Below are positions 1 to 64,000 of a stretch of DNA of 64,000 nucleotides, piece by piece (position 1 is the stretch's first letter; each line of letters opens with the position of its first letter). The stretch is from a virus. The notes beneath the pieces are model-generated. The model was not told the DNA's origin and ran no database searches. It saw only the letters and a list, made by a program, of their open reading frames with translations. The stretch spans positions 1-64,000 of the IMG/VR virus record IMGVR_UViG_3300032297_000199. One strand, given 5' to 3'. The position numbers and the translations under genes are program-made.

Positions 1-138
1 CCTGAGAACTTGACCTGCGATGGGGAACTTCCTCGCGCAGAGGTCAATCGGAGATATAAGGAGTTGATGACCGCGGCCAAGCAACTCAAGAAGTTGGACC
101 CTGCTGTTAAGTTCTACGAATACGAAACGGAGATCTAA
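1..138 (+). CDS. 3' end of phage hypothetical protein (truncated by window)
   Basis: Frame 1 is open from base 1 (PENLTCDGELPRAEV...YETEI) to TAA 136-138. Confidence 0.7.
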   Translation, partial: PENLTCDGELPRAEVNRRYKELMTAAKQLKKLDPAVKFYEYETEI

Positions 139-139
139 G

Positions 140-289
140 ATGATGTCAGAACGCGAATTGCTCTTGGACTGGGTTCTCGAGCAGATCCAACAGGATGTAA
201 AAAACGCAGACTTCACAGCGATCTACGAAATGCTGTTGGAACTGCCAGACGAGACACTGATGGCCTACTTGCCCGACGAAAAGCGATAA
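140..289 (+). CDS. small hypothetical protein (49 aa, not in ORF track)
   Basis: Manual translation MMSERELLLDW...LPDEKR*; GGAG upstream; fits between the previous stop and the next promoter. Confidence 0.7.
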   Translation: MMSERELLLDWVLEQIQQDVKNADFTAIYEMLLELPDETLMAYLPDEKR

Positions 290-298
290 CCCTAGAGG

Positions 299-327
299 TT
301 GACAGGGCTTTGATTTGGTGCTATAAT
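299..327 (+). promoter_or_regulatory. sigma70-type early promoter P1 (cassette)
   Basis: TTGACA 299-304, 17 nt, TATAAT 322-327; preceded by CCCTAGAGG, followed by ACACACATACACTAACAAGGAG. Confidence 0.9.
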
Positions 328-354
328 ACACACATACACTAACAAGGAGCAGAG

Positions 355-693
355 ATGTACAAAGTAAATGTAACACTAAACACAGGCGGTGGTGGCTACT
401 GGAGCAACACTAAAACGGCAGTAGAGATTACACGACTGCAACTTGCATACACAAACGACGAACTGGACTTTGGCGAGTTGCGTGTGTATTTTAAAACAAA
501 CACTTGGGATGTCAATAAGCTGGGTCTTATATACACAGACAAACAGTTTATGCAAGAGCTCAAAGAACTGTTGACCGCTAAGGGCTTTGACGCTAGCGAT
601 GTAAGCTATAGCGAGCAAGGGATGCAAGGGGACAACTATGTGTCCTGCGATGTAGGTGAGTGCTTTATTAACACATTTATGGAGAACGCATGA
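355..693 (+). CDS. early hypothetical protein
   Basis: ORF with AAGGAG RBS directly after P1. Confidence 0.85.
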   Translation: MYKVNVTLNTGGGGYWSNTKTAVEITRLQLAYTNDELDFGELRVYFKTNTWDVNKLGLIYTDKQFMQELKELLTAKGFDASDVSYSEQGMQGDNYVSCDVGECFINTFMENA

Positions 694-941
694 TCACAGC
701 AGACACACTCGAAGTCCTTGCGACCTACAGCCCACAGTACCTAACCAAAGCCGCGCAGAACGCAGGCTACAAGGGTCCCGTGTTTAGCTCATGCAAGTTC
801 CTGGGCATTACTAACGGCGGTCAGTTTGCTTATCTTGCAGTCTACCCTGTCAAGGACGGTACAGATAGTACTAAAGTATTCCTCACATATGACCACACAG
901 AGGATAGGGTCTTTGCAGACTATCAGTTGACAGAATGGTAA
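690..941 (+). CDS. early hypothetical protein
   Basis: ATGA overlap with the upstream gene. Confidence 0.8.
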   Translation: MITADTLEVLATYSPQYLTKAAQNAGYKGPVFSSCKFLGITNGGQFAYLAVYPVKDGTDSTKVFLTYDHTEDRVFADYQLTEW

Positions 942-955
942 AACCATGTTATAAT
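927..955 (+). promoter_or_regulatory. sigma70-type early promoter P2
   Basis: TTGACA 927-932, 17 nt, TATAAT 950-955; overlaps the end of the upstream CDS. Confidence 0.9.
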
Positions 956-984
956 TAACACATACACACTAAGGAGCATTTGAA

Positions 985-1398
985 ATGGGAACACGAAGCA
1001 CTATCGCACTTGAGTTTGCAGACGGCACAGTTCAGCAAGTCTACTGTCACTGGGACGGCTACCTCGAGCACAACGGACAGATCCTGCAGAATTACTACAT
1101 GGATCCTTTCAAAGTGCGCGACTTGATCGACCTGGGTGGCTTCTCTAGCTTGGACAAAACTGTTGAGGCAACTGCCGCTACTGCCTACACACAACGCGGT
1201 GAGACTAAGCGAGTTGAGAAGTTTATCGACTACGAGGACTACATTGAGAACCACCAGTATGAGGAATACGAGTACATCCTGCGCCAAGTAGAGGGCAAGG
1301 CTGTTTGGTTCGTTAAGTGCCACGACGATGACTATGTAACATTGGCGGAGGCTATTATGGATGAAAAAGATCGCATTGCACAAGAGGAGACTGAATAA
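985..1398 (+). CDS. conserved-looking phage hypothetical protein (MGTRS...YCHWDGY)
   Basis: AAGGAG RBS; motif recalled from phage early proteins; function unknown. Confidence 0.85.
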   Translation: MGTRSTIALEFADGTVQQVYCHWDGYLEHNGQILQNYYMDPFKVRDLIDLGGFSSLDKTVEATAATAYTQRGETKRVEKFIDYEDYIENHQYEEYEYILRQVEGKAVWFVKCHDDDYVTLAEAIMDEKDRIAQEETE

Positions 1399-1580
1399 TG
1401 AGCGTGATGAAAGATTTGAGCTACGACATTCAAGAACTGTACATTGAGGGCTTCAATAGCCGTGCAATCGCAGAAGAACTAGGGTGCCCCATTGAGATTG
1501 TTCTGGGCGCATTGGAAGCTATGAGTGTGGCAGATACGCCACAGGAGGATGAGATCTATAGTCCATACTTTGGCGCTTAA
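1398..1580 (+). CDS. small acidic protein, possible HTH
   Basis: GGAG RBS, TAATG coupling; SRAIAEELGCPIEIV resembles an HTH. Confidence 0.75.
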   Translation: MSVMKDLSYDIQELYIEGFNSRAIAEELGCPIEIVLGALEAMSVADTPQEDEIYSPYFGA

Positions 1581-1593
1581 TTTCAAAAAACGG

Positions 1594-1622
1594 TTGACAC
1601 CACCGTCCAAAGGTGTTATAAT
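1594..1622 (+). promoter_or_regulatory. sigma70-type early promoter P3
   Basis: TTGACA 1594-1599, 17 nt, TATAAT 1617-1622. Confidence 0.9.
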
Positions 1623-1678
1623 TTAATTAATGCGAAATAGTTCGCAGAAGACATACACACATACACAAGGAGTCTATT

Positions 1679-2068
1679 ATGTCACAATTTTCACATGCTG
1701 GTGTTTCTCGTTTGAACGGTGAGTTCAAAGTTCGTTTCTGTAACGATGCTCTGCGTCAAAAGGTCTTGATCAAGAACGGTCACAAAGACATTGACATCAT
1801 CGAGTTGAAGAACCCAATGACCAAAGAGGAAGCTGTTGCATTCCTGTTGTCTATCAACTTTGATAACGGCAACAAAGAAGTTCGTGCTGCTCTTGAAGCT
1901 GCACAGACTAAGCGAGCACCTAAGACAACTACAGCTCCCAAGGCCAAAGCTAAGAGCAAGCCTACAATGGAAGCTATCAAAGCCAAGGCTGAGGTCAAAG
2001 CCAAAGCTGATAAGAAGGCCGCAGTGCCTAAGGTTGATATTTCTGCGTTGGAAGACGCACCTTACTGA
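1679..2068 (+). CDS. hypothetical protein with Lys/Ala-rich C-terminus (possible DNA-binding protein)
   Basis: AAGGAG RBS; basic AK-rich tail. Confidence 0.8.
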   Translation: MSQFSHAGVSRLNGEFKVRFCNDALRQKVLIKNGHKDIDIIELKNPMTKEEAVAFLLSINFDNGNKEVRAALEAAQTKRAPKTTTAPKAKAKSKPTMEAIKAKAEVKAKADKKAAVPKVDISALEDAPY

Positions 2069-2136
2069 TCCCCTGCAGTGTGAGGGCAGGCAATGTCAAT
2101 AAGTCCTGTTTCTATCTGTAACACTAGGAGCAACTA

Positions 2137-2316
2137 ATGCAACTGTTTCTTTTTACTGTCTTGATGATCCTATTGGTCATCTTTGGTCCGATCTTTACCA
2201 TTTGGTCAATCAACACATTGTTTCCCGTTGCAGATATTCCTTACACTATTGAAACTTGGGCGGCTGCTATCATTCTAGCAGGCGTCTTTAGGACTACAAT
2301 TAATAAGAAGGATTAA
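2137..2316 (+). CDS. small membrane protein (59 aa, not in ORF track)
   Basis: AGGAG RBS; MQLFLFTVLMILLVIFGPIFTIWSINTLF... with two hydrophobic segments. Confidence 0.75.
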   Translation: MQLFLFTVLMILLVIFGPIFTIWSINTLFPVADIPYTIETWAAAIILAGVFRTTINKKD

Positions 2317-2317
2317 G

Positions 2318-2536
2318 ATGAGCCGATTACAACTACATGGTAGACAATGGGTTGTCTTTGATGCAAAGAATCGAGAACACCGCAAGTGGTTTGCCAATTT
2401 CAATAAGACTGGTGCTTGGGGTCGTTGTCCTGTTCGATTCGTAGTCAATGATGATCACGGTGATCTCATTACCCAAATTCAACGCGAACTCATCGCACAC
2501 TATGTGGGCAAAGAGTTTGGTAAAATTGACGCTTGA
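2318..2536 (+). CDS. hypothetical protein
   Basis: ORF directly after the previous stop, AAGGA upstream. Confidence 0.8.
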   Translation: MSRLQLHGRQWVVFDAKNREHRKWFANFNKTGAWGRCPVRFVVNDDHGDLITQIQRELIAHYVGKEFGKIDA

Positions 2537-2561
2537 CCTTGTCCATTGATGTCTGTATACT
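2533..2561 (+). promoter_or_regulatory. sigma70-type promoter P4
   Basis: TTGACC 2533-2538, 17 nt, TATACT 2556-2561. Confidence 0.7.
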
Positions 2562-2601
2562 TGTTGTTAACTGCACAGCAGTATAAAACAAGGAAAACAA
2601 A

Positions 2602-2871
2602 ATGAAACATTTCAATCCAGAAACAAAGACTTTCAAGTTATTCAACGCAATGTACAACGGTGAAGCCGTTACAGCTAGTGCCGCTCAAAAGCGTTTTGGC
2701 ATCAAGAACATCAGCGCAGAAGTATCACGCATTCGCCAGAATGGTTATGCTGTCTACGCTAACACTCGTATCGCTGGCAACAACGCCAAGGTCACTGAGT
2801 ATGTTATCGGTAAGCCAAGCCGTGCAATCGTTGCCGCTGGCTACAAGGCATTGGCCGCTGGTCTAGTCTAA
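2602..2871 (+). CDS. putative winged-HTH DNA-binding protein
   Basis: AAGGA RBS; AQKRFGIKNISAEVSRIRQNGY pattern resembles a winged helix. Confidence 0.65.
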   Translation: MKHFNPETKTFKLFNAMYNGEAVTASAAQKRFGIKNISAEVSRIRQNGYAVYANTRIAGNNAKVTEYVIGKPSRAIVAAGYKALAAGLV

Positions 2872-2916
2872 GAGATCGCTCCGAAGTCCCGGGGGTAGTG
2901 TCCCGGGCAAACCCCC

Positions 2917-2958
2917 GAACCCCGCCACGCTGTGAAGCCGTTGCGGGGTTCACCTTTT
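2917..2958 (+). terminator. rho-independent terminator / structured RNA
   Basis: GAACCCCGC...GCGGGGTTC stem followed by ACCTTTT. Confidence 0.65.
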
Positions 2959-2984
2959 GTGGCAAAAATACAACATCATTTCGG

Positions 2985-3013
2985 TTGACAAAGTGGTAAA
3001 ACCTTGTTATAAT
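2985..3013 (+). promoter_or_regulatory. sigma70-type early promoter P5
   Basis: TTGACA 2985-2990, 17 nt, TATAAT 3008-3013. Confidence 0.9.
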
Positions 3014-3039
3014 ACATACATCGCAACAAGGAGTTGATC

Positions 3040-3153
3040 ATGATAAAGTTGATAGGTTGGTTTACTGTTATTTGGGCCATGTTCTACTTTGGTATTGCCC
3101 AACTGATTGCAATCTACACTATGGTCGCCCTTTCTTTCATCGCAGGAGTTTAA
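3040..3153 (+). CDS. hydrophobic micro-protein (37 aa, not in ORF track)
   Basis: AAGGAG RBS after P5; MIKLIGWFTVIWAMFYFGIAQLIAIYTMVALSFIAGV*. Confidence 0.7.
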   Translation: MIKLIGWFTVIWAMFYFGIAQLIAIYTMVALSFIAGV

Positions 3154-3154
3154 C

Positions 3155-3367
3155 ATGGGATATCGCGTAATGGACACCACAGACATGATGCGTACCAAGT
3201 ATGGCCCACGCCCAGGCCTAGAAGGTCCGTTCAACTTCTCGGGCAGAGTGTTGTATTATGACAACAAAGAAGGTCTGTACTACGATCCTACTACAGACTT
3301 CTATGTGTTCAAAGAAGAGATGGACATCATCAACAATCAATTTATGGAGAAGTTCAAAAGTGTCTAA
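3155..3367 (+). CDS. hypothetical protein (start moved to MGYRV)
   Basis: AGGAG RBS before ATG 3155; YYDNKEGLYYDP motif. Confidence 0.8.
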   Translation: MGYRVMDTTDMMRTKYGPRPGLEGPFNFSGRVLYYDNKEGLYYDPTTDFYVFKEEMDIINNQFMEKFKSV

Positions 3368-3557
3368 CATTACAATCCGTCCTGAACTCAACCCGTTGGA
3401 AGTTATCCTAGTCGAAGAGTACATGACCAAACACTCGCCCAATGTCACACACTATACAATGACCAAGGGCAACGAGTGCATCTGGGTGTACTACGGAAGT
3501 ATTAACAAATATTTCATCTTTAAGGGTGGCAAATTGGTTGACATCCAGATAGATTGA
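3360..3557 (+). CDS. hypothetical protein (GTG start)
   Basis: In-frame GTG at 3360 with GGAG upstream; C-terminal part of track ORF 3258..3557. Confidence 0.6.
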   Translation: MSNITIRPELNPLEVILVEEYMTKHSPNVTHYTMTKGNECIWVYYGSINKYFIFKGGKLVDIQID

Positions 3558-3566
3558 TGTTATAAT
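3538..3566 (+). promoter_or_regulatory. sigma70-type early promoter P6
   Basis: TTGACA 3538-3543, 17 nt, TATAAT 3561-3566; CA-rich leader and AAGGAG follow. Confidence 0.9.
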
Positions 3567-3594
3567 ACATACATACACTAACAAGGAGCACACA

Positions 3595-3888
3595 ATGGCT
3601 AAACTGTTAATCCAAACCCAAACATACGAGAACTACGGCGACATCGCCCAGCCCTACTGGAAGCCCAAGGGTGGTTCGGATTATGTGGTCAAGAAGTTCA
3701 AGGACTTCAACAAGGTCACTGAGACCGTAATGGCCCTGCGTGGCCAGATTGAGTGCGACAACGAGTTCTATCGCGAGTACATTATCAGCTTCGAAGTTGT
3801 GGCTGATGAATACCTCACAGACTTTGAGCGCGATCAATGGGAGTACGAAGGCTCCATCCGCTTCCCTGCTAAAGAGTTGGTTTGGTAA
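3595..3888 (+). CDS. early hypothetical protein
   Basis: RBS after P6; YWKPKGG motif. Confidence 0.85.
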   Translation: MAKLLIQTQTYENYGDIAQPYWKPKGGSDYVVKKFKDFNKVTETVMALRGQIECDNEFYREYIISFEVVADEYLTDFERDQWEYEGSIRFPAKELVW

Positions 3889-3900
3889 AGACCCTAGTGG

Positions 3901-3929
3901 TTGACAGGGCTTTGAAATCCTGTTATAAT
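3901..3929 (+). promoter_or_regulatory. sigma70-type early promoter P7 (cassette)
   Basis: CCCTAGTGG, TTGACA 3901-3906, 17 nt, TATAAT 3924-3929. Confidence 0.9.
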
Positions 3930-3953
3930 ACACACATACACTAAACAGGAGCA

Positions 3954-4187
3954 ATGATGTTAGCAGAACTTACACAACACGGTTTCTATGATGAGCGTCA
4001 CGGTGGTCCATATGATCGTGGTACCGCAGACAGCTACTACATGAGAGAGTTCAATCCTCACTATTATGTAGGCGATACCTACAAGAGCCCTAAGATTGAG
4101 ATGGCGCAGATGACAGCCGCAGAGATTGTGGCCTACACCGCAGGCTATACCAACAACGAAGCCAACGGCGATCACAAGGAGTATTGA
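3954..4187 (+). CDS. early hypothetical protein (HGGPYDRG..DSYY motif)
   Basis: AGGAG RBS after P7. Confidence 0.85.
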   Translation: MMLAELTQHGFYDERHGGPYDRGTADSYYMREFNPHYYVGDTYKSPKIEMAQMTAAEIVAYTAGYTNNEANGDHKEY

Positions 4188-4188
4188 T

Positions 4189-4272
4189 ATGCAAGCATAC
4201 ATCAACCTAGCTATTGTAATGATGCCCGTGATTGTCATGGGCTTGGCAATGATCATCGCAGGAGAGTTCTAA
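4189..4272 (+). CDS. hydrophobic micro-protein (27 aa, not in ORF track)
   Basis: AAGGAG RBS; MQAYINLAIVMMPVIVMGLAMIIAGEF*; TAATG coupling to the next gene. Confidence 0.65.
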   Translation: MQAYINLAIVMMPVIVMGLAMIIAGEF

Positions 4273-4484
4273 TGGAAATCCAATTCCGCACAGCCGAGCA
4301 GAGGCGCATTGCAGACCTTATGTGGGCCTGCCAGACCAATGAAGAAGTTAATGTGCTACTCCGTGCCTTTGGCCTAGAAGCCTACATTGTGCGGGAGATG
4401 CTGATTGCCGCTACCTACGATGAAGTAGAAGATGTGGCTTTTGCACAACAAGTCCTAAAACCCTTTAGGTTGACAGGTCTTTGA
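4272..4484 (+). CDS. hypothetical protein
   Basis: GGAG RBS; translationally coupled. Confidence 0.8.
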   Translation: MEIQFRTAEQRRIADLMWACQTNEEVNVLLRAFGLEAYIVREMLIAATYDEVEDVAFAQQVLKPFRLTGL

Positions 4485-4498
4485 AAAGACATTATAAT
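4470..4498 (+). promoter_or_regulatory. sigma70-type early promoter P8 (cassette)
   Basis: TTGACA 4470-4475, 17 nt, TATAAT 4493-4498. Confidence 0.9.
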
Positions 4499-4530
4499 AC
4501 ACACATACACTAACAAACAGGGAGCGCACA

Positions 4531-4917
4531 ATGTCTAAAGTAAATTATGATAACTTCTCCAGCTTCGACCTTAACGAATGCTGTGACCACTTCGACAGCG
4601 AGAAGTCTAGCAACTGGAAGAAGATTAACAAGTTCATCGTTGCAGATGGTCAAGAGTACCAGCACATTATGGAGACAGAGTTCGACTTCGAAGAAACAGG
4701 TGACGGCGAGTATGCGGCCTTCGAAGCAGGCGTCAAGTATGCCCTAACTAAGATGAACTTGGCACTAGAGGCCGCAGGCGTAGACATTCAGGTCTGCGAG
4801 GTGGACTTGGTAGAGAGCATGGGCTTCATCATGGTCCGTTGTGATGACGAGCCCGAGGACTTCGTTAAACGAGCATTGAAGAAGCCCGTGTTGATGGTAG
4901 AGAGCTGGGTAGATTAA
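4531..4917 (+). CDS. acidic early hypothetical protein
   Basis: GGGAG RBS after P8; D/E-rich. Confidence 0.85.
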   Translation: MSKVNYDNFSSFDLNECCDHFDSEKSSNWKKINKFIVADGQEYQHIMETEFDFEETGDGEYAAFEAGVKYALTKMNLALEAAGVDIQVCEVDLVESMGFIMVRCDDEPEDFVKRALKKPVLMVESWVD

Positions 4918-4929
4918 TAACCCTACTGG

Positions 4930-4958
4930 TTGACAGGTTATCAAATCGGTGCTATAAT
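4930..4958 (+). promoter_or_regulatory. sigma70-type early promoter P9 (cassette)
   Basis: CCCTACTGG, TTGACA 4930-4935, 17 nt, TATAAT 4953-4958. Confidence 0.9.
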
Positions 4959-4989
4959 ACACACATACACAAACAAACAAGGAAACACT

Positions 4990-5124
4990 ATGCAAAACAA
5001 AACAGTTCCATCAAGCACCGGCGGTGTTATCACTTACACCAAGACCGGACTGATCCACACCGCAGGCAAGGCCTACTCCGGCAAGATTGCCGCTCAAGAA
5101 GCTAAACAAACCAAAGGAAAATGA
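4990..5124 (+). CDS. small hypothetical protein (start moved to MQNKT)
   Basis: AAGGA RBS before ATG 4990; the track start lies inside the promoter. Confidence 0.7.
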   Translation: MQNKTVPSSTGGVITYTKTGLIHTAGKAYSGKIAAQEAKQTKGK

Positions 5125-5360
5125 AAATGAACAAGTATCAGAAACAAGCCCTCGTAGACATGGGCAAGGTCGTAATCGCAGTCGTGGCACTCATCGCCCT
5201 AGTCAACACCATCATCTTCCTGGGCATGTCAGCAGGTGATATTGTCGGTGCTGTGAGCCTTGTGCTCATGGGCTATGCTATCTATCAACTGTTCCTTATC
5301 CGTGTAGGACAATTGGAAAGCCAAGACCGTTTGGACGAGATGGAACGCAAATACAAATAA
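5121..5360 (+). CDS. membrane protein (2 TM)
   Basis: Two hydrophobic helices; ATGA coupling. Confidence 0.8.
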   Translation: MKMNKYQKQALVDMGKVVIAVVALIALVNTIIFLGMSAGDIVGAVSLVLMGYAIYQLFLIRVGQLESQDRLDEMERKYK

Positions 5361-5369
5361 CCCTACTGG

Positions 5370-5398
5370 TTGACAGGTTATTGAAAAGGCGTTATAAT
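5370..5398 (+). promoter_or_regulatory. sigma70-type early promoter P10 (cassette)
   Basis: CCCTACTGG, TTGACA 5370-5375, 17 nt, TATAAT 5393-5398. Confidence 0.9.
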
Positions 5399-5426
5399 AC
5401 ATACACACTAACACAAAGGAGCTGAC

Positions 5427-5786
5427 ATGTTTGCAATCGCAGAAAAAGAGACTTTTAACGCAGAAGCTGTTCAAGACGCCCTCAACGAAGCTGGTATGGC
5501 TGCTCGTACTGCCGCTAAGGCATTCTACGACAAGCATGGCGATCGTGACGCTTGTGGCTTTGCGTGGGTCAACATCTACGGTGTCCGTTCAAACAGCCGT
5601 TTGGGCAAGACACTTCAGAGCTATGGCTTCCGCAAGGACTACACCGGTAGTCTCCAACTGTGGAACCCATCCAAAGCAGGCTCACAGAGCATCTCAATCC
5701 TGGAAGCAGGTGCAGAAGCCTACGCTCAAGTCTTGCGTGACAAGCTGGGCTTGGACAAGGTCTACGCAGGATCGCGTTTGGACTAA
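5427..5786 (+). CDS. conserved-looking phage hypothetical protein (CGFAWV motif)
   Basis: AAGGAG RBS after P10. Confidence 0.85.
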   Translation: MFAIAEKETFNAEAVQDALNEAGMAARTAAKAFYDKHGDRDACGFAWVNIYGVRSNSRLGKTLQSYGFRKDYTGSLQLWNPSKAGSQSISILEAGAEAYAQVLRDKLGLDKVYAGSRLD

Positions 5787-5802
5787 TAAGACTGTAGGGC
5801 AC

Positions 5803-5831
5803 TTGACAAAAGTGCCTTATGGTGTTATAAT
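5803..5831 (+). promoter_or_regulatory. sigma70-type promoter P11 with an inverted repeat over the -35 box
   Basis: TTGACA 5803-5808, 17 nt, TATAAT 5826-5831; TAGGGCACTT/AAGTGCCTTA inverted repeat. Confidence 0.9.
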
Positions 5832-5859
5832 ACAATTTTAACGCAACAAAGGAAACAAA

Positions 5860-6732
5860 ATGGCTACAGCAAAAAGACAAGCTCCCAGCAAAGGTTCTAC
5901 TGTTTTGGAGTTCGACACTGATGCTATCAAGCGTCGTGAAAAGGAAGTGGCTCGTGAGACTGATGCTGAGATCTACGAGCGCCTTGCAGAACGATTTGAG
6001 ATTCTGGACGAGATGACCAAGGCTGTTAAGAGTGGCGATGTGCGAGCGATGATCGTATCGGGACCACCCGGTGTTGGTAAATCCTTTGGTGTAGAGAAAG
6101 TCCTGCAAAAGGCTGACTTGTTTAACACCTTGGCAGAGAAGAAGCCCAAGTTCGAAGTTGTCAAGGGTGCCATGTCCAGCATTGGACTCTATGCTAAGTT
6201 GTACGAGTTTGCCGAGAAAGGCAATGTGGTTGTGTTTGATGACTGCGACAGTATCCTTATGGAAGACTTGAGCTTGAACATCCTCAAGGGTGCTTTGGAT
6301 AGCAGTGAGCGCCGTTTCATTAGCTGGAACACAGACAGCCGCATCTTGCGTAGTGAAGGTATCCCAGATCGTTTCGAGTTCAAGGGTGCCGCTATCTTCA
6401 TTACCAACATCAAGTTCGAGCATGTCAAGTCTAAGCGTCTGCGTGATCACTTGGATGCATTGGAAAGCCGTTGCCACTACATTGACTTGGCTATTGATAC
6501 TAACCGTGAGAAGATCTTGCGTATCAAGCAGGTAGTCAACGACAACGACATGTTGGCTCGCTACGACTTTGAGCAGTGCATCAAGGACGAGATCGTTGAG
6601 TTTGTGGAAGCTAACCAAGAGCGCCTCCGTGAGCTGAGCCTGCGTATGGTACTCAAGCTAGCAGACCTGCGTAAGAGCTTCCCAGCAAGTTGGAAGGCAA
6701 TGGCCAAGACCACTTGCATGAAGCGAGTCTAA
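5860..6732 (+). CDS. AAA+ ATPase
   Basis: Walker A GPPGVGKS, Walker B VVVFDD, sensor-1-like ITN, Arg-finger-like ALESRC. Confidence 0.9.
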   Translation: MATAKRQAPSKGSTVLEFDTDAIKRREKEVARETDAEIYERLAERFEILDEMTKAVKSGDVRAMIVSGPPGVGKSFGVEKVLQKADLFNTLAEKKPKFEVVKGAMSSIGLYAKLYEFAEKGNVVVFDDCDSILMEDLSLNILKGALDSSERRFISWNTDSRILRSEGIPDRFEFKGAAIFITNIKFEHVKSKRLRDHLDALESRCHYIDLAIDTNREKILRIKQVVNDNDMLARYDFEQCIKDEIVEFVEANQERLRELSLRMVLKLADLRKSFPASWKAMAKTTCMKRV

Positions 6733-6959
6733 TGCAACGGCTAGCCATATACGCTACCCTAGGGCTACTACTGAGTGCCCTAGGGCACAATTGGGACAGC
6801 TGGCAGTTCTGGTGTGTGCTGGCGCTGTTCATATGCAGTGATCACCTAGCCCGTAGAGAAGGATACGAACTGGGCATGGTGTTCGTGGCCACATTACCCG
6901 ATGCACAACTAAGCAAGATACGAGCAGAAGTAGACAAGATACTAAAGGACAAGCAATGA
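6732..6959 (+). CDS. membrane protein (start at MQRLAI)
   Basis: TAATG coupling; hydrophobic N-terminal half. Confidence 0.7.
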   Translation: MQRLAIYATLGLLLSALGHNWDSWQFWCVLALFICSDHLARREGYELGMVFVATLPDAQLSKIRAEVDKILKDKQ

Positions 6960-7237
6960 TTGATACATGTACATACATAGGCAGCACAGACGACAGTGTG
7001 TACGCACGCCTACAGCCTACATGCTGCCAGCCTACAGTAGCAGGGCGCTCGTACTGTGCAGAGCACTTGTTCGTAGTCTACAAAGAGGGCAGTGCCAAGC
7101 CTCGTCGCAAGAAGGATGAACGAACTGCTGCCGCTGTGTGGGACTTGGAGTCAGAGTTCAATGCCGCTGTGCAAGAACTGGCTGAAGAAGGCTACAACTT
7201 CGATGAACCAATCTGGGAGGTGGAGGAGGAGGCCTGA
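6956..7237 (+). CDS. small Cys/His-containing hypothetical protein
   Basis: C...CC...YCAEH putative zinc site; ATGA coupling. Confidence 0.75.
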   Translation: MIDTCTYIGSTDDSVYARLQPTCCQPTVAGRSYCAEHLFVVYKEGSAKPRRKKDERTAAAVWDLESEFNAAVQELAEEGYNFDEPIWEVEEEA

Positions 7238-7451
7238 GGTGGTGGGGGTGGGGAGGTAGTCCCCACAGCACTGTTGCGCTACAGCAACAGCGCATGCCAA
7301 ATCTTCTCCCATTATTCCCCAAAATCCCCACCCCAGTTAGATGTAATCACCAGGGGTACAGATCTCACTCTCTATCGTTATTTGCGCGGCAATTTTTTGC
7401 CCGCACTATAGAAATTCTGGTAAAACCTTTCCGTCCACAGTAAATATCACT

Positions 7452-7649
7452 ATGGAAACCATAGTATTAGATATCAGCACCAACAAGTGGGCAGAAGCAC
7501 AGATGTATCTGTCACACAACTATGCCAGCAAGGGCATAGACTATACATTCTCCCATAACGGACCGTGGACACAAGTACAGTTCATGGACACATTGTTAGG
7601 CGGCCGCTTCCTACAATACTTTCACCCATTTATAAAATCGGGTCATTGA
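7452..7649 (+). CDS. small hypothetical protein
   Basis: TAAATA 7441-7446 lies 5 nt before the ATG. Confidence 0.55.
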   Translation: METIVLDISTNKWAEAQMYLSHNYASKGIDYTFSHNGPWTQVQFMDTLLGGRFLQYFHPFIKSGH

Positions 7650-7691
7650 AAATTTTTTTACAAATTTTTTACTGTGTGCTATAGACCGGGG

Positions 7692-7741
7692 CACAGTTAT
7701 ATATACAGTAGCGTCACAGTGAGTATACAGTGATCCACAGT
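7692..7741. repeat. five phased YACAGT repeats
   Basis: ACAGT at 7693, 7705, 7716, 7727, 7737. Confidence 0.75.
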
Positions 7742-7910
7742 GCGCCAGGGTTCAGGAGTCATTATCTAGGGTTTTAATGCCAATCCAAAAAACCTTTTTT
7801 ACCGCTTTGGCGCTTCGCGCTGGGGGCAGGGCTCTAAGCGGAGGCGCCCAGTTTGCTCAAACGGTTCACAGTCATAGCCGATAAATAATCCATCAACGGG
7901 ATGTTATTAA

Positions 7911-10226
7911 ATGGCTGATTCAGGAGTCTTTCCAAAAACGGGTGGTAGTACAGATCTTATCTATAAAGGTGACTACAACACTCTTCAAACGGCTGTGGCC
8001 GCAGTTAAAACTACCTATTACGGTGTGGCCTGTACTAGCAGTCAGCTAGGGAGTGGATTGCTTACTCCGTCTATTGCAGAATGGAACAATCTCAAATCGG
8101 ATATTGATAACTGTTATACACACATTACTGGTTCTGACAGTGCTGTAACTACTAAATTCAACGGTACTTTAGTTTCTGCTGTGGGCACAAATGCCTATAA
8201 GACTGCCGCAGATTATATCAATACCAACAAGGCCACAGTGTTTGCCAGCAGTCAATTGACCTTGGTCAGTGCAGCGGGCAGCTCTCGTACCAGCGGGTGG
8301 AACACTGCTATTGTACATCAAGTTAGGGTTACATTTGCCAGCAGTTCAGATGCTACTTATTTCTTCAATTGTGGGGGATATTTCCGCATACAGACTGCGG
8401 CTTCAGGTGGCAGTGGCGGAACAAAGAATACCAATTGGGCTTCTGCTATTAACAGTGTGGGCAACTGGGTTTATACCAGTGCTAATTATGGTGCTAATAA
8501 GAGCAATAGTTATGCAGTCAGTGCCTATTCTTCCAGTAGTCTTACCGTAAGCTGTACCTACGAATCAGCAACTTCTTTATTGTTTATGATGTATTTCGTT
8601 GATGATACAGGCGGAAATCCCGATGAAGTCATTGATCTCAGCATCAGCACTGATCTCAGCTACTACAAGAGTACGGGTGGTATTACCAGTCCGTTTCCAA
8701 ATGCTGTGACCAATCTAGCAACACTCGACGGCAGTGGTGGTATTGCTACACCTAGCTACTCTGTGGCGGGTGCAGGATCCACTGTTAACGAAGGTAGTAG
8801 CCTAACATTCAATGTTACCACAAGTAATGTGTCTAACGGAACTACTCTATACTGGACGGTTACCAACGCAGGGGATTTCGGTACTTCAAGTGGATCGTTC
8901 ACCATTAACAGCAATGCTGGATCATTCTCAGTTACACCAACTGCTGATTCAACTACAGAAGGCAGCGAAACATTCAGTGTCAACATTAGAACGGGCAGTA
9001 CCAGCGGAACTGTCGTGGCCAGCAGCAGTAATATTACCATTAGCGATACCAGCACAACTCCCGTGGTTGCAACCTACGGATTTGGAACTATACCCACAAG
9101 TATCAATGAGGGCAGTACAGGCGCATTCAATGTCATCACAACCAATGTTGCCAACGGAACTACCCTGTATTGGACTGCGGAAAGCAATGCAGGCGACTTT
9201 GGTACTTCAAGTGGATCGTTTACCATTACTGGCAACGCAGGCATCTTTTACCTTACACCAACTGCTGATGCTACCACAGAGGGCAGTGAAACATTCACTG
9301 TGGCCATCAGGACAGGCAGCACGGGCGGTACCATTGTGGCCACAAGCAATTCAGTTACCATTAACGATACCAGCTTGACTCCAACCTACTCGTTGTATCT
9401 ACCCTACACTTCAGTTAACGAAGGCAACAGTATTCCAGTTGTAGCCCAAACAACCAATGTGGCCAACGGTACAGTATTGTACTGGACCATCAGCAACGGT
9501 ACTACCAGCAATGCAGACTTCAGTGCTACCAGCGGTTCAGTGACAATCAACAGTGGCAGTGGTCAAATTGACATTACAGCAGTCGCGGACAGCACCACAG
9601 AAGGCAGTCAGACATTTACAGTACAACTTAGAACTGGCAGCACCAGCGGCAGTGTTGTGGCTACCAGCGGCACAATTACCATTAACGATACCAGTGTATC
9701 AGCCACGGCCGCAATAACAACCGATTTGATAGAGTCTAATTACATTGGCGGCTTGGGTGATACAACATTCCAGGCATGGACACAGCTTGCATTCTTAACA
9801 ACTGGAACCTCTCGTGCAACCATAGGTGACAATGGCGCACCTGAAACTAGATCTATTCTTTCAGGTGAATGGCTAACTACTAGCCCCACAGCAGTAAGCA
9901 CTACCACTGCTGGCTTGTTTGACATTGAATTAACTCCGTCGGCAGCAACCTTGACCATTGACGGCGATAAAACAACCTCGGGGCCCATTGGCACAACTAG
10001 AAGAACTTACAGTACAGGTACTAGTTGGAATACCAGAATACAGCTGGGCAACGATGAGATATTCAGATATTTGCTAGTTGAATTGAACGATGGTTCACCG
10101 GGTGGTACTGTTAATCACAATGCAACCGCATATTTTACAGCCACAATTTATCTACACGGAACCAATACTGTTCAAACCAGCACTGCCATAACAATGGTTT
10201 CCAGCGCAGGCTCAATTGGGGTATAA
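7911..10226 (+). CDS. virion structural/fibre protein with three Calx-beta/Ig-like repeats
   Basis: S/T/G-rich; three ~100-aa repeats (VNEG...TLYW...DF...SGS...AD.TTEGS.TF); TAAATA at 7882. Confidence 0.8.
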   Translation: MADSGVFPKTGGSTDLIYKGDYNTLQTAVAAVKTTYYGVACTSSQLGSGLLTPSIAEWNNLKSDIDNCYTHITGSDSAVTTKFNGTLVSAVGTNAYKTAADYINTNKATVFASSQLTLVSAAGSSRTSGWNTAIVHQVRVTFASSSDATYFFNCGGYFRIQTAASGGSGGTKNTNWASAINSVGNWVYTSANYGANKSNSYAVSAYSSSSLTVSCTYESATSLLFMMYFVDDTGGNPDEVIDLSISTDLSYYKSTGGITSPFPNAVTNLATLDGSGGIATPSYSVAGAGSTVNEGSSLTFNVTTSNVSNGTTLYWTVTNAGDFGTSSGSFTINSNAGSFSVTPTADSTTEGSETFSVNIRTGSTSGTVVASSSNITISDTSTTPVVATYGFGTIPTSINEGSTGAFNVITTNVANGTTLYWTAESNAGDFGTSSGSFTITGNAGIFYLTPTADATTEGSETFTVAIRTGSTGGTIVATSNSVTINDTSLTPTYSLYLPYTSVNEGNSIPVVAQTTNVANGTVLYWTISNGTTSNADFSATSGSVTINSGSGQIDITAVADSTTEGSQTFTVQLRTGSTSGSVVATSGTITINDTSVSATAAITTDLIESNYIGGLGDTTFQAWTQLAFLTTGTSRATIGDNGAPETRSILSGEWLTTSPTAVSTTTAGLFDIELTPSAATLTIDGDKTTSGPIGTTRRTYSTGTSWNTRIQLGNDEIFRYLLVELNDGSPGGTVNHNATAYFTATIYLHGTNTVQTSTAITMVSSAGSIGV

Positions 10227-10234
10227 TCTAAACT

Positions 10235-10714
10235 ATGAACATTGACATAGTTCGTCAAGATATTGAACAGTGGATAATGTCTTTCCTTGCGGTCAACAGT
10301 GCCGAGTTTGGGAACATGCCTCCATGCCCGTTTGCTCGCAGTGCTTGGCTCAACGGGCAAGTTTCAGTACGATTGGGCACCGCACCCTTTGATGATTTGG
10401 CCAATCTAACCTGGGATGATTCATTGAGTGTAGTTGTCCTGGCCTATGAAGCTGATTACATGCATCACGAAGATTTTGCCCAAATGGTCAGCAGTGCCAA
10501 TGAGGCGTTGATTCTTAAGGATTTATGGGCACTAGAAGACCACCCAAAAGCTCAAGAAACGGTGGGCAGTGTGACCTTGAATCAAGGAACCTATTCCTTG
10601 ATATTTGTACAAAAACGAAGTGCATTGACGCTGGCTCGTGCCAGTCTAAACAAGACCGACTACTACAAAAACTGGGACTCTGAATACTATCAAGCAGTAA
10701 TAGGCACAATATGA
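10235..10714 (+). CDS. hypothetical protein with PPCPFA motif (DUF1415-like)
   Basis: ORF; CPFA and DHP motifs; family call tentative. Confidence 0.6.
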   Translation: MNIDIVRQDIEQWIMSFLAVNSAEFGNMPPCPFARSAWLNGQVSVRLGTAPFDDLANLTWDDSLSVVVLAYEADYMHHEDFAQMVSSANEALILKDLWALEDHPKAQETVGSVTLNQGTYSLIFVQKRSALTLARASLNKTDYYKNWDSEYYQAVIGTI

Positions 10715-11151
10715 CATATCAGTATGCTCGTATAGATCTAGACCGTACACACTACGGAGCAAGTGTTAATTGGCGCTACGAACGAAGTCCCGATATCGAT
10801 CAGTTGAATCTAATATACAATCAATACTGTACCTATAAAAAGTTTCAGTCTGTCATGCCCATATTTGATTCACAGTACACTGATCCCAAGACAGATGTAA
10901 TTGGCTACTATGATCAAGGAAAAATGGTAGCATTCAGTCTCATGCATCGCTTCGATCATAAGAACGCTCTTTGTGCTCAGTTTGCTTGGACTTATCATAA
11001 TCCTGAATTGAGATTGGGCATTGAAAGTCTTAAAACAGAATGTGCCATCTACAAGGCACGAGGATTTGAGTATCTCTACTTGGATCAAGCTGACGCATAC
11101 AAGCAAGCTCTAGATGGGTTTGAGCTACTGGGACCTGCAATTAAATACTAG
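10711..11151 (+). CDS. GNAT-fold protein resembling the aminoacyl(Arg)-tRNA-protein transferase C-terminal domain
   Basis: MVAFSL...FAWTY...LRLGIESLKTEC...GFEYLYL parallels ATE_C LVAV...YTFYDP...SLG..SIL.EI...G..YVYLG. Confidence 0.6.
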   Translation: MTYQYARIDLDRTHYGASVNWRYERSPDIDQLNLIYNQYCTYKKFQSVMPIFDSQYTDPKTDVIGYYDQGKMVAFSLMHRFDHKNALCAQFAWTYHNPELRLGIESLKTECAIYKARGFEYLYLDQADAYKQALDGFELLGPAIKY

Positions 11152-11168
11152 CTTTAAAAGGAACCAGT

Positions 11169-12716
11169 ATGCCTCAAGTACAAGCATACAACGGTTGGGA
11201 TCAATTAGAAGAAGTATGGCTGGGCGATGTATGGCCCAAGAGTTTTTACGATGACCTAGAACCCACTGTTAGAGACAGTTTTTATCAAATAACCGACATG
11301 ACTCGGGAAGATTTAGACAATATTCAACGAGTATTAGAAGGGCTAGGCGTCAAGGTATGTAGACCTGTAATAGATGAATCTCGCAAAGATCTGTATATAA
11401 ATCCGCAAACTGGCAAACTATACAAGCCCCCTATTGCTGTTAGAGATTTAAATTGTGTGATCGGTAACACTCTTTACTTTGGCGAAACAGCATTGGAAAG
11501 ATGCTGGCGCCCGCACTTGGATCGATATGATCAAGATCCGTCAGTGTCTATTGTTAAGAATTTACCTGTAAGCGGTGCCAATGTAGTTCGATTGGGCAGA
11601 GATATAATCTTTGATCGATTCTTAGAACCAGGATATCATTTTGGTGGTATGACTGATCAAGCAGACAGAAATCGATTACTGGTAAAAGATTTTTCTGTAT
11701 TTAAAAATCAAATTATCAAACAATTTGGATCAGACCATCGAGTACATTATACTGCTAATGGTGGTCACAGTGACGGTTGTTTTATGCCTATCAAGCCCGG
11801 TGTTGTTTTGACAACTCGTTACTTTGAGGATCACGATACTTTCTTTCCTGGATGGACCAAAGTAAGATTAGATGATCCTACTTACCACGAACACAATACC
11901 TGGCCCACTGGAAGACCACCTAGATGGTTTTTACCAGGAATTAACGGGCCTGTGTTCAATGAATATGTAGAACAGTATTGTCCAGAATGGATAGGCAATT
12001 ATCAGGAAACCTTTTTTGAAGTAAATGTTCTAGTGGTTAATCCTACAACTGTACTTTGTATAGGCACACACGAAAGTTTGTTTAACAGCCTAAAAGAAAT
12101 GGGCATTAATTGTATAGTGGCTCCGTTTAGAACTAGAACATTTTGGGATGGCGGAATACACTGTAACACTCTAGACATTCGACGAAACGGCACCAAAGAA
12201 GATTTGTTTCCTAGAAGGGGCGATAACGGTCTTGGCATTGTTCTAACAGAACTAGCTGACAATTTTAATAAGGTGTATGCCGGACAATTACCAATCAGTA
12301 CTGCTGCTAAGACAAAAGTGTTTAACTTCAATGATGAAAATTGGAGAGAGCATAAAACTCCTGAAAATAACAAAGTTAATAACAGTATGAACATATATCA
12401 CATATGGTGTGATAAAGCTGAAGGAATTACAGATGCCGCCTGGGTAGAAAAAATGAATCAGTTTTTTAACAAGCTGGTAAACGATAAGAAAATGGTCTCT
12501 TATCGTATTACAAGATGCAAGTTAGGATTCCGCAGTATAGCCGATTTACCAGAGTGGCATATCATGTGCGAGTTCCTTAGCTTACAACAGTTAGATGATT
12601 GTTTCGGGACTGTGGCGTTGAAGCAAGGTCAGTTAGAAGAACAACATCAGGGCTTCAATCAGTTTGTAGGACCAAACATACACCACGCTCTGTATAGAGA
12701 CTGGCCTGATAAGTGA
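11169..12716 (+). CDS. amidinotransferase (glycine/inosamine-phosphate amidinotransferase family) fused to a C-terminal DUF6614-like domain
   Basis: N.WD.LEEVWLG, RD, HSDG and FWDGGIHC.TLD.RR pentein motifs including the catalytic Cys; extra ~110-aa domain from MNIYHIWCD. Confidence 0.8.
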   Translation: MPQVQAYNGWDQLEEVWLGDVWPKSFYDDLEPTVRDSFYQITDMTREDLDNIQRVLEGLGVKVCRPVIDESRKDLYINPQTGKLYKPPIAVRDLNCVIGNTLYFGETALERCWRPHLDRYDQDPSVSIVKNLPVSGANVVRLGRDIIFDRFLEPGYHFGGMTDQADRNRLLVKDFSVFKNQIIKQFGSDHRVHYTANGGHSDGCFMPIKPGVVLTTRYFEDHDTFFPGWTKVRLDDPTYHEHNTWPTGRPPRWFLPGINGPVFNEYVEQYCPEWIGNYQETFFEVNVLVVNPTTVLCIGTHESLFNSLKEMGINCIVAPFRTRTFWDGGIHCNTLDIRRNGTKEDLFPRRGDNGLGIVLTELADNFNKVYAGQLPISTAAKTKVFNFNDENWREHKTPENNKVNNSMNIYHIWCDKAEGITDAAWVEKMNQFFNKLVNDKKMVSYRITRCKLGFRSIADLPEWHIMCEFLSLQQLDDCFGTVALKQGQLEEQHQGFNQFVGPNIHHALYRDWPDK

Positions 12717-12731
12717 CCTAGTAAATATCTC

Positions 12732-12935
12732 ATGGAAACTAAAACAAGAACTATAGTTAGAATGTTAACCTATCGGTTAACTGCGTGGTCGTTTACTATT
12801 CTGTGGACTTACATGTTCACGGGCAATATTGCCAATGCTACAGGATTTGCCACAGCTTTGCATATCTTATTAAGTATAGATTATTACATCCACGAACGAA
12901 TTTGGTTAAAGATCAAATGGGGTAAAACTCAATAA
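12732..12935 (+). CDS. DUF2061-like small membrane protein
   Basis: ET..RTIV...TYR...YYIHERIW..IKWG signature. Confidence 0.8.
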   Translation: METKTRTIVRMLTYRLTAWSFTILWTYMFTGNIANATGFATALHILLSIDYYIHERIWLKIKWGKTQ

Positions 12936-12937
12936 CC

Positions 12938-13708
12938 ATGATAGATATTGAATCTTATAAAATATTAGGTAATCTACCTAAACATATTAAATGGGAATGG
13001 TCGGAAACAATTGTTAAAATTTTCTTTAATGTGTTTTCTAAAAATATCCCTTACGGCGATGCTATTGACCTTGGTGCAAATTATGGCATACATTCGTGGA
13101 ATCTAGGAAATATTGTTAAAAAGACAGGCAATACTCTAGTTGCTGTGGAGCCTGATCCAAGATGTTATGAATTTTTAAATGATGTGCTCGACACAGGTAA
13201 TTTTAAAAGTATATTAATTAAGAATCCAATATCCTATGCAGGAAATATATCAAAATTTCGATTGCATCCGCAAGTACAGCTTAGTAAACTAATCGAAGAT
13301 AAACTAGAGCATAAAGAAAGTGACATAGAAGTACAAACTTTATCTCTTGATACTATTGCCGCACCTTACATACCGAAATATATTAAAATTGATGTTGAAG
13401 GGCAAGACATTAACGCAGTTAAAGGCGGTCAAAATACTATCATAACTCATAGACCAATCATTTCAACTGAATGGAGCACATCTTATTCTACAGGTGATCA
13501 AATTTGGTATTACCATTTTTTTAAGAATTTAAATTATAAAATGATAGACTTTTTAGGGAATGAATATGATGCAGAGCATTGGATGAGCGACTGGCATCCT
13601 TATTGGAATAGATTTTTAGTACCTGCAGAACACTGTAGGCTTTTTGAATTTAAGAAACAACTTGACTATATGTTCCAGCATCATGGAATGGAAAATATAC
13701 TTAAATAA
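12938..13708 (+). CDS. FkbM-family SAM methyltransferase
   Basis: DLGANYG, AVEPD and KIDVEG motifs. Confidence 0.88.
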   Translation: MIDIESYKILGNLPKHIKWEWSETIVKIFFNVFSKNIPYGDAIDLGANYGIHSWNLGNIVKKTGNTLVAVEPDPRCYEFLNDVLDTGNFKSILIKNPISYAGNISKFRLHPQVQLSKLIEDKLEHKESDIEVQTLSLDTIAAPYIPKYIKIDVEGQDINAVKGGQNTIITHRPIISTEWSTSYSTGDQIWYYHFFKNLNYKMIDFLGNEYDAEHWMSDWHPYWNRFLVPAEHCRLFEFKKQLDYMFQHHGMENILK

Positions 13709-13728
13709 ATATGTGATTAGGAGATATT

Positions 13729-14133
13729 ATGGCTGTTACTGTACCTACGGGTTATACACTTACTTGGATTATCAGAAATGCGGAATTAATTCGTAGCATC
13801 ACCGTCGGTGGTGTGGAATTTACGGATGTAGTTTGCAACCTCACTTATAGATTGCGAGCTATGAATCAATATGGGCGCGGTATTGCTATAGACAGTCAAG
13901 TTGAAATACCTATTGATGCAGTTGATCCAGAAACATTCATCGAATTTACATCGATGACTCAAGAACAGGCAGCTACATGGTTAAAAACACAGCTAGGCGA
14001 AACTATTGTTGAACAGCTAGAAACTCGTGCTCTTGCACAGTTACAAAATCCAGATCATGTTTATCTACCGGAAAAAGGCATGCCTTGGTATCATCAAGAT
14101 CCCTACGATAGCATGCCCCGTCAATATCCGTAA
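13729..14133 (+). CDS. fibre-associated small protein (paralogue of three genes at 53.6-55.0 kb)
   Basis: Shared pattern VV..(L/V/I).(Y/W/F)...F.(P/E)(F/Y)..LT.E....W...PW; AGGAG RBS. Confidence 0.7.
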   Translation: MAVTVPTGYTLTWIIRNAELIRSITVGGVEFTDVVCNLTYRLRAMNQYGRGIAIDSQVEIPIDAVDPETFIEFTSMTQEQAATWLKTQLGETIVEQLETRALAQLQNPDHVYLPEKGMPWYHQDPYDSMPRQYP

Positions 14134-14144
14134 ACCCCTAACCG

Positions 14145-14182
14145 GGTAAACTCGCTAAATAAAGCAATAAAGTGAGTTTACT
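14145..14182 (+). promoter_or_regulatory. late promoter TAAATA within a hairpin covering the translation start region
   Basis: GGTAAACTCGCT/AGTGAGTTTACT arms; TAAATA 14156-14161; ATG 14186. Confidence 0.65.
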
Positions 14183-14185
14183 GGA

Positions 14186-17100
14186 ATGACTGTCAATACG
14201 AATACACTTACCGCCTACATTAACAACATTGATGCAGCCTTTCCCAGAAAGGGACAGGACAACCCTAGTTCGGGATTTAGGGATAACTTTACTGCGATTA
14301 AAAACTCGCTAGTTACTAGCGGAGAAATACTAGTAAATTTAGAAGCAAATAAGATTAACAAAGGTACAACAAGTACCAGTCGTGAATCAAATGCTAACGA
14401 TTACAGTAATAATTTAATTGGCGCTGAGATTAAAAATGTACAATTAAGCGATTGGACTCAACGAACTAAAGTACACGGTATTATCAGCGGTACTCAATAT
14501 CTTAAGTGGTCAGACGGACCTATACATACATTACAGCCCTGGAATACAGGTACAGTAACAGTTAGAATTGGTGGCACAACTAGCACTGATTTTATGCCGG
14601 CAGATCAATATGCTGCTATGCGTGTTTATATTACTGTGGCTAATACTGCTAGTTCGGTTACCTGGGGTGATTTTGCAGACATTACAAATGCCAGCAGATT
14701 AGTTAAATTTGCTAACGGTGTAATGAAATTTGATGCTACAGGAACATACGGAGTTGAAGTAGTTAGTCTAACAGGCGACAAATTTGAATTATTTGATCTA
14801 GGAGTAAGACAAGTAACTTCTTCTACTGGTGTAACATTACACCCGGTAGCTTCTTCTGGCGATTATAATGCGTTATCAAATAGGCCTGGTTTAGCTACAA
14901 CTGCAACTACTGGACTTGTTCAAATTGGCTACGGTCTAACAGCTACTAACGGCATTGCTAGTATTGACACTGCTACTATTGCACAAATTTCTAACATTGT
15001 CACTGCTACCTACAGCACCGCTGGTGTTGTTAAAATTGGCAGAGGATTGTTTATTTCCTCTACAGGATCTTTAGCAGTTAATGATGCAACTCTTGCTCCT
15101 GCTACTACAAATACATTAGGTAGAATTATTGTAGGCAGTGGCCTAGCTATTACTACTGGCGGAACTTTATCTATAGTCGGCGGAGTAGTTGGTGCTACTG
15201 GTTTAACTGGAGCAACAGGTCCTGCAGGGGCAACAGGAGTAACTGGTGCTACTGGAGAAGGTGCCACTGGAGTAACTGGTGCCACTGGACCACAGGGTGC
15301 AACTGGCGCAGGTAGTACAGGTGCTACTGGACCAACTGGTGCCAGTGGAGTACAAGGTGTTAGAGGATTCCAAGGAGCGTCAGGACCTAAAGGTGATACT
15401 GGTGCTACTGGTGCAAGCGGCCTAGAAGGATTGCCAGGTCCAACGGGTGCTACTGGTGACAAAGGTGACAAAGGAGCTACTGGATCAGGAGCAACAGGAT
15501 CAACAGGAGCAACTGGTATTCAAGGTGCTACTGGTTTACAAGGAGCAACCGGACCCCAAGGTATTGCTGGTGTATTTGCAGGTCAAGGCGGAACAGGTGC
15601 TACTGGTCTTATAGGAACTACAGGTGCAACAGGCTTACAAGGAGCCACAGGTGCAGGAGCCACAGGTGCTACAGGAAATATTGGTGCAACAGGTGCTGTA
15701 GGATCTACAGGATTAACAGGCTCTACTGGTAGTGGAGCAACAGGTGCTGATGGAGCCACTGGCGCTACTGGAGCAACAGGACCAGAAGGAGCAACAGGAC
15801 CAGAAGGAGCAACCGGCGCTGATGGAGCAACAGGTGCTACTGGAGCACAGGGTGCTACAGGTGAAACTGGTGTTCGAGGTTTTCAAGGTTATAATGGATC
15901 AACTGGTGCCACTGGTTTAGACGGAGCAACAGGTCCCGACGGGTCAACTGGTGCTACTGGAAATGTTGGCGCAACTGGCGCTCAAGGTGAAATTGGTGCT
16001 ACAGGTGCAACCGGCGCTACTGGACCACAGGGTGCTACAGGTAGCGGGGCAACAGGTGCCGATGGTGCAACTGGCGCAACCGGCGCAACTGGACCACAAG
16101 GTGCAACCGGCGCAGGCGCTACAGGTGCAACCGGAGAAGGTGCTACAGGTGCAACTGGACCACAGGGTGCAACTGGTAGTGGGTCAACTGGTGCAACAGG
16201 TATAGGTAGTACTGGTGCTACTGGACCACAAGGACAAGTTGGTACTACTGGTGCAACTGGTCCACAAGGACAAGTTGGATCAACGGGTGCGCTTGGTGCA
16301 ACTGGACCTGAAGGAGCTACAGGTGCAACTGGTGCAGGAAGTACAGGTGCTACAGGACCACAAGGTAATCAAGGTAATCCTGGTGCAACTGGTGCTACTG
16401 GATCAGGTTCAACTGGTGCCACTGGCGCAATTGGATCAACGGGTGCCACTGGCGCAACTGGTAATATTGGATCAACGGGTGCAACTGGCCCGGTAGGTGC
16501 TACTGGAGTAAGCAATGTACCAGGTGCAACTGGTCCTAGTGGTGCAACGGGTGCAACAGGATTTAGTATTCCTGGAAGTACAGGGGCAACTGGTGCCACA
16601 GGTGCCACTGGCGGTCCTGGAAGTACAGGAGCAACTGGGCAATCAGGTAATGTAGGCGCAAGTGGTGCAACTGGTGCTACAGGAAGCCCTGGAGAACCTG
16701 GTGCAACTGGTGCTGGATCTACTGGTGCTACAGGCGCAATCGGAGCAACTGGTGCCACAGGTGCCACTGGCCCAGCTGGTGCTACTGGTCCGTTTGGTCC
16801 GGCTGGAACTATAACAATTAATACTGTTACTGCAATTAGCTGGACTGGTACTGCTAGTGTTGTTAACATTGGATCTACTGGAAGTGCTATATTAAACTTC
16901 TTTATTCCATCAGGTGCACCAGGTGCTACTGGATCAGCAGGTCCTACAGGAGATACAGGTGCTAGTGGTGCAACAGGTGCATTTGGATCAACAGGTGCAA
17001 CTGGGCCACAAGGTAATCCAGGTGCTACAGGCGCTGCCGGACTAGACGGTCTAGCTGCTGCCCAAGGTGCAACTGGTGCTACAGGACCATTAGGAGCTAC

Positions 17101-18790
17101 TGGATTCCCAGGAACAACTGGTGCTACTGGACTTCAAGGCGATACAGGCGATACAGGCGCTACCGGCGCAATTGGATCAACTGGTGCTACAGGTGCAGGT
17201 GCTACTGGAGCCACTGGTCTAAAAGGTCTAGGCGGATTAGAATATCTAGTCAATAGCACCGTTTCCGGACCTACCGGTAACTTTGCAGACGGAACATTGA
17301 GATTTAACTCAGTAAGCACTAGTTCATTAAACACAATGTACATAATTGCCTCTGATGTTAATAATATTAACCAAGGCCCGTATATTACTTCTTGGGATGA
17401 TAGATCTCCTACTTACGGTACAATCACAGTCACTGGACAAACAACTGGTACAACCTTGTTGTTAAACATGGCTGACGCTATTACAGTTACTACCGGTGCA
17501 AGAACTGAGTACTCAATACCAGTAACATGGATTTCTGGTACAATACCTAGTACTGCAACTCAAGTTGCGATTACATTTACTAGAGATGGTCAATACGGTG
17601 CTACTGGTGCATCAGGTGCTACTGGACTTGGTTTTAGAATGGATAGTGTGACCACAGTGTCATTAACAACTGGTACTAAGACATTTACCGTTAACCAACT
17701 TGGTGCTTATGCCGCAAATATGCGTGTCAGAGCAAGTGTTAACAACGGAGTAAATCCTGACTTCATGGAAGGTCGTGTTACTACAGTTAACACCACAACT
17801 CCGTCACTTACAATGAGTGTTGATTTTACTACTGGTACTACCGGTGCTAGCTACAGTAATTGGGCATTTAGTCCTACTGGAGAAATTGGTGCCACCGGAT
17901 TCCAAGGTATTCAAGGTAATGCAGGCGCAACAGGTCTTGGATACTTGATTAACAGTACTTCAGCAGTAGCAATGGCAACAACTGGTACTAAAACATTTGT
18001 GGTTGATCAGTTAGGTGCTTACATCCCTAATATGCGTGTCAGAGCAGGTGTTAACAACGGAGTAAATTCCGACTTCATGGAAGGTCGTGTTACTACAGTT
18101 AACACCACAACTCCGTCACTTACAATGAGTGTTGATACCGCTACAGGCTCGATCGGAGTTACTTACAGTGTTTGGTCTTTTAGCGCAGCAGGAGAAATAG
18201 GTGCACCTGGACTTATGGGAGCAACTGGTGCAGTAGGAGCAACTGGAGTAGGTTATGATGGTGTAACTTCTAATAGTACAGTTTACCTTGATGTTACTCA
18301 AGACGCTAGGTTTACAGTTAACCAACAGGGTGCATTCAAGAATGGATCGCAAGTAAGGGCAGTTGCACTTGATTCACTCAGTACAGGGTCGTTCATTGAG
18401 GGATATTTGATTCCGACCGGAACTAACTGGACAATTATTCCTAATAATGTATTCCCTGCAAATAGTCCTACCCTAAATTACAGTAATTGGCATTTTACTA
18501 TTGGTGGAACATTTACTACCTCAACAGTATTTCCTATTAGAAGTTTTAGCACATCAATGTCTACAAGTACATCAACTGGTGCTATCCAATTAACTGGCGG
18601 TATTGGTATGGGTGGTAGTTTGTTTGTCGGACAATGGGTTGTTCCTCAGAATGTTAGTTCTGCAACCATTAAAAACTATATTGGTACTCCAACAGGTGCC
18701 ACGGTATTCTTAACAGGTGCCGGATATAACAAACCTGCATATTGGGATGGTACTAAATGGTACACTATGAACGGTAACGCTCTATATTAA
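14186..18790 (+). CDS. collagen-like (Gly-X-Thr) virion fibre protein
   Basis: Long GAT/GST/GPT triplet tract between a globular N-terminus and repeated beta-rich C-terminal domains. Confidence 0.88.
17717..18136 (+). repeat. 108-bp near-identical direct repeat inside the collagen gene (17717-17824, 18029-18136)
   Basis: Three mismatches seen by eye; offset 312 nt, in frame. Confidence 0.85.
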
Positions 18791-18803
18791 CGCCTAGGTT
18801 GCA

Positions 18804-18844
18804 TTGTGTACCGTAAATATGTTAAACTATTTTACGGTACACAA
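18804..18844 (+). promoter_or_regulatory. 14-bp perfect inverted repeat overlapping late promoter TAAATA
   Basis: TTGTGTACCGTAAA / TTTACGGTACACAA; TAAATA 18814-18819; ATG 18847. Confidence 0.75.
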
Positions 18845-18846
18845 AT

Positions 18847-19524
18847 ATGGCAACAATCACAAAAGAAAAATATCAAGAACACGAGTTAATTCCAAACATT
18901 GAATATTGTTTAGAACAAGCTCTTTTAGACAATTCTGAAATTCCAGAATACAGTCTACAGATTCCTGGAATGAGCGGAATCAAGTATAGACACTTTATTA
19001 ATAATCTACTTCGCAGTTTAGAAAATCCAAAGTACTTAGAAATTGGTACATGGAAAGGATCTACTCTATGTGCTGCCATTGGCGGAATCGAAGGCGTAAC
19101 AGCCTTAGCAGTTGATAACTACGGTTATGGTGGCGCAACAGAAGATGAAGTAAATGATAATGTTAATCAAGTAAAAAGCAACTCATCAAACATTACAATC
19201 TTAAATCAAGACTTTGTAGATTTTGATTTTGCAGCTCACGGTAAATTCGATGTATATCTTTATGACGGAGGTCATACACAAGAAGAACATTATGATGCTA
19301 TTGTTAGAGCAGTCCCTGCATTAGAAGATATTTCCATTATTATTATTGATGATTGGAATAATCACGATAACACTGTGTCGCATATTAAAACAGGAACTTA
19401 CGACGGTTTTAAAGATGCAGGCTTAGAAATTCTTTATAAGTTTGAAGTTGAGACCGGAGTTAACCCTCCATTCCCAAGCGAGTGGCACAACGGCTACGGC
19501 GTATTTTTAGTTAAGAAATCATAA
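18847..19524 (+). CDS. class I SAM methyltransferase (Methyltransf_24-like)
   Basis: YLEIGTWKGS, YDGGH and IIIDDW motifs. Confidence 0.85.
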   Translation: MATITKEKYQEHELIPNIEYCLEQALLDNSEIPEYSLQIPGMSGIKYRHFINNLLRSLENPKYLEIGTWKGSTLCAAIGGIEGVTALAVDNYGYGGATEDEVNDNVNQVKSNSSNITILNQDFVDFDFAAHGKFDVYLYDGGHTQEEHYDAIVRAVPALEDISIIIIDDWNNHDNTVSHIKTGTYDGFKDAGLEILYKFEVETGVNPPFPSEWHNGYGVFLVKKS

Positions 19525-20294
19525 TGACAACTTTTTCACATTCAGGCACCTATGGTGATCTAATTTACTCATTGAGTATTACAAAACATCTCGGAGGTGG
19601 GGATTTTTATCTTCGTCTAAACAACATGGACGAAATGGCTCGACGCACTTTTGGTCCACAAGCAACAGCTGGAGATCATGCTGGCGAGATGACAGAAGCT
19701 CAATTCCACGGACTAACAGAATTTATGAAAAGCCAACCGTACATTAACAGTTGGAACATTTATAATGGTGAACACATTGACTATGCGCTAGAAGATAGCG
19801 GCAAAGAAATTGTTAAGCAACAAGGAAATTATACATTTGCTTATGCTCGGTCTGTCGGAGTCGATCCGGCTCAGTACTACAAGGAATTTATGTTAGAACC
19901 TTGGCTAACTGTAAAGAATCCTATTAAGGTACCCGGAAAACCTATTGTAGTTAATCGAGTCAATAGACACTTGTACGGGTGCGATCCTACTGCTAAGAAC
20001 TGGCAAAATTTCTTTAATCGTGGGCTTGCAGAGTACGGAGTGTATGTAGGTAAACCTGAAGAACACGCATGGTTTGAAGACTTCTTTAAAGTTAAGATTC
20101 AACATTACAGAACATATGACATTTTAGAATGTGCTCGTGTTATTGCAGGTGCTGAACAATTTGTCGGAAGTCAAAGTATGTGTCTAAGTCTAGCAATTGG
20201 TCTAGGTAAAACATATTTTTGTGAGTGCCGAAAAGACTTGCCCTTACAAAACAATGAATGTTATTTTGTGAGGCCAAATGGACACTACATGTAA
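19524..20294 (+). CDS. GT9-like (heptosyltransferase-like) glycosyltransferase
   Basis: N-terminal HSGTYGDL; C-terminal ARVIAGAEQFVGSQS...LAIGLGK. Confidence 0.65.
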   Translation: MTTFSHSGTYGDLIYSLSITKHLGGGDFYLRLNNMDEMARRTFGPQATAGDHAGEMTEAQFHGLTEFMKSQPYINSWNIYNGEHIDYALEDSGKEIVKQQGNYTFAYARSVGVDPAQYYKEFMLEPWLTVKNPIKVPGKPIVVNRVNRHLYGCDPTAKNWQNFFNRGLAEYGVYVGKPEEHAWFEDFFKVKIQHYRTYDILECARVIAGAEQFVGSQSMCLSLAIGLGKTYFCECRKDLPLQNNECYFVRPNGHYM

Positions 20295-21072
20295 ATCTTT
20301 TAGCCATAGCGGTACGCTTGGCGATGTATTAACTAGTCTGTGTATTGTAAAGATCCTCGGTGGCGGGGATTTTTACTTGAAGCTAAACAATATGGACAAA
20401 ATGATTCAAGAAAAGTTAGGCTGGCCTAATGCTGGTGTTCATAGCGGTCGTATGACTCAGAAAGACTTTGATATGTTAGAGCCTCTAATGAAAAGTCAAA
20501 GTTTCATCAAGAGCTTCCAAGTATGGAACGGCGAACAAGTTACAAACGAGTTTGAAGAAGTATGTAGACATCACCAAGCAAGCGGTTGGTGGCCTAGGAA
20601 TTTTAGTAATCAATATGCATCTAGTCAAGACATAAATCCAGAAGAAAATTTTGAACAGCTACAGCAACAACCTTGGTTAGAGTGCAAAGATCCTATTAAG
20701 ATTCCAGGTAGGCCAGTTGTTATTAGTCGTAATGAAAAATATCTAGACGGTGCTCCAGTGTATAATCCAATCTGGAAAGAGTGGATTGATTACGGATTAG
20801 CTGATAGATGTGTATTTGTTGGACATCCTAGCGAACACGCATGGTTTGAAGATCTATACAAATGTGAAGTTGATTATTATCCCACTGAAGATATGTTACA
20901 CCTAAGTCGAGTGTTAGCAGGATGTGAATTGTTTATAGGCAATCAAAGCATGCCGGGAACAATGGCTTCGATTGCCTTAGGTAAGACAAGTAGGATTGAG
21001 TTAAGGAAGAATGAAACCCAAACTAATAATGAGTTCTTCTATCCTTATCGTCTTAATGTTAGCTATTTTTAA
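20278..21072 (+). CDS. GT9-like glycosyltransferase, tandem paralogue
   Basis: HSGTLGDV, LGGGDFYL and SRVLAGCELFIGNQS; colinear with the upstream gene. Confidence 0.65.
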   Translation: MDTTCKSFSHSGTLGDVLTSLCIVKILGGGDFYLKLNNMDKMIQEKLGWPNAGVHSGRMTQKDFDMLEPLMKSQSFIKSFQVWNGEQVTNEFEEVCRHHQASGWWPRNFSNQYASSQDINPEENFEQLQQQPWLECKDPIKIPGRPVVISRNEKYLDGAPVYNPIWKEWIDYGLADRCVFVGHPSEHAWFEDLYKCEVDYYPTEDMLHLSRVLAGCELFIGNQSMPGTMASIALGKTSRIELRKNETQTNNEFFYPYRLNVSYF

Positions 21073-21571
21073 GTGACTCTAAAATAGCAATTACTTCGTC
21101 GAGAGCAGGTTGAGGATTTTTATATACAACACGAATAGAATGACCGCCTGCGTCTTTCCATTGCTGACAATTATCTAATCTATCGTCTACTAATATATCG
21201 CCTGCTGTACAGTGACTTTGTTTATCAGTGCTATATGGTCCAAACATTACAGGAATATCTGGATATCTATTTTGCACCCATAGCATCTTGTCATAGAATG
21301 CCCATGGAAAGTCATTTCCCTTAGGAATCGCAGTTAAAAACTTTAGTTGCCATCCATGATTATCTCTAAATTTTCTTGCATTGCCTACTAGTGAATCTGC
21401 CCAAGGTGTTTTCGGTAAGTCTTTAAACCAGCGTTTATTTTCTCGAATTTTAACCCAGTCGTCAAATGCCCAACGATGTGAATCTGGATCCTTCTCGAAA
21501 CCAATAAACTCTTTTGCGGCCTGGTCGAAGTCTGCGACTACGCCATCCATATCTAAATAAAATGTTTTCAT
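21059..21571 (-). CDS. HAD-family 5'(3')-deoxyribonucleotidase (start moved to MKTFYL)
   Basis: DMDGVVADF motif I, LVDD motif; TATAAT 6 nt before the ATG. Confidence 0.85.
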   Translation of the reverse strand: MKTFYLDMDGVVADFDQAAKEFIGFEKDPDSHRWAFDDWVKIRENKRWFKDLPKTPWADSLVGNARKFRDNHGWQLKFLTAIPKGNDFPWAFYDKMLWVQNRYPDIPVMFGPYSTDKQSHCTAGDILVDDRLDNCQQWKDAGGHSIRVVYKNPQPALDEVIAILESLKNS

Positions 21572-21599
21572 AATGATATTATACATTCTTTTTTGAAAA

Positions 21600-21629
21600 A
21601 GAAAAAGTGGGACTATGCCCACTTTTCTC
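21600..21629. terminator. bidirectional intrinsic terminator
   Basis: AGAAAAAGTGGG-actatg-CCCACTTTTTCT. Confidence 0.75.
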
Positions 21630-21798
21630 TGTACTTTGCTAATGCAAGCTGCCTTGCAAGAAACAATCTCCAACGAATATGTTCTGGTAATTCTTCATCG
21701 TCATTGACAATTTTGATATCCCGAACTAATTCTGGACGGCGATAAGCAACATGCAGATCTAATTCACCTGCAATATCGTCATCGCTGTCATCGAGATC
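21613..21798 (-). CDS. possible small acidic/basic protein; start unclear
   Basis: Protein-like 3' part of track ORF 21613..22008 with no ATG of its own. Confidence 0.4.
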   Translation of the reverse strand, partial: DLDDSDDDIAGELDLHVAYRRPELVRDIKIVNDDEELPEHIRWRLFLARQLALAKYREKWA

Positions 21799-22042
21799 AC
21801 TTCTTAGCTGGAGTTGGCTCAGCAGCCTTTTTGTCGTCCTTTTTAGCAGGAGCGGCTTTTGCGTCACTGCTTTTAGTGTCGGCTTTTGCAGCCGGTGCGC
21901 TGGGTGCAGGAGTACTAGCGGCAGGTGCTGGTGCTGTAACAGCAGGTTTGGCATCGGCCTTCTTTTCTTCTTTCTTAGCAGGTTCTGCGGCGAAAGCTGT
22001 AGCGGCAAACATAGTTGCGATTAAAGTTGCAATCAATTTCAT
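21797..22042 (-). CDS. secreted Ala/Lys/Pro-rich low-complexity protein (acid-shock-protein-like)
   Basis: Signal peptide MKLIATLIATMFAATAFA, then AKP-rich; AAGGA RBS. Confidence 0.8.
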   Translation of the reverse strand: MKLIATLIATMFAATAFAAEPAKKEEKKADAKPAVTAPAPAASTPAPSAPAAKADTKSSDAKAAPAKKDDKKAAEPTPAKK

Positions 22043-22122
22043 GATAAAGTTTCCTTTTGGTTAATGTAAGAAGAATTATTCCCCTACATATATATAACGC
22101 GATAGCCCGGAAACTAGTTGAC

Positions 22123-22809
22123 TTAGATACTTAATTTTTTATCAAAAAGATCGCCAATTGTGTCCATTAAATCTCCGAGCTTGCCGGAGTTTCTAAGACT
22201 CTTATATGTCAAATTTTGAATACTAAATTCCCCACCGGATGCTAGTCCTACTTTACGATAGTCGGCTAACATTTCTCTTACTTTTCTACAAACTTCTAAG
22301 TTACGGCTTTTAATAGCGTGATTGATAACTTCATCCCACTTTTTAACTTCTGCTTGTACAGCACTTTTATTATAACCAGTATTATCGGATTTTGGAGGCT
22401 TTGTCCATTTTCTACTTAGGATAGAGTATGCAGAACTAACAGCGGGTTCTGCTAAATCTTCTACATAGAGTTCAACTGGTATTCCGTGTACTTTAATGTC
22501 TCGCTGTTCTTTCCAATACTTTCTTTTAGTATCGAACAATTCGCTTACAGTCATTTCACATTCGACTTCACTGTAATCTACAATTAGATGTAGATCTAAA
22601 TCAGAATATGGAGAATAGTTATAGTTTGCCTGACTTCCAGAAATTATTAAGTCTTTAACATCAACAGGAACTTCTAAAAAATCGTAAAACTCCCTGGCAA
22701 TATTCAATAATGCAACTGTAACATCAGGCCGTAGATCTTTGCCAGCCCACAGTTTAGGATTAAGATCTTGGTGTATTTCTACAGGAGGAACGAATTCAAA
22801 AATATTCAT
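22123..22809 (-). CDS. Pol-beta-superfamily nucleotidyltransferase
   Basis: GS-x-DLD motif (ISGSQANYNYSPYSDLDLH) and a third acidic residue in VELY. Confidence 0.8.
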   Translation of the reverse strand: MNIFEFVPPVEIHQDLNPKLWAGKDLRPDVTVALLNIAREFYDFLEVPVDVKDLIISGSQANYNYSPYSDLDLHLIVDYSEVECEMTVSELFDTKRKYWKEQRDIKVHGIPVELYVEDLAEPAVSSAYSILSRKWTKPPKSDNTGYNKSAVQAEVKKWDEVINHAIKSRNLEVCRKVREMLADYRKVGLASGGEFSIQNLTYKSLRNSGKLGDLMDTIGDLFDKKLSI

Positions 22810-22817
22810 ATCTATAT

Positions 22818-23348
22818 TTATTTTAACAAGTGATCAGGTGTCTGAGTAAAATAGCATGTCATACTAATACGAATATCTTTGTTAGCAGTAAACACACAAT
22901 GTGGCAACTCTGTGCGCCACACTACCGGTTGTTTAAGTTCAAATTGATCTATCTCTTCATACCTTGTATACATTAAATCCCAATATACAACCTTACCGCT
23001 TTTTCTAAGAATAGGTTTTCCTTTTGTAAATTCGTAAAGTTTAGTAACTGATCCTATACAATTAAGTATTGGCCATTGTATCCTAGCAGTAGGTGCTAGA
23101 TAGTCTAAATGCACCGTTGAAGTATCCGTGTCTTTTAATATAATAAAGGCAAACTGAGTAGGGACTAGTTCCAGCGATGCAAAGTAATCTTTTAGTTCAG
23201 GAACATAAGTTAATACTTTATTAGCGTCAAATTCGTGATTCCAAAATTCACACTTCTCTAAAAAAGTAGTCTCGTTTTTAATATAAGAATATAACTTTTC
23301 TGTTATTAGTTCCCAATTATTACATTCTAAATACCTGAAATTTGTCAT
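22818..23348 (-). CDS. hypothetical cupin/2OG-Fe(II)-oxygenase-like protein
   Basis: HxD (VHLD) ... H (PHCV) ... R (RISM) spacing. Confidence 0.5.
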   Translation of the reverse strand: MTNFRYLECNNWELITEKLYSYIKNETTFLEKCEFWNHEFDANKVLTYVPELKDYFASLELVPTQFAFIILKDTDTSTVHLDYLAPTARIQWPILNCIGSVTKLYEFTKGKPILRKSGKVVYWDLMYTRYEEIDQFELKQPVVWRTELPHCVFTANKDIRISMTCYFTQTPDHLLK

Positions 23349-23352
23349 ACCA

Positions 23353-23372
23353 AATATTTACTGGTAAATATC
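23353..23372. promoter_or_regulatory. back-to-back divergent late promoters
   Basis: ATATTTAC-TG-GTAAATAT palindrome; each TAAATA is 6 nt from an ATG. Confidence 0.75.
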
Positions 23373-23376
23373 CCGT

Positions 23377-23937
23377 ATGATAGGTTCTTTGAATTTAACA
23401 GGCCATATTTTAGCATCTCAGCCCAAGGGTCCTGACTCGTTATTTACGAGGGGTATTATAGTTGTAGCCAAGCACAATGACGAAGGTGCTTGGGGTCTCA
23501 TGGTCAACAAACCGACCACAAGGATTTCTCTTAGCCAAGTAATGGCCTCTACTGGAATCGCATATTCTGGACAAGAATCAATATATGTCGGTGGCCCTGT
23601 TGACACGCATCGAGTGCATGTTATTCATTCTTTAGATTGGCAAAGTGCTGGGACAGTGCCAGTTACTTCTGAGATAGGAATTACCAGTGAAATGTCTGTA
23701 ATGTTAGCAATTGCTGGCGGAGAAGGACCTAATTTGTTTAGGACTTGTCTAGGAGTTACTGGTTGGGCAGCCGGTCAACTAGACGGAGAGTATAAAGGAT
23801 TACCTCCGTGGAAGCCGGAACAACGATGGCTCGATGCTCCGGCTACAATTGATGCTGTGTTTAATCTAAACAATGACGAACAATGGGAAAAGTGTATCGA
23901 CATTGTAGCATCTAGTAAAGTATCAGCTTGGTTTTAA
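23377..23937 (+). CDS. YqgE/AlgH (DUF179) family protein
   Basis: H..EGA.GL.VNKP, GGPV and G..GW..GQL..E motifs. Confidence 0.85.
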   Translation: MIGSLNLTGHILASQPKGPDSLFTRGIIVVAKHNDEGAWGLMVNKPTTRISLSQVMASTGIAYSGQESIYVGGPVDTHRVHVIHSLDWQSAGTVPVTSEIGITSEMSVMLAIAGGEGPNLFRTCLGVTGWAAGQLDGEYKGLPPWKPEQRWLDAPATIDAVFNLNNDEQWEKCIDIVASSKVSAWF

Positions 23938-25394
23938 TCCTTTTCTGAATTAATACTTTTTAATAAATCTCTAATTTTTGAAGTATTAACAGTTCCTCGA
24001 ACTTTTCCAATTCCTGTTCCCTGCGATGGATCGTCATCTCTTCCAGCATTAGGTGCTGGATTAAACGGATCAAATCCTTCTTTGGGTTGCGCTCTTTCAA
24101 CTGTACTTGTTTTTTTCAACCCATCTAATATCATTGCACCGGGCTTACTTGCTTGTGTTGGACCTTCTTCTTCATCTAAATCTTTAATACGAAGACTTTC
24201 AACATCAAATTCTAAGTCAACTTTTTGTCCAACGCCACTACTAGAACGAGTTTTCATAAACTGGATTTGATACCGTCCTCGTTCACGCATTGCTCTACTG
24301 GTAAAAATACCAATAACATTATCAGCAGTTTGAATCTTTGATAAACCGCCCGAGATATGGCTGTGATCGAATTCAATTTCTTCAACAGCACTACGATTTA
24401 ACTGTGCGGCAGTTACTACAACAGCTTGAGTTTCCATAGCAAAGTTACGAAGCTCTTCTGAAACATATTTGTCTTTAACAAACAAGTCACTTGGGCTAAC
24501 TTTAACAGAAAGCGGCATCATTAGGTCTAAGTAGTCCACTAAAATAACATCAGGTTTTTTGCCTGTTTTTACTTGATATTCTTTAAGATATGCTCTTAAA
24601 TCATTACAATTCTTCCCGGACGGCATGTATTTTATCTGCATTCCGCCTGCTCTCTTGCCAGTGAGCTTAACCTTCATTTCAACATCATCTAAACTTTTAA
24701 AAATGTCTTTAGATGCCACACCTGTGATCATACTGTCCACACGCATACTAACCAATTCTTCACTAAGTTCGAATGTAAAATAAATTACATTCAAGCCTGC
24801 AAGCGCAAAGTTAACTCCTAAATTTGCCAAGAACAAACTCTTACCACCGCCTGATCCTGCACACCAAATATTCAACTCGCCTCGTTTGAATCCGCCATAT
24901 AGCTTACGATCAATGCTAGGATATCCTGTACTAATCTGTCCGTTGTTATCTTTTAATTTTAATAATCGAGCTCTAGGATCTTCAAAGTAGTCTGTACCCA
25001 TATCACGACTAAGACTAATCTGAATAGCATCTTTAATTAATTTTTCTACAGGTCCGTATTCTGCTTTTTCTAATAGATCTGCAGATTTAAGAATAGCCCG
25101 TTCTAATCCTTTATGCCTACTAAAGCTCTCAAACTCATTCATTAACCAATCGTAGTTTTCTTTAGGAACTTCAATTGCTGATTTAAAGTCTGTGTTACAC
25201 GAAGAATTCACAATACTAAGTTCTGGCATGACCTTGTACTTGTCCACATACTCTGTGATAAACTTTGCAGATTCTTGTAAGCCCTTATCAAAGTTTTCTG
25301 GATCAAAAATATTTTGACAGCGGACAAATGTTTCTGCGTCTGCAAGAAACATCTCAAGGTAAAGTTTTTGTATTTCTTTATTATAGTTGGACAT
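23934..25394 (-). CDS. replicative DnaB/gp41-like helicase
   Basis: Walker A GSGGGKS, VDYLDL, QLNR, KTR. Confidence 0.92.
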   Translation of the reverse strand: MSNYNKEIQKLYLEMFLADAETFVRCQNIFDPENFDKGLQESAKFITEYVDKYKVMPELSIVNSSCNTDFKSAIEVPKENYDWLMNEFESFSRHKGLERAILKSADLLEKAEYGPVEKLIKDAIQISLSRDMGTDYFEDPRARLLKLKDNNGQISTGYPSIDRKLYGGFKRGELNIWCAGSGGGKSLFLANLGVNFALAGLNVIYFTFELSEELVSMRVDSMITGVASKDIFKSLDDVEMKVKLTGKRAGGMQIKYMPSGKNCNDLRAYLKEYQVKTGKKPDVILVDYLDLMMPLSVKVSPSDLFVKDKYVSEELRNFAMETQAVVVTAAQLNRSAVEEIEFDHSHISGGLSKIQTADNVIGIFTSRAMRERGRYQIQFMKTRSSSGVGQKVDLEFDVESLRIKDLDEEEGPTQASKPGAMILDGLKKTSTVERAQPKEGFDPFNPAPNAGRDDDPSQGTGIGKVRGTVNTSKIRDLLKSINSEKD

Positions 25395-26376
25395 TCTCTA
25401 ATTTCTTCTTTAATAGTTGTTGTTTAATTTCGCTCTTTTCTCGATAGTGAAGTATCGAGAACAATGTGTAGAATTTTCCGTATTTCTTTACAGCGTCTGC
25501 TACATCTTTAATGTCTTCACTCCAGTCAGGCAAGCTAACTGTCCACCCATGTTCTAACGCTACAGCAATCATTTTAGCACCTGGTTTGTCTCTATCCGGT
25601 ACAACAATTACTTCTTTACCTAGCGCATTGATTCTAGCACATTGAGTTTCGTTCGGTTCGTTGTGCATTACTGCAACACCATCAATTGCAATGGCATCGA
25701 ATTGACCTTCTACGACAATTACATATTGTTTATCACTAGTTTGTTTGTCTATGTTAAAAACATATCCAGGTTGTGTGTGCGTAAGGTACTTAGGTTTCCC
25801 GTCTACAATTTTTCGTCCAGTCCAGCCTACAATTCTACCATCTTGATAGAAAGGAATAATGACTCTATCTTTATACCCGTTTGCAGAACTCCAATGCCAA
25901 TTATAATCTTCTAATGTCAGTTTTCGTTTATTAATTATATAGTCTATGACTGCTACGAATTCCTGATCTTCTAGACCGGCATTGATCCATTCTGCAACGG
26001 GTAAACAATCCTCAGGAAGTGGCCTATCCTCGAGTACAAAGCTAAGTTCTTTACTGGGCTTTGGTTGATCTTCTTTTTCTTTTAGGGCGTGGAGGCTAAG
26101 TTTTTGTATGTCTGTTTCTGGCATACCAAACCACTTGAACAATGATTTAGTATTATTTGAAAACAACTTACCAGGAGTCCAACCTGCTTTGAAATTACAA
26201 TTAAAACAATGATATTGAAATCCCTCGCCGCTCATTAATATGCCGCCGCGAAGTCGTGTATCTTGTTTCTCTCCTTTGTGTACACAGCAGGGAGCATTGA
26301 AACTAATCCAGCCACTAGGTGTCTGTTTTCGTTTAGGTGGTAATACTGCTTGAACTGCTGCCTGTATGAGATTCAT
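25381..26376 (-). CDS. DNA primase (gp61-like)
   Basis: Zn finger CC.H...CFNC; TOPRIM VVEGQFDA and DRD. Confidence 0.9.
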   Translation of the reverse strand: MNLIQAAVQAVLPPKRKQTPSGWISFNAPCCVHKGEKQDTRLRGGILMSGEGFQYHCFNCNFKAGWTPGKLFSNNTKSLFKWFGMPETDIQKLSLHALKEKEDQPKPSKELSFVLEDRPLPEDCLPVAEWINAGLEDQEFVAVIDYIINKRKLTLEDYNWHWSSANGYKDRVIIPFYQDGRIVGWTGRKIVDGKPKYLTHTQPGYVFNIDKQTSDKQYVIVVEGQFDAIAIDGVAVMHNEPNETQCARINALGKEVIVVPDRDKPGAKMIAVALEHGWTVSLPDWSEDIKDVADAVKKYGKFYTLFSILHYREKSEIKQQLLKKKLENVQL

Positions 26377-26382
26377 ACAGTT

Positions 26383-26411
26383 ATTTTAGCTTCTATATTG
26401 AACCTTGTCAA
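26383..26411 (-). promoter_or_regulatory. sigma70-type promoter for primase/helicase
   Basis: TTGACA (26411-26406), 17 nt, TAAAAT (26388-26383); ATG 6 nt downstream. Confidence 0.7.
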
Positions 26412-27513
26412 TTTTTCCGAGCGGAAAATACTCCGTGCCAGGAGTGGGGTTACCGGGCATTGCTGGGCTATAATAATTAGAAACTCCGTCCGAATCCGGA
26501 ATCCAAAGAACACGAACATCACTCCAGTTTCCTACAGCATTTTGGTAAACAATTTTTGTAGTAGGTGTAGAATAAGTTAGTTCTGCAAGAGTAGTATAAT
26601 TAGCAAATGTCCCCGGGTTGTTTTCCAAAGTTGCTTGAATTTTAATAGTACCCTTAAACGCATTTAGATGCATAGCTATAGTTGTCAACTGATTAAGCTC
26701 AGGATACCCTCTTAAATTTCCTGTGTAGAAATTATATTTTAACTGATTTTGATTGTAGTATTTTTGCCAGCTAGTAATTTCTAATGTTGGCTTAGGAGTT
26801 GGAAATACATCGTGTGTTAATCGTAATTGACCATTAATTCCGTAGTACACATTACTATAAGTAGGGAGGTCTGCTCCGTCTGCATCTGTACTAGTAACGC
26901 TAAAATTATAGTAAGTGGATTCTAAATTTCTAGTGTCATTTTCAGTCAGTGTTAATAGTGCTAATCCTCTAGAACTAGTTGTTATACCGTCATCTGTAAC
27001 TTCGACATTTTTTCGAACAATTAAAGTATTGTTAGTGCTGTCAAACATATTAAACACATAATTCTGCCCAAATACAATACTAGTACCGCTTGATATAGGT
27101 TTAAGAATAGGACTTAAGAAACTATCAGTGTCTGGATTGTATGCAGGATTTTGATTATAAACAGTCACTTGTGTTCCGTTTATTTCAGATACATAAGTGC
27201 CAGGTTGGAATGTGGGGTCATCAGCGTTGTCTGCAGAAATAGTAGGAAACATTCCCACTTTAATATTAGTTGTAGTTGTTAGATTAAGGACAAAAGTTCC
27301 TGTAGTAATAGGGCCAGCAGTTGGAGCAATACCCTTAATCCTTACAGGTTTCTGATCAGCATTCTTAAACTGAAGTTGAACTTTGTTTTTAAGTCCTTTT
27401 TGTATTTTTAATTCGCGCTGATACATAGTGTTATAGGCTCCCCTAATCCCTTCGTCCAAACTTAGTTGCAGTTCCAGAAGATTGGAATATAAATAGATTG
27501 GTAATTTCTGCAT
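26386..27513 (-). CDS. putative virion structural protein (start moved to MQKLPIY)
   Basis: Beta-rich, T/N-rich; TAAATA 7 nt before ATG 27513. Confidence 0.7.
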   Translation of the reverse strand: MQKLPIYLYSNLLELQLSLDEGIRGAYNTMYQRELKIQKGLKNKVQLQFKNADQKPVRIKGIAPTAGPITTGTFVLNLTTTTNIKVGMFPTISADNADDPTFQPGTYVSEINGTQVTVYNQNPAYNPDTDSFLSPILKPISSGTSIVFGQNYVFNMFDSTNNTLIVRKNVEVTDDGITTSSRGLALLTLTENDTRNLESTYYNFSVTSTDADGADLPTYSNVYYGINGQLRLTHDVFPTPKPTLEITSWQKYYNQNQLKYNFYTGNLRGYPELNQLTTIAMHLNAFKGTIKIQATLENNPGTFANYTTLAELTYSTPTTKIVYQNAVGNWSDVRVLWIPDSDGVSNYYSPAMPGNPTPGTEYFPLGKIDKVQYRS

Positions 27514-27531
27514 AGGTATATATTTATTGTA

Positions 27532-27915
27532 ATGACAACTAAGGACGGCTTCGAAAAACAATTCCCTTTCATAACCTGTATTAAGACTACAGATAATGAA
27601 TATATAGGAATCTTAATAAATCTAGATGACAATGTCACGAGTATCTACGATCTAAGTACAATCAAGACTGATACAGAGCGTCAACTTTTTCTAGAAATGG
27701 GAGAAACTTGGTGGTGGGAGAGCAATAGAAAAATACCTATTAATATTTTTTTAAAGCAAGAAATGGTAGCATTCAGAGGGTACATCAAAACTTTTAATAG
27801 TAAAGATGTAGAGGTAGTATTCGGACCAATAGTAAATCTAAGCGAGATCGCAGAAAAAAGAGTTAAACGAAAAAGTATTCAACTCGTTAGAACTGTTAAG
27901 AAAATCCGTAGCTAA
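27532..27915 (+). CDS. hypothetical protein
   Basis: ORF; TATAAATA at 27488-27495 upstream. Confidence 0.75.
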   Translation: MTTKDGFEKQFPFITCIKTTDNEYIGILINLDDNVTSIYDLSTIKTDTERQLFLEMGETWWWESNRKIPINIFLKQEMVAFRGYIKTFNSKDVEVVFGPIVNLSEIAEKRVKRKSIQLVRTVKKIRS

Positions 27916-28474
27916 TTCTTTCGCAAATTAGATTAAGTTGTAATACAATTAAATGGGCATAACCAACAGCATGACTTTTCTTAAAATAATAGGCGTCTTC
28001 TGTTTTAATCCAGACTTCATTGTCGAGCGCCTTGAAACCTTTTTCCTTACATACTGGGATGAGGTGCTTTTTACCAGGCCTAATCAAAGCAAGGACAATG
28101 GCTAGTTCTTCAATACTAGCAGGCTTTAATTCTTTCATCAAATTGTGATAACCGTTAATATGGAATAGTTGATCACATACTTCTTTTTCGTACATTAAAT
28201 CCCACAGCGGTTCTACACTAAGCAATTGATTAATATGTTCTTCGCTAGTCACTCCCGAATAGGCGCTAACATTTAAAAAGTCTATTTTAAAATAACCTCT
28301 TTCTTCTGCTTGTTCATACGGGATAGATGCCAAACCTGTTAACGGGTTAACTGGAATTTCGTGACAATACACTCCAGTATTGTGCTTCTTTCCGTCTGGC
28401 AAACTTGCAGGAATATGCTTAATAATTTTAAGCACTTCTGTCCTATCTCGGAAGTCAATATCGATATCAGGCAA
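27896..28474 (-). CDS. miniature DNA polymerase III alpha (DnaE)-like protein
   Basis: PDIDIDF, H.TGV, KIDFL, ALIRPG and Y.FKKSHA.GY motifs in DnaE order. Confidence 0.85.
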   Translation of the reverse strand: MPDIDIDFRDRTEVLKIIKHIPASLPDGKKHNTGVYCHEIPVNPLTGLASIPYEQAEERGYFKIDFLNVSAYSGVTSEEHINQLLSVEPLWDLMYEKEVCDQLFHINGYHNLMKELKPASIEELAIVLALIRPGKKHLIPVCKEKGFKALDNEVWIKTEDAYYFKKSHAVGYAHLIVLQLNLICERISYGFS

Positions 28475-29162
28475 TTCCGGCCTCCTTACATATTTCTTTT
28501 ACTAAAGCAGTGTCACCTGGATTATCTTTAAACTTCTTCAGCCAGAATGCAACATCAAATGCAGGTGTAATCAATTCTAATTGATCGTCGTTAAACTTAT
28601 TCACCATTTCTTTTCCGCTCTTACAGTTAAGTACGATCCAGGGAGATACAAGACCGTTTCTAATATCCTGTACTGCTCTGTTTAAATTGACATACAAGAA
28701 GTAATGTTCAAATGCCGCTCCACTTGTATCAGCCCAATCCATCATATGTTGTATGCTTCGTTGAACAGCAGACTCTACTGGCTCAACTTTTAGTAAGTCA
28801 TACAAATACTTTTCGTAAAGTTCATCCCTGCACCAATGATCTAATTTAACTCCACTCTTAATTACATATACAACAAATCGTTCAGGATATAGCGGATTTA
28901 CATTATTGATGAAACTTCCGAATTTTACAAACGCATTATAGAAAGAACTCTTACAAAACTCTTCATATGTTTTTTGTTTTCTAGAATTTTGTGTTAATTT
29001 ATAAAACTGATCAAATGCATAAAAACCTGTCTGTACTCTTTTCTCATCTTTTTGCAAGACGCGGCGTTTAGGCTCACACATGTGAGCAATTAAAGTTTTT
29101 TCTTTCATAAACTTTTTGCCACAATGTACACAGTCGTAAGGTTGATCAGCCAAAGTTATCAC
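28467..29162 (-). CDS. hypothetical protein with an N-terminal zinc finger
   Basis: CVHC-x12-HMC. Confidence 0.75.
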   Translation of the reverse strand: MITLADQPYDCVHCGKKFMKEKTLIAHMCEPKRRVLQKDEKRVQTGFYAFDQFYKLTQNSRKQKTYEEFCKSSFYNAFVKFGSFINNVNPLYPERFVVYVIKSGVKLDHWCRDELYEKYLYDLLKVEPVESAVQRSIQHMMDWADTSGAAFEHYFLYVNLNRAVQDIRNGLVSPWIVLNCKSGKEMVNKFNDDQLELITPAFDVAFWLKKFKDNPGDTALVKEICKEAGIA

Positions 29163-29623
29163 TCGTATTCTTTCCGTTGTTTCTTGTCAAATCCCATCTT
29201 ATCAAACAACTCTTCTTTGTCTTTTTTATCCATCATCGATGCCAGTATTTTAATTTCTCCCATCTTCATAGTAGGATACAGTTCTACTAGCAATTTCTCA
29301 ATCTTGTTTGCTTTTTCTTTTTTGCCGGCAGCAAGATAAGGATGATAGAAGTTAGAACCGATTCCAGTAGCGGCAAATAGTTTCCATAGGAGAGCTTTAT
29401 GATTCTTACTTAATAGCCAATGATTTTTATTAACATACTCGTTAGTAGTTTCAATAAACCATTCTTGTATATCTCTGTCTGCTTGTACATTACTAGTGTA
29501 CCGCATTAAAATAAATGGACTAAATGCTTTCTTTTCTTCGTCTGTTAAGTTGTCATAAAAATTGTAGTTCTTTTGATCTACAGCATTAAGTTCTCGTTTA
29601 ATATCTAGTTTTGCTGTTGCCAT
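29159..29623 (-). CDS. putative clamp-loader small subunit (gp62-like)
   Basis: K.FSPFILMRY.S pattern, size and replication context; start moved to MATAKL. Confidence 0.5.
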   Translation of the reverse strand: MATAKLDIKRELNAVDQKNYNFYDNLTDEEKKAFSPFILMRYTSNVQADRDIQEWFIETTNEYVNKNHWLLSKNHKALLWKLFAATGIGSNFYHPYLAAGKKEKANKIEKLLVELYPTMKMGEIKILASMMDKKDKEELFDKMGFDKKQRKEYE

Positions 29624-29916
29624 TATACTGGATGCCAATCTGGTGGTAGTGGATTATCTTTACTTAGATGATATATTATTATACACTGATCAAGTGCTTT
29701 TTGTAAAGCAGGATTATTCTTAGATGCTCGTCGAATCTCGCCCCATAATTTAGCATCCATGATGTGTTCGCGTAGAGGCCTACCGTCTTCAGTTCGAGGA
29801 TCGTAATCGTATCCAATTTCTTTCCTTGTGCTAGGATCGGACCCAATTTCGCGAGCATAAACAGTTCCTTTATCTCGCTCGTATATGTATGTTGCACCAG
29901 GTTTAAGACTGCCCAT
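29623..29916 (-). CDS. hypothetical protein
   Basis: ORF in a tightly packed operon. Confidence 0.75.
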   Translation of the reverse strand: MGSLKPGATYIYERDKGTVYAREIGSDPSTRKEIGYDYDPRTEDGRPLREHIMDAKLWGEIRRASKNNPALQKALDQCIIIYHLSKDNPLPPDWHPV

Positions 29917-29919
29917 AAT

Positions 29920-30423
29920 TTACCAACATTTAGTGTAATCTACAATCTCGCTTTGGCGGCTAACTTCTTTAACAAAGAACGCACAAGGAGGTGCCTCTCC
30001 TGCTCGAAGGGGAGTTGTTAATAGTTGTCCAGGTTTCATTTTGGGAAAATACCATTTAACATCTTGATACACATTAATGATATCAATCTCATGAAATTCT
30101 GGTCTAAAACTACTTAATGGATTAAAACAAAATGTCTTAAATCCTCTATCATTCAAACTTGTTAAAGGTAGCACTTCCATGTCCGGACCTTCCGGATCGC
30201 CAACAATAGTACACCAGTCTAACGGCATGTTAACTGTATATGGACCTACTTTAAGTACTGCCGCCGGTGCAGTAAATGATTCTAAAAAGATTAGAGGAAT
30301 ATAAAAATAGTCAGGATTTTGAGGATCACTGTTATCAAATACTGAGAATCGTAAGTCGTCCTCTAATTCCTCTGGGAGGTCATTGAGATAATATGTTTTG
30401 TTTTCTAATACTAGTATTTGCAT
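29920..30423 (-). CDS. hypothetical protein
   Basis: TAATG coupling to uvsW. Confidence 0.8.
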   Translation of the reverse strand: MQILVLENKTYYLNDLPEELEDDLRFSVFDNSDPQNPDYFYIPLIFLESFTAPAAVLKVGPYTVNMPLDWCTIVGDPEGPDMEVLPLTSLNDRGFKTFCFNPLSSFRPEFHEIDIINVYQDVKWYFPKMKPGQLLTTPLRAGEAPPCAFFVKEVSRQSEIVDYTKCW

Positions 30424-31904
30424 TAATACTTTACCTTTTCTATTGTAAATGGGTATTGAGCTTCTTTGTAGAATCTCTTTCGTTCTGTTAAGTGTTTTTT
30501 AGCATATTTCGAACTTGCTGTCAAGTCCCAGATCTGGACGAAGTCCTTGTCGTCAGCTTTTCTAATGCCTCGCCCAATACTTTGTATAACCCGTGTAAAG
30601 CTCTTTCCGGACTCCAAAAGAACCAGATTAAAAATCCTAGGAATATTAATGCCCACAGCGGCCACACCGTAAGTCGCCACAATAATCTTGTTAGTGCTTG
30701 TTTTAATTTCGTCATATTCTTCTTTTCGATCTTTAGTTTTTACAGACCCAGAAATAAACGCAACATCCGGTTCTTCTTTTTGTATGCTGAATAACTCACT
30801 TAAATTTGTTTGTAAAAAATTACCACTTTCAATTCTATCTACTAGAACTAGGGTGTTTCCTGAGTTAGAAATTTGTTTAATTAGTTTAGAAATCCATGTC
30901 ATTCTATCAGTATCAGTGACTAGGAATTTTAATTCAGAAGCGTAACTCTCAAATTCTTTCCACTCTGCTGTTTGAATAATGTTTACATGACATTGACTCA
31001 ATACACCTTTTTCTTGTAACTCATGTGCGGCAACTCTATGAACTACTTCACCTAAGCTAACTTTGATATTTTGGAAGTCAATATCGTCTTTAGGAATGGT
31101 ACCAGTTAATCCCCAACGAATAGGCGCATTAGCAATGTTTTGTGTAAGTAATCTTTTTAAGACATCTGCCTTTGCCATGTGAACTTCGTCAACCATAACT
31201 GTAGACACGCCATCTAAGAATTCTGCTAGGCTTAACAAGTCATCATTATCCTTGGATTTTTTGTCTAAAATATTGAGACTCTGCCAAGTACAAATAGTGT
31301 GTGTTCTTCCTAGTTCTTTTCTATCACCGTAGTACACACCTACATCTAATTTACAGTTAATAAAGTCTTCTTCTGTTTGTTCAACTAAACTCTTGTTAGG
31401 GACAATGGTTATTGTTCGACCATATTTTTCACAGATTTTACTCAAAGTTGCAGTGGTAATTGTCTTACCAAAGCCTGTGGCAATTTCTTGAATACACTGA
31501 GGATTCTCAAGAAACTTATTTACTACTTCGACCTGATCATCACGAAGTCTAATCTTCTCTCCGGCAAATCTATGTCCTTCCGGCCATGTTTGATCACCCC
31601 AAAAATCTTCGGAAATTTTGGTGAAATTTAGTGGTACTGAAACACGGTGATCTTCGACGATTGGATCGTAGCCAGCACTAACCAGTTCTTCTACCACCTC
31701 AGGTAATAGACTCATGTATGTTGCGCCGCCTAGACCGAAGAAGCTGGTGCATCCATCCCACCTACCTAGTTTGTAAGCAGGAAGATATCGAGCTTTTTGG
31801 TCAAAATATTTGAATTTTTTGACCAGATTTTTCCTGGTATCTAAATCCAGGTTTTCAATTTTAACATTGACCTCGTCTTTTATGACAATTCTACATGTGG
31901 CCAC
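30423..31904 (-). CDS. uvsW: UvsW-like SF2 helicase
   Basis: ATGFGKT, DEVH, TGT, QSIGRGIR. Confidence 0.9.
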   Translation of the reverse strand: MATCRIVIKDEVNVKIENLDLDTRKNLVKKFKYFDQKARYLPAYKLGRWDGCTSFFGLGGATYMSLLPEVVEELVSAGYDPIVEDHRVSVPLNFTKISEDFWGDQTWPEGHRFAGEKIRLRDDQVEVVNKFLENPQCIQEIATGFGKTITTATLSKICEKYGRTITIVPNKSLVEQTEEDFINCKLDVGVYYGDRKELGRTHTICTWQSLNILDKKSKDNDDLLSLAEFLDGVSTVMVDEVHMAKADVLKRLLTQNIANAPIRWGLTGTIPKDDIDFQNIKVSLGEVVHRVAAHELQEKGVLSQCHVNIIQTAEWKEFESYASELKFLVTDTDRMTWISKLIKQISNSGNTLVLVDRIESGNFLQTNLSELFSIQKEEPDVAFISGSVKTKDRKEEYDEIKTSTNKIIVATYGVAAVGINIPRIFNLVLLESGKSFTRVIQSIGRGIRKADDKDFVQIWDLTASSKYAKKHLTERKRFYKEAQYPFTIEKVKY

Positions 31905-33100
31905 TTAGTAACTCCCTTTGTTGCTTTGCTATTATACACAATTATATCAGGGAAGTCTTGTAAAAAGGATGTCAGCGTGTAATGAGCGGTGTTCATTGAA
32001 CCTAAATTGATAACACTATTAAACTGTATTCCGCTCTTGATCACAGGCTTAGGTAATTTTTGACTCACAAACACAAATTTAGTGTCTTCGCTTATTGGAC
32101 TGTTAAGTCCATAATCTTTCACTAATTCGTTAAACATCCTATCATTACCGTTCTCAGTCCTAAACATCACAGAAACCTGATTTTTCTGGAAATTTTGTGA
32201 ATTTAAGAAACTCCACCATTTTTTTAGGTTAGCAATTTCTGTGCCTGCTGGTATGATAACCAAGCAAGGACTAGCATATCTAACTATGTCTGAAAAATGT
32301 TCAATTTCATACTTTTCCGAATCAACCTCTAATCTTATCTTCCCAGTAGTAGACAAGAATTTTCTGGTTAATTTGGGAATTTCCAGGTTTTTTATGGTAT
32401 CATTGATATCTTCGTCCCATACACTAATACCGTACCGTTTAGCATGGAAAAGAGTTTCTAATAAACCTAAACCTCTCGGTTGGGGAATCGAAGGGTGTGT
32501 ATTAACATATGAAAATTCTTCACCGTTTGATGTCAAACGAGGCACATATCGGTCAAAATCTGCCGAAATTTCTTCAAGTTGAGACCATATTTCGTCAAAT
32601 TTTTCACAGGTAGCAAAACCAGTAGGAACTAGTACATTCTTTATGTAATCCACACTTCCTTCGGTTAAAGAAAACATCCAAGCCTTAGCTTCACTGTCCC
32701 AAGTAGCATTGTCCGGAGCTGACCTACTGTTCCATGCCCGTAGCTCAGATAGCAATTTTTCATCGTATGGGAAGGAAACTTTGATAGATTTCAGTCTATC
32801 TTGTTCAACCACTTCGACCTTTTTAGACTGTATGGCAATTTTTCGGATAGGTAGCCTAAAAGTTGGATTGTCAGTAAAAACAGTGATATCCTTCCCGAGG
32901 ACTACTGATAGCTGGACTCTATATTTTTTACAAAATTTAACTGCTAGTGAGGATTGCTTCTCACTTAGTCCGTAACCTCGAAGAATTTGGTCAGAAAAAC
33001 TGGAGAGGAGAGGTTGATCTCTGGTCTCTATGTCCAGAGGTGGTAGAAAAAGATATTGACCGCTACTTGAAAGACGATCAATTAGGTCTTCAATGTACAT
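31880..33100 (-). CDS. hypothetical protein
   Basis: 406-aa ORF between uvsY and uvsW. Confidence 0.8.
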   Translation of the reverse strand: MYIEDLIDRLSSSGQYLFLPPLDIETRDQPLLSSFSDQILRGYGLSEKQSSLAVKFCKKYRVQLSVVLGKDITVFTDNPTFRLPIRKIAIQSKKVEVVEQDRLKSIKVSFPYDEKLLSELRAWNSRSAPDNATWDSEAKAWMFSLTEGSVDYIKNVLVPTGFATCEKFDEIWSQLEEISADFDRYVPRLTSNGEEFSYVNTHPSIPQPRGLGLLETLFHAKRYGISVWDEDINDTIKNLEIPKLTRKFLSTTGKIRLEVDSEKYEIEHFSDIVRYASPCLVIIPAGTEIANLKKWWSFLNSQNFQKNQVSVMFRTENGNDRMFNELVKDYGLNSPISEDTKFVFVSQKLPKPVIKSGIQFNSVINLGSMNTAHYTLTSFLQDFPDIIVYNSKATKGVTKWPHVELS

Positions 33101-33108
33101 AGCGCACC

Positions 33109-33564
33109 TTAAATTGAGATATCTTCCATACCTGCTGTACGGAGTTTGATAATGTTACTCAACTGCCACTGTTTTATGTCTAAACCTTTGATAATACCTA
33201 ACCATTGGTTCCTTAACAGGGCAAACTCGTTAATAATTTTTTCCATATCAACTACATCGGCTTCACCTTCGACATATTTTTCAACATCTCGGCTACTTAA
33301 TGCTCGTTGATAGTTTTCTAGATATTTTTTGAATGTCTTTGAACGAAGCCTGCGGAGCTCAATGTTCAAATATTCTAAAATTCCTTCAATTTCTTGAAGT
33401 TGATTGAATCGTTGTTCAACAATTCCTGGAAGATTGGCGGAAGCCTTTTCTATGTTACCATATACTTTGACTTCTCGCCTTGCTTCTTCAATTTGAGTAT
33501 AGTAATAATCAATACAGGCTGGAAGATGAGCAATATCCTTGCTCACCTTTGAGTACCAATTCAT
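33109..33564 (-). CDS. uvsY: UvsY-like recombination mediator
   Basis: Helical ~150 aa with YVEGE.D and K.WQL.N.IKL; next to uvsX and uvsW. Confidence 0.75.
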   Translation of the reverse strand: MNWYSKVSKDIAHLPACIDYYYTQIEEARREVKVYGNIEKASANLPGIVEQRFNQLQEIEGILEYLNIELRRLRSKTFKKYLENYQRALSSRDVEKYVEGEADVVDMEKIINEFALLRNQWLGIIKGLDIKQWQLSNIIKLRTAGMEDISI

Positions 33565-33812
33565 TAATAGTCCTCGTCTTCCTCATAGTATCCGTCGTCT
33601 TCCTCAGAATCGAACTCTGCCTCTTCGTCAACAACCAATTTGATTGCTTCGTCTAGGTGAGGATCGTATCCCATGAAACCTTCGAGTACCGATGTTTCGA
33701 CATCTTTGCTCAATAAGAAATTAACATACTGATTAGCTGCCATTTCTTTATTTTTGTCAGGGATATATTCACGGAATGTATCCCATAATTCCATAATTAA
33801 ACTATCATCCAT
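33564..33812 (-). CDS. small acidic hypothetical protein
   Basis: Coupled ORF with a D/E-rich tail. Confidence 0.75.
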   Translation of the reverse strand: MDDSLIMELWDTFREYIPDKNKEMAANQYVNFLLSKDVETSVLEGFMGYDPHLDEAIKLVVDEEAEFDSEEDDGYYEEDEDY

Positions 33813-34864
33813 TATGCTTCCTCGGTTTCTTCTACAATTGTGATATCAACAGTTGGCTCAACCCACTCATCCATGATGAGTTTTAGTTTGTCTTCAGTCC
33901 ATTGCTTGCGGAAATGTGACTGAACTTCTCCTGTCGTCTTACTTATATATTGTAGCTTATTTCCTGATTTTGTCAAGACACCTTTAGCTTCAAATAAGTC
34001 CACTAAACCGCTTGTCGGAGCCATGCCAGTTGTATATGGGATTTCAACTTGAACTGATTCAAACGGTTTTGCATAACGAGTTTTCATAATCTTACAAGCG
34101 GAACGGATACCGTTAACTGTTGTAGTCTTATTACCATCTGCGTCTGTCTTCAACTTCAACTTACGCATAGCAACTACAATAGATGATGCATAAATGAAAC
34201 CTTGACCACCTGAGATCTTATCATCTGGATCAAACATATCCTGACTAGCGTAGGTGTGGTTAGTACAAACTAAACCAACATTGTAGCTACCAAACATGTT
34301 AACACAATTACGAACAAGTGAAGTAAGTGCTTTAGGTTTACGGCCCATATCACCTTTCATTTCACCTGCTTCGAACTGATTTACATCAGTAGGAGTAAGC
34401 AACATGCCTAAAGAATCAATAACAAATAAGACCTTTGTGCGATCTTCAACCGCCATTGCTTTATATTCTTTCATGAACTCGGAAATGGTTTTAGCCACAT
34501 CGTCAATCATTGCCATGTTAAGTTTTAGAAGTTTATCTTCTGTAGTTTGAACACCTAACGCATGTAACCATGCTTCGTCAAGTGCGTTTTCGCTGTCAAC
34601 TAAGATAACAAAAATACCTTGTTCCTGTGCTGCCTTGATAATGTTACCAGAACAGATATAACTCTTTCCGGCGCCACTTTCTCCGGCAAACACAGTCACC
34701 TTACCCAGAGGAACTCCTTTGTTGAAGTCCCCTGAGATAAGATAGTTAAGGGCATAGTTACCAGTTGAAATCCAGTCAGTTGGATCGTTAAATCCAATAC
34801 CTAAGCCGTCGATAGACTTAGTGATAGATTTACGAAACTTAGAGATATCAAATGCTTTTGCCAT
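33812..34864 (-). CDS. uvsX: RecA/UvsX recombinase
   Basis: GESGAGKS, DSE.A, VIDSLG, SGG.G..YASS. Confidence 0.92.
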   Translation of the reverse strand: MAKAFDISKFRKSITKSIDGLGIGFNDPTDWISTGNYALNYLISGDFNKGVPLGKVTVFAGESGAGKSYICSGNIIKAAQEQGIFVILVDSENALDEAWLHALGVQTTEDKLLKLNMAMIDDVAKTISEFMKEYKAMAVEDRTKVLFVIDSLGMLLTPTDVNQFEAGEMKGDMGRKPKALTSLVRNCVNMFGSYNVGLVCTNHTYASQDMFDPDDKISGGQGFIYASSIVVAMRKLKLKTDADGNKTTTVNGIRSACKIMKTRYAKPFESVQVEIPYTTGMAPTSGLVDLFEAKGVLTKSGNKLQYISKTTGEVQSHFRKQWTEDKLKLIMDEWVEPTVDITIVEETEEA

Positions 34865-34875
34865 TATCTATCTCC

Positions 34876-35871
34876 TTATTCAGACTTGTTGCGGTTACGA
34901 ATCATTGCCAAGATATCTTGAGCACGACTACCAGCTTCTGACTTTTCTGCTACAGGAGCAGCCTCAGCAACTTTAGCGGGTGCTGATGCCGCTTGTTCAA
35001 AAGGGGGATCTTCGTCGTCCAAGTTAACAGGAGCAGGTGCTGCCTTAGAAGCAGAAGCTGCCGGTGTAGCATCGCCGCCTTTAGAGCTGTAGCCTGCTGG
35101 TTTGAAGTATTGACCCCAACGATCCATGTCAAATGCTTCACCGTCAACTGACGCTTCGAACATTTCCTTGATAACTTTGAGTTCAACATCTCCGGGCTTC
35201 TTGGGCAAGAAGTCTTTCAAGTTAAAGACACCGTGTGTCTTAATTGCTTCATTTTCTTCATCACTCAATGCTCGTTCACGACGGGCCCAGTTTGAAGTAG
35301 AGTAGTCAGCATAACCGCCCTTGCTAGTTTTTGTGATACGGAAATCTGTACCACGCAAGTAGTCTGTTGGCAATTCTTCCATATCTGGATCAAGTAATGC
35401 TGCCTTGATAATATTGAAGATCTGACTGCCGATGATGAATCGACGAATTGGGTTTTCAGGAGTTTTATCTTCCTGCAATTTACTTTCAACAACAAAACCT
35501 TGGAACAAGTAACTACGCTTTTTCCAGTACTTACGACCCATTTCTTCTAATGCCTTGTCCTTGAACCAAGGACGAACCTCAGTAAGAATTGGGCAAGTCT
35601 CATTCCACATTTCCATACAAGGAACTTGTACTGTAACTGGTTTTGAGTTTGCTTCACCTTTAACACCGGCGAAAGGCAATTTGATCATTGCTCGTTCAAT
35701 CCAGAAGAATGTGTTATTAGGATCTGCGTCAGGGAGGAATCGGACTGTTGCGGATGAACCTTCTTGAATATTCCAGTGTGGAAATATTGCATTGTCACCA
35801 CCACCGGATTGCCCGGTTTGTCCTGCTTGCGAAGCTTGAAGTTTTGCGCGAATTTCTGCTAAAGTTGCCAT
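34876..35871 (-). CDS. single-stranded DNA-binding protein (gp32-like)
   Basis: VRFLP, C...CP, G.DF.I.K...GYADY..S; acidic/Ala-rich tail. Confidence 0.88.
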   Translation of the reverse strand: MATLAEIRAKLQASQAGQTGQSGGGDNAIFPHWNIQEGSSATVRFLPDADPNNTFFWIERAMIKLPFAGVKGEANSKPVTVQVPCMEMWNETCPILTEVRPWFKDKALEEMGRKYWKKRSYLFQGFVVESKLQEDKTPENPIRRFIIGSQIFNIIKAALLDPDMEELPTDYLRGTDFRITKTSKGGYADYSTSNWARRERALSDEENEAIKTHGVFNLKDFLPKKPGDVELKVIKEMFEASVDGEAFDMDRWGQYFKPAGYSSKGGDATPAASASKAAPAPVNLDDEDPPFEQAASAPAKVAEAAPVAEKSEAGSRAQDILAMIRNRNKSE

Positions 35872-35924
35872 AATGTTTTTCCTTAATGTTTAATTTTATG
35901 TGCCATTTCTTTAAAGCCCACTGA

Positions 35925-35970
35925 CTAAAAAGAAAAAGTGCATATAGTTAACTATACGCACTTCTATTTA
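35925..35970 (-). promoter_or_regulatory. late promoter plus hairpin/U-tract upstream of the SSB gene
   Basis: TAAATA (35970-35965), then AAGTGCGTATAG-TTAA-CTATATGCACTT and TTTCTTTTT on the minus strand. Confidence 0.55.
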
Positions 35971-36016
35971 TCTTTGCAACCTATATGGTTACTAAAATTG
36001 GTTTATTTTTGCCAAT

Positions 36017-37996
36017 TTATTTTTTCAATCGTCCGTCTTTCTCTGCACTCTGTAACATGTCAATACGATCACGGTATCCTGCAATTCCGGGTTTAATATC
36101 TTTGGCAGCTTTCTTTTCACCTGCTGTTGGATTTTTAACATGCTTCATTGTAGTTTTGGATTGATGACTTTCTTCACTCATTCCTAGTTCTTTCTTTTTA
36201 CGAGCTAGGCCTGCAGAGCTAGTTGGGCTCTTTGTTTTCTCGTCATCGAGATCTTTAGTAGACATTTTCCAGTCGCCGCCTTTTTCCTTACGCTTGAATG
36301 CAGGAATTTGACTCTTGTCTGGACCGCTTTCTTTTAGCCCGGCAAGTTTTAAAATACTTTCAAATGCTTGTTGAGTTTGACTTTGTTGTGTCAAATGTGA
36401 TACTAATCGCTCTGCTAATGCACCAGCTTTGTCTCCAAATTGTTTCTTGATATGTGTAACTACACCTGTCTCACCTTTTGGAAACTTGCCAGTAGTTGAA
36501 TCATAAAAACTCTTAACAACTTCAGCAATCTCTTTAGAACTAACGCCTGGCTCTCGACGAGGCTCTTCGTTTTCCATATCCATTTGTTGAGCTGGTTCAC
36601 CTGCAGGGGCTGCTGGAGCAGGAGCCGCTGGTGCAGCCGCTGCTGGAGGAGCTTCTGGAGCTGGCGCAGAACCTGCTCCGATTTCTTGCGCTGCCTGCGG
36701 GTCATTCTTTTCTAACCAAGCAAGGATAGTTTCAGTTGGTTCAGCATCTGGATTTACTTTTGATAATTCTCGTAAAGCATTTGCTAAATCTTTATCAGTA
36801 ATACCTATATCAGCTAGTGCTGAAATAGCACTAGTACCATCGATGCCTAATGTCAAACCGTCGTCTAATAACTGTTTTAAATCTGCAGGTTCAAATGTAC
36901 CTTCGGCAATATGGTCAGCCCATGATTCAAACGCATCAAAAGCTTCAGCAGTGTGATCATCGCATGTGCAAGGATCTTCTTTGCACTCGGGGCAAATATC
37001 GCTACCTTCTGCAACTAAATCTTCTAGGTCTACTTCTCCACCTTCTTGCATGATAGAATATAATAGAGGAAAAATACCAGTCAAATCTTCTTCAAATTGT
37101 TTGATTGTAAATCTATCTTTATAATCTGCAATTGTAACTTCGTCTAATGCAATATCACCTACAGGTTTAAAATTTTCAACCCATTGCTGATAATAACCTT
37201 GCTTGCTTAGGTTTGTACATTCAACTCTTAATTGTTCTAATTTTTGTAAACTTTTTTCAACAATATCTTTTGTGCTTTCATTTACAAATCCTGCTCTAGC
37301 AATATGTCGTCTAAAGCTAGCTAATTGTAAAATGTTCTCGCTCATGTTAACAATAGCACTACCGATATCATCGTACGGACGACCACCGTTTGCTACATGT
37401 CGTTGCATTGCCTTTGCACCAGCTAAATGGCTAACTGGATACTTGAATCTTTCTCCGTCACTGTTTTCGATAAACATAGCGTCAATGTGGCGGCTTCTTG
37501 CACCTGGCGATTCGTTAACCGCCTTCGAATGACGGATAATTAATTTTGTATTTTCTAAAGTACGATAACTTGTTTTGCTGCTACCGAAGTATTGTGATTC
37601 GTTCATATTATTTTCCTTGGTTCCATTAGTGGCGAGGTATTGGAAATCGTTCTTGTTTAAATTTCCCTTCATAATGTCTCTTGTATCAAATCGCATCATT
37701 CTGCGTTTGGCAAAGAAACGCATTTCCTTTAGGAAATCGTACCACATGCCTTTAGTGATAGAGTCACTATCTTCGGTAATTCCTTGACCGTAGTAAACTT
37801 TGAGTGTACCTACATCGTTGATGCTGATACTTACTCTGCCCAGATTGTTACCTTCTATGGCAAAGTCAAAGTCAAAAAATCTTGCGTCTTTAGGACTGTT
37901 CGTGACATTCCCGTCCTGATCACCCATTTCTAAATTAGTAAAACGGCTGCGAACTTTGTCAAATACATCCTGAGCTATAATTTCAATGATATTCAT
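36017..37996 (-). CDS. large late protein, probably head-associated/processed
   Basis: TAAATA 5 nt before the ATG; many (L/V/M)xE-(S/G) sites; next to terminase. Confidence 0.7.
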   Translation of the reverse strand: MNIIEIIAQDVFDKVRSRFTNLEMGDQDGNVTNSPKDARFFDFDFAIEGNNLGRVSISINDVGTLKVYYGQGITEDSDSITKGMWYDFLKEMRFFAKRRMMRFDTRDIMKGNLNKNDFQYLATNGTKENNMNESQYFGSSKTSYRTLENTKLIIRHSKAVNESPGARSRHIDAMFIENSDGERFKYPVSHLAGAKAMQRHVANGGRPYDDIGSAIVNMSENILQLASFRRHIARAGFVNESTKDIVEKSLQKLEQLRVECTNLSKQGYYQQWVENFKPVGDIALDEVTIADYKDRFTIKQFEEDLTGIFPLLYSIMQEGGEVDLEDLVAEGSDICPECKEDPCTCDDHTAEAFDAFESWADHIAEGTFEPADLKQLLDDGLTLGIDGTSAISALADIGITDKDLANALRELSKVNPDAEPTETILAWLEKNDPQAAQEIGAGSAPAPEAPPAAAAPAAPAPAAPAGEPAQQMDMENEEPRREPGVSSKEIAEVVKSFYDSTTGKFPKGETGVVTHIKKQFGDKAGALAERLVSHLTQQSQTQQAFESILKLAGLKESGPDKSQIPAFKRKEKGGDWKMSTKDLDDEKTKSPTSSAGLARKKKELGMSEESHQSKTTMKHVKNPTAGEKKAAKDIKPGIAGYRDRIDMLQSAEKDGRLKK

Positions 37997-38004
37997 ATGC
38001 GTAT

Positions 38005-39600
38005 TTATATGAAGTTGTTTATAAAGATTGGCATGGGCATGTCAGCTTCGTCAATTTGGCCACGATCTTCTACCATTTGTTCGTAGATACTTTCGTCCCA
38101 ATCTCCTAACATTCCGAACATTCTAACGGCTAAAAGTAGGCTAGCAACCAAATCGTCGTGCTCTAAGCTCTTTGCCTTAAATGTAATGCCGTGTGCAATA
38201 TAAGTTTTAAGCTCAGAAATTAGACTAGCACTATGAATTTTTAGGCGTTTTTGTTCAATAAGCTGTTTAACTTTGGCACAGGCTGCAATCTTACTAATGT
38301 TAGTAGTATTGAATCCCCTGCGGAATCGTCGTACATGCCCTTTCTTAATAGGCTCGCTTAGAAACAATCCAGGAATTGTCTCCTCACCCATTTCATTAAT
38401 AGCAACTAGAGCTGCTTCTCCTACTGTATTGTTTTCTACACTATAATAAATTTGAGACATTACATCTTCGCTGTCTAATTGAGATTGTAGATACTTACAG
38501 ATTTCTCTTAATATTCTAACCTGGCTTTGAATAGGTGTTGTATTATGATGCCACTCACCTACTTGTTCAAATGTAGGTAACTCAAGAATTTGCATGGCTG
38601 CAAAATCTCCACCTGTACCTAGGCTAGGATCTAGCGCAACAATATAGATATTCTTAGGGTCAATTTTCTTATACCAACGAACTTGCCCCATTTTCATAAT
38701 AGGATTAGATGCTTCGAGACCTGCCAGCGTAACAGAGTTAATTAGCGTTTCATCAAAGATTAAGAATTCGCAATCGTGTTCTCGTTTAAATCGTTCTTCG
38801 CCAATACGGCTTCTTTCTTCGTTGGCCCATTCTTCGTCACGGTCTGGATGTTCGTTCCAGTATGCTCTAAAAGGAAAGAAACCGTTACGACCTAGTGGTG
38901 TTTCGTTACCGTGTTCATCTGTTCGTTTATTAGCTTCTAACCAAATTTGTGCAAATTGATCTTCGTCGCTGTTCGGTGTTGATGTAATAATGGCCTTACC
39001 ACCAGTTGCTAGTGTAGGCGAAATAGAAGTCCAGAATTCACTGGCAATGTTTGGTTCAACGAACGCAAATTCGTCTGCGTATAATAGTGATAGTGACAAT
39101 CCTCGACCAGTAGTCTCAGTTGTAGTCTGTGCAATAATACGACTGCCGTTATCAAATTCAATACTTTGTTTATTGTAACTTGTGACGCCGCCTCGAATAC
39201 TGTTAGGACATAATTCGTATGCGTAACGGATACGACTCATAATTTCTTGAGCACCTGTATATTTGTGCGCGGCAACTAGAATAGTCGAGTCCGGAATAAA
39301 CATTGCATACCATAACAAATATCCAGCAGCAGTTGTTGTTTTACCTGTTTGTCGAGGTAGTAAGTTTACATTAAATCTATGTTGATGATAACTGTCAATT
39401 AATCTTCGTTGATAATCAAATGGACTGTATAATAACTTGCCCTTAACTGGGTGTTGAATATAGAAAAAATGTTCAAGGAAGTAATGCGGTCCGTTGATAG
39501 GATCTGAACACTTCATAATGTGATCAATATCTTCTTCGGTCCACTTTTGTTGTTGGTGGGCTCTTTTAATTAAATTTCCGTCGAGTGATTTGCTTACCAT
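38005..39600 (-). CDS. terminase large subunit (gp17-like)
   Basis: PRQTGKTT, YADEFAF, ITSTPN, nuclease ALDPS and HDDLV. Confidence 0.95.
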   Translation of the reverse strand: MVSKSLDGNLIKRAHQQQKWTEEDIDHIMKCSDPINGPHYFLEHFFYIQHPVKGKLLYSPFDYQRRLIDSYHQHRFNVNLLPRQTGKTTTAAGYLLWYAMFIPDSTILVAAHKYTGAQEIMSRIRYAYELCPNSIRGGVTSYNKQSIEFDNGSRIIAQTTTETTGRGLSLSLLYADEFAFVEPNIASEFWTSISPTLATGGKAIITSTPNSDEDQFAQIWLEANKRTDEHGNETPLGRNGFFPFRAYWNEHPDRDEEWANEERSRIGEERFKREHDCEFLIFDETLINSVTLAGLEASNPIMKMGQVRWYKKIDPKNIYIVALDPSLGTGGDFAAMQILELPTFEQVGEWHHNTTPIQSQVRILREICKYLQSQLDSEDVMSQIYYSVENNTVGEAALVAINEMGEETIPGLFLSEPIKKGHVRRFRRGFNTTNISKIAACAKVKQLIEQKRLKIHSASLISELKTYIAHGITFKAKSLEHDDLVASLLLAVRMFGMLGDWDESIYEQMVEDRGQIDEADMPMPIFINNFI

Positions 39601-39614
39601 ATTTTTATTTACTG

Positions 39615-39642
39615 AAAAAAATAGGCTCCGGAGAGCCTATTT
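39615..39642 (-). terminator. intrinsic terminator
   Basis: AAATAGGCTC-TCCG-GAGCCTATTT plus T tract on the minus strand; directly followed by the terminase TAAATA (39611-39606). Confidence 0.8.
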
Positions 39643-39657
39643 GGATTGACTTAGAGA

Positions 39658-40839
39658 TTAGTCATACTTATTATATTTGTCTCGAACCTTGTCTAAACTT
39701 TTGCCTTCTTTGCCTGCCTTGGCAAGTGCTTGCATACCATCTTTGCCGTATTTCATTACGCCTTTAGCGGCACGACTCATTGTTTTTTCGCCTGCTTCTT
39801 TAACAGAATATTCTTTTCCACCAACTTTAACTTTTTCGCCTTTTTGGACGCCGTCGGCTTTGGCATCACGAACTGCTTTACCAAATGCGTTGCCTTCTTT
39901 AGTTTTTGATTCGTTTACAAAAGAATTGTATTCAGAGAATAGCTTGCTAATTGCAGAAGATAGTGAGTCTTCTTCTTCAACTGGAGCTTCTACGCTTTCA
40001 TTTCTTGGAATTGGGTTACTACCACTGCCGTAAGGAGTTTGATCTAAATCTTTAATCTTGTTAAACATTTGTGCAAAATCATTAGGGTTGTAATCTCTAT
40101 TAGATTCTTTAGGGCTGTTAGTATATAAACGAGCACTTTCATCTGTTTTCTTTTCTTCGCCTTCGTCATCCTCTGGCTCATCATCACCACCGGCGTCAAC
40201 TGCACCAGGCGCACTTCCGGCAGCACCAGGTTTAACTGGGTTAGTAGTTTTTACTTTGACTGGCATGTCTGTGCTAATCTTAACAGGCTGACCAGTGCGT
40301 AGTTTGTTCATCATATCGGCAAGTTCATCACCACCTTCTTCACCGGCGTCATCGCCAAATGTAGGACCACTGACAGGCATCTCTCCGCCCATAGCAGGAA
40401 CATCATGTGCCATATCGTGCTCTGGTTCTGCAAACATCGGCTCTTTGCTTCCGCCCATTGATGGCATTGCTGGCATAGGAGCACCCATTGCTTGCATACC
40501 TGAGCTTGCTCCGCCACCGGATGCGATGTCAGCAAGGCCGCGCATCATTGCAACAATCTCACTAGCGTTACCAGCACTCATGTTAAGACTGGCAGGCATC
40601 GATGGCATAGGAGCACCCATACCTGGCATACCACATTCTGCAAGTGTGTTGCTATATTCTCTACTTTCCATTAAACCAGATAATTGCTTTAATTGCTGCA
40701 TATCTGGTTCTGGCATATTAATGTTTAATTGTTTAATACCTTCGCCTAACATAGGTACTTCAGAAATCATAGGTTTTTCAACTCTAGGATTTTTAGAATC
40801 TAATTCATTAAGGCGCTGTAATACATTGATCATGTTCAT
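39658..40839 (-). CDS. putative prohead core/internal protein
   Basis: Low-complexity M/P/G/E-rich sequence with repeated xxE-(S/G/A) sites; head module. Confidence 0.6.
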   Translation of the reverse strand: MNMINVLQRLNELDSKNPRVEKPMISEVPMLGEGIKQLNINMPEPDMQQLKQLSGLMESREYSNTLAECGMPGMGAPMPSMPASLNMSAGNASEIVAMMRGLADIASGGGASSGMQAMGAPMPAMPSMGGSKEPMFAEPEHDMAHDVPAMGGEMPVSGPTFGDDAGEEGGDELADMMNKLRTGQPVKISTDMPVKVKTTNPVKPGAAGSAPGAVDAGGDDEPEDDEGEEKKTDESARLYTNSPKESNRDYNPNDFAQMFNKIKDLDQTPYGSGSNPIPRNESVEAPVEEEDSLSSAISKLFSEYNSFVNESKTKEGNAFGKAVRDAKADGVQKGEKVKVGGKEYSVKEAGEKTMSRAAKGVMKYGKDGMQALAKAGKEGKSLDKVRDKYNKYD

Positions 40840-40841
40840 AA

Positions 40842-41432
40842 TTATTTCCTTGGATCTTTAGCCTGTACTACAGGACTCGTTGTGTTTAGAGGAAGGGTAT
40901 TTGTTGTAATGCCTTGCTCATCCCCTGGGATCTGTTCGCCACGGGCTTTTCGTTGTTCTTTCATAGTGGCATTTAATTCTTTAAGTAAACTTGAATTAAA
41001 TTTGTCACCATAGTAATCTTCAAATTTTGCATTAGGAGATTCTTTGTAATCTGGGTCATCTAATAAAGCACCTGTTCTAGGCTCGCCTTGTGGCTGCTGA
41101 TATTGTTCTGTTGGTTCGCCCGGAGCTCTAACTACTAATTCTTCATTAGTAACACCAAGACCAAAACTTAGATACTCTGTTAGTTCAAACGGAGTTGTTG
41201 GATATTCTAGAGTTACTTCATAGATAGAAACATCTCTATTTTTTAATTTTGGAAAGTCTAGCGGAAAAGATTGAATAGGAGTTTTTCCAGCTTTGTTAAA
41301 TCCAGCTACGCTGAAACGGTCTAGTAGGCCTCGCATACGAGACTCGTCTTCTGTGGTAAGGTCGCGGGCAACCTTCACTTTAAAGGTGTATGTTTTGGCT
41401 GATTCGGTTAGGTATTCTTTGAATGTTCTCAT
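40842..41432 (-). CDS. putative internal head protein
   Basis: N-terminus MRTFKEYLTE-S resembles the T4 capsid-targeting sequence. Confidence 0.6.
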   Translation of the reverse strand: MRTFKEYLTESAKTYTFKVKVARDLTTEDESRMRGLLDRFSVAGFNKAGKTPIQSFPLDFPKLKNRDVSIYEVTLEYPTTPFELTEYLSFGLGVTNEELVVRAPGEPTEQYQQPQGEPRTGALLDDPDYKESPNAKFEDYYGDKFNSSLLKELNATMKEQRKARGEQIPGDEQGITTNTLPLNTTSPVVQAKDPRK

Positions 41433-41448
41433 AGTGGTTCTCTATGCT

Positions 41449-41928
41449 TTATTTATTCATATTTTTAAGTTTTTCTAGTAGACTGTTACGATCTGTTACT
41501 AGATAGCCCTCGGCCTGAATAGTTTCGCCGGTTGCATCGCCAGTTTTTTTATCAATTGCATATTTTTTAATCTGCAATTCAATCATTTTTAACTTTTTGT
41601 CAATTTTATTACTTTTTGCTTGTATAGCTGCGTTCATCATATTAGCCGCCACTTCAAACATTCTAGATCCGTACCTAGCTTCTACATTCATACCTAAATC
41701 CATTAGATCATCATAGGCTTTTTCTGCTTTGCTTGCCAGTGCATCTAGCTCTGCATCGCTAATATCACCCAATCCTTTTACCCTAGGTAATGCCGCGCTA
41801 ATTTTATCGAATTCTTCTAGTTTTTCTTGTAAGTCAATTGAGGTAGATACTTCAACAGTTGATTCTTCAATCACTGGATCTTCAGAAGATGTTGGCAGGT
41901 CAAAAAGTTCTTCAAGTTTCTTAGTCAT
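41449..41928 (-). CDS. coiled-coil late protein, possibly terminase small subunit
   Basis: 159 aa, helical, in the packaging module; function inferred from context only. Confidence 0.45.
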   Translation of the reverse strand: MTKKLEELFDLPTSSEDPVIEESTVEVSTSIDLQEKLEEFDKISAALPRVKGLGDISDAELDALASKAEKAYDDLMDLGMNVEARYGSRMFEVAANMMNAAIQAKSNKIDKKLKMIELQIKKYAIDKKTGDATGETIQAEGYLVTDRNSLLEKLKNMNK

Positions 41929-41936
41929 ATTTTTAC

Positions 41937-42377
41937 TTATCGTTTTTTGGATCCAGTATGGAAAATATCATCCTCGCTTACCACCCTAAATTGAAGTCCA
42001 AATCGTTTACACCAAGATTGTGCGGCTTGCCACTTGGCCATGTTTTTTATATATTGCGCCTGATTGAGTTTATTTTTACCTACAGATTCTAAGACAGCTT
42101 GATTTTTAGGTTTAATTTCTATTAGTTCTGCGTGTTTCTTTTGATGTTTATCAATATACACAATTAAGAAATCTGGGACATATACAGTATTTTGTCCAGT
42201 TAACGGATCTCTATAAGGTATCTTTACACTTTCGCTTGCCCATTGCTCTACAGCAGGATTGTTATCACAAAACATCATAAAGGTCATTTCCCAACTTGAC
42301 CTATATGTAGGTTCACCTGCTCCTACATATTTTTCTGGATTTTTTGGGCTAAATTTTCCCCTAGAGGTGTTTCTCAT
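41937..42377 (-). CDS. head completion nuclease (T4 gp4/TnsA-like)
   Basis: NPEKY.G, YRSSWE, YVPDF, IEIKP (PD-(D/E)xK). Confidence 0.88.
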   Translation of the reverse strand: MRNTSRGKFSPKNPEKYVGAGEPTYRSSWEMTFMMFCDNNPAVEQWASESVKIPYRDPLTGQNTVYVPDFLIVYIDKHQKKHAELIEIKPKNQAVLESVGKNKLNQAQYIKNMAKWQAAQSWCKRFGLQFRVVSEDDIFHTGSKKR

Positions 42378-42742
42378 GCCACTATATTTCTTTTTACAAA
42401 ATTAACTGGCTCTACTATTGAGACTACACCTAGGCTACTAGTTTTGAATCTATTATAGTTTAAAATTTCTGCAACAATACCACTAAGTTCTGTTTGACCA
42501 ATACCTTTAATAGTTTCTAAAATTTGCATTGGATTATATCCGTCTTGTTTTGCTTGTTTTAAAATTGCTATTGAAATTATTTCAGCAGTTTCTTGACTAA
42601 AATTTCTAGACTCTAAAAATCCAGTCATCATAGTTAATACTGCCGGATCGAGTTGTGTTACAAATGACGATTGTTGATTGAAAGTTTTAAGTGTTTTATC
42701 ACTCGATGAAGATGATCTATCTGATGGTATATTAGTATACAT
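42374..42742 (-). CDS. hypothetical protein
   Basis: ORF with ATGA coupling. Confidence 0.75.
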   Translation of the reverse strand: MYTNIPSDRSSSSSDKTLKTFNQQSSFVTQLDPAVLTMMTGFLESRNFSQETAEIISIAILKQAKQDGYNPMQILETIKGIGQTELSGIVAEILNYNRFKTSSLGVVSIVEPVNFVKRNIVA

Positions 42743-42751
42743 ACAAAATCC

Positions 42752-44380
42752 TTATACAAAGTATCCGTTTGTACTTATATCATCTTGAGAGTCGTTACTT
42801 GCCCAAATGGTACTATTGTAATCTTGACCGTCTAATGTAGTATTTGCATAATTGCTAGGTAATGCCTCTTCATTACTGTTTAGTGTAGGAGCGGCAGTTT
42901 CTGAACCTTTGGCATTTTCTATTTCGTTTTGTAAACTATCAATGTTTGATCTTACAACATATAATGTATCATTTAATTTTTCAGGGTCAGTATATCCTAG
43001 AGTTTGTAGGTCAGTATATAGAGATTCTAATCCAGCATCATCACCGATTGCCTGCGCTGCACTTATTTTTGGTGCAAATGATGCATAGATATTTTTATTT
43101 TTAGATATTTGTGCATCTAACTCTAATGCTAACTGTTGTTGATTTTGTTGTATCTCTTCCAAACTTGCAGAATCAGTCGGTAACGGACTAGGTAGGTCTG
43201 AACTAACTGACACATCCCCAGAAGCACTGGCTAAAAACTGAGGTACTTGACTAACTTGAGGATTTGCAACTTTAGCAGATTTTGCACTAATTATTCCATT
43301 AGTAGTTGAATTAGACCCTTTGAATAAATTAAGCCCGATACCAAGACCCCCAACTCCTGCAGCAATACCGCCAAGGCCAGCTGATACTCCACCTTGTATA
43401 CTGCCTGTTCTTCCAATGTTACCTACTACTCCGCCTAATATACTATACGCTTCTGCACCTATACTAGCGCCTGAAACATTCTTACCGTTTCGAATAACAT
43501 TACTAATTCCTCTTGCGCTTCTTAATAATCCTAGTGGGCTAGTATCACCTGCACCTGCAAATATTTCTCCAATACCTGGTATAATGCCGCCAGGTCCAAA
43601 TAAACTATTATTGCCACCGCCAAAAATACTCAACGGGCTAGGACTATTATCGTAATGAAATTTTGCAAATCCGGCAGGACTGTCTGCTTTTACTTTGCCA
43701 GTTCCGTACAACACTGTTTCATAACCCACTGTCATTTTATTCTCTAACAATCTAGTTTCGCCTTGTTCCATCCTATCATGGGCCCAATCTGTAATTATCG
43801 GATTGATTAAAATAAACGAAGTAAACTGTTTTCTATTCAGTTGATATATTTCAATACTGCTAAAAAACGGACCTGTTTGACCATTGTTTAATCCGTATGC
43901 TGTATTATCTGCTCGGCTTGTTGCTTGTTGATATTTGTTGTTTCCAAAATTAGGAGGTATGCCTCCTGTTGCATCGGCTTTGCCGTCTGCAATGTAATAG
44001 TTGTAATACACTTGCCATAAACGAGTTGTTGTATTGTTATGATCATCGTGAAATGATACGCCAACTGGTTGATATTCTATTTTGCTTTGTACAATTGTTT
44101 TTCTATTGTATTGATTTAGAGTTTCCGTTTGCATTTTATACTTAGGAAGATCAACACCTTTAACTAATAGCCCAACTTCCGAGCCGTTCTGTTGAATAAA
44201 ACTTTGTATTAGCGGATTATTATTTCTATTGATGTTGAATACAACATAATATAAAAATCCTACTTTAGGGGCTAATCTATAAAAGTCGTTAACATACAAT
44301 CGACTTGCATGTTCGTAATCTTTAAGGTTATAGGGAGAGTTAAAAACTTGTCCTATAAAGTTAGTAAATTTATTAGCCAT
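42752..44380 (-). CDS. tail-tube-like baseplate/tube initiator protein (gp54/gp48-like)
   Basis: VDLPKY...NQYNRK...Y.PV...FHDD tube-fold pattern; next to the tail tube gene. Confidence 0.6.
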   Translation of the reverse strand: MANKFTNFIGQVFNSPYNLKDYEHASRLYVNDFYRLAPKVGFLYYVVFNINRNNNPLIQSFIQQNGSEVGLLVKGVDLPKYKMQTETLNQYNRKTIVQSKIEYQPVGVSFHDDHNNTTTRLWQVYYNYYIADGKADATGGIPPNFGNNKYQQATSRADNTAYGLNNGQTGPFFSSIEIYQLNRKQFTSFILINPIITDWAHDRMEQGETRLLENKMTVGYETVLYGTGKVKADSPAGFAKFHYDNSPSPLSIFGGGNNSLFGPGGIIPGIGEIFAGAGDTSPLGLLRSARGISNVIRNGKNVSGASIGAEAYSILGGVVGNIGRTGSIQGGVSAGLGGIAAGVGGLGIGLNLFKGSNSTTNGIISAKSAKVANPQVSQVPQFLASASGDVSVSSDLPSPLPTDSASLEEIQQNQQQLALELDAQISKNKNIYASFAPKISAAQAIGDDAGLESLYTDLQTLGYTDPEKLNDTLYVVRSNIDSLQNEIENAKGSETAAPTLNSNEEALPSNYANTTLDGQDYNSTIWASNDSQDDISTNGYFV

Positions 44381-44395
44381 GTTATTATTTAGTCG

Positions 44396-44429
44396 TAAAA
44401 AAAGGTCTGTTTTTACCAGACCTTTTTTA
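44396..44429. terminator. bidirectional intrinsic terminator
   Basis: AAAAAAGGTCTG...CAGACCTTTTTT after the tail tube gene. Confidence 0.8.
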
Positions 44430-44442
44430 GTTAAGTTATCAA

Positions 44443-45069
44443 TTAACCTGTAGCCATAGAACCTAATGTACGGCCAACTGCTGCTCCTAGTCCTAGCGGT
44501 GTGCCAGTAGCATCTGTCTGAATAGCGTTATCATAGGTAATTGTTAAAGCAATTTCCATTGGTGTGCTTTCTGCGTATGCTAATTCGTTATAGTTAACTT
44601 GTTGTAAATAGCAACCTGAGATTTGCCAAGTTTCTAAAACTGTTGGTTCGTAGTTGCCATTACCACCATCTAACATTTCAATGCGTGTCTGGAATTTGTA
44701 ATCCATACCAGATGCTGCACTAGCTTGTTCAAAAAAGTCAAACTGTTTCTGTAACTGCTCGCCAACTCTCTTGGTCACTTCGCCGCCTACATCATCACGC
44801 AAAGTAAGAGTCATGTCTTGCCATGTGTGCTTACCGGCATACTTGATTGAACTGTTGTATACATGGATAGTTTGATTTTCAAACTGAACCTGTGGTCTAG
44901 CAGCACTTACTACCTGCTTAGTTAACTCTGTAGTTGGCTTAGAGATGCCAAAGTTTTCTAGTTGTACTCTGAAACGGTACTTTAGTTTGGGCATCAGCAA
45001 GCCTTGTACGCTTGCTGACTGGCCTGCACCTAATGGTACTGTAAATCTGCTTAAACTTGAGATTGCCAT
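44443..45069 (-). CDS. tail tube protein (gp19-like)
   Basis: KYAGK.TW....T.RDD; directly downstream of the sheath; GGAG RBS. Confidence 0.85.
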   Translation of the reverse strand: MAISSLSRFTVPLGAGQSASVQGLLMPKLKYRFRVQLENFGISKPTTELTKQVVSAARPQVQFENQTIHVYNSSIKYAGKHTWQDMTLTLRDDVGGEVTKRVGEQLQKQFDFFEQASAASGMDYKFQTRIEMLDGGNGNYEPTVLETWQISGCYLQQVNYNELAYAESTPMEIALTITYDNAIQTDATGTPLGLGAAVGRTLGSMATG

Positions 45070-45101
45070 ATTATTTGCTCCTGTCTTTCTATATTTACCA
45101 A

Positions 45102-48100
45102 TTATAATCCAGCTTTAATATCGCCAGTGTTCTTCAAGCGTAGTGGAATATAAATGAATTCCACTGCCTTGACAGGTTCAACAGCAATGTCTAGCCACAA
45201 CTCAGAGCGATCAACTCTAGTCGGTGTATTGTTGCTTTCGTCACAAACTACTAGGTAGTCGTATAAAGCTCTCTTGCCTACTAATTCTAATAAGAAACTA
45301 TCAGCTGCTGCTTTAATTTCGTTACGAGTAATCTTGTCATTAGGTTCAAATAGGAACGGCTTAACTAGTAAACTCAATTGTCTGCGTAAGTAGCACACTA
45401 AACGAGCAACATTAATACGATCTAATGCACTAGCGTTTCTAGCACGAGTGTACTGACCAAAGTTAACAATGCCTGCACCAGGTAGTGTAGCAATAGGATT
45501 AATCTTAGCAACTGCCATTACATCACGAATACTTTGTGGTAATGCAGCTCGCTTAAACTCACCGTCTTGAATATAACCAACTGCTGTGGCATTATCAACA
45601 CCACCTCGGCGTGTACCAGCTGGTGCAAACCATTCGTAGCTTTGTTGATCACTAATAGCAATTGTTCTTAGCATCATATGGCTAGGAGGAACAACAATAT
45701 AGTTTCCTGTATTGTCATTTGTGTAACCACTAGGGTAGAACATAGCCATATATTCGTCGTAACTTACAGAACCAGTGTCATTGTTATCTAGTGCGCCATT
45801 TGTATTGTCGCCCCACTCTTTCAATGCTGTGCCGGTTGCTGGCAATCTAAACGGAGTGTCGCCAACTACGAACGCAGTTTGACCACGGTCCACATTGAAT
45901 GCAACCATATTTTGAATTGCTTCTGGATAACCAGGTGCTGCAATCAAATTAAAGATAACAGTATCTGTGTCACGAATAGATTGATTTGTATCAATTGTAG
46001 ACTTTAGTCCAGCAACAATAAATCCTCGCTGTGCATGGCGACCAAATGATCCAGAGCCATCAGCAGCATTAGGACTTACACTAATCCAACGATCTGCAAC
46101 ATAGGCAGTTGTATTATTAGAACCATCCATTTGCTCGTCATTATAACGACTGTTTTGACCGTTATTTGCATTAATGTTAATATGATTTTTTACATATTTT
46201 TTAACATTGAATCCAGAACGGCGTAGATTCCATAGCTTCATACCACGAGGATATAATGCTGGATCCGGTGCGTCAGGATCGACATAGTCACTTAACAATA
46301 GATCAGCAATGTCGCTTGCCGCTGTTGTAGTTCCTGCGGTTGCCCAACGAGCATCAGCAAACAACCAACCATTTGGAGTTGTTTGATCAGTAACATCTTG
46401 TACTACCCACTTGCCGCCTGTGCGAACATAAATTACTTGTCCGTATAGTTCAACATCAGCGGTGCTGATCCATAGATCATTATCTACTAAAGGATCGCCT
46501 GTGCTTTGTACTGTAGGTTCTGTTGCAGATACTAGAGGACCTGCTGGATCTGTACTTGGATAAAGTTTTCTATAACCTTTCCATGTAGTTCCATTATGTA
46601 CCATAATATCAATTTCGTCAGCAACTGAATTATACCATAATTGACCGTCTTCTGGATCTGTTGAAGGGCTGTTTGCTTTAGCTTCAAATACTAAAGGTTT
46701 CCAGTTACTAGCAACAAAATCTGCGGCGTCTGTGTCGTATTGACCTTTATCGTATAGGTTTTTAGTACCAGTCTCTGTGCCGTCTTGTGCTCTTTCCCAT
46801 GCATCAAATCCTAGTAAACTTGCTAAAGGAGTAGCAGTACCGTCATTGAAACGAATCTCTCCACCACGAGCGTGGCTGATTGTTAGAGAAGTAGCATTGC
46901 CGTTTGTATCATAAGTAGTTGCCGCGGCAGTTACATAAGTTAAACCAGCATTATTAATCTCTGTAATAATTGTGTCAAGAGTATCAGCGGCTGCTAGACT
47001 AATTGTAGCATAAGAACTATAGTCAGCAATACCGTTAGTACTAGTTTCTAGACCTTCCTTAATTTGGAAAGTTGAAGTTGTAGTAATTGTTGCTGTAGTA
47101 GTAATTGATTTAACTTTAGTTGCACCGGTAGCAGTTCTACGGAATAATTTGAAATTAGCCAATTGCGGACTAGTTTCGTTTTCACCTGTACCGTGATCAT
47201 AATTCTGTTCTACATATACGCTACCAACAGGAATGTCGCCTGTGGCATTAATACTGTTAATAGCAGTTTGATGATCAGCGTAAATTGGAGCTCTTACAGA
47301 ATTCCAAACTTGTGAGCCTGCGCTGTATACTTTAACTGCCCAGTTTGCACCAAAGTTAGGATTTGTTGTTTTAATGTATGCAGATCCTGTAGGAGCATCA
47401 GTGAAATCAGGATACTTAGTGTGTGGTCCTTGAGACAAAGAAACACCAGTATAAGTACCGGCTGTTAAACCAAGTGTAGTTAGCATTCCTGCGCCGCCAG
47501 AGTCAGCAGCAATTTTAATCTTGCCGTCTTTTGTAGTGCTGCCCCCGTTAGATCTAGCAGAAGCATCTGCATAAATTTCTAAGTAGCCGCTTGCGTTAAC
47601 TTTAGCACCGAAACCTTTTGTACGGCCTGCTGTATTAATAGCAGTTGCCATAGCTGTAATACTTGTACCACTAATAGTACATGTTTCGCCGTTAACAGCA
47701 ATAGCTTGACCAGTAGTTAATACTGGGTTAGCTCTTGTAGATGTTACTACAGGGAAACTTGTCTGCCATGAGCTAGACTTAAATGTAGCAGTAGCATTAA
47801 AGTTAGTTTCTGAATTAGATCCTACTTCAACCCAGTTACCATCTTTATTTTTATACCAGACTCCAATCATGTTGTCGCTGGTTGCAAGAACTGCATAAGT
47901 GCCGTTAGCTCCAAAACTGGATCTAGGCAGGCCGCCTGATATTACAACATTTACATTATCGTTATCAATAATTGCCGGAATCTTGTTAGTAAATGCGCCT
48001 GTGGTCTTATTCCACTCAAAAATACCAAATTTAGTATTAGATGTGTCTAACCAATATGTACCGTCAACTGCTTGGCCTTCTGGCTCACTAGCTTGTGGTA

Positions 48101-48458
48101 GTAATGATCCTAGGTCTAAGTCTGCACGAACAATATAGGCCTTACTGCTAACACCTAGTAAGCTGTAAGCTGCTTGTAAACCATATTCATTTAACTCGCC
48201 GCCGTTGACAGGATTGCCACTTGCGTCTGTATAGAATATTGGTGTGCCAAATGTATCGGTAAGATCTCGTTGGCTTGTAATCAGCCATACTTTACCTGCG
48301 TTTGCAGGAGCTGTTCCTGCTGCTGTAGCTGTGCCACTAGCATTTGATTTGTTTGATGCGCTTGCAACAACGATTAACGGTACAGTGGACGGTGCCGCTG
48401 GTAAGTAAAAACTCTCGTCAACTACGGTTACTTGTACGCCTGGTGAATTTAAAGCCAT
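45102..48458 (-). CDS. contractile tail sheath protein (gp18-like; start moved to MALNSPGV)
   Basis: SPGV.V...DES, WFAPAG..RG, INPI, DRINV.RL, FEPND, P.KAVEFI. Confidence 0.93.
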   Translation of the reverse strand: MALNSPGVQVTVVDESFYLPAAPSTVPLIVVASASNKSNASGTATAAGTAPANAGKVWLITSQRDLTDTFGTPIFYTDASGNPVNGGELNEYGLQAAYSLLGVSSKAYIVRADLDLGSLLPQASEPEGQAVDGTYWLDTSNTKFGIFEWNKTTGAFTNKIPAIIDNDNVNVVISGGLPRSSFGANGTYAVLATSDNMIGVWYKNKDGNWVEVGSNSETNFNATATFKSSSWQTSFPVVTSTRANPVLTTGQAIAVNGETCTISGTSITAMATAINTAGRTKGFGAKVNASGYLEIYADASARSNGGSTTKDGKIKIAADSGGAGMLTTLGLTAGTYTGVSLSQGPHTKYPDFTDAPTGSAYIKTTNPNFGANWAVKVYSAGSQVWNSVRAPIYADHQTAINSINATGDIPVGSVYVEQNYDHGTGENETSPQLANFKLFRRTATGATKVKSITTTATITTTSTFQIKEGLETSTNGIADYSSYATISLAAADTLDTIITEINNAGLTYVTAAATTYDTNGNATSLTISHARGGEIRFNDGTATPLASLLGFDAWERAQDGTETGTKNLYDKGQYDTDAADFVASNWKPLVFEAKANSPSTDPEDGQLWYNSVADEIDIMVHNGTTWKGYRKLYPSTDPAGPLVSATEPTVQSTGDPLVDNDLWISTADVELYGQVIYVRTGGKWVVQDVTDQTTPNGWLFADARWATAGTTTAASDIADLLLSDYVDPDAPDPALYPRGMKLWNLRRSGFNVKKYVKNHININANNGQNSRYNDEQMDGSNNTTAYVADRWISVSPNAADGSGSFGRHAQRGFIVAGLKSTIDTNQSIRDTDTVIFNLIAAPGYPEAIQNMVAFNVDRGQTAFVVGDTPFRLPATGTALKEWGDNTNGALDNNDTGSVSYDEYMAMFYPSGYTNDNTGNYIVVPPSHMMLRTIAISDQQSYEWFAPAGTRRGGVDNATAVGYIQDGEFKRAALPQSIRDVMAVAKINPIATLPGAGIVNFGQYTRARNASALDRINVARLVCYLRRQLSLLVKPFLFEPNDKITRNEIKAAADSFLLELVGKRALYDYLVVCDESNNTPTRVDRSELWLDIAVEPVKAVEFIYIPLRLKNTGDIKAGL

Positions 48459-48561
48459 TTTGCAATTCTCCCCATTAAATGGATTATTACAACTATTTAG
48501 TGCCAATGGTAAAAAATAGCGGTGTTAAATACCATTGAAAAGGGCAACAAAAAGGGCGGTT

Positions 48562-48897
48562 ATGAGAGATATTTGTAAAAAATGCAATTCTAAGCCAGTA
48601 GCAATTAATTATCGTAAAGGTGATCGTGTATTTTATAGGTCAATGTGTGATCATTGTGCTAGAGGGTACAAAGAAACAAGGCCTCTATGGGCCTTGTCAG
48701 GGTATAAGAAAAAGACTGAATGTGACAAGTGCGGATTTACAAGCAAATTTCAAGAACAGTTTGATGTCTACTGTGTAGACGGAGATTTAACTAATAATAG
48801 ATATGCTAATCTCAAAACTGTATGTGCTAACTGTCAACGAGTTCTTTATAAAGATAAAGTTAAGTGGAAACAGGGAGGTCTTCGACCAGATTTCTAA
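48562..48897 (+). CDS. zinc-binding HNH-like protein
   Basis: Four CxxC pairs; DGD..NN...NL..VCANC. Confidence 0.7.
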   Translation: MRDICKKCNSKPVAINYRKGDRVFYRSMCDHCARGYKETRPLWALSGYKKKTECDKCGFTSKFQEQFDVYCVDGDLTNNRYANLKTVCANCQRVLYKDKVKWKQGGLRPDF

Positions 48898-49507
48898 TCT
48901 GTGCAAACAGATCATCTATAGTTGTATTATTGTTTACAATGTGATCAATGTCGCCACCTACCCATGCTGTTTCACTAGCGTGAATACCTAACTGCTCTAG
49001 TCGCCTGCGACCGATACTCCATCCAATTGTTTGAGGTCCTGAATTAGCATTTACTGCGTCTTGGTACCATTCAGGATCTTCGCCTCTCTTTACACGAACT
49101 ACAATACCGCCTGCGTTATGAATTGCTTTAATTTCATTAGGAAAACGAACATCGCTAATGACAATATTATCAGCAGTTTTACGCATTTTATTTTCTACTG
49201 AAGCAATCCATATGTCGTCATGAAATCCTTTACGACAGACTTCAGTTCCCCATCGCTGTAAAACCCATCGAGGAGTTAGCTCTGGAATGCCCAATCGTGT
49301 CGCCCACCACTGATCTACTTGTTCTCGCCACTTACGGGCTTCGGCTGTACGACCCTCTAACATGATTCTATCCCAACCGAATACTGCGGCAACAGCATCT
49401 TTAAGGGTATTTGCAAATGAGTCTCGACGGAATTCGTGAAAGTTAACCAAATAATCTGCGGCAGTGTCTTTGCCAGAGCCAATAAAACCAACGAATCCAA
49501 TAATCAT
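48860..49507 (-). CDS. deoxynucleoside monophosphate kinase (T4 gp1-like)
   Basis: GFIGSGKDT, FA..LK, R..LQ..GTE, DVRFPNE, H.SE. Confidence 0.9.
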   Translation of the reverse strand: MIIGFVGFIGSGKDTAADYLVNFHEFRRDSFANTLKDAVAAVFGWDRIMLEGRTAEARKWREQVDQWWATRLGIPELTPRWVLQRWGTEVCRKGFHDDIWIASVENKMRKTADNIVISDVRFPNEIKAIHNAGGIVVRVKRGEDPEWYQDAVNANSGPQTIGWSIGRRRLEQLGIHASETAWVGGDIDHIVNNNTTIDDLFAQIRNLVEDLPVST

Positions 49508-49564
49508 AGCATCTCCTGGGATACTATAATTTACTATAATTCTGTATAATTGTCAATATTTTTA

Positions 49565-50323
49565 TTAGCCAATTACAAAAGTTAGTGGTTGTGCGCCATC
49601 TTTGTAATTGATTAGGTCTTGCTCTAGCATTTCCATTTCGGCTTTGCCTTCTGCTTTTAGAGCAGTACCATTTAAGCTAGTTCCACCTTGTGGACTAGCA
49701 ATAGTATTAAACTTTTCACGAGCTTCACCTAGCATTAGTTTGCTAGTTGCAAGTGCGTAATCTCTAAGCCACTGACCGGCATAGTTGTCTTGAAACAGGA
49801 TATAATCAGGTTTATGATTGTACATCCATAATAGCACATTTTCTTCACCTCTGGGGCGTTGTGTAATTCTTAACTTTTTAGTTGTTGGATTAAAATCAAA
49901 GTTAATAAAAGATCCGAACATTTTACCGACTTCTTTTTGGTAGCTAGCAAACATCATATATGTTGCTAGACCGCCCATGTTTGTAGAACTTAGCAAATAT
50001 GTATTAGAGTATGCCAAGTTGAACGGCTCAAACAGTGTGCCGCCATCGCCGCCGCCAGATCTACTACCAATACTTCGTCTAAAAACTTGTCTAACTTGCA
50101 TAACTTCAGGAGCAAGAGTGTACTCGTTAACATCAGTTTGCAATGTTAAGAAGCCGAAGCTTTCTTCTACACTGTTTTGACTGCGCTGACGATACTTTCG
50201 TAGTGCTCGGTCAATAGCTGTATTATAGTGTGCAGGGTCTAGTTCGACATCGACCATACCATCGCCCAGCATGGTTCTTACATACTCGACTACTTTTTGC
50301 TTTTCGGTTTCAAGTTCGTTCAT
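49565..50323 (-). CDS. neck protein (gp13-like; start moved to MNELE)
   Basis: LG...VDVEL, W..DYA.A..K..LG..R.KF, GG..LNG. Confidence 0.8.
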   Translation of the reverse strand: MNELETEKQKVVEYVRTMLGDGMVDVELDPAHYNTAIDRALRKYRQRSQNSVEESFGFLTLQTDVNEYTLAPEVMQVRQVFRRSIGSRSGGGDGGTLFEPFNLAYSNTYLLSSTNMGGLATYMMFASYQKEVGKMFGSFINFDFNPTTKKLRITQRPRGEENVLLWMYNHKPDYILFQDNYAGQWLRDYALATSKLMLGEAREKFNTIASPQGGTSLNGTALKAEGKAEMEMLEQDLINYKDGAQPLTFVIG

Positions 50324-50328
50324 ACAAT

Positions 50329-50343
50329 TATTTACCATAAATA
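50329..50343. promoter_or_regulatory. divergent late promoters
   Basis: TATTTA-CCA-TAAATA between ATG 50323 (-) and ATG 50351 (+). Confidence 0.75.
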
Positions 50344-50350
50344 TAAGACT

Positions 50351-51553
50351 ATGCCAAGACTCTCTTTATACCGTCCCGAAAAGGGAAACGATTTCCGCTT
50401 CTTAGATCGTTCTATTAACGAGCAATTTCAAGTGGGCGGAACCGACATTTTTGTCCACAAATACCTAGGACCAGTAGATCCTGCAGAAGGAGAAGCTACT
50501 CCCTCAACTCCAATTAATGGATCAGAAGTAGGAGAATTAGGTATTCAAGACATACTGTTTATGGAAAACAGAGACCGTAAGTATGCTCCGGACATATACA
50601 GTGTTAGAGGCATTTATACAATGCAAGACTTAGACTTTAATCTAAGTCAATTTGGATTCTTTTTGGCCAACGATAATGTCATGATCACATTTCATCTAAG
50701 AAATTGCGTTGATACACTGGGCCGCAAGTTAATGGCGGGCGATGTATTAGAGCTTCCTCATTTAAAAGATGAATATGCGCTCGGCGATAGTATGCTGGCT
50801 CTTAAACGATTTTATGTAGTAACTGATGTTGCAAGAGCCGCAACCGGATATAGTCAGACTTGGTATCCGCACTTAATTCGTGCCAAGTGTGAACCACTAA
50901 TTGACAGTCAAGAATTTAAACAGATTCTTGACGGTGATGCAGGTGATGGCGAAAACAGTCTTAGAGATGTGCTGTCAATGTATCAAATGAATTTAAAAAT
51001 TAACGATCAAATCCTTGCTCAGGCAGAAGCTGATGCTCCTACTAGCGGATATGATACTGCTCATTTCTATGTAATGCCGTTAAAAGAAGATGGTACATTA
51101 GACATTCAAGATACTAGTGACGAAACTAGAGATGCTAGCGAAGACGACCATACGGTAGACGCTAGTTCTATCCTTGCTACACCTGATAAAAATGTCTATG
51201 TAGGATACTTAACAGGAGATGCAATACCTCCAAACGGTGCTCCTTACTCAGTTGGCGTAGAATTTCCAGCTCTTCCTACAAAAAATGCATATCATTTAAG
51301 AACAGACTACATGCCTAATAGGTTATTCAAATTTGATGGTAAGCGTTGGGTATTCATTGAAAAGAATATTAAGATGAATATGACTAACTTGCCTACAGAT
51401 GGGGCGCCTGTTCCTAATAGTCAGTCTCAGCAATCATATGTTACTAGCTTTGTTAATAATAGTACCACAGCAACAATTGCTGGCAAGGTCGTTGAAGAAA
51501 GACAGGCATTATCTAAAGTATTAAAGAAGAATAAAATTCAAGCTGATAATTAA
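50351..51553 (+). CDS. head-closure/neck protein (gp14-like; start moved to MPRLS)
   Basis: D.LF.E...R.Y, LSQFG, GD..ELP; lies between gp13- and gp15-like genes. Confidence 0.7.
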   Translation: MPRLSLYRPEKGNDFRFLDRSINEQFQVGGTDIFVHKYLGPVDPAEGEATPSTPINGSEVGELGIQDILFMENRDRKYAPDIYSVRGIYTMQDLDFNLSQFGFFLANDNVMITFHLRNCVDTLGRKLMAGDVLELPHLKDEYALGDSMLALKRFYVVTDVARAATGYSQTWYPHLIRAKCEPLIDSQEFKQILDGDAGDGENSLRDVLSMYQMNLKINDQILAQAEADAPTSGYDTAHFYVMPLKEDGTLDIQDTSDETRDASEDDHTVDASSILATPDKNVYVGYLTGDAIPPNGAPYSVGVEFPALPTKNAYHLRTDYMPNRLFKFDGKRWVFIEKNIKMNMTNLPTDGAPVPNSQSQQSYVTSFVNNSTTATIAGKVVEERQALSKVLKKNKIQADN

Positions 51554-51566
51554 AATGGAGGCTTAT

Positions 51567-51719
51567 ATGGACGATTTTGAAAACTATAAAAGATTCACAT
51601 CTAAATGTAAATGCGGTTGCCCTGCACATTGTGAGCACGGTTGTAACAAATGCGAGTATTGCCCAGACTGCGAATGTTTGGAATGCCAGGAACTAGATAA
51701 AAGCAGAGGCTATAATTAA
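51567..51719 (+). CDS. Cys-rich metallothionein-like micro-protein (50 aa, not in ORF track)
   Basis: GGAGG RBS; MDDFENYKRFTSKCKCGCPAHCEHGCNKCEYCPDCECLECQELDKSRGYN*; TAATG coupling. Confidence 0.7.
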   Translation: MDDFENYKRFTSKCKCGCPAHCEHGCNKCEYCPDCECLECQELDKSRGYN

Positions 51720-53173
51720 TGGAACATTTTTATGATGGGCAGATACGAAGATATCTAAACCAGTTCATGCGACTAATGAGTAACTTTACTGTTAAAGACG
51801 GTAGAGGAAATCTAACAAGAATCCCTGTTAGATACGGAGATATGAATCGACAAGTCGCTAGCGTAATGAAAAAGAACAGTGAAAACATTCTTAACTCTGC
51901 TCCTTTCATTGCTTGTTATATCAAGGGTTTAGATTTAGCCCGTGATAGATTACAAGACCCTAGTTTTGTAAGCAAAATGAACATTAGAGAGCGACAGTGG
52001 GAGTATGTAGATGAGAATCCTGATAGTCCAACCTACGGCGAAACTATTCAAGACTACGGAAATACTCAAGGAGAGAACTATACCGTTGAAAGACTAATGC
52101 CTACTCCGTTTAATTTGCAATTTACAGCAGATATATGGACAACAAACACTGATCAAAAGTTACAAATTTTAGAACAAATTCTAGTGTTGTTTAGACCAGC
52201 ATTGGAAATTCAAACAACTAGCAACTATATTGACTGGACAAGTTTAAGCTATGTAGAGTTAGCCAGCATTAACTGGTCTAGTAGAAACATTCCGCAAGGC
52301 ACAGAAAACGATATTGACATTGCTAACTTATCTTTTACATGTCCTATTTGGATTAGCACTCCTGCTAAAGTTAAAAAGCTAGGAATTATTACTAAAATTA
52401 TTGCCAACATTTTTACAGAACCAGAAGGTACTGTAGGCAACGGTGAGTTAATATTCGGTAATCCTAACAGCCAGGTAATTGTAACACCAGGTAATTTTTC
52501 ATTATTAATAACTGATAACATAGCAAGGCTAGTTAAAAGCACAAATATCATTAAAGGCGATGGTTTCACTGAAGTTATCACCAAGGCAGGTGTTAGAGCA
52601 AGCTGGCAAACTTTGATAGATCTGTATCCTGGACAATTTAGAACAGGATTAAGTTATATTGAAATCACAAAACCCGACGGCGAAGTAGTCATTGGTTATC
52701 TAAATTTAAGTCCCATTGACGAAGATCAAATGGAGTTTATGAATATTTCCTTTGACGGTGAAACATTATTAAACACTGATATTGCAGATTTAGACAACAC
52801 ATACACTAGAGGAACTGTTAATGCAGTAATTGATCCTACTACTTTTAATCCAGGTATTCCGTCAGTGGATACAAGATATTTGATATTAGAGGATATTAAT
52901 ACAGACACTACTATCGACGAAGAAGATATGCCAGTTGCATGGAAAAAGTTTGGAGCAGGTGATGCAACTACTACGCGATTTGTAGCACATACTAACGATA
53001 TCATTCAATGGGATGGGGTGCAGTGGAATGTTATCTTCGATTCTCAGACATCTACAGAAGTCATTTATATAACTAATGCTTATACAGGAACACAATACAA
53101 ATGGGACGGAACAGAATGGTCCAAGAGTGTTGATGGTGAATATACCCCTGGTCAATGGCGTTTAGTTTTATGA
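51719..53173 (+). CDS. tail terminator/sheath stabiliser (gp15-like)
   Basis: FYD.QIRRY, IPV.YG, P.PFNL, QILEQI...F.P. Confidence 0.8.
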   Translation: MEHFYDGQIRRYLNQFMRLMSNFTVKDGRGNLTRIPVRYGDMNRQVASVMKKNSENILNSAPFIACYIKGLDLARDRLQDPSFVSKMNIRERQWEYVDENPDSPTYGETIQDYGNTQGENYTVERLMPTPFNLQFTADIWTTNTDQKLQILEQILVLFRPALEIQTTSNYIDWTSLSYVELASINWSSRNIPQGTENDIDIANLSFTCPIWISTPAKVKKLGIITKIIANIFTEPEGTVGNGELIFGNPNSQVIVTPGNFSLLITDNIARLVKSTNIIKGDGFTEVITKAGVRASWQTLIDLYPGQFRTGLSYIEITKPDGEVVIGYLNLSPIDEDQMEFMNISFDGETLLNTDIADLDNTYTRGTVNAVIDPTTFNPGIPSVDTRYLILEDINTDTTIDEEDMPVAWKKFGAGDATTTRFVAHTNDIIQWDGVQWNVIFDSQTSTEVIYITNAYTGTQYKWDGTEWSKSVDGEYTPGQWRLVL

Positions 53174-53598
53174 CATCAAAAAGAGATATTGTTTGCAGCG
53201 GTGGATTTTTCTTAGCTAAAGATACAAAAAGATTTCTTTTCTTATTAAGGAATCAAGGGAAGACTGCTGGTACTTGGGGATTAGTAGGCGGAAAAGTTGA
53301 GAATAAAGAAACACCTGCAGAAGCTCTTATTCGTGAAATACAGGAAGAAGTTGGCGCTGTTGATTATAAAAAAATAATTCCACTAGAATTATTCACAAGT
53401 GAAGACCAACACTTCTTTTTTAATACCTATGTAATTTTAGTAGAGAATGAATTCATTCCTACGCTAAATGACGAACATGTAGGCTATGCATGGTGCAGTT
53501 ACAATCAATGGCCTAAGCCGCTACACCAAGGCGTGAAAAGAAGTTTGTCAAACAAGACAAACAAAACAAAATTGGAATTGATTTTAGATCTTATCTAA
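53170..53598 (+). CDS. Nudix hydrolase (start moved to MTSKR)
   Basis: Nudix box GGKVENKETPAEALIREIQEEVG. Confidence 0.92.
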   Translation: MTSKRDIVCSGGFFLAKDTKRFLFLLRNQGKTAGTWGLVGGKVENKETPAEALIREIQEEVGAVDYKKIIPLELFTSEDQHFFFNTYVILVENEFIPTLNDEHVGYAWCSYNQWPKPLHQGVKRSLSNKTNKTKLELILDLI

Positions 53599-53928
53599 TT
53601 ACCAAGGGCGTGCTAGTTGCGCCACTGATGGTTCGATCTGTTGAAGGACTTGAGTTTCTAAGTTCTGCTTAAATGTAGAAATAGTCTCTTCGCCTAGAGC
53701 TTGAAATACCATTTGTTCAACAGCCGGTTGTGTTAGTTGATTAAACGGCACAAATGTCAATGGATCTGGCTCACTTAGCCCAACATTTCCAAAATATTGG
53801 GCGCCGTGACCATCTTCATCAGTTGCCGATAATATAAATTCTATATTATAAACAACATTGCTTAACTCATTTAATACAGGATGAGCTAAAAATCTACCAA
53901 ATTCCCAAGTATAGGTTATTACTGGCAT
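53599..53928 (-). CDS. fibre-associated small protein (paralogue family)
   Basis: FVPFNQLT...PW pattern. Confidence 0.75.
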   Translation of the reverse strand: MPVITYTWEFGRFLAHPVLNELSNVVYNIEFILSATDEDGHGAQYFGNVGLSEPDPLTFVPFNQLTQPAVEQMVFQALGEETISTFKQNLETQVLQQIEPSVAQLARPW

Positions 53929-53930
53929 TA

Positions 53931-54308
53931 TTATAATCCTGGATCACCTGCCACAAAATCGCCGGGCATTTCTGGAATCACTGAACTAGAAGTTGTATTA
54001 GTCTGAGGGGTTGCGTCAGGTAAGAAGCTTCGTGTGTAAGTGTTAGGTAAAATGCTTGCTTCAATAGCAGGAACATTTAACCAAACTTTAACCCATTCTA
54101 AAATTTGCTCTTTAGTAACTTCTTCGTACGGAACAAAATCTGGTCCTATATTACTAACTGGAAGTTCTTGAACGCCGATCATATCTTTGGTTCTTGCACC
54201 ATCTGTTGCTGTACATTTCCAGACAACACGATATACAACATGTTCTTGATCTCCATGTTCTGCAATAACATCGATGCTTTGCACATCCCATTCATAAGTA
54301 ACGGCCAT
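53931..54308 (-). CDS. fibre-associated small protein (paralogue family)
   Basis: VVYRVVW...FVPYEEVTKEQILEW; GGAG RBS. Confidence 0.75.
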   Translation of the reverse strand: MAVTYEWDVQSIDVIAEHGDQEHVVYRVVWKCTATDGARTKDMIGVQELPVSNIGPDFVPYEEVTKEQILEWVKVWLNVPAIEASILPNTYTRSFLPDATPQTNTTSSSVIPEMPGDFVAGDPGL

Positions 54309-54331
54309 AAACTAATCTCCTAATGTACTAT

Positions 54332-54550
54332 TTATTGTACAGAGTTAACATTTACACCGTCTAAATTACCATTTGGCGGTGTAGATTTTTGCATTTCTTG
54401 AATTTGTGCAGATGCTTGGATTCTAACTGTATCAACTAATTGAGCTGATGTTTCGTATGGTAACTTTACCAAACCCATCATAATTACATTGATTTCGTCA
54501 ATGGTAAATTCAAGATTAATTTTTTGTTGTTGTGGTTGCTGATTTTGCAT
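54332..54550 (-). CDS. small helical protein
   Basis: GGAG RBS; EIN.I..GL.KLPYE pattern; lies after the fibre genes. Confidence 0.75.
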   Translation of the reverse strand: MQNQQPQQQKINLEFTIDEINVIMMGLVKLPYETSAQLVDTVRIQASAQIQEMQKSTPPNGNLDGVNVNSVQ

Positions 54551-54585
54551 AATAAATCTCCTATGATATTATTTATATAGGTATA

Positions 54586-55011
54586 TTATAGGGAAGGTCC
54601 TGGATTGGAATTAGTTGCCCACGGAACTTCAGTTGTTGGTGCCACATGAATTTTAGCCAGTCTTTCGGCTAACGCTTGCATGGCCTGCGGAATAAGCAAG
54701 TCATCATCGATCCATTCTAATACCATTTCTTCAGTTAGTTCCTCGTAAGGAGTATAATTATTTGGATCAAAGTCGGCGGGTGCCGCTAGTACAGTAGCTC
54801 TGAGTGCTTTATCGTAATAATGAATATCTTTAGGTGTATAGGGTTTAGTACCATTTGTATTAACACTATGGCCGTCGGCATCAACTGCTTGTAATTTCCA
54901 GTGTACATGCGTTACTACATTTTCAATTTGATCAACTAAGGTTGTATTCAATTGGCTAATTGATAGCGTGTAAGTTATATTTGTTGAAGTATCAACAATA
55001 ATTTTTGGCAT
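54586..55011 (-). CDS. fibre-associated small protein (paralogue family)
   Basis: VVTHVHW...YTPYEELTEEMVLEW...VPW. Confidence 0.75.
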   Translation of the reverse strand: MPKIIVDTSTNITYTLSISQLNTTLVDQIENVVTHVHWKLQAVDADGHSVNTNGTKPYTPKDIHYYDKALRATVLAAPADFDPNNYTPYEELTEEMVLEWIDDDLLIPQAMQALAERLAKIHVAPTTEVPWATNSNPGPSL

Positions 55012-58000
55012 TATGCTTCACCTTTTAAAAGTTTAATTTCTTCTTTAAGGGCGTCTAATTCGGCTTTCATATCTTTAAATGCTTCAATAAACAATCCTGC
55101 AAAGTTACCATAACTAACACCATATTCATCGTGTTCTTTATTATATGTAACAACTTCTGGGACAATTGGATCAACTTCTTGTGCAATAACACCTAAGTGC
55201 TGTTGATTTGGATTCCAATTATCGTTGTTCATTACAGGATTGTCTGTTCGTTTATAGTAAACGCCCCTTAATTGTAAAACTTTATTTAAAGCGTTATCAA
55301 CTGTGACAATATCTTTTTTCTTTCTTACATCAGAGTAAGCATAAACTTCACTGGTAGCATAGACAATACCGTCAACATAGTGGCTTCCGTTTGTTCTGGC
55401 TCTATATCCGCCTACAGTGCTCGAACCGCCAATGCCCATACAGGAATTGCCTCTTAACCAGTAAAAATGCCAACCAGTTGATGGATCCCAAGCACCTCCG
55501 TTACCGCCTGTGTCATACATACCTAATACATTGGCAGCACCATGTGTTAGCACAATACCAGTGTATCCGTTACGATATCCATTCATTACCATTGCGCCAT
55601 AACTGCCGTCACCTGCGTTTGCGTACCAATGCGGAGCAGCACTTTGTCCAGACACACTAGGGAAATATAGTCCGTGAGCACCGTTACTTTGTAACCATGT
55701 ATCTACTTGATAGTAACTATTACCTCGTTGACTTAATACACGACTGCCAACATCATATAACGCTCCAGCATATAGTCCTTGGTTACCGTTACCGCCCTGA
55801 CCAATTCTAATTACAGAGCTGTTAGAGTAATATACTAATTCTAAAGGATCACCGTTACTACCAGAGTTAACTGTGTCAAAATAACCGTTAGTACCAATTA
55901 CTCCGTAAGCTGTATTGGTATTGTAGAAATTGCTTGCAAATATACTAGAAGCAATTAAGTTTTCGTAGCCTGTACCTGGATTGTTAACAATACTAATACG
56001 ACCACTAGATTCGATAGCAATAGAACTAGCTACAACACCTCCCCAGTGGAGACCTAGCCTAGGAGGAGTATAACTACTATTCCCACCAAAGTTAGCTTCT
56101 CGTAATTCTAAGGACGCATGATAGTATGCAGTACCGCCGTTGGTACTATTAGCAATTTGATAGTCGCCTGCACTATTATTAGGAATGTAACCACTACCGT
56201 TACTTAACTGGTTGTTGTTAGTCAAATTACCTGTAGTCCATACCTGATTACCGCCGGCCCAAATATTGGTATTGAAGTAGAAGTTGTAACTACTGTAAAT
56301 ATGAGCCCACGATGAGTTTGCAGGTCCAAACTGTATATAACCTTGGTTACCAGTAAGTCTTACGCCCCAGTCGTTGTTGCCATGAAAGTAAGATCCAGTA
56401 GATGAGTTATCAAAATAGATACCTGCATCGGCCGGGTTACTTGTGCCACCGGCACCTACATGTAATTTGTTGTCGCCGCGACTTGTGTATGCTTGTGTTC
56501 CAGCACCGTTACCTACGGAGAAACTATTACCGCATGTCCAACGAGTTTCTGTATAACCGCCAGGAATTGCGCCGCCACTCCAGGTAATCGATGCTGCTCT
56601 TGCATCTAGCAAACTAATAGTCCAAGTTCCACCTGATCCAATATAAGGTACATATATTTCTAGATATTGTTGATCATATGTACTAGCACTTAATACTCGA
56701 ACATATTGAACTTGTGTGCCTGCATAACTAGATCCAGTAAGCTGATGGAATGCAAAACCACTCCTGTCGTTAAATGCGCCACTGACAATAAATTCTGTAA
56801 CACCGTGTGGGCCGCTACTATTACCGTCTTGAATAATAACACGAACTGACCACTGGCTTGTACCTAAGTTAGCAATACGATACCAACCTACTCCTGGAGA
56901 CTGTTGAGTGTTTTGTACATTCTGCAAGCCAGTTGGTACAGTCATATAACTGCTGCCGTTGCTTAACTGTGTGTTGCTGGTTAAGTTACCTGCATGCCAT
57001 ACTTGGTTGCCGCGGACAAACGCATCACCGTTACCGTTTACTCGGTAAGTCCAAGTTGATCCATCATTAACCGCAATTGCATAAGTGGCACCGTTGGCAA
57101 CTTGAGTATATTGTCCGTAGTCGTAACCGGCTTTATCAACTCTAATACCCCAGTCTGCATTGCTTCTGTCACTGACTGCAAGTACAGCGTCAGTTCCTCC
57201 TAGTCCAAACGGGTTACTTGTTCTGTAGAATATTACAGAACCGTTGTCAACTCCGCCTGCAATTAATCCGCCACCGTGATTGCCGTAACCAACTGGTGTG
57301 CTAATGTGACGACCAAAAGTAGCATCATTGGTTGATAGGTTAAATTCTAAAGGCCAGTAGCCGTTGACAGTTGACCAACTTGTACTGTTAACACCACCTC
57401 TTAGAACATAGAAAATGTTGCTGTTGTTGTGCAACATTGCACTTAACTGGTCAGTGTCTTGGAAATAGAGTGTTGGACTACTATTGTTAATAACAATATT
57501 ACCAGTAAATGTCGGACTAGTACCTGAAATATATCCAGGACCGTTTGTCAGCTGATTCAAGTTGGTTAGACTGCTTGTTGTCCAATATTCAATCCAACTA
57601 CTCCAACTTCCGCTGCTCATTGTTCTATATGAGGTACGGTTCTGATAACCAGTCATACCGATAGCATGTTGGCTACCCCATGATCCGCCATCACCACTAC
57701 CGCCACGATGTCTTGTATTAACTATGTGGTACCATGCTGTTCCGTATGGTGTGTTTGCCGTAGCATAGATAGAACCTACACGACTTCTGTCAGTACCCCA
57801 GGTGTTAAAATCGTTAGCACTATCACTGATGTTAGTTTGTGTGTAGTTGTGATCACCAGTTGGGCCGCCTGTAATACCGTCTGCGTATCCAGCATAGATC
57901 TTGTTCCACGCACCCCATGATCCGCCTTCGCGGAATCTGATGTTCATGTACGGATTGCCATACCCTGTTCTATTAATGGCAGTCATCATAGCATAACTGC

Positions 58001-61000
58001 TATATGCATACTCATTACCTAGACCTTGAGTCATTACATAGTATTGATGTGCGCTACCGGGGCCGTCTGTAACACCTGTGTCTTGTCGCACATACCACAT
58101 ACCAAAATCAGGTATACCAGAGAAGCTGGTATATGTACTGTGATTCTGTCCGCTATTATTCCATAATTGACTCTTGGTCAACCCGCCTAACTGTGCTGCG
58201 CTACCACTAGAAGTAATATATCCAGGACCGTTGCTCAACTGATTTAAGTTGGTCAAGCTAGTAGTTGACCAATTTCTTGCCGCTGTTACAGGACCAGCTT
58301 CAACAGTTCCAAATGATGTATCAAAGGTAATTGCCCAGTTGGCAATCCAGTTGCTGGCAGTATATCCGCTGTAACCTAACTGAACATCAGTAACATATAC
58401 TTGCGGGTAAGACCAACCGGAGCTTGTTTCTCCAATCCATATACAGTTACGGGAGCCATCATGGCCCCAACGAATATTTAAATCGCCGCCACCATGTGTT
58501 GATTGATATGCAAAATTATTATACCAGCCACCTGGTCCATAGTTATAACCGCCTACTTCGATAGTTCTACTTGTGCCAGCATTGCCGCCTGCGTATTCGT
58601 ATATCACAATAGTCATACGCATCATGGTGCTGGTTCGGAATACAGGTAATCTAATTTTAATTGCACCTGTAATAGAACTTGTGCTAGTTACATAACTTCC
58701 GCCGCCTGGGCTAGTAATTCTTAGTCCGTTACCGGTACCGGAGTTATCTACAACAGCACCGTTAGTTGTATAAATGTTAGCAAATGTTGGACTGCTACCA
58801 GTGGTTACATAATTAGAACCGTTGGCCAATTGGTTTACATTGGTTAAGTTACCTGCATGCCATATAACATTTGATCCAACATAAGGATTGTAACCAAAAG
58901 TCATACGACCTGTGCTAGCACTGATATCAAATGCTGCATCTGATCGAGCTGCTACAGATCCAGTGAAGCCATTTTTCATTACAGTAAACGCATCACCGTA
59001 TCCACTAGTTGCTAGTTTACCTACAAACCAGGCAGTAGTCGAATCAGCAACTACTGGGAATAAAATAGCAGAATAAGTGTTAGCACTAGGGTTAACCCTA
59101 ATACCTTCACTCCAGTTACCACTTCCCGTTGTATTAATAGTCAGTGCAGGAGTACTATTTCCGCTACCGTTTAGTGTGCTACCGGCGGGCGCCCAAGTAG
59201 CAAAATTAGTTACAGTACCGCCGTTGGTACCCCAAGTATTTCCGTTACCAAAATATAATGTTCCGTTTGCAGCCTGAATAACTGAAGGGTTGTTCACGCC
59301 GGAACTATCTTGGTTACCCATTAACAGTCGTTGAGCGCCACCAGTGTTTGTAATACGGAAGTAGTCCTGTACAGCACCTGCACCAGTTACATCTAAAGCA
59401 TAGGTTGGTGCAGAGCTGCCGCCAACTCTTGTTTTTCCGCCACCACTTGCTACATATACATCACCGTTAATATAGTGATTTAAATAAACACCTTTACCGG
59501 TAGTAGATCCGTCAATGATAATTTGACCTTCGCCATAACCTTTGATGTTCGCAACACCAGTAGTTCTATCTAATTGTAGATAGTCAGTCCGTTGATCTGC
59601 CATGTCGTAAATTGCGGCAGAACAAATAAACCATGTTACCGGAGCTGCTCCTGACGGATTTGGGCTACCACTTAGAGCAAAGAAATGTGTTGAACTAAAT
59701 GTTCCTGAGTCTCCACACATTACTACATAGATATACTGCTCCCATTTGCCTGTTCCAACATTATTAGTTGCCCAGTAACTGGCGCTGTTAGTTCCAAAAC
59801 TGTTTGAATGAAAATTTAGTGTGTAACCTACTGGAATTCTTGCCTTGAACACACAGGCAATTACTGCGTTAGCTCTAGTTCCAACCGCAAAGTAGAAACC
59901 ACCAAAATTTGGACTTTGGCCAGTGCCGGTATGTTGCACTTGCATTACAAATCCACTTGTTGTAGGAGTTCCGGCAGGTGCCGCAACTCTTGTAACAGTA
60001 ACCTGGCCGCTACTTGCATTATCGTAAACAGCAATTCCGTTATTTCCACTTTGGAAATTTTCATCCGGGTAGTTTGTATTTTTTCTTCCAGTTGCTCTTA
60101 TAACACCATAAGATAATAGTTGAGCACCAGCTTGTGTAGTTTCTCGTTGATCCCAGTTTATGTCACCGTTGAATTTTAATGCACCACCGCTAGTAGTACC
60201 GCCGATGTTTAAACTAGTGCCGTCAAATGTCAAGTTAGCGGAACCGGCAAATGCATTTCCGCCATCTTTATATATAACTTGGTTAGCACTACCTGCATTA
60301 ATACCAGCTCCGCTAGCACCTGCAGATCCTTGTTCGCCTGATGGACCAAATCCTACATTGGCTATACTAGAACTAGTTTCATAAAAACTACTGTCAAAGT
60401 ATAATGCAGTTCCAATGGCTCTTGCCGTAGTTTTTACTAGAGTACTGTTTTGATAGTATCTTACATTGGCACCATCGTATACAATGCTAAAAATATCTGT
60501 GTTTGCATAGCCGCCGCCGTTGTAAACGGATGCGTTATTTTCATAAATTCGTACAACGCCAGCATCAAAATAGAATGAATAGTCAAGCGAACTGTAACTT
60601 CCATCAGCAGATGGGTCAGTATTGAGACCCCACATAACATGGGTAGTCTGTGAAGTAGGACTTGCTGTAGCAAACGCACCTCTTACATAACCTTGAACAG
60701 AATAAACTTGTCCGTCCCATGTGTTATTATTGCCTGATGACTTTGTAAAAATGCTGTAGTTGGTAGAAGACACACCACCAGTCATTACTGGAGTCCAGTG
60801 ATTTGTACCTGCAATACCAGTTGCACCTGTGGCGCCAGTTGCTCCCGTTGATCCAGTACTACCGCCTACTCCACTCTGTCCAGTGGCGCCAGTAGCACCT
60901 TGCAGACCAGTAGCACCTGTACTTCCTGTTAGACCAGTGGCTCCTGTAGAACCAGTAGAACCTCGAATTCCGGTGGCGCCTGTAGTACCAAAAGTACCTG

Positions 61001-61862
61001 TGGCACCAATTGGTCCGGTTGAACCTGTACTACCTTGATTACCTTGCTGTCCTGTAGCACCAGTAGCACCTGTACTACCAACAGTACCTTGTGTTCCTGC
61101 GGCACCTGTAGCACCTTGTGGTCCAGTAGCACCTGTAGTACCTTGTAGTCCTGCTAAACTAAATGCCCAGTTAGCATAAGGACCGGCGCCAGCTGTTCCG
61201 CCAACTAAGTCCACATTAACTGTAATATCTAGCCCGCTAACTGCGGTAATATTACCTATCATAAAGTTTGTAGGAATTGCAGGATATACAATCTGTACTC
61301 TTGTTCCTACTATATAGGCATTAGCAATATTAACTGTCCAAGTTTTAGATCCTGTATTATTGGTATTACTTGTAGATGAAGTAACTTTGTAACCTAAACC
61401 AGTAGCACCTGTACCGCCAACACTACCTGCAGAACCTGCTGCTCCGGTAGAACCTTGTGGTCCTGTAGCACCTGTTGCGCCCTGCGGGCCAGTTGATCCT
61501 GTTGCTCCGCTAGCACCTGTAAATCCCGTTGAACCTGTAGCACCAGGATTACCTGATGCGCCTATACCAGTAGCACCTGTGCCTCCTTGTAAACCGGTTG
61601 CGCCTGTAGCACCTGTTGATCCAACTGGACCTGTAGATCCTGTAGCACCTGTTGATCCAACTGGACCTGTAGCACCTGTACTACCTTGTGGACCAGTTGC
61701 TCCGCTATTAGCAGCAACGAAACTTAATACACCGGTTCCGTCAGTGGATAATACATGGCCGCTAGACCCTGGTGTTTGCGGGAGGGTAAGTGTAACAGTT
61801 CCTGTAGTAGGACTTTTTAAGGTTACATTACCTTGTTGACTGGTATCTAAATTGATTGACAT
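55011..61862 (-). CDS. long tail fibre with collagen segment and C-terminal intramolecular chaperone (peptidase S74)
   Basis: GAT/GST repeats, mosaic beta domains, YSD.RKK.DI...GVIAQEV...V.Y and a terminal coiled coil. Confidence 0.9.
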
Positions 61863-61902
61863 AGGTTAAAACTTTATCCAATATTTATCTGTTCATAATT
61901 TG

Positions 61903-63999
61903 TTAATTTGTAACTTCTGCGGTATCCACATTTGCTACAAATCTTACTGTGTTTGATCCGTCGCCCTTGCCTGTAATTTGCAATACGCCGTTAACGGTAT
62001 CTGCAGATATGTTAACATCCCACGCTGCTACGCTAGACCATATCTTTGTCTTGTTTAATACTCTTAGAATAGTAGTCCCTGCTCCAGAATAACGACTTGC
62101 AACACCGTTAAATTCCCAAGCACCCTCATCGTTTGAAGTTGTTGATCTAGCAACAACCATAACTTTAAACGAATATGTACTGTTATCAGGAATAGCAATT
62201 TGATTTGCAGCCGATGCAACTCCGTTATTAGTAGTTAATGCAGTATACAAGTTAGAGATGTTAGAAACTCTCATTACAAATTTTCTTGTTTGTGCATCGC
62301 CTGCTGTAGAGAAACTACCATTTGCTGTAGCTCTAACGCCTGTTGTTAATCCTCGTGCAGTGGCTCCTAAGCCTTGAACTAGCGTATTTCCGCCAACATA
62401 TACATCACCTGCTATACCAACACCACCGGCTACAGTTAAAGCACCTGTTGCTGTTGAGTTTGTAGCAGTTGTGCTATTAACAAATACTTTACCGTTGGCC
62501 TTAGGAGCTAAAATAATGTCAACAATTGTTTCACTACCTTGTGCAGATAGAGTTGCACCTGTTGCTGTACTACCACCAGTTACTTGTAGGTAGTTTAATG
62601 CAGCGGCGGTATGATTAATTCTAAACTGCGGTGAACCTGAACTAGTACCTATTGTAGCATTTGTTCCAAACAATAAGCCGTTGTTACTATTGTATACAGT
62701 AGTTGTTCCGCCAGATCCTTCAAAGAACAATCTAGCACTATTAACACCAGTAACAATATCTTGTCCTAATACTAATCCAGTAGCTCCGCCAGATGCTTGT
62801 GTAATTCTTACATTACCGTTGCCCTTGCCAGTTAAGGCTAAATCACTAGTTGGATCGCTACCTTGTGCGGATAGTGTGGCAGGATTACCTGTTGCTGCTC
62901 CTGCTGCTCTTACATAGTTAATGTTAGCTGTGCCAAAGTTTCCGTTGTTAGAAACATTAACTTGGCCAGCAATGTATACATCTTTACCAAATCCTGCTCC
63001 GCCGCTTACAATTAATGCACCGCTGTTAGTACTAACTGCGTTAGTAATATTAGTGATTGTCATTGCAACATTAGTAGATCCGCCACGACTTGTAACACTT
63101 TGTAGTGTAGAAGTATTCCAAATTACAATAGCACCGAATGTAGAACTAACCGCAGTATCTGTGCCGGCATTGATAGAGCTAACACCAACACCTCCTGAAC
63201 CTAGACTAGATGTTGTTAGTACTTGCAGGCCATTACTGTACATGTCTCCTGCATATAATTTACCGTTAATACCAACACCGCCTTGAACAATTAATGCACC
63301 AGTTGCTGTACTTGTGGCTGCTGTTCCCGATGCTAGGTATAGAGATCCAAATCTTGCTGGTCCAAATGTTCCTGTATTAGTAAATGTTGGAGTATATGTT
63401 TGCGTACCACCTGGGTAAACATTTGTCTTGTAGACAAATGTTTGAGTAGCATTGTCCATACCAATGAAAGCATGGTTAGACCAAGTAGTATTTGAACTAG
63501 CTGTAGTGCTGTAGTGAAGAATCAAACCTCGATCAAAGCCGTCGTTAGTTGCAAGGCTTGTGTTTCCAACACCTGCACCTAATTCTAAAATTGGGTCAAT
63601 TATATAAGTCTGTGTGCTATTAACAAATGTCTGTGTTCCAAATACTTGTAAATTTCCGTAGACAGTAGCATTGCCGCCAATAATTGCGTTCTTAGCAACA
63701 CCAATTCCGCCTGCAACACTTAAGGCTCCGTTTGTAGAAGTGTTAGACTCGGTTGTACTAGTAATACTAATTGACTGATTAGTAGTCGCACCTCGACTAG
63801 TTACACTTTGAAGGGTGTCAGTTTCAGTTGTTAGTACTAATAATCCACCTGAGAAAATTGCTCCAGTTACAGTCAGTGTGCTAAGGATCTGTGTTAAAGT
63901 ACTATAGATCGAAGTAACGCCTAACGCACCTGGAACTGACGATCCAATATTAATATTAGCAATAGAAGTTGCTGTACCAGATGCACCAATGTTAACTGT
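61903..63999 (-). CDS. tail fibre/spike-like structural protein, 5'-truncated by the window
   Basis: Frame stays open from 63999 through the track start at 63525; repeated S..TGAL.V.GG.G motifs. Confidence 0.85.
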   Translation of the reverse strand, partial: TVNIGASGTATSIANINIGSSVPGALGVTSIYSTLTQILSTLTVTGAIFSGGLLVLTTETDTLQSVTSRGATTNQSISITSTTESNTSTNGALSVAGGIGVAKNAIIGGNATVYGNLQVFGTQTFVNSTQTYIIDPILELGAGVGNTSLATNDGFDRGLILHYSTTASSNTTWSNHAFIGMDNATQTFVYKTNVYPGGTQTYTPTFTNTGTFGPARFGSLYLASGTAATSTATGALIVQGGVGINGKLYAGDMYSNGLQVLTTSSLGSGGVGVSSINAGTDTAVSSTFGAIVIWNTSTLQSVTSRGGSTNVAMTITNITNAVSTNSGALIVSGGAGFGKDVYIAGQVNVSNNGNFGTANINYVRAAGAATGNPATLSAQGSDPTSDLALTGKGNGNVRITQASGGATGLVLGQDIVTGVNSARLFFEGSGGTTTVYNSNNGLLFGTNATIGTSSGSPQFRINHTAAALNYLQVTGGSTATGATLSAQGSETIVDIILAPKANGKVFVNSTTATNSTATGALTVAGGVGIAGDVYVGGNTLVQGLGATARGLTTGVRATANGSFSTAGDAQTRKFVMRVSNISNLYTALTTNNGVASAANQIAIPDNSTYSFKVMVVARSTTSNDEGAWEFNGVASRYSGAGTTILRVLNKTKIWSSVAAWDVNISADTVNGVLQITGKGDGSNTVRFVANVDTAEVTN

Positions 64000-64000
64000 T

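Follow-up and report, generated by a model that had tools for sequence, protein, structure and literature searches.

The closest described counterpart of the phage genes reported here is the argolaphos pathway of Streptomyces monomycini, which pairs an aminoacyl-tRNA-dependent ligase (AglC) with AglA, a small haem enzyme that is cysteine-ligated but not a P450, both directed at an arginine guanidine. AMPn-Arg is made with AglC, ArgRS, tRNA and arginine, and AglA, a haem-thiolate enzyme with Cys44 as ligand, hydroxylates its guanidine (PMC12866846); the argolaphos cluster is described as including GNAT-type ligases (PMC8976061). A second related group is cytochrome P422, formerly DUF6875, which is described as a thiolate-ligated haem family with a non-P450 fold and a CP motif at the ligand, and whose published substrates are tryptophan derivatives (bioRxiv 10.64898/2025.12.11.692455). 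The predicted phage set resembles the argolaphos pair, lacks phosphonate genes, and has in addition an amidinotransferase (AT) and a DUF6614 protein. Our searches of the literature found no paper on a phage cassette with an ATE-like or tRNA-dependent GNAT.

The window, the 64,000-nucleotide stretch of DNA analysed here, derives from an uncultured giant freshwater phage, a myovirus with a genome of roughly 350 kb. The features of the locus are as follows.

7880–7889, plus strand: T4-type late-promoter-like motif GATAAATAAT, about 22 nt upstream of the 771-aa gene, the first of the transcription unit
7911–10226, plus strand: 771-aa repeat protein with a Calx-beta domain (Pfam), its 3′ end 8 nt before ORF1
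10235–10714, plus strand: ORF1, a small alpha/beta sandwich protein of 159 aa (AF2 model), with Cys31 at 10325–10327
10711–11151, plus strand: ORF2, a single-domain GNAT of 146 aa (Pfam, family profile and AF2 model)
11169–12218, plus strand: AT domain, ORF3 residues 1–350 (phmmer against the PDB, family alignment)
11445–11447, 11601–11603, 11766–11768, 11772–11774 and 12162–12164, plus strand: codons for the invariant AT residues D93, D145, H200, D202 and C332, respectively
12219–12386, plus strand: linker, ORF3 residues 351–406, beginning RGxNGxGI..TEL and without an in-frame stop codon
12387–12716, plus strand: DUF6614 domain, ORF3 residues 407–515 (Pfam), with its own Met at the start
12732–12935, plus strand: DUF2061 small membrane protein of 67 aa (Pfam), retained in close strains

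The three adjacent co-oriented genes described in the first-pass annotation correspond exactly to plus-strand ORFs in the ORF listing at 10235–10714, 10711–11151 and 11169–12716, encoding 159, 146 and 515 aa. The end of ORF1 and the start of ORF2 share 4 nt (ATGA), and a 17 nt gap with an AAGGA-like stretch ahead of the ATG separates ORF2 from ORF3. The 771-aa Calx-beta gene is probably co-transcribed with ORF1. The motif GATAAATAAT is likened to the late-promoter consensus TATAAATA; there is no excess of promoters or terminators within 7200–14300, where 14 promoter-like sites are seen and 18.0 are expected. The block from ORF1 to the DUF2061 gene is unbroken on contigs from other samples at ~92–94% identity, one of which is from a freshwater metagenome in a different study. 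An FkbM gene adjoining the cassette is a strain-specific insertion, and a 1534-aa collagen-like fibre gene (Gly-X-Thr) lies downstream.

Among 80 ORF2-based viral loci, ORF1 is adjacent to ORF2 in 76, and DUF6614 likewise in 76. The four loci without ORF1 have ORF2 no more than ~600 nt into the fetched sequence, and in the four without DUF6614 the sequence ends soon after ORF2. The conserved core is thus ORF1-ORF2-DUF6614, and neither the 771-aa Calx-beta gene (0/80) nor the DUF2061 gene (0/80) is part of it. The AT is inside the cassette at only five of these loci and outside it at the other 75. Reciprocally, among 80 AT-based viral loci with fetched flanks, 19 have a cassette gene (ORF1, ORF2 or DUF6614) in the flanks, directly beside the AT in 18, and 61 have none nearby, their ATs neighbouring DnaB, primase, fibre and radical-SAM genes. 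The three-gene module of the first-pass annotation, whose members were expected to occur together elsewhere, holds as a recurrent association, since the genes recur together in many uncultured phages; the constant unit, however, includes DUF6614 rather than the AT.

Where the AT and cassette genes are neighbours, there are at least four gene orders: orf1-orf2-AT-DUF, orf1-orf2-DUF-AT, orf1-AT-orf2-DUF, and a divergent long ORF2 with orf1-AT. In a quickly built tree the cassette-linked ATs form two deep, well-supported clades, with linkage in 7/7 rows of the window's clade and 14/20 rows of the other, and in the same tree cassette linkage requires five to six label changes, against 19 in shuffles. 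Association extends to whole genomes. Five of five large phage genomes with an AT-less cassette encode a full-length AT elsewhere (E 1e-77 to 1e-96), and, conversely, all five genomes whose AT locus is solo carry an ORF2 homologue (E 1e-52 to 1e-65), so that both occur together in 10/10 large phage genomes tested; these are related giant phages and not independent observations, and common descent could explain the co-occurrence. The families are large, with 2642 ORF2 relatives in the metagenome protein set at E≤0.001 and at least 578 viral contig stretches with an AT family member. Neither ORF2 nor DUF6614 has a match among 50,697 deposited phage records, which assigns the function to a large group of uncultured phages.

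ORF2 belongs to a phage lineage within the ATE_C superfamily, linked to it through intermediate homologues and by fold. By itself it scores below the ATE_C (PF04377) gathering cut-off (E 0.031, 15.3 bits, cut-off 25), and ATE_N (PF04376) has no match at E≤0.1 in ORF2 or ORF1, nor at E≤1 in the long ORF2 forms of 222–245 aa. However, seven of ten distant homologues scanned (225–268 aa) pass the ATE_C cut-off, as do two of six long cassette-linked forms, and the best five matches of the ORF2 family profile in the PDB are all ATE1 (E 0.009–0.035). The AF2 model (pLDDT 95.7) gives a Foldseek list in which ranks 1–13 are all aminoacyl-tRNA-dependent transferases. The best of these are Sba18/Sbb17, MprF/aaPGS and FemX (E 4.7e-6 to 3.9e-5), which carry a pair of GNAT-like lobes or additional domains and are matched by ORF2 over the second lobe only, at 9–20% identity; Ate1 is also among them (KlAte1 7wfx, E 1.6e-5), and human ATE1 8tzv is matched at E 2.9e-4. 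VIA-align superimposes 141 residues on 8tzv (Z 11.0, rmsd 2.8) and scores FemX at Z 14.4 and MprF at 14.3, but the scores of plain acetyl-CoA-using GNATs come close (VipF Z 14.4, many Z 11–13), and the fold thus does not discriminate between donors for ORF2.

ORF2 shares with ATE1 and Bpt the GNAT-fold C-domain and, from our reading of the alignments with ATE1, a sequence block around a yLyLG...YK region. It differs in lacking ATE_N, in being about half the size, and in always being coupled to partners foreign to N-degron pathways. The description of ORF2 as an aminoacyl-tRNA-transferase-like GNAT therefore survives with respect to fold and to its relation to ATE_C through intermediates, but its sub-cut-off score and missing ATE_N place it, strictly speaking, outside the ATE/Bpt group. 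Taking the profile and model comparisons together, ORF2 is probably an aminoacyl-tRNA-dependent transferase. It is a one-domain ATE_C-like protein of 146 aa, whereas the argolaphos enzyme is a Fem-type GNAT of roughly 340 aa.

ORF1 had been described simply as a CPFA protein, and residues 31–34 are indeed C-P-F-A, with C31 invariant in 22/22 aligned family members in the motif PPCP[FY]AR. What that description missed is a probable kinship with haem enzymes of the AglA/P422 kind. Searches with the AF2 model (pLDDT 91.3) find AglA chains as the only PDB chains with Z≥5, the next best being 4.2, and AglA is the only solved structure that ORF1 resembles. The AglA scores (Z 7.2 in one search, 7.6–7.9 in another; rmsd 3.6–3.9, with 141–147 of 159 residues aligned) are in the Z 7–8 range that the structure-comparison tool rates as middling, AglA chains are longer at roughly 240 residues, and Foldseek reports no match at E≤0.001. 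DUF6875 (PF21780) gives weak matches at E≤10 in 18 of the 22 family members, all below the cut-off (best E 0.0031; ORF1 itself E 0.14, 12.6 bits, cut-off 24.5) and in the N-terminal part of the model. A proline follows the ligand cysteine in cytochrome P422 as it follows C31, and the PPCP of ORF1 is a partial match to the published RxGxVCP motif (bioRxiv 10.64898/2025.12.11.692455). From the structural model and these motif and profile similarities, ORF1 is probably a small haem enzyme of the AglA/cytochrome P422 kind, with cysteine as the haem ligand, an assignment that changes the chemistry proposed in the first-pass annotation.

ORF3 contains both the H-x-D and GGIHC motifs previously noted, as H200-S-D202 and G328-G-I-H-C332, and H200, D202, H331, C332, D93 and D145 are invariant in 24/24 aligned AT relatives. 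Going by the residue roles described for AGAT, C332, H200, D145, D202 and D93 would supply the catalytic Cys-His-Asp and substrate-binding Asp residues. A phmmer search of the PDB at E≤10 returns seven sequences, all amidinotransferases (HsvA, 5wpi, E 5.9e-7; SxtG, 6u1r, 8.5e-7; StrB1, 1bwd, 2.1e-5; AGAT, 1jdx, with AGAT sequences at 2e-4 to 3e-3). The homology is over the C-terminal catalytic block, with the Cys, His and Asp kept and the Cys and His motifs aligned with those of HsvA and SxtG, although the domain is very divergent from these enzymes (the phmmer match spans only ~63 residues) and differs in its fusion to DUF6614. No amidinotransferase model matches ORF3 in Pfam at E≤0.1 or in NCBIfam at E≤1 because the family is too divergent; judged by residue conservation, the enzyme looks catalytically intact.

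The C-terminal 109 residues of ORF3 match DUF6614 (PF20319) above the gathering score (E 2.6e-19, 69.8 bits, cut-off 25). Residues 407–515 alone score 74.9 bits, 13/13 aligned relatives match the model with 39 invariant columns among the 13 sequences, and the domain has no other Pfam match and no PDB match. In relatives DUF6614 is mostly a separate gene of 108–112 aa (e.g. stand-alone in loci L073, L025 and L085), and the start of the ORF3 linker, RGxNGxGI..TEL, is a tail also found on stand-alone ATs of the same clade. The fusion recurs in P0249 (98% identical, 515 aa) and P0250 (56% identical, 489 aa). The fusion and the genome-level co-occurrence of AT and ORF2 are new here, and the fusion offers a direct handle because it would name two parts that touch the same intermediate.

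Our preferred reading, which we put about level with its being wrong, is that the cassette is expressed late and serves to make or tailor a molecule bearing arginine or guanidine. ORF2 would take an amino acid from charged tRNA and transfer it to an amine acceptor, with arginine tentatively proposed in view of the relation to ATE. ORF1 would bind haem through its invariant cysteine and oxidise the product, for example by hydroxylating a guanidine nitrogen, with electrons perhaps coming from host ferredoxin-type donors; searches of this contig and of four relatives' genomes (97–100% complete) gave no phage ferredoxin match above the cut-off, the only two matches both being in one genome (G005), sub-cut-off and with internal stops. 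The AT may transfer the amidino group of arginine to an amine of the same pathway, either making the guanidine acceptor or guanidinylating the product, and DUF6614, the most conserved partner, may act on or bind the same intermediate as the AT. The suggestion that a target is aminoacylated and then guanidinylated is supported by no result as to order, no protein or glycan target was identified, and we favour a small molecule as the acceptor.

A more specific form of this reading, which we consider unlikely, is that giant freshwater phages run their own late tRNA-dependent natural-product pathway leading to an aminoacylated, N-hydroxylated guanidine compound. The pathway would combine an ATE-like transferase of minimal size, a miniature haem-thiolate N-oxygenase, the amidinotransferase and DUF6614; its product, whose target would be the host or competitors, could be an antimetabolite, a nitric-oxide/hydroxyurea-type donor, or a DNA-condensing guanidino-polyamine. 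This natural-product reading, if true, would be the first virus-encoded pathway to use charged tRNA for a non-translation purpose. The broader reading would likewise make charged tRNA a substrate of virus-encoded chemistry beyond translation, and place in phages miniature forms of tRNA-dependent GNAT ligases and of haem-thiolate oxygenases outside the P450 family, two enzyme classes otherwise known from antibiotic biosynthesis in bacteria alone.

Alternatively, the enzymes may decorate the virion, modifying structural proteins of the late transcript, such as the collagen-like fibre with its Gly-X-Thr repeats or the Calx-beta protein, by, for example, amino acid addition or amidination of lysine or ornithine. 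ATE enzymes modify proteins, and the window's cassette is downstream of a late-promoter-like motif and a structural-type gene (8-nt gap) and upstream of the 1534-aa fibre gene; cassettes of relatives are behind putative baseplate-hub-like genes (named by reading), and an ORF1 relative in phage Syn1 is two genes ahead of gp25 and gp6. However, the structural genes flanking the cassette in the window travel with it in 0/80 loci, known amidinotransferases have small-molecule substrates, and enzymes of the AglA/P422 type and tRNA-dependent GNATs of this fold class otherwise belong to pathways for small molecules or lipids. In cyanophage S-SCSM2R an amidinotransferase with 28% identity was detected in the virion proteome, although the authors of that study doubt that it has a structural role (PMC12801897). 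We regard virion decoration as improbable.

Rather less probable is that the AT and cassette make guanidino derivatives of polyamines, nucleotides or DNA that serve in DNA packaging or evasion of host defence. The closest solved AT relative, HsvA, is a polyamine amidinotransferase, the genomes are giant (338–374 kb), and solo phage ATs often adjoin genes for DnaB helicase (14 loci) or primase (10 loci). Against this, the cassette has no DNA-modification enzyme (transglycosylase, hmU kinase or similar), it is among late and structural genes away from those for replication, and ORF1, ORF2 and DUF6614 show no link with nucleic acids.

We are more doubtful again that ORF2 acts alone, adding an amino acid from tRNA to the N-termini of host or phage proteins for Clp proteases, with its neighbours as unrelated passengers. 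ATE1 and Bpt carry out N-degron-type tagging of protein N-termini, and ATE_C is the only named family that ORF2 touches, but the low ATE_C score and lack of ATE_N count against such a role, and it leaves unexplained both the near-obligate coupling to ORF1 and DUF6614 (76/80 each) and the repeated recruitment and fusion of the AT. That the genes are merely independent accessory genes brought together by chance in a variable island, as the strain-specific FkbM insertion, the absence of the AT from most cassettes and the location of most ATs elsewhere might suggest, is already disfavoured and very unlikely given the AT-DUF6614 fusion in two lineages, the several gene orders and two deep AT clades with adjacency, the presence of both AT and ORF2 families in 10/10 genomes tested, and reading frames that overlap or nearly touch.

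Counting against the preferred reading, relatives of ORF1 often occur without the cassette partners, in cultured cyanophages and in bacteria. Nor does ORF1 show a link by sequence to the YqcI/YcgG family of haem-thiolate guanidine N-hydroxylases: the YqcI/YcgG model PF08892 has no match at E≤10 in the whole contig or in any of the 22 ORF1 family members scanned, and hhalign of ORF1 with two cyanobacterial YqcI proteins gives a probability of 0.1. In favour of the preferred reading, an ORF1-like gene in two cyanobacterial genomes is within ~1 kb of a true YqcI/YcgG gene, and at the Dolichospermum locus a scan of the neighbours shows PhyH, Rieske and SDR genes beside the ORF1-like gene.

The three genes under study are adjacent and co-oriented, as the first-pass annotation described them, and the ORFs were recovered at exactly the positions it gave:

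10235-10714, + strand: ORF1, the 'CPFA' protein, 159 aa
10711-11151, + strand: ORF2, an ATE_C-like GNAT, 146 aa
11169-12716, + strand: ORF3, a fusion of an amidinotransferase (AT) domain and DUF6614, 515 aa

ORF1 and ORF2 overlap by the sequence ATGA, and the gene 5′ of ORF1, coding for a 771-aa Calx-beta repeat protein, is separated from it by 8 nt. A long non-coding stretch (7650-7910) lies ahead of the 771-aa gene and has near its 3′ end the sequence GATAAATAAT (7880-7889, ~22 nt 5′ of the gene), which resembles a T4-type late promoter. In consensus scans, promoters and terminators are not enriched within the gene block, and because of this, together with the overlap, the short gap and the late-promoter-like sequence, the Calx-beta gene and the cassette are probably read as a single late transcript. 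There is also an antisense ORF of 130 aa within the amidinotransferase gene (12002-12394, - strand), which is most likely spurious.

In a phmmer search of the PDB, ORF3 has seven matches at E≤10, every one an amidinotransferase (HsvA, SxtG, StrB1 and AGAT), which align with it at the cysteine of GGIHC and the histidine of H-x-D. Both motifs are present, as previously claimed, and no variation is seen across 24 aligned relatives at D93, D145, H200, D202, H331 or C332. The Pfam and NCBIfam models both miss the AT domain, and the family is therefore very divergent. Residues 407-515 correspond to Pfam DUF6614, so that the amidinotransferase fusion noted at first pass is an AT-DUF6614 protein; the same architecture is found in proteins of 98% and 56% identity, and it is thus not an assembly slip. 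The gene block is also unbroken in contigs of other samples at ~92-94% identity, one of them a freshwater metagenome from another study. The linker begins with RGxNGxGI..TEL, a tail common to stand-alone ATs of the same clade, and at one locus on another contig (L085) a single base separates the AT stop from the DUF6614 start, so that loss of the stop codon would suffice to create the fusion. A PDB sequence search with a DUF6614 profile gave nothing meaningful (best E 0.67), and a beta-alpha-beta-beta-alpha-beta (ferredoxin-like) pattern is our guess from the sequence. The anti-Druantia protein Druad1, labelled 'predicted DUF6614' in bioRxiv 10.1101/2024.04.14.589459, was considered as a clue and judged uninformative, as it is given there as 44 aa long and without homologues.

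ORF2 matches Pfam ATE_C at E 0.031 (15.3 bits, under the cut-off of 25) and has no Pfam match to ATE_N. Searched exhaustively with phmmer, ORF2 has 122 representatives at E≤0.001; of ten taken from the weaker ones (225-268 aa), seven pass the ATE_C cut-off, two fall under it and one has no match. When a profile of 24 family members was compared with the PDB, five ATE1 entries led the list (E 0.009-0.035). The AlphaFold model (pLDDT 95.7) finds aminoacyl-tRNA-dependent transferases at all of the first thirteen Foldseek ranks (Sba18/Sbb17, K. lactis Ate1 and MprF/aaPGS), and in VIA-align it scores Z 14.4 with FemX and 14.3 with MprF; however, the acetyltransferase VipF also scores 14.4 and many plain GNATs 11-13, so the acyl donor is not fixed by the fold alone. 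The GNAT CoA-binding motif is Q/R-x-x-G-x-G/A, and the loop at this position in ORF2 reads LRLGIES, which by its sequence appears a misfit. In contrast to the two-lobed tRNA-dependent GNAT enzymes, ORF2 corresponds to the second lobe only. The proposal of an aminoacyl-tRNA-transferase-like GNAT therefore stands for the GNAT fold and for the ATE_C kinship seen through homologues and fold, although ORF2 itself falls short of the ATE_C cut-off and lacks ATE_N. Longer forms of 222-245 aa are also linked to cassettes, two of six passing the ATE_C cut-off and none having ATE_N:

L086 5273-5977, - strand: long ATE_C-like gene (others at L087, L138, L144, L153 and L155)

These carry an N-terminal extension of ~85-105 aa of no known family and are oriented divergently from, or convergently with, ORF1.

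ORF1 has no Pfam match at E≤0.1, its profile has no meaningful sequence match in the PDB (best E 0.3), and its model (pLDDT 91.3), a four-stranded sheet with flanking helices, has no Foldseek match at E≤0.001. The family invariants are C31, within PPCP[FY]AR, and D102-H103-P104. In VIA-align against 48,161 representative chains there is a sole outlier, the apo form of AglA, the guanidine N-hydroxylase of the Streptomyces monomycini argolaphos pathway (Z 7.2 over 146 residues; next best 4.2), and in a second look four AglA entries score 7.6-7.9 and all else ≤4.2, a Z of 7-8 being 'middling' on VIA-align's own note. AglA is described in PMC12866846 as a YqcI/YcgG-family enzyme with a four-stranded 'sandwich' fold and Cys44 as haem ligand, which hydroxylates the guanidine of AMPn-Arg, itself prepared by those authors with the tRNA-dependent ligase AglC, ArgRS, tRNA and arginine. 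The N-terminal part of DUF6875 is weakly matched by 18 of 22 ORF1-family members (best E 0.0031, all under the cut-off), and some clusters among the ORF1 Atlas neighbours are partly labelled DUF6875 and DUF1415. DUF6875 has been renamed cytochrome P422, a thiolate-ligated haem family with its ligand in RxGxVCP, according to the preprint bioRxiv 10.64898/2025.12.11.692455. No PF08892 match is present anywhere in the window's contig, hhalign detected no resemblance between the ORF1 family and two YqcI proteins of cyanobacteria, and none of three bacterial genomes contained a true DUF6875 member for comparison. ORF1 is probably a small haem-thiolate enzyme, with about even odds that it binds haem. 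A 'PCPY'-like motif, as in Bpt, had suggested that ORF1 is the N-terminal half of a split ATE; this was rejected, as the fold search gave AglA and an ATE_N match is absent.

The genes co-occur in other phages, as the initial interpretation would have it. Among the best 80 of 186 viral stretches with an ORF2 relative, ORF1 and DUF6614 each adjoin in 76, the AT is present in five, and the window's other neighbour genes in none; the conserved core is therefore ORF1-ORF2-DUF6614. In the four loci without ORF1, the fetched sequence begins no more than ~600 nt ahead of ORF2, and in the four without DUF6614 the sequence ends soon past ORF2. Identities are 66-74% for ORF2 and 51-60% for DUF6614, far above those for ORF1 (35-42%). 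Viral contigs scanned with the lone AT sequence yielded no relative; with an alignment as the query, at least 578 stretches came up, of which the best 80 were fetched. Nineteen of these 80 have cassette genes in the fetched flanks (ORF1 in 16, ORF2 in 19, DUF6614 in 10), directly beside the AT in 18, and 61 have none. Several gene orders occur, including one with a divergently transcribed long ORF2. Two loci have two AT paralogues per cassette (L106 3583-7005 and L152 2229-7119), those in L106 being from different deep clades, one on each side of DUF6614, and giant phage genomes have up to two full-length paralogues and a distant one.

A quick maximum-likelihood tree of 75 AT sequences (86 rows less 11 identical duplicates, trimmed to the first 400 residues) places the cassette-linked ATs in two deep clades with ~28-32% identity between them. 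The clade that holds the window has 7 of 7 linked and the second 14 of 20, each with support of 99, and 5-6 label changes are needed versus ~19 in shuffles. The input excluded three matches (<300 aa or ≤150 bits) and the partial L013 protein, L117 is absent because its contig stops within the AT, and L095 was labelled 'solo' (no cassette gene nearby) with ORF2 5 kb away. At the level of genomes, five of five large genomes or contigs with an AT-free cassette have one or two full-length ATs elsewhere, and all five that have a 'solo' AT locus also contain a gene for an ORF2 homologue, although the ten are not independent because the phages are mutually related.

ORF1 relatives of 23-29% identity stand alone in the cultured cyanomyoviruses S-PM2, Syn1 (two genes 5′ of gp25) and S-RIM44, and in pelagiphage-like and roseophage genomes. 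Searches of deposited phages found no match to the three genes at the DNA level, and none to ORF2 or DUF6614 by tblastn. A pattern search confirmed 15 relatives in bacterial genome contigs; among bacterial MAG contigs there are two with the triad, one with orf1-orf2-AT and one with orf1-AT. Two cyanobacterial clusters contain an ORF1-like gene:

L171 1815-8378: Dolichospermum sp. LEGE 00240
L179 603-3427: Heteroscytonema crispum

The Dolichospermum order is FG-GAP protein, YqcI/YcgG haem enzyme (a true member, E 8.6e-34), 279-aa protein, ORF1-like protein, PhyH dioxygenase, Rieske/VanA oxygenase and SDR. The first three genes are likewise read in Heteroscytonema, where the YqcI/YcgG gene is ~1 kb from the ORF1-like gene. 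The 279-aa protein is GNAT-like by eye. This conserved arrangement appears to be a cluster, as yet uncharacterised, for a natural product derived from arginine and, as context and not proof, places the ORF1 family with oxidative, guanidine-type secondary metabolism.

The module was originally proposed to aminoacylate and then guanidinylate an acceptor. The reading we prefer, with about half of our confidence, is a pathway that tailors some molecule bearing arginine or guanidine; in it ORF2 would catalyze tRNA-dependent aminoacyl transfer, ORF1 a haem-dependent oxidation, the AT would move an amidino group from arginine, and DUF6614 would handle the same intermediate as the AT. By analogy, this putative chemistry may be classed with that of the bacterial tRNA-dependent ligases and haem guanidine oxygenases, in a miniaturised, virus-borne form with new partners. 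Decoration of the virion is unlikely; we note that, according to PMC12801897, a virion proteome of cyanophage S-SCSM2R includes an AT of 28% identity. Modification of polyamines or nucleic acids is less probable still. 'Solo' phage ATs are not tied to any one partner: a DnaB gene adjoins at 14 loci, a fibre-like gene at 12, a primase gene at 10 and a radical-SAM-like gene at 7. N-degron tagging ranks slightly lower again; ORF2 is a GNAT of the ATE_C branch and not a full ATE. That the genes are chance neighbours is very improbable: the fusion, an adjacency that persists in rearranged orders between deeply diverged ATs, and the presence of both families in one genome together make a shared function much more likely. 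Novel in this window are the joining of AT and DUF6614 in one protein, the split of linked ATs between two clades of the tree, and the co-occurrence in ten of ten genomes, and no such cassette was found described in the literature on phage amidinotransferases, arginyltransferases, tRNA-dependent GNATs and the three DUFs.

The window's source record in IMG/VR is 82,344 bp with 23% completeness (CheckV), and the window encodes a tail sheath, tail tube, large terminase, DnaB-type helicase and single-strand DNA-binding protein, from which we infer a contractile-tailed phage. There are no tRNA genes in the window, and no Fer2 ferredoxin above cut-off in its contig or in the genomes of four relatives. 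Genomes of cassette-bearing relatives are 338-374 kb, some of them having terminal repeats and completeness ratings of 97-100%. The FkbM-type methyltransferase gene at 12938-13708 (region 12936-13710) has been gained or lost in particular strains; contigs from three other runs lack it, and there position 12935 is joined straight to the sequence of 13711-13740, the start of a DUF7936 gene.

Follow-up and report, generated by a model that had tools for sequence, protein, structure and literature searches.

Two paralogous glycosyltransferases, predicted to have a GT9-like fold, are encoded shortly behind a 1534-aa collagen-like fibre in the phage DNA analysed here (the window, 64,000 nucleotides). 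We tentatively prefer the explanation that these enzymes glycosylate a virion surface protein, most probably the adjacent fibre, and that the neighbouring methyltransferases modify the glycan. The gene context, on which this explanation rests, suggests that the phage decorates its own appendages with modified sugars. An earlier note on this DNA had interpreted fibre and enzymes as a system for virion decoration, an interpretation which is partly supported by the present analysis.

In the proposed mechanism the region would be a late-class block centred on a trimeric-type appendage, in which an N-terminal virion anchor is followed by repeats of the tail-fibre type, by a Gly-Ala-Thr rich, collagen-like stalk (~690 residues) and, at the distal end, by repeated domains. 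Late in infection, before assembly, soluble glycosyltransferases would use cytoplasmic nucleotide sugars to O-glycosylate Ser/Thr residues of a protein on the virion surface, most probably the adjacent fibre. The two paralogues might add successive or different sugars, and the Methyltransf_24 enzyme, probably together with the upstream FkbM enzyme, would O-methylate the glycan.

Organization of the region

The source record comprises 82 kb (CheckV completeness estimate 23%), and the window represents part of the genome of an uncultured virus, a jumbo myovirus of the T4-like type. In agreement with the phage nature assumed before, the record encodes T4-like proteins (sheath, tube, terminase, UvsX, SSB and primase/helicase), and the TerL shares 55% identity with that of the Pseudomonas jumbo phage PA5oct. 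All open reading frames named in the earlier note are present, and all are on the plus strand (Table 1).

Table 1. Features of the fibre region and its upstream neighbours (window positions).
Feature	Position	Strand	Remarks
Calx-beta-containing protein, 771 aa	7911-10226	+	Pfam Calx-beta 1.1e-9; TAAATA at 7882
159-aa protein	10235-10714	+	first gene of amidinotransferase module
146-aa protein	10711-11151	+	weak ATE_C/GNAT-like match
Amidinotransferase-like enzyme, 515 aa, fused to DUF6614 (C-terminus)	11169-12716	+	
DUF2061 membrane protein, 67 aa	12732-12935	+	TAAATA at 12722
FkbM-family SAM methyltransferase	12938-13708	+	Pfam 1.5e-13; TIGR01444 56.8 bits vs cut-off 37.7
DUF7936 protein, 134 aa	13729-14133	+	Pfam 2.9e-11; overlapping TAAATA copies 13702, 13706
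TAAATA of fibre	14156-14161	+	24 nt upstream of fibre ATG
Collagen-like fibre, 1534 aa	14186-18790	+	Pfam Collagen 2.5e-67
Fibre residues 1-220, predicted N-terminal anchor domain (helix + beta-sandwich)	14186-14845	+	
Fibre residues 221-332, short tail-fibre-type repeats	14846-15181	+	
Fibre residues 333-1019, Gly-X-Y region	15182-17242	+	Gly-Ala-Thr rich, short interruptions
Fibre residues 1020-1534, about three ~100-aa repeat domains, then C-terminal domain	17243-18790	+	
Methyltransf_24 class I SAM methyltransferase, 225 aa	18847-19524	+	Pfam 34.8 bits vs cut-off 26.3; phrog_1458
Predicted GT9-fold glycosyltransferase a, 256 aa	19524-20294	+	start overlaps methyltransferase stop codon
Predicted GT9-fold glycosyltransferase b, 264 aa	20278-21072	+	overlaps gene a by 17 nt

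The TAAATA elements previously reported at 11142, 12722, 13702, 14156 and 18814 lie at exactly these positions, and 13706 is an extra copy. The hexamer is depleted in the window (36 observed, 76.1 +/- 8.5 expected), and 25 of the 36 copies are followed within 40 nt by the ATG of an ORF of at least 60 aa. Random positions give 4.06 +/- 1.8 such cases and 14 permuted hexamers reach 9-26%; TAAATA is a real start-linked signal, beyond chance. It precedes the genes for sheath, tube, TerL, both collagens and the methyltransferase and no core replication gene, DnaB and primase being without it. In the relatives 42 of 73 distinct regions upstream of GT9-like genes have it at the gene start, as do 7/7 for the fibre and 7/8 for genes similar to that of the 771-aa protein, in comparison to 0/15 for DnaB, 0/15 for primase and 337 of 1362 for all ORFs of at least 100 aa. 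By analogy to T4 we infer that the TAAATA genes form a late class. Two non-structural genes with the element, the nucleotidyltransferase-like p228 and the AlgH-like p186, speak against this class assignment, and there is no enrichment of the complete T4 consensus TATAAATA (3 vs 5.6 expected).

The collagen-like fibre

The earlier description of a collagen with Thr in many Y positions is accurate: in runs of at least four triplets the fibre has 222 Gly-X-Y triplets, with Thr at Y in 115 (52%) and Ala at X in 113. Thr at the Y position alone is no evidence for glycosylation. A comparable Gly-X-Thr collagen-like filament, BclA, is reportedly found on the particle surface in the Bacillus anthracis exosporium, and its collagen region is said to carry O-linked oligosaccharides with a methylated terminal sugar. 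The BclA glycosylation genes are not known to be GT9-like. Unlike the phage fibre BclA is a bacterial spore protein.

The AF2 model of the anchor domain (pLDDT 81.3) supports a resemblance to the anchor type of phage tailspikes and appendages. Its top five structural matches are all phage appendage proteins, including the N-terminus of CBA120 TSP4 (Z 8.3, rmsd 3.0, 96 residues aligned), and it matches phage proteins in BFVD, down to E 2e-17. A profile of the N-terminal part of the fibre finds 3793 representatives; among the best 150 of these, most match the anchor positions (1 to ~200) from their own N-terminus, and others match later repeat positions alone, within long proteins. In the distant locus L069 this anchor domain forms the N-terminus of a 588-aa protein that has a weak tail-collar match. 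The profile part 225-330 is found several times over within long proteins, and residues 274-330 match a 'tail fiber protein' of Ralstonia phage phiRSL1 in tblastn (E 5e-4). The collagen repeat also gives rise to two ORFs on the opposite strand, 15010-15471 and 16369-16869, as by-products.

Short collagen segments separate the distal repeat domains (triplet runs 1135-1149, 1232-1252 and 1336-1356), and the C-terminal domain is presumably the distal, binding end. Residues 1020-1534 have no tblastn match in isolate phages, and an atlas search with them leads to phage collagen proteins only. A second collagen protein is encoded in the window at 55011-61862.

The GT9-fold paralogues

The two paralogues share 42% identity (E 7e-72), are the sole family members in the 82-kb record and form, together with the Methyltransf_24 gene in front of them, a three-gene unit of overlapping frames behind one TAAATA (18814), which sits in a hairpin loop after the fibre stop codon. 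Sequence and profile searches of Pfam, PHROGs, NCBIfam and the PDB give no match for either protein, and PF01075 finds neither of them even at E<=10. The earlier label "GT9-like" thus fails at the level of sequence, where no model detects the family, and holds at the level of structure. The AF2 model of glycosyltransferase a (pLDDT 94.9) matches the GT9 structures 3tov (Z 14.3), WaaC (14.2), WaaF (13.8) and TibC (12.0) (VIA); Foldseek gives E 1.8e-6 against WaaC. The two-Rossmann GT-B fold of WaaC, WaaF and TibC (PDB 2h1f, 1psw, 4rap) extends across all 256 residues, with 205-219 residues aligned at rmsd 3.3-3.6. The model confirms both paralogues as predicted GT-B glycosyltransferases of GT9-like fold. 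Like the GT9 heptosyltransferases the phage family has a Gly-Asp pair after strand 1: Gly11-Asp12 is invariant in 48 of 48 members, in an alignment that includes b, and Gly12-Asp13 likewise in four E. coli GT9 enzymes. Unlike WaaC, WaaF and TibC the phage proteins are ~60-90 residues shorter, acidic and without a PF01075 match, and no heptose-pathway isomerase (SIS_2) turned up in five of five related phage records. An hhalign comparison with the E. coli enzymes reaches 47.7% probability only and places the conserved WaaC donor motif Asp261/His266 on non-conserved Gln/Ser of the family. The substrate of the closest structures, WaaC and WaaF, is the LPS core and not a protein, and TibC, which does transfer heptose to protein, scores lower than WaaC; this counts against a protein acceptor.

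These matches (Z 13.8-14.3 for WaaC, WaaF and a further GT9 member) could also mean that the enzymes act on the infected cell and change its LPS core or a different surface glycan, which might prevent progeny or rival phages from attaching to such cells and to debris. A source labels the homologue P0055 as an ADP-heptose:LPS heptosyltransferase, and no nucleotide-sugar synthesis gene is found in the 82-kb record, so host precursors would serve; this absence also counts against the preferred explanation. Nevertheless we regard action on the host envelope as unlikely. The family is acidic (median pI 5.76, 0/48 above 8; WaaC 9.0), lacks the conserved Asp261/His266 motif of WaaC and is nearly confined to phages, with 402 viral stretches vs six distant relatives in the genomes of 185,579 species. 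Its genes moreover carry the TAAATA of fibre and tail genes and recur next to giant fibre or Ig-rich proteins.

Genomic context of the GT9-like genes in relatives

In 15 of 39 GT9 clusters (70% identity), which are not phylogenetically independent, the next non-GT9 neighbour has at least 900 aa; the background is 21 of 343 genes (6%) in the complete relative G002 (binomial P 3.7e-9). These giant neighbours are collagen fibres or multi-Ig proteins (Big_12, Big_9, He_PIG and Cadherin-like domains). About 24 clusters have no giant neighbour, which speaks against the fibre as acceptor, and many of them belong to self-contained glycan islands. The enzymes could instead make a free or lipid-linked glycan, or add sugars to the capsid, the tail tube, the second collagen protein or the 771-aa Calx-beta protein, whose relatives adjoin GT9-like genes in divergent orientation in 10 of 79 GT9 loci (tblastn), with the position beside the fibre being mere layout. 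In mycobacteriophages virion glycans are described on capsid and tail tube (Freeman et al. 2023, Cell Host Microbe, in the account given by PMC12619734). We consider such a different acceptor somewhat unlikely: in the 14 loci closest to the window a collagen fibre of 128-223 triplets is directly upstream of the GT9 gene in 12 and the other two end at a contig edge, and the distant loci L064 and L069 pair both again in another orientation, with large collagens 2-3 genes from the GT9 gene on the opposite strand.

The glycan islands contain genes for GT34-like, GT17, DegT, 4,6-dehydratase and HAD-nucleotidyltransferase proteins and the methyltransferases Methyltransf_23, Methyltransf_24 and FkbM; the GT9-like family therefore represents a glycan-building enzyme accompanied by methyltransferases. 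Within at most four genes of a GT9-like gene, relatives of the Methyltransf_24 enzyme are found in 6 of 39 clusters and FkbM-type genes in 5; the FkbM gene of the window itself has no tblastn match at E<=1e-5 in the 79 loci.

In 22 of the 79 loci the GT9 gene adjoins a replication module (dNMP nucleotidase, DnaB, primase), in L028-L033 on the DnaB/primase strand, and therefore the synteny with the fibre could be inherited genome layout. This position would also fit DNA hypermodification, in which the GT-B enzymes glycosylate modified phage bases and the methyltransferases act on sugar or base. Heptose or Kdo is transferred to DNA by phage glycosyltransferases of the GT-B type, whose partners are a bifunctional HAD-like enzyme and a cytidylyltransferase (Pyle et al., bioRxiv 2023.12.21.572611), and HAD-nucleotidyltransferase fusions adjoin GT9-like genes in 11 loci. 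However, in the window the GT unit and the replication genes are on opposite strands and run towards each other, and the TAAATA frequent at GT9 genes is missing at DnaB and primase. The acidic character of the family and the absence of T4 beta-glucosyltransferase among the structural matches listed likewise count against DNA as substrate. In each of five related large records a single full-length match to thymidylate synthase (333-355 bits) is found, more than 50 kb away from the GT loci; it has the look of an ordinary ThyA. A Tet/JBP search gave no match, its control likewise being without a match anywhere. We regard DNA hypermodification as highly improbable.

Upstream genes and the amidinotransferase module

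A PDB search matches residues 281-346 of the 515-aa protein to amidinotransferases, namely HsvA, SxtG, StrB1 and AGAT (E between 5.9e-7 and 3e-4), and the catalytic His-x-Asp and Cys align. A collagen or GT9 gene occurs in just 2 of 33 amidinotransferase loci, and an amidinotransferase in just 2 of 79 GT9 loci. The three-gene module recurs without fibre or GT9 gene in L091, L092 and L111, and its 515-aa enzyme adjoins DnaB/primase in seven loci. We take the module to be a neighbour with a separate function, unlinked to fibre or glycosyltransferases. Therefore the guanidinylated glycan that had been proposed is without comparative backing. GT9-like genes keep company with giant fibre or Ig-rich proteins or belong to glycan islands that include methyltransferases of the FkbM and Methyltransf_24 types; the amidinotransferase module travels independently.

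The 771-aa protein may be a second surface protein encoded in the block. The DUF7936 gene directly upstream of the fibre gene keeps this position in L012. Few or none of the other loci have the amidinotransferase gene next to the fibre, and the same holds for the FkbM, the DUF2061 and the DUF7936 gene; the gene content between the fibre and the genes upstream of it varies among the close relatives L015, L018 and L020, as would be expected if the region were no functional unit but a variable 'moron' region at the late/replication junction, whose neighbours share a promoter type alone. This is improbable, as the fibre-GT9 pairing is the sole stable feature of the variable region and pairing with GT9 genes recurs in unrelated arrangements, with non-homologous giant proteins.

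Comparison with known systems

Glycosylation of the phage's own fibre would resemble the mycobacteriophage system, in which phage glycosyltransferase genes lie beside structural genes. There, in the account of PMC12619734, virion proteins carry the glycans, so that modification takes place in the cytoplasm, ahead of assembly; the subunits of capsid and tail tube are modified at their C-termini, in siphoviruses of Gram-positive-type hosts. Here, in contrast, the candidate acceptor is the collagen-like fibre of a jumbo myovirus, and the enzymes belong to an unrelated, phage-restricted GT9-fold family accompanied by methyltransferases.

Mimivirus likewise encodes both collagen-like proteins (L71 and others) and a glycosylating enzyme, known for L230, a lysyl hydroxylase with a GT domain (27.7% identity to human GLT25D1) that transfers glucose onto hydroxylysine; giant-virus fibril glycans further contain sugars methylated by virus-encoded methyltransferases (both in PMC9614988). 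The phage differs by its Gly-Ala-Thr rich collagen, its GT-B/GT9-like enzymes and its bacterial host, and no hydroxylase was detected among the 10 block proteins scanned against Pfam.

T4 alpha/beta-GT and other phage DNA glycosyltransferases are also phage GT-B enzymes, sometimes with HAD/nucleotidyltransferase partners and near replication genes; according to bioRxiv 2023.12.21.572611 they are linked to 5-hydroxymethylpyrimidine-forming enzymes and resemble T4 beta-GT. In contrast to these, the GT9-like family has the promoter class of structural genes and GT9 enzymes as structural neighbours, and the thymidylate-synthase and Tet/JBP searches described above gave no partner of the kind that forms 5-hydroxymethylpyrimidines.

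The Xanthomonas phage XacN1 is likewise a jumbo myovirus with T4-like replication genes; it encodes two glycosyltransferases, and two or more glycoproteins were detected in its virions, which are not paired with the responsible enzymes (PMC5852040). A search of 50,697 isolate phage records for homologues of the GT9-like family gave none (tblastn E<=1e-3).

The phage and its collagen-like fibre

The window covers the initial 64 kb of a record of 82,344 bp, which CheckV rates as 23% complete. PHROG scans identified genes for a tail sheath, a tube, a sheath stabiliser, a large terminase, UvsX, a gp32-type SSB, a DnaB-like helicase, a primase and further helicases. Because of this gene set, and because the large terminase is 55% identical to the one of the Pseudomonas jumbo phage PA5oct, the element is a distant T4-like jumbo myovirus with metagenomes as its sole source. 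Megablast of the region against 50,697 isolate phage records gave no match. Identity with the 'moraphage' lineage was rejected, as the consulted passages of PMC12619734 contain no text linking the two and do not mention PA5oct.

All genes named in the earlier note are present on the plus strand, including the collagen ORF, which matches the Pfam profile Collagen (PF01391) with 2.5e-67. Its 222 Gly-X-Y triplets are spread over 21 runs of up to 34 triplets, and 115 of the triplets have Thr at Y, 113 Ala at X. The protein begins with an anchor (residues 1-220), followed by tail-fibre-type repeats, the collagen stalk and about three repeated distal domains. In a profile search its first ~200 residues turned out to be a domain present in 3793 cluster representatives, and in most of the best 150 of these the anchor positions are matched from the N-terminus onwards, in proteins that vary widely in length. 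The anchor is modelled as a long helix and a beta-sandwich (pLDDT 81.3). In the PDB the sandwich is most similar to phage appendages, which fill the first five places with Z 8.3-7.6 and 91-98 aligned residues; a Z of about 8 is borderline, and unrelated, helical folds reach 5.3 or less. Among the appendages are the N-terminus of the CBA120 tailspike 4 (Z 8.3), a Klebsiella phage baseplate protein, an Acinetobacter phage tailspike and a Pseudomonas phage capsid spike. BFVD matches (E 2e-17 to 1e-5) carry names such as 'Tail fiber protein', 'Major tropism determinant N-terminal domain' and collagen repeat, and the ESM Atlas gave low-confidence leads for the fibre, to the T4 gp9/10 N-terminus (0.91) and to phage collagen clusters. 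One related locus (L069) encodes a 588-aa protein which is headed by a fibre-type anchor domain and has a weak tail-collar match. Against the isolate phages, tblastn found for the N-terminal part one weak match with 17% coverage, the tail fibre of phiRSL1, and none for the C-terminal part. Neither the names of 10 members of the anchor-domain family nor a Pfam scan of 10 (nine common to both sets) were informative. Taken from sequence and model, the collagen protein is a predicted virion appendage.

A second collagen protein is encoded near the end of the window. It has 82 triplets, 45 of them with Thr at Y, and the hexamer TAAATA ahead of its gene; its N-terminus shows no similarity to the one of the fibre. 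Nearby, a 125-aa ORF resembles the DUF7936 protein over 37 residues only (pairwise E 1e-4).

Coordinates of features in the window and in two related loci (L011, L012)
Feature	Location	Coordinates	Strand	Length (aa)
p771, Calx-beta protein	window	7911-10226	+	771
Amidinotransferase module	window	10235-12716		
Amidinotransferase with DUF6614	window	11169-12716	+	515
DUF2061 protein	window	12732-12935	+	
FkbM methyltransferase	window	12938-13708	+	
DUF7936 protein	window	13729-14133	+	
Collagen-like fibre	window	14186-18790	+	1534
Inverted-repeat region	window	18790-18850		
TAAATA in repeat loop	window	18814		
Methyltransf_24 protein	window	18847-19524	+	
GT9a	window	19524-20294	+	
GT9b	window	20278-21072	+	
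ORF resembling DUF7936 protein	window	53931-54308		125
Second collagen protein	window	55011-61862	-	2283
Radical SAM/SPASM protein	L012	11555-12616	-	353
Adjacent amidinotransferase and DUF6614 ORFs	L011	436-2171		467 + 110/112
Adjacent amidinotransferase and DUF6614 ORFs	L012	2882-4625		467 + 110/112

Two GT9-fold paralogues and two methyltransferases

GT9a and GT9b are 42% identical paralogues encoded in overlapping frames 3' of the Methyltransf_24 gene. An AF2 model based on 48 homologues (pLDDT 94.9) has a GT-B fold with two Rossmann-like domains, and its nearest solved structures are GT9 enzymes: VIA-align gave Z 14.3 for 3tov (rmsd 3.3, 213 residues aligned), 14.2 for 2h1f (WaaC), 13.8 for 1psw (WaaF) and 12.0 for TibC, the first three alignments spanning model residues 1-256. 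Other, unrelated GT-B families reach at most 8.2, and Foldseek concurs with GT9 (E 1.8e-6). At the level of primary sequence the paralogues matched nothing in Pfam (E<=0.1), PHROGs, NCBIfam or the PDB, the latter searched both with phmmer and with a profile, and PF01075 (Glyco_transf_9) had no match in the whole record even at E<=10. Comparing 48 family members with four E. coli GT9 enzymes, hhalign returned a probability of 47.7% (E 1.9e-4) for the C-terminal domain only. In this alignment the donor-site residues Asp261 and His266 of WaaC, which all four E. coli enzymes have, are replaced by Gln and Ser in the phage family. The designation 'GT9-like' in the earlier note is therefore appropriate for the fold but not for the family, because the structure matches GT9 while the sequence models and the donor motif do not.

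In the N-terminal domain, Gly11-Asp12 is invariant in 48 of 48 phage members and lies between strand 2-6 and helix 10-22. WaaC, WaaF, WaaQ and WaaU have an invariant Gly12-Asp13, although hhalign leaves their N-terminal domains unaligned with the phage family. Asp13 of WaaC, which follows the first strand, we take to be the catalytic base.

A phage-encoded heptose pathway was considered and rejected, since a SIS_2 (GmhA-type) gene is absent from all five related records searched and neither Epimerase nor NTP_transferase was found in the window's own record; use of ADP-heptose from a host pool is unaffected by this.

Both methyltransferases exceed the cut-offs of their profiles. The FkbM protein scores 51.6 bits with PF05050 (cut-off 22.7) and 56.8 with TIGR01444 (cut-off 37.7), and matches PDB entry 2py6 'Methyltransferase FkbM' with E 0.003. 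The Methyltransf_24 protein, a class I SAM methyltransferase, scores 34.8 bits with PF13578 (cut-off 26.3) and matches no PDB sequence. For neither enzyme did the PDB sequence searches give anything usable for substrate assignment.

Distribution and genomic context of the GT9-like family

Among 697 candidates scored in the protein collection, 398 are GT9-like homologues at E<=0.001, and in IMG/VR 402 stretches with the family were confirmed. No member was found by tblastn in the 50,697 isolate phage records, and the genomes of 185,579 species contain only six cellular relatives, all distant (27-31% identity). These six come from Planctomycetota (Tepidisphaeraceae, Zavarzinella), a Methylomirabilota MAG and a betaproteobacterial MAG.

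The context counts refer to the best 79 loci out of the 402 stretches, with ORFs called by a simple longest-ORF rule. The 14 closest loci repeat the arrangement of the window: the fibre, sometimes a Methyltransf_24 gene, one or two GT9 genes, and then a converging nucleotidase and replication genes. In 12 of these loci the gene directly upstream of GT9 encodes a collagen with 128-223 triplets, and the remaining two end at a contig edge. In two distant loci (L064, L069) a collagen of 1509 or 2039 aa is encoded two to three genes from GT9 on the opposite strand. At 22 further loci the GT9 gene divergently adjoins genes for proteins of up to 2024 aa, which combine Big_12, Big_9, He_PIG or Cadherin-like Ig domains with subtilase, kumamolisin-pro or Hint modules. 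To reduce redundancy the 92 GT9 genes were collapsed at 70% identity to 39 clusters. The next non-GT9 neighbour has at least 900 aa in 15 of the 39 clusters. In a complete relative of 322 kb, taken as background, 21 out of 343 genes reach this length; the binomial P of 3.7e-9 overstates the significance of this excess, because the clusters share ancestry.

Most of the other GT9 loci are glycan islands around the GT9 gene. Labelled from single-linkage BLAST clusters with one Pfam-scanned representative each, the island genes comprise GT34-like and GT17 glycosyltransferases, a DegT aminotransferase, an NDP-sugar 4,6-dehydratase, a HAD-nucleotidyltransferase, and Methyltransf_23, Methyltransf_24 and FkbM proteins. 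Within four genes of GT9, a Methyltransf_24-type gene occurs in six and an FkbM-type gene in five of the 39 clusters. Because of this context in relatives, i.e. the islands, the methyltransferases, the giant surface-type proteins and the promoter class that is common to the family and the fibre, we regard the GT9-like family as a putative glycan-building enzyme.

Several loci deserve mention in their own right. The neighbours of 1363-2024 aa in L035, L041, L062, L078, L086 and others carry up to eight Big_12 or six He_PIG domains, and their combination of Ig domains, subtilase or pro-kumamolisin and a C-terminal Hint module is an unusual architecture among phage proteins. In L023-L059, L075 and L079 the islands lie on one strand and include methyltransferases of three types along with at most two GT9-like genes. 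In L012 a radical SAM/SPASM protein, absent from the window, is encoded between GT9b and the nucleotidase.

A start-linked TAAATA element

The TAAATA elements reported earlier at 11142, 12722, 13702, 14156 and 18814 are indeed there, and the link to gene starts is real. TAAATA is the rarest of its 15 permutations in the window (36 observed, 76 expected), and 25 of the 36 lie at most 40 nt upstream of an ATG opening an ORF of at least 60 aa, compared with 4.06 +/- 1.8 for random positions; other permuted hexamers are start-linked at 9-26%. Marked in this way are the two collagen genes, p771, the genes for sheath, tube and terminase and two genes classed by PHROGs as 'virion structural', further those for the amidinotransferase, DUF7936, Methyltransf_24 and DUF2061, the last followed by FkbM. 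The window's DnaB, primase, helicase and UvsX genes are without it. The same division is seen in the relatives, where genes at a locus edge, tblastn matches starting past query residue 25 and duplicate upstream regions were left out of the counts.

Occurrence of TAAATA in distinct upstream regions of related loci
Gene	With TAAATA	Distinct upstream regions
Fibre	7	7
p771-like	7	8
Methyltransf_24	4	5
GT9-like	42	73
DnaB	0	15
Primase	0	15
dNMP nucleotidase	0	4
All ORFs of at least 100 aa	337	1362

T4 late promoters offer an established model for such a class. As in T4, an AT-rich -10-like element stands ahead of structural genes and is absent from replication genes, and by this analogy we infer that the TAAATA class is late. 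Two non-structural genes, the nucleotidyltransferase-like p228 and the AlgH-like p186, carry TAAATA too. The full T4 consensus TATAAATA is not enriched (3 against 5.6 expected), and neither are Sigma70-like promoters between 7000 and 23500 (41 against 39.3). A look-up of public sequencing runs for 11100-21099 listed no RNA data set.

The spacing between TAAATA and ATG falls into two classes, one of 4-7 nt, which has no room for a ribosome-binding site, and one of 17-36 nt (examples at 39606, 38002, 44386, 22815, 23355, 23365 and 12722). If transcription began a little downstream of the element, the shorter class would yield mRNAs that are leaderless or nearly so. Directly after the stop codon of the fibre, an inverted repeat of about 8-9 bp has TAAATA in its loop; one hairpin may serve as fibre terminator and carry the promoter-like element of the methyltransferase-GT unit.

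Possible acceptors of the proposed glycan

The earlier note had proposed a methylated and guanidinylated glycan coat on the fibre. The core of this proposal is plausible and now better founded, but the amidinotransferase part is without support. Fibre, GT9-fold glycosyltransferases and methyltransferases would together form a late virion-decoration unit. We lean towards some phage surface protein or glycan as the acceptor of this unit. That the fibre itself is decorated is a possibility on which we stay a little on the sceptical side; a different protein, or a free glycan, may be the acceptor.

The nearest structures of the GT9-fold enzymes would agree with a role in modifying host LPS. This reading fits poorly, however, with the properties of the family, which is acidic (median pI 5.76, none of 48 members above 8, as against 9.0 for WaaC), lacks the WaaC donor motif and is nearly restricted to phages; the gene context speaks against LPS as well. 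Glycosylation of DNA is suggested by the closeness of the GT genes to replication genes, and by the phage DNA glycosyltransferases that Pyle et al. (bioRxiv 2023.12.21.572611) describe. Yet in the window the GT unit converges on the replication genes from the opposite strand and belongs to another promoter class, and five related large records have one full-length thymidylate-synthase match each (333-355 bits) far from the GT loci. A search of the same five records for Tet_JBP gave no match and is uninformative, as the control matched nowhere either. With respect to the decoration unit, the GT genes go by promoter class with the fibre and tail genes rather than with replication, and the amidinotransferase module is set apart from the fibre.

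To our knowledge, a few mycobacteriophages are the only phages in which glycosylation of the virion has been demonstrated, and there is a hint of it in one jumbo phage. BclA of Bacillus spores is a bacterial Gly-X-Thr analogue of the fibre. For the mycobacteriophages, glycosylated capsid and tail tube proteins are described in a passage of PMC12619734 referring to Freeman 2023; for the jumbo phage XacN1, virion glycosylation is hinted at in a section of PMC5852040. In giant viruses, collagen-like proteins are glycosylated, in Mimivirus by the enzyme L230, and the fibril sugars methylated, according to PMC9614988. Full-text searches of the literature found neither a GT9-fold phage family nor a glycosylated phage collagen-like fibre.

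Our broadest proposal is a tentative one, which we would sooner doubt than assert: the unnamed, phage-restricted and compact GT9-fold family might be the core of a late virion-glycosylation toolkit of uncultured aquatic jumbo myoviruses, placing O-methylated glycans, made by their own islands or from host precursors, on collagen-like fibres and giant Ig-rich appendages. If true, this would be for bacterial viruses what the glycosylated fibril layer is for giant viruses and the BclA nap for Bacillus spores. Routine glycosylation and methylation of fibres by jumbo phages whose aquatic hosts are of the Gram-negative type would change the view of fibre stability and host recognition, of grazing or protease resistance and of antigenicity of large phages; it would also give a function to hundreds of 'hypothetical' proteins, and glycoengineering would gain compact (~256 aa) soluble GT-B enzymes.

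The amidinotransferase module

The amidinotransferase, assigned to the superfamily of guanidino-group-modifying enzymes, has no match to a Pfam amidinotransferase model. With phmmer it matches HsvA (5.9e-7), SxtG (8.5e-7), StrB1 (2.1e-5) and AGAT (2e-4) in the PDB, and its His200-x-Asp202, Cys332 and N-terminal motif are collinear with those of these four enzymes. Homologues were found in 33 viral loci, of which only two, on the contigs of L011 and L012, also have a collagen or GT9 gene. The trio of a 159-aa protein, a 146-aa GNAT/ATE_C-like protein and the amidinotransferase recurs without fibre or GT9 in L091, L092 and L111, and in seven loci the amidinotransferase gene directly follows DnaB/primase. 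On this distribution the amidinotransferase is an independent module, which leaves the guanidinylated glycan without support; as the enzyme travels separately from the fibre and GT genes, this part of the idea was dropped.

Judged by the window, L091, L092 and L111-L121, the trio forms a mobile module of its own, in which DUF6614 is either fused or separate. The window's amidinotransferase carries DUF6614 within a single ORF, and its two closest relatives (L011, L012) encode the two parts as adjacent ORFs, a difference that could reflect either a fusion or a split.
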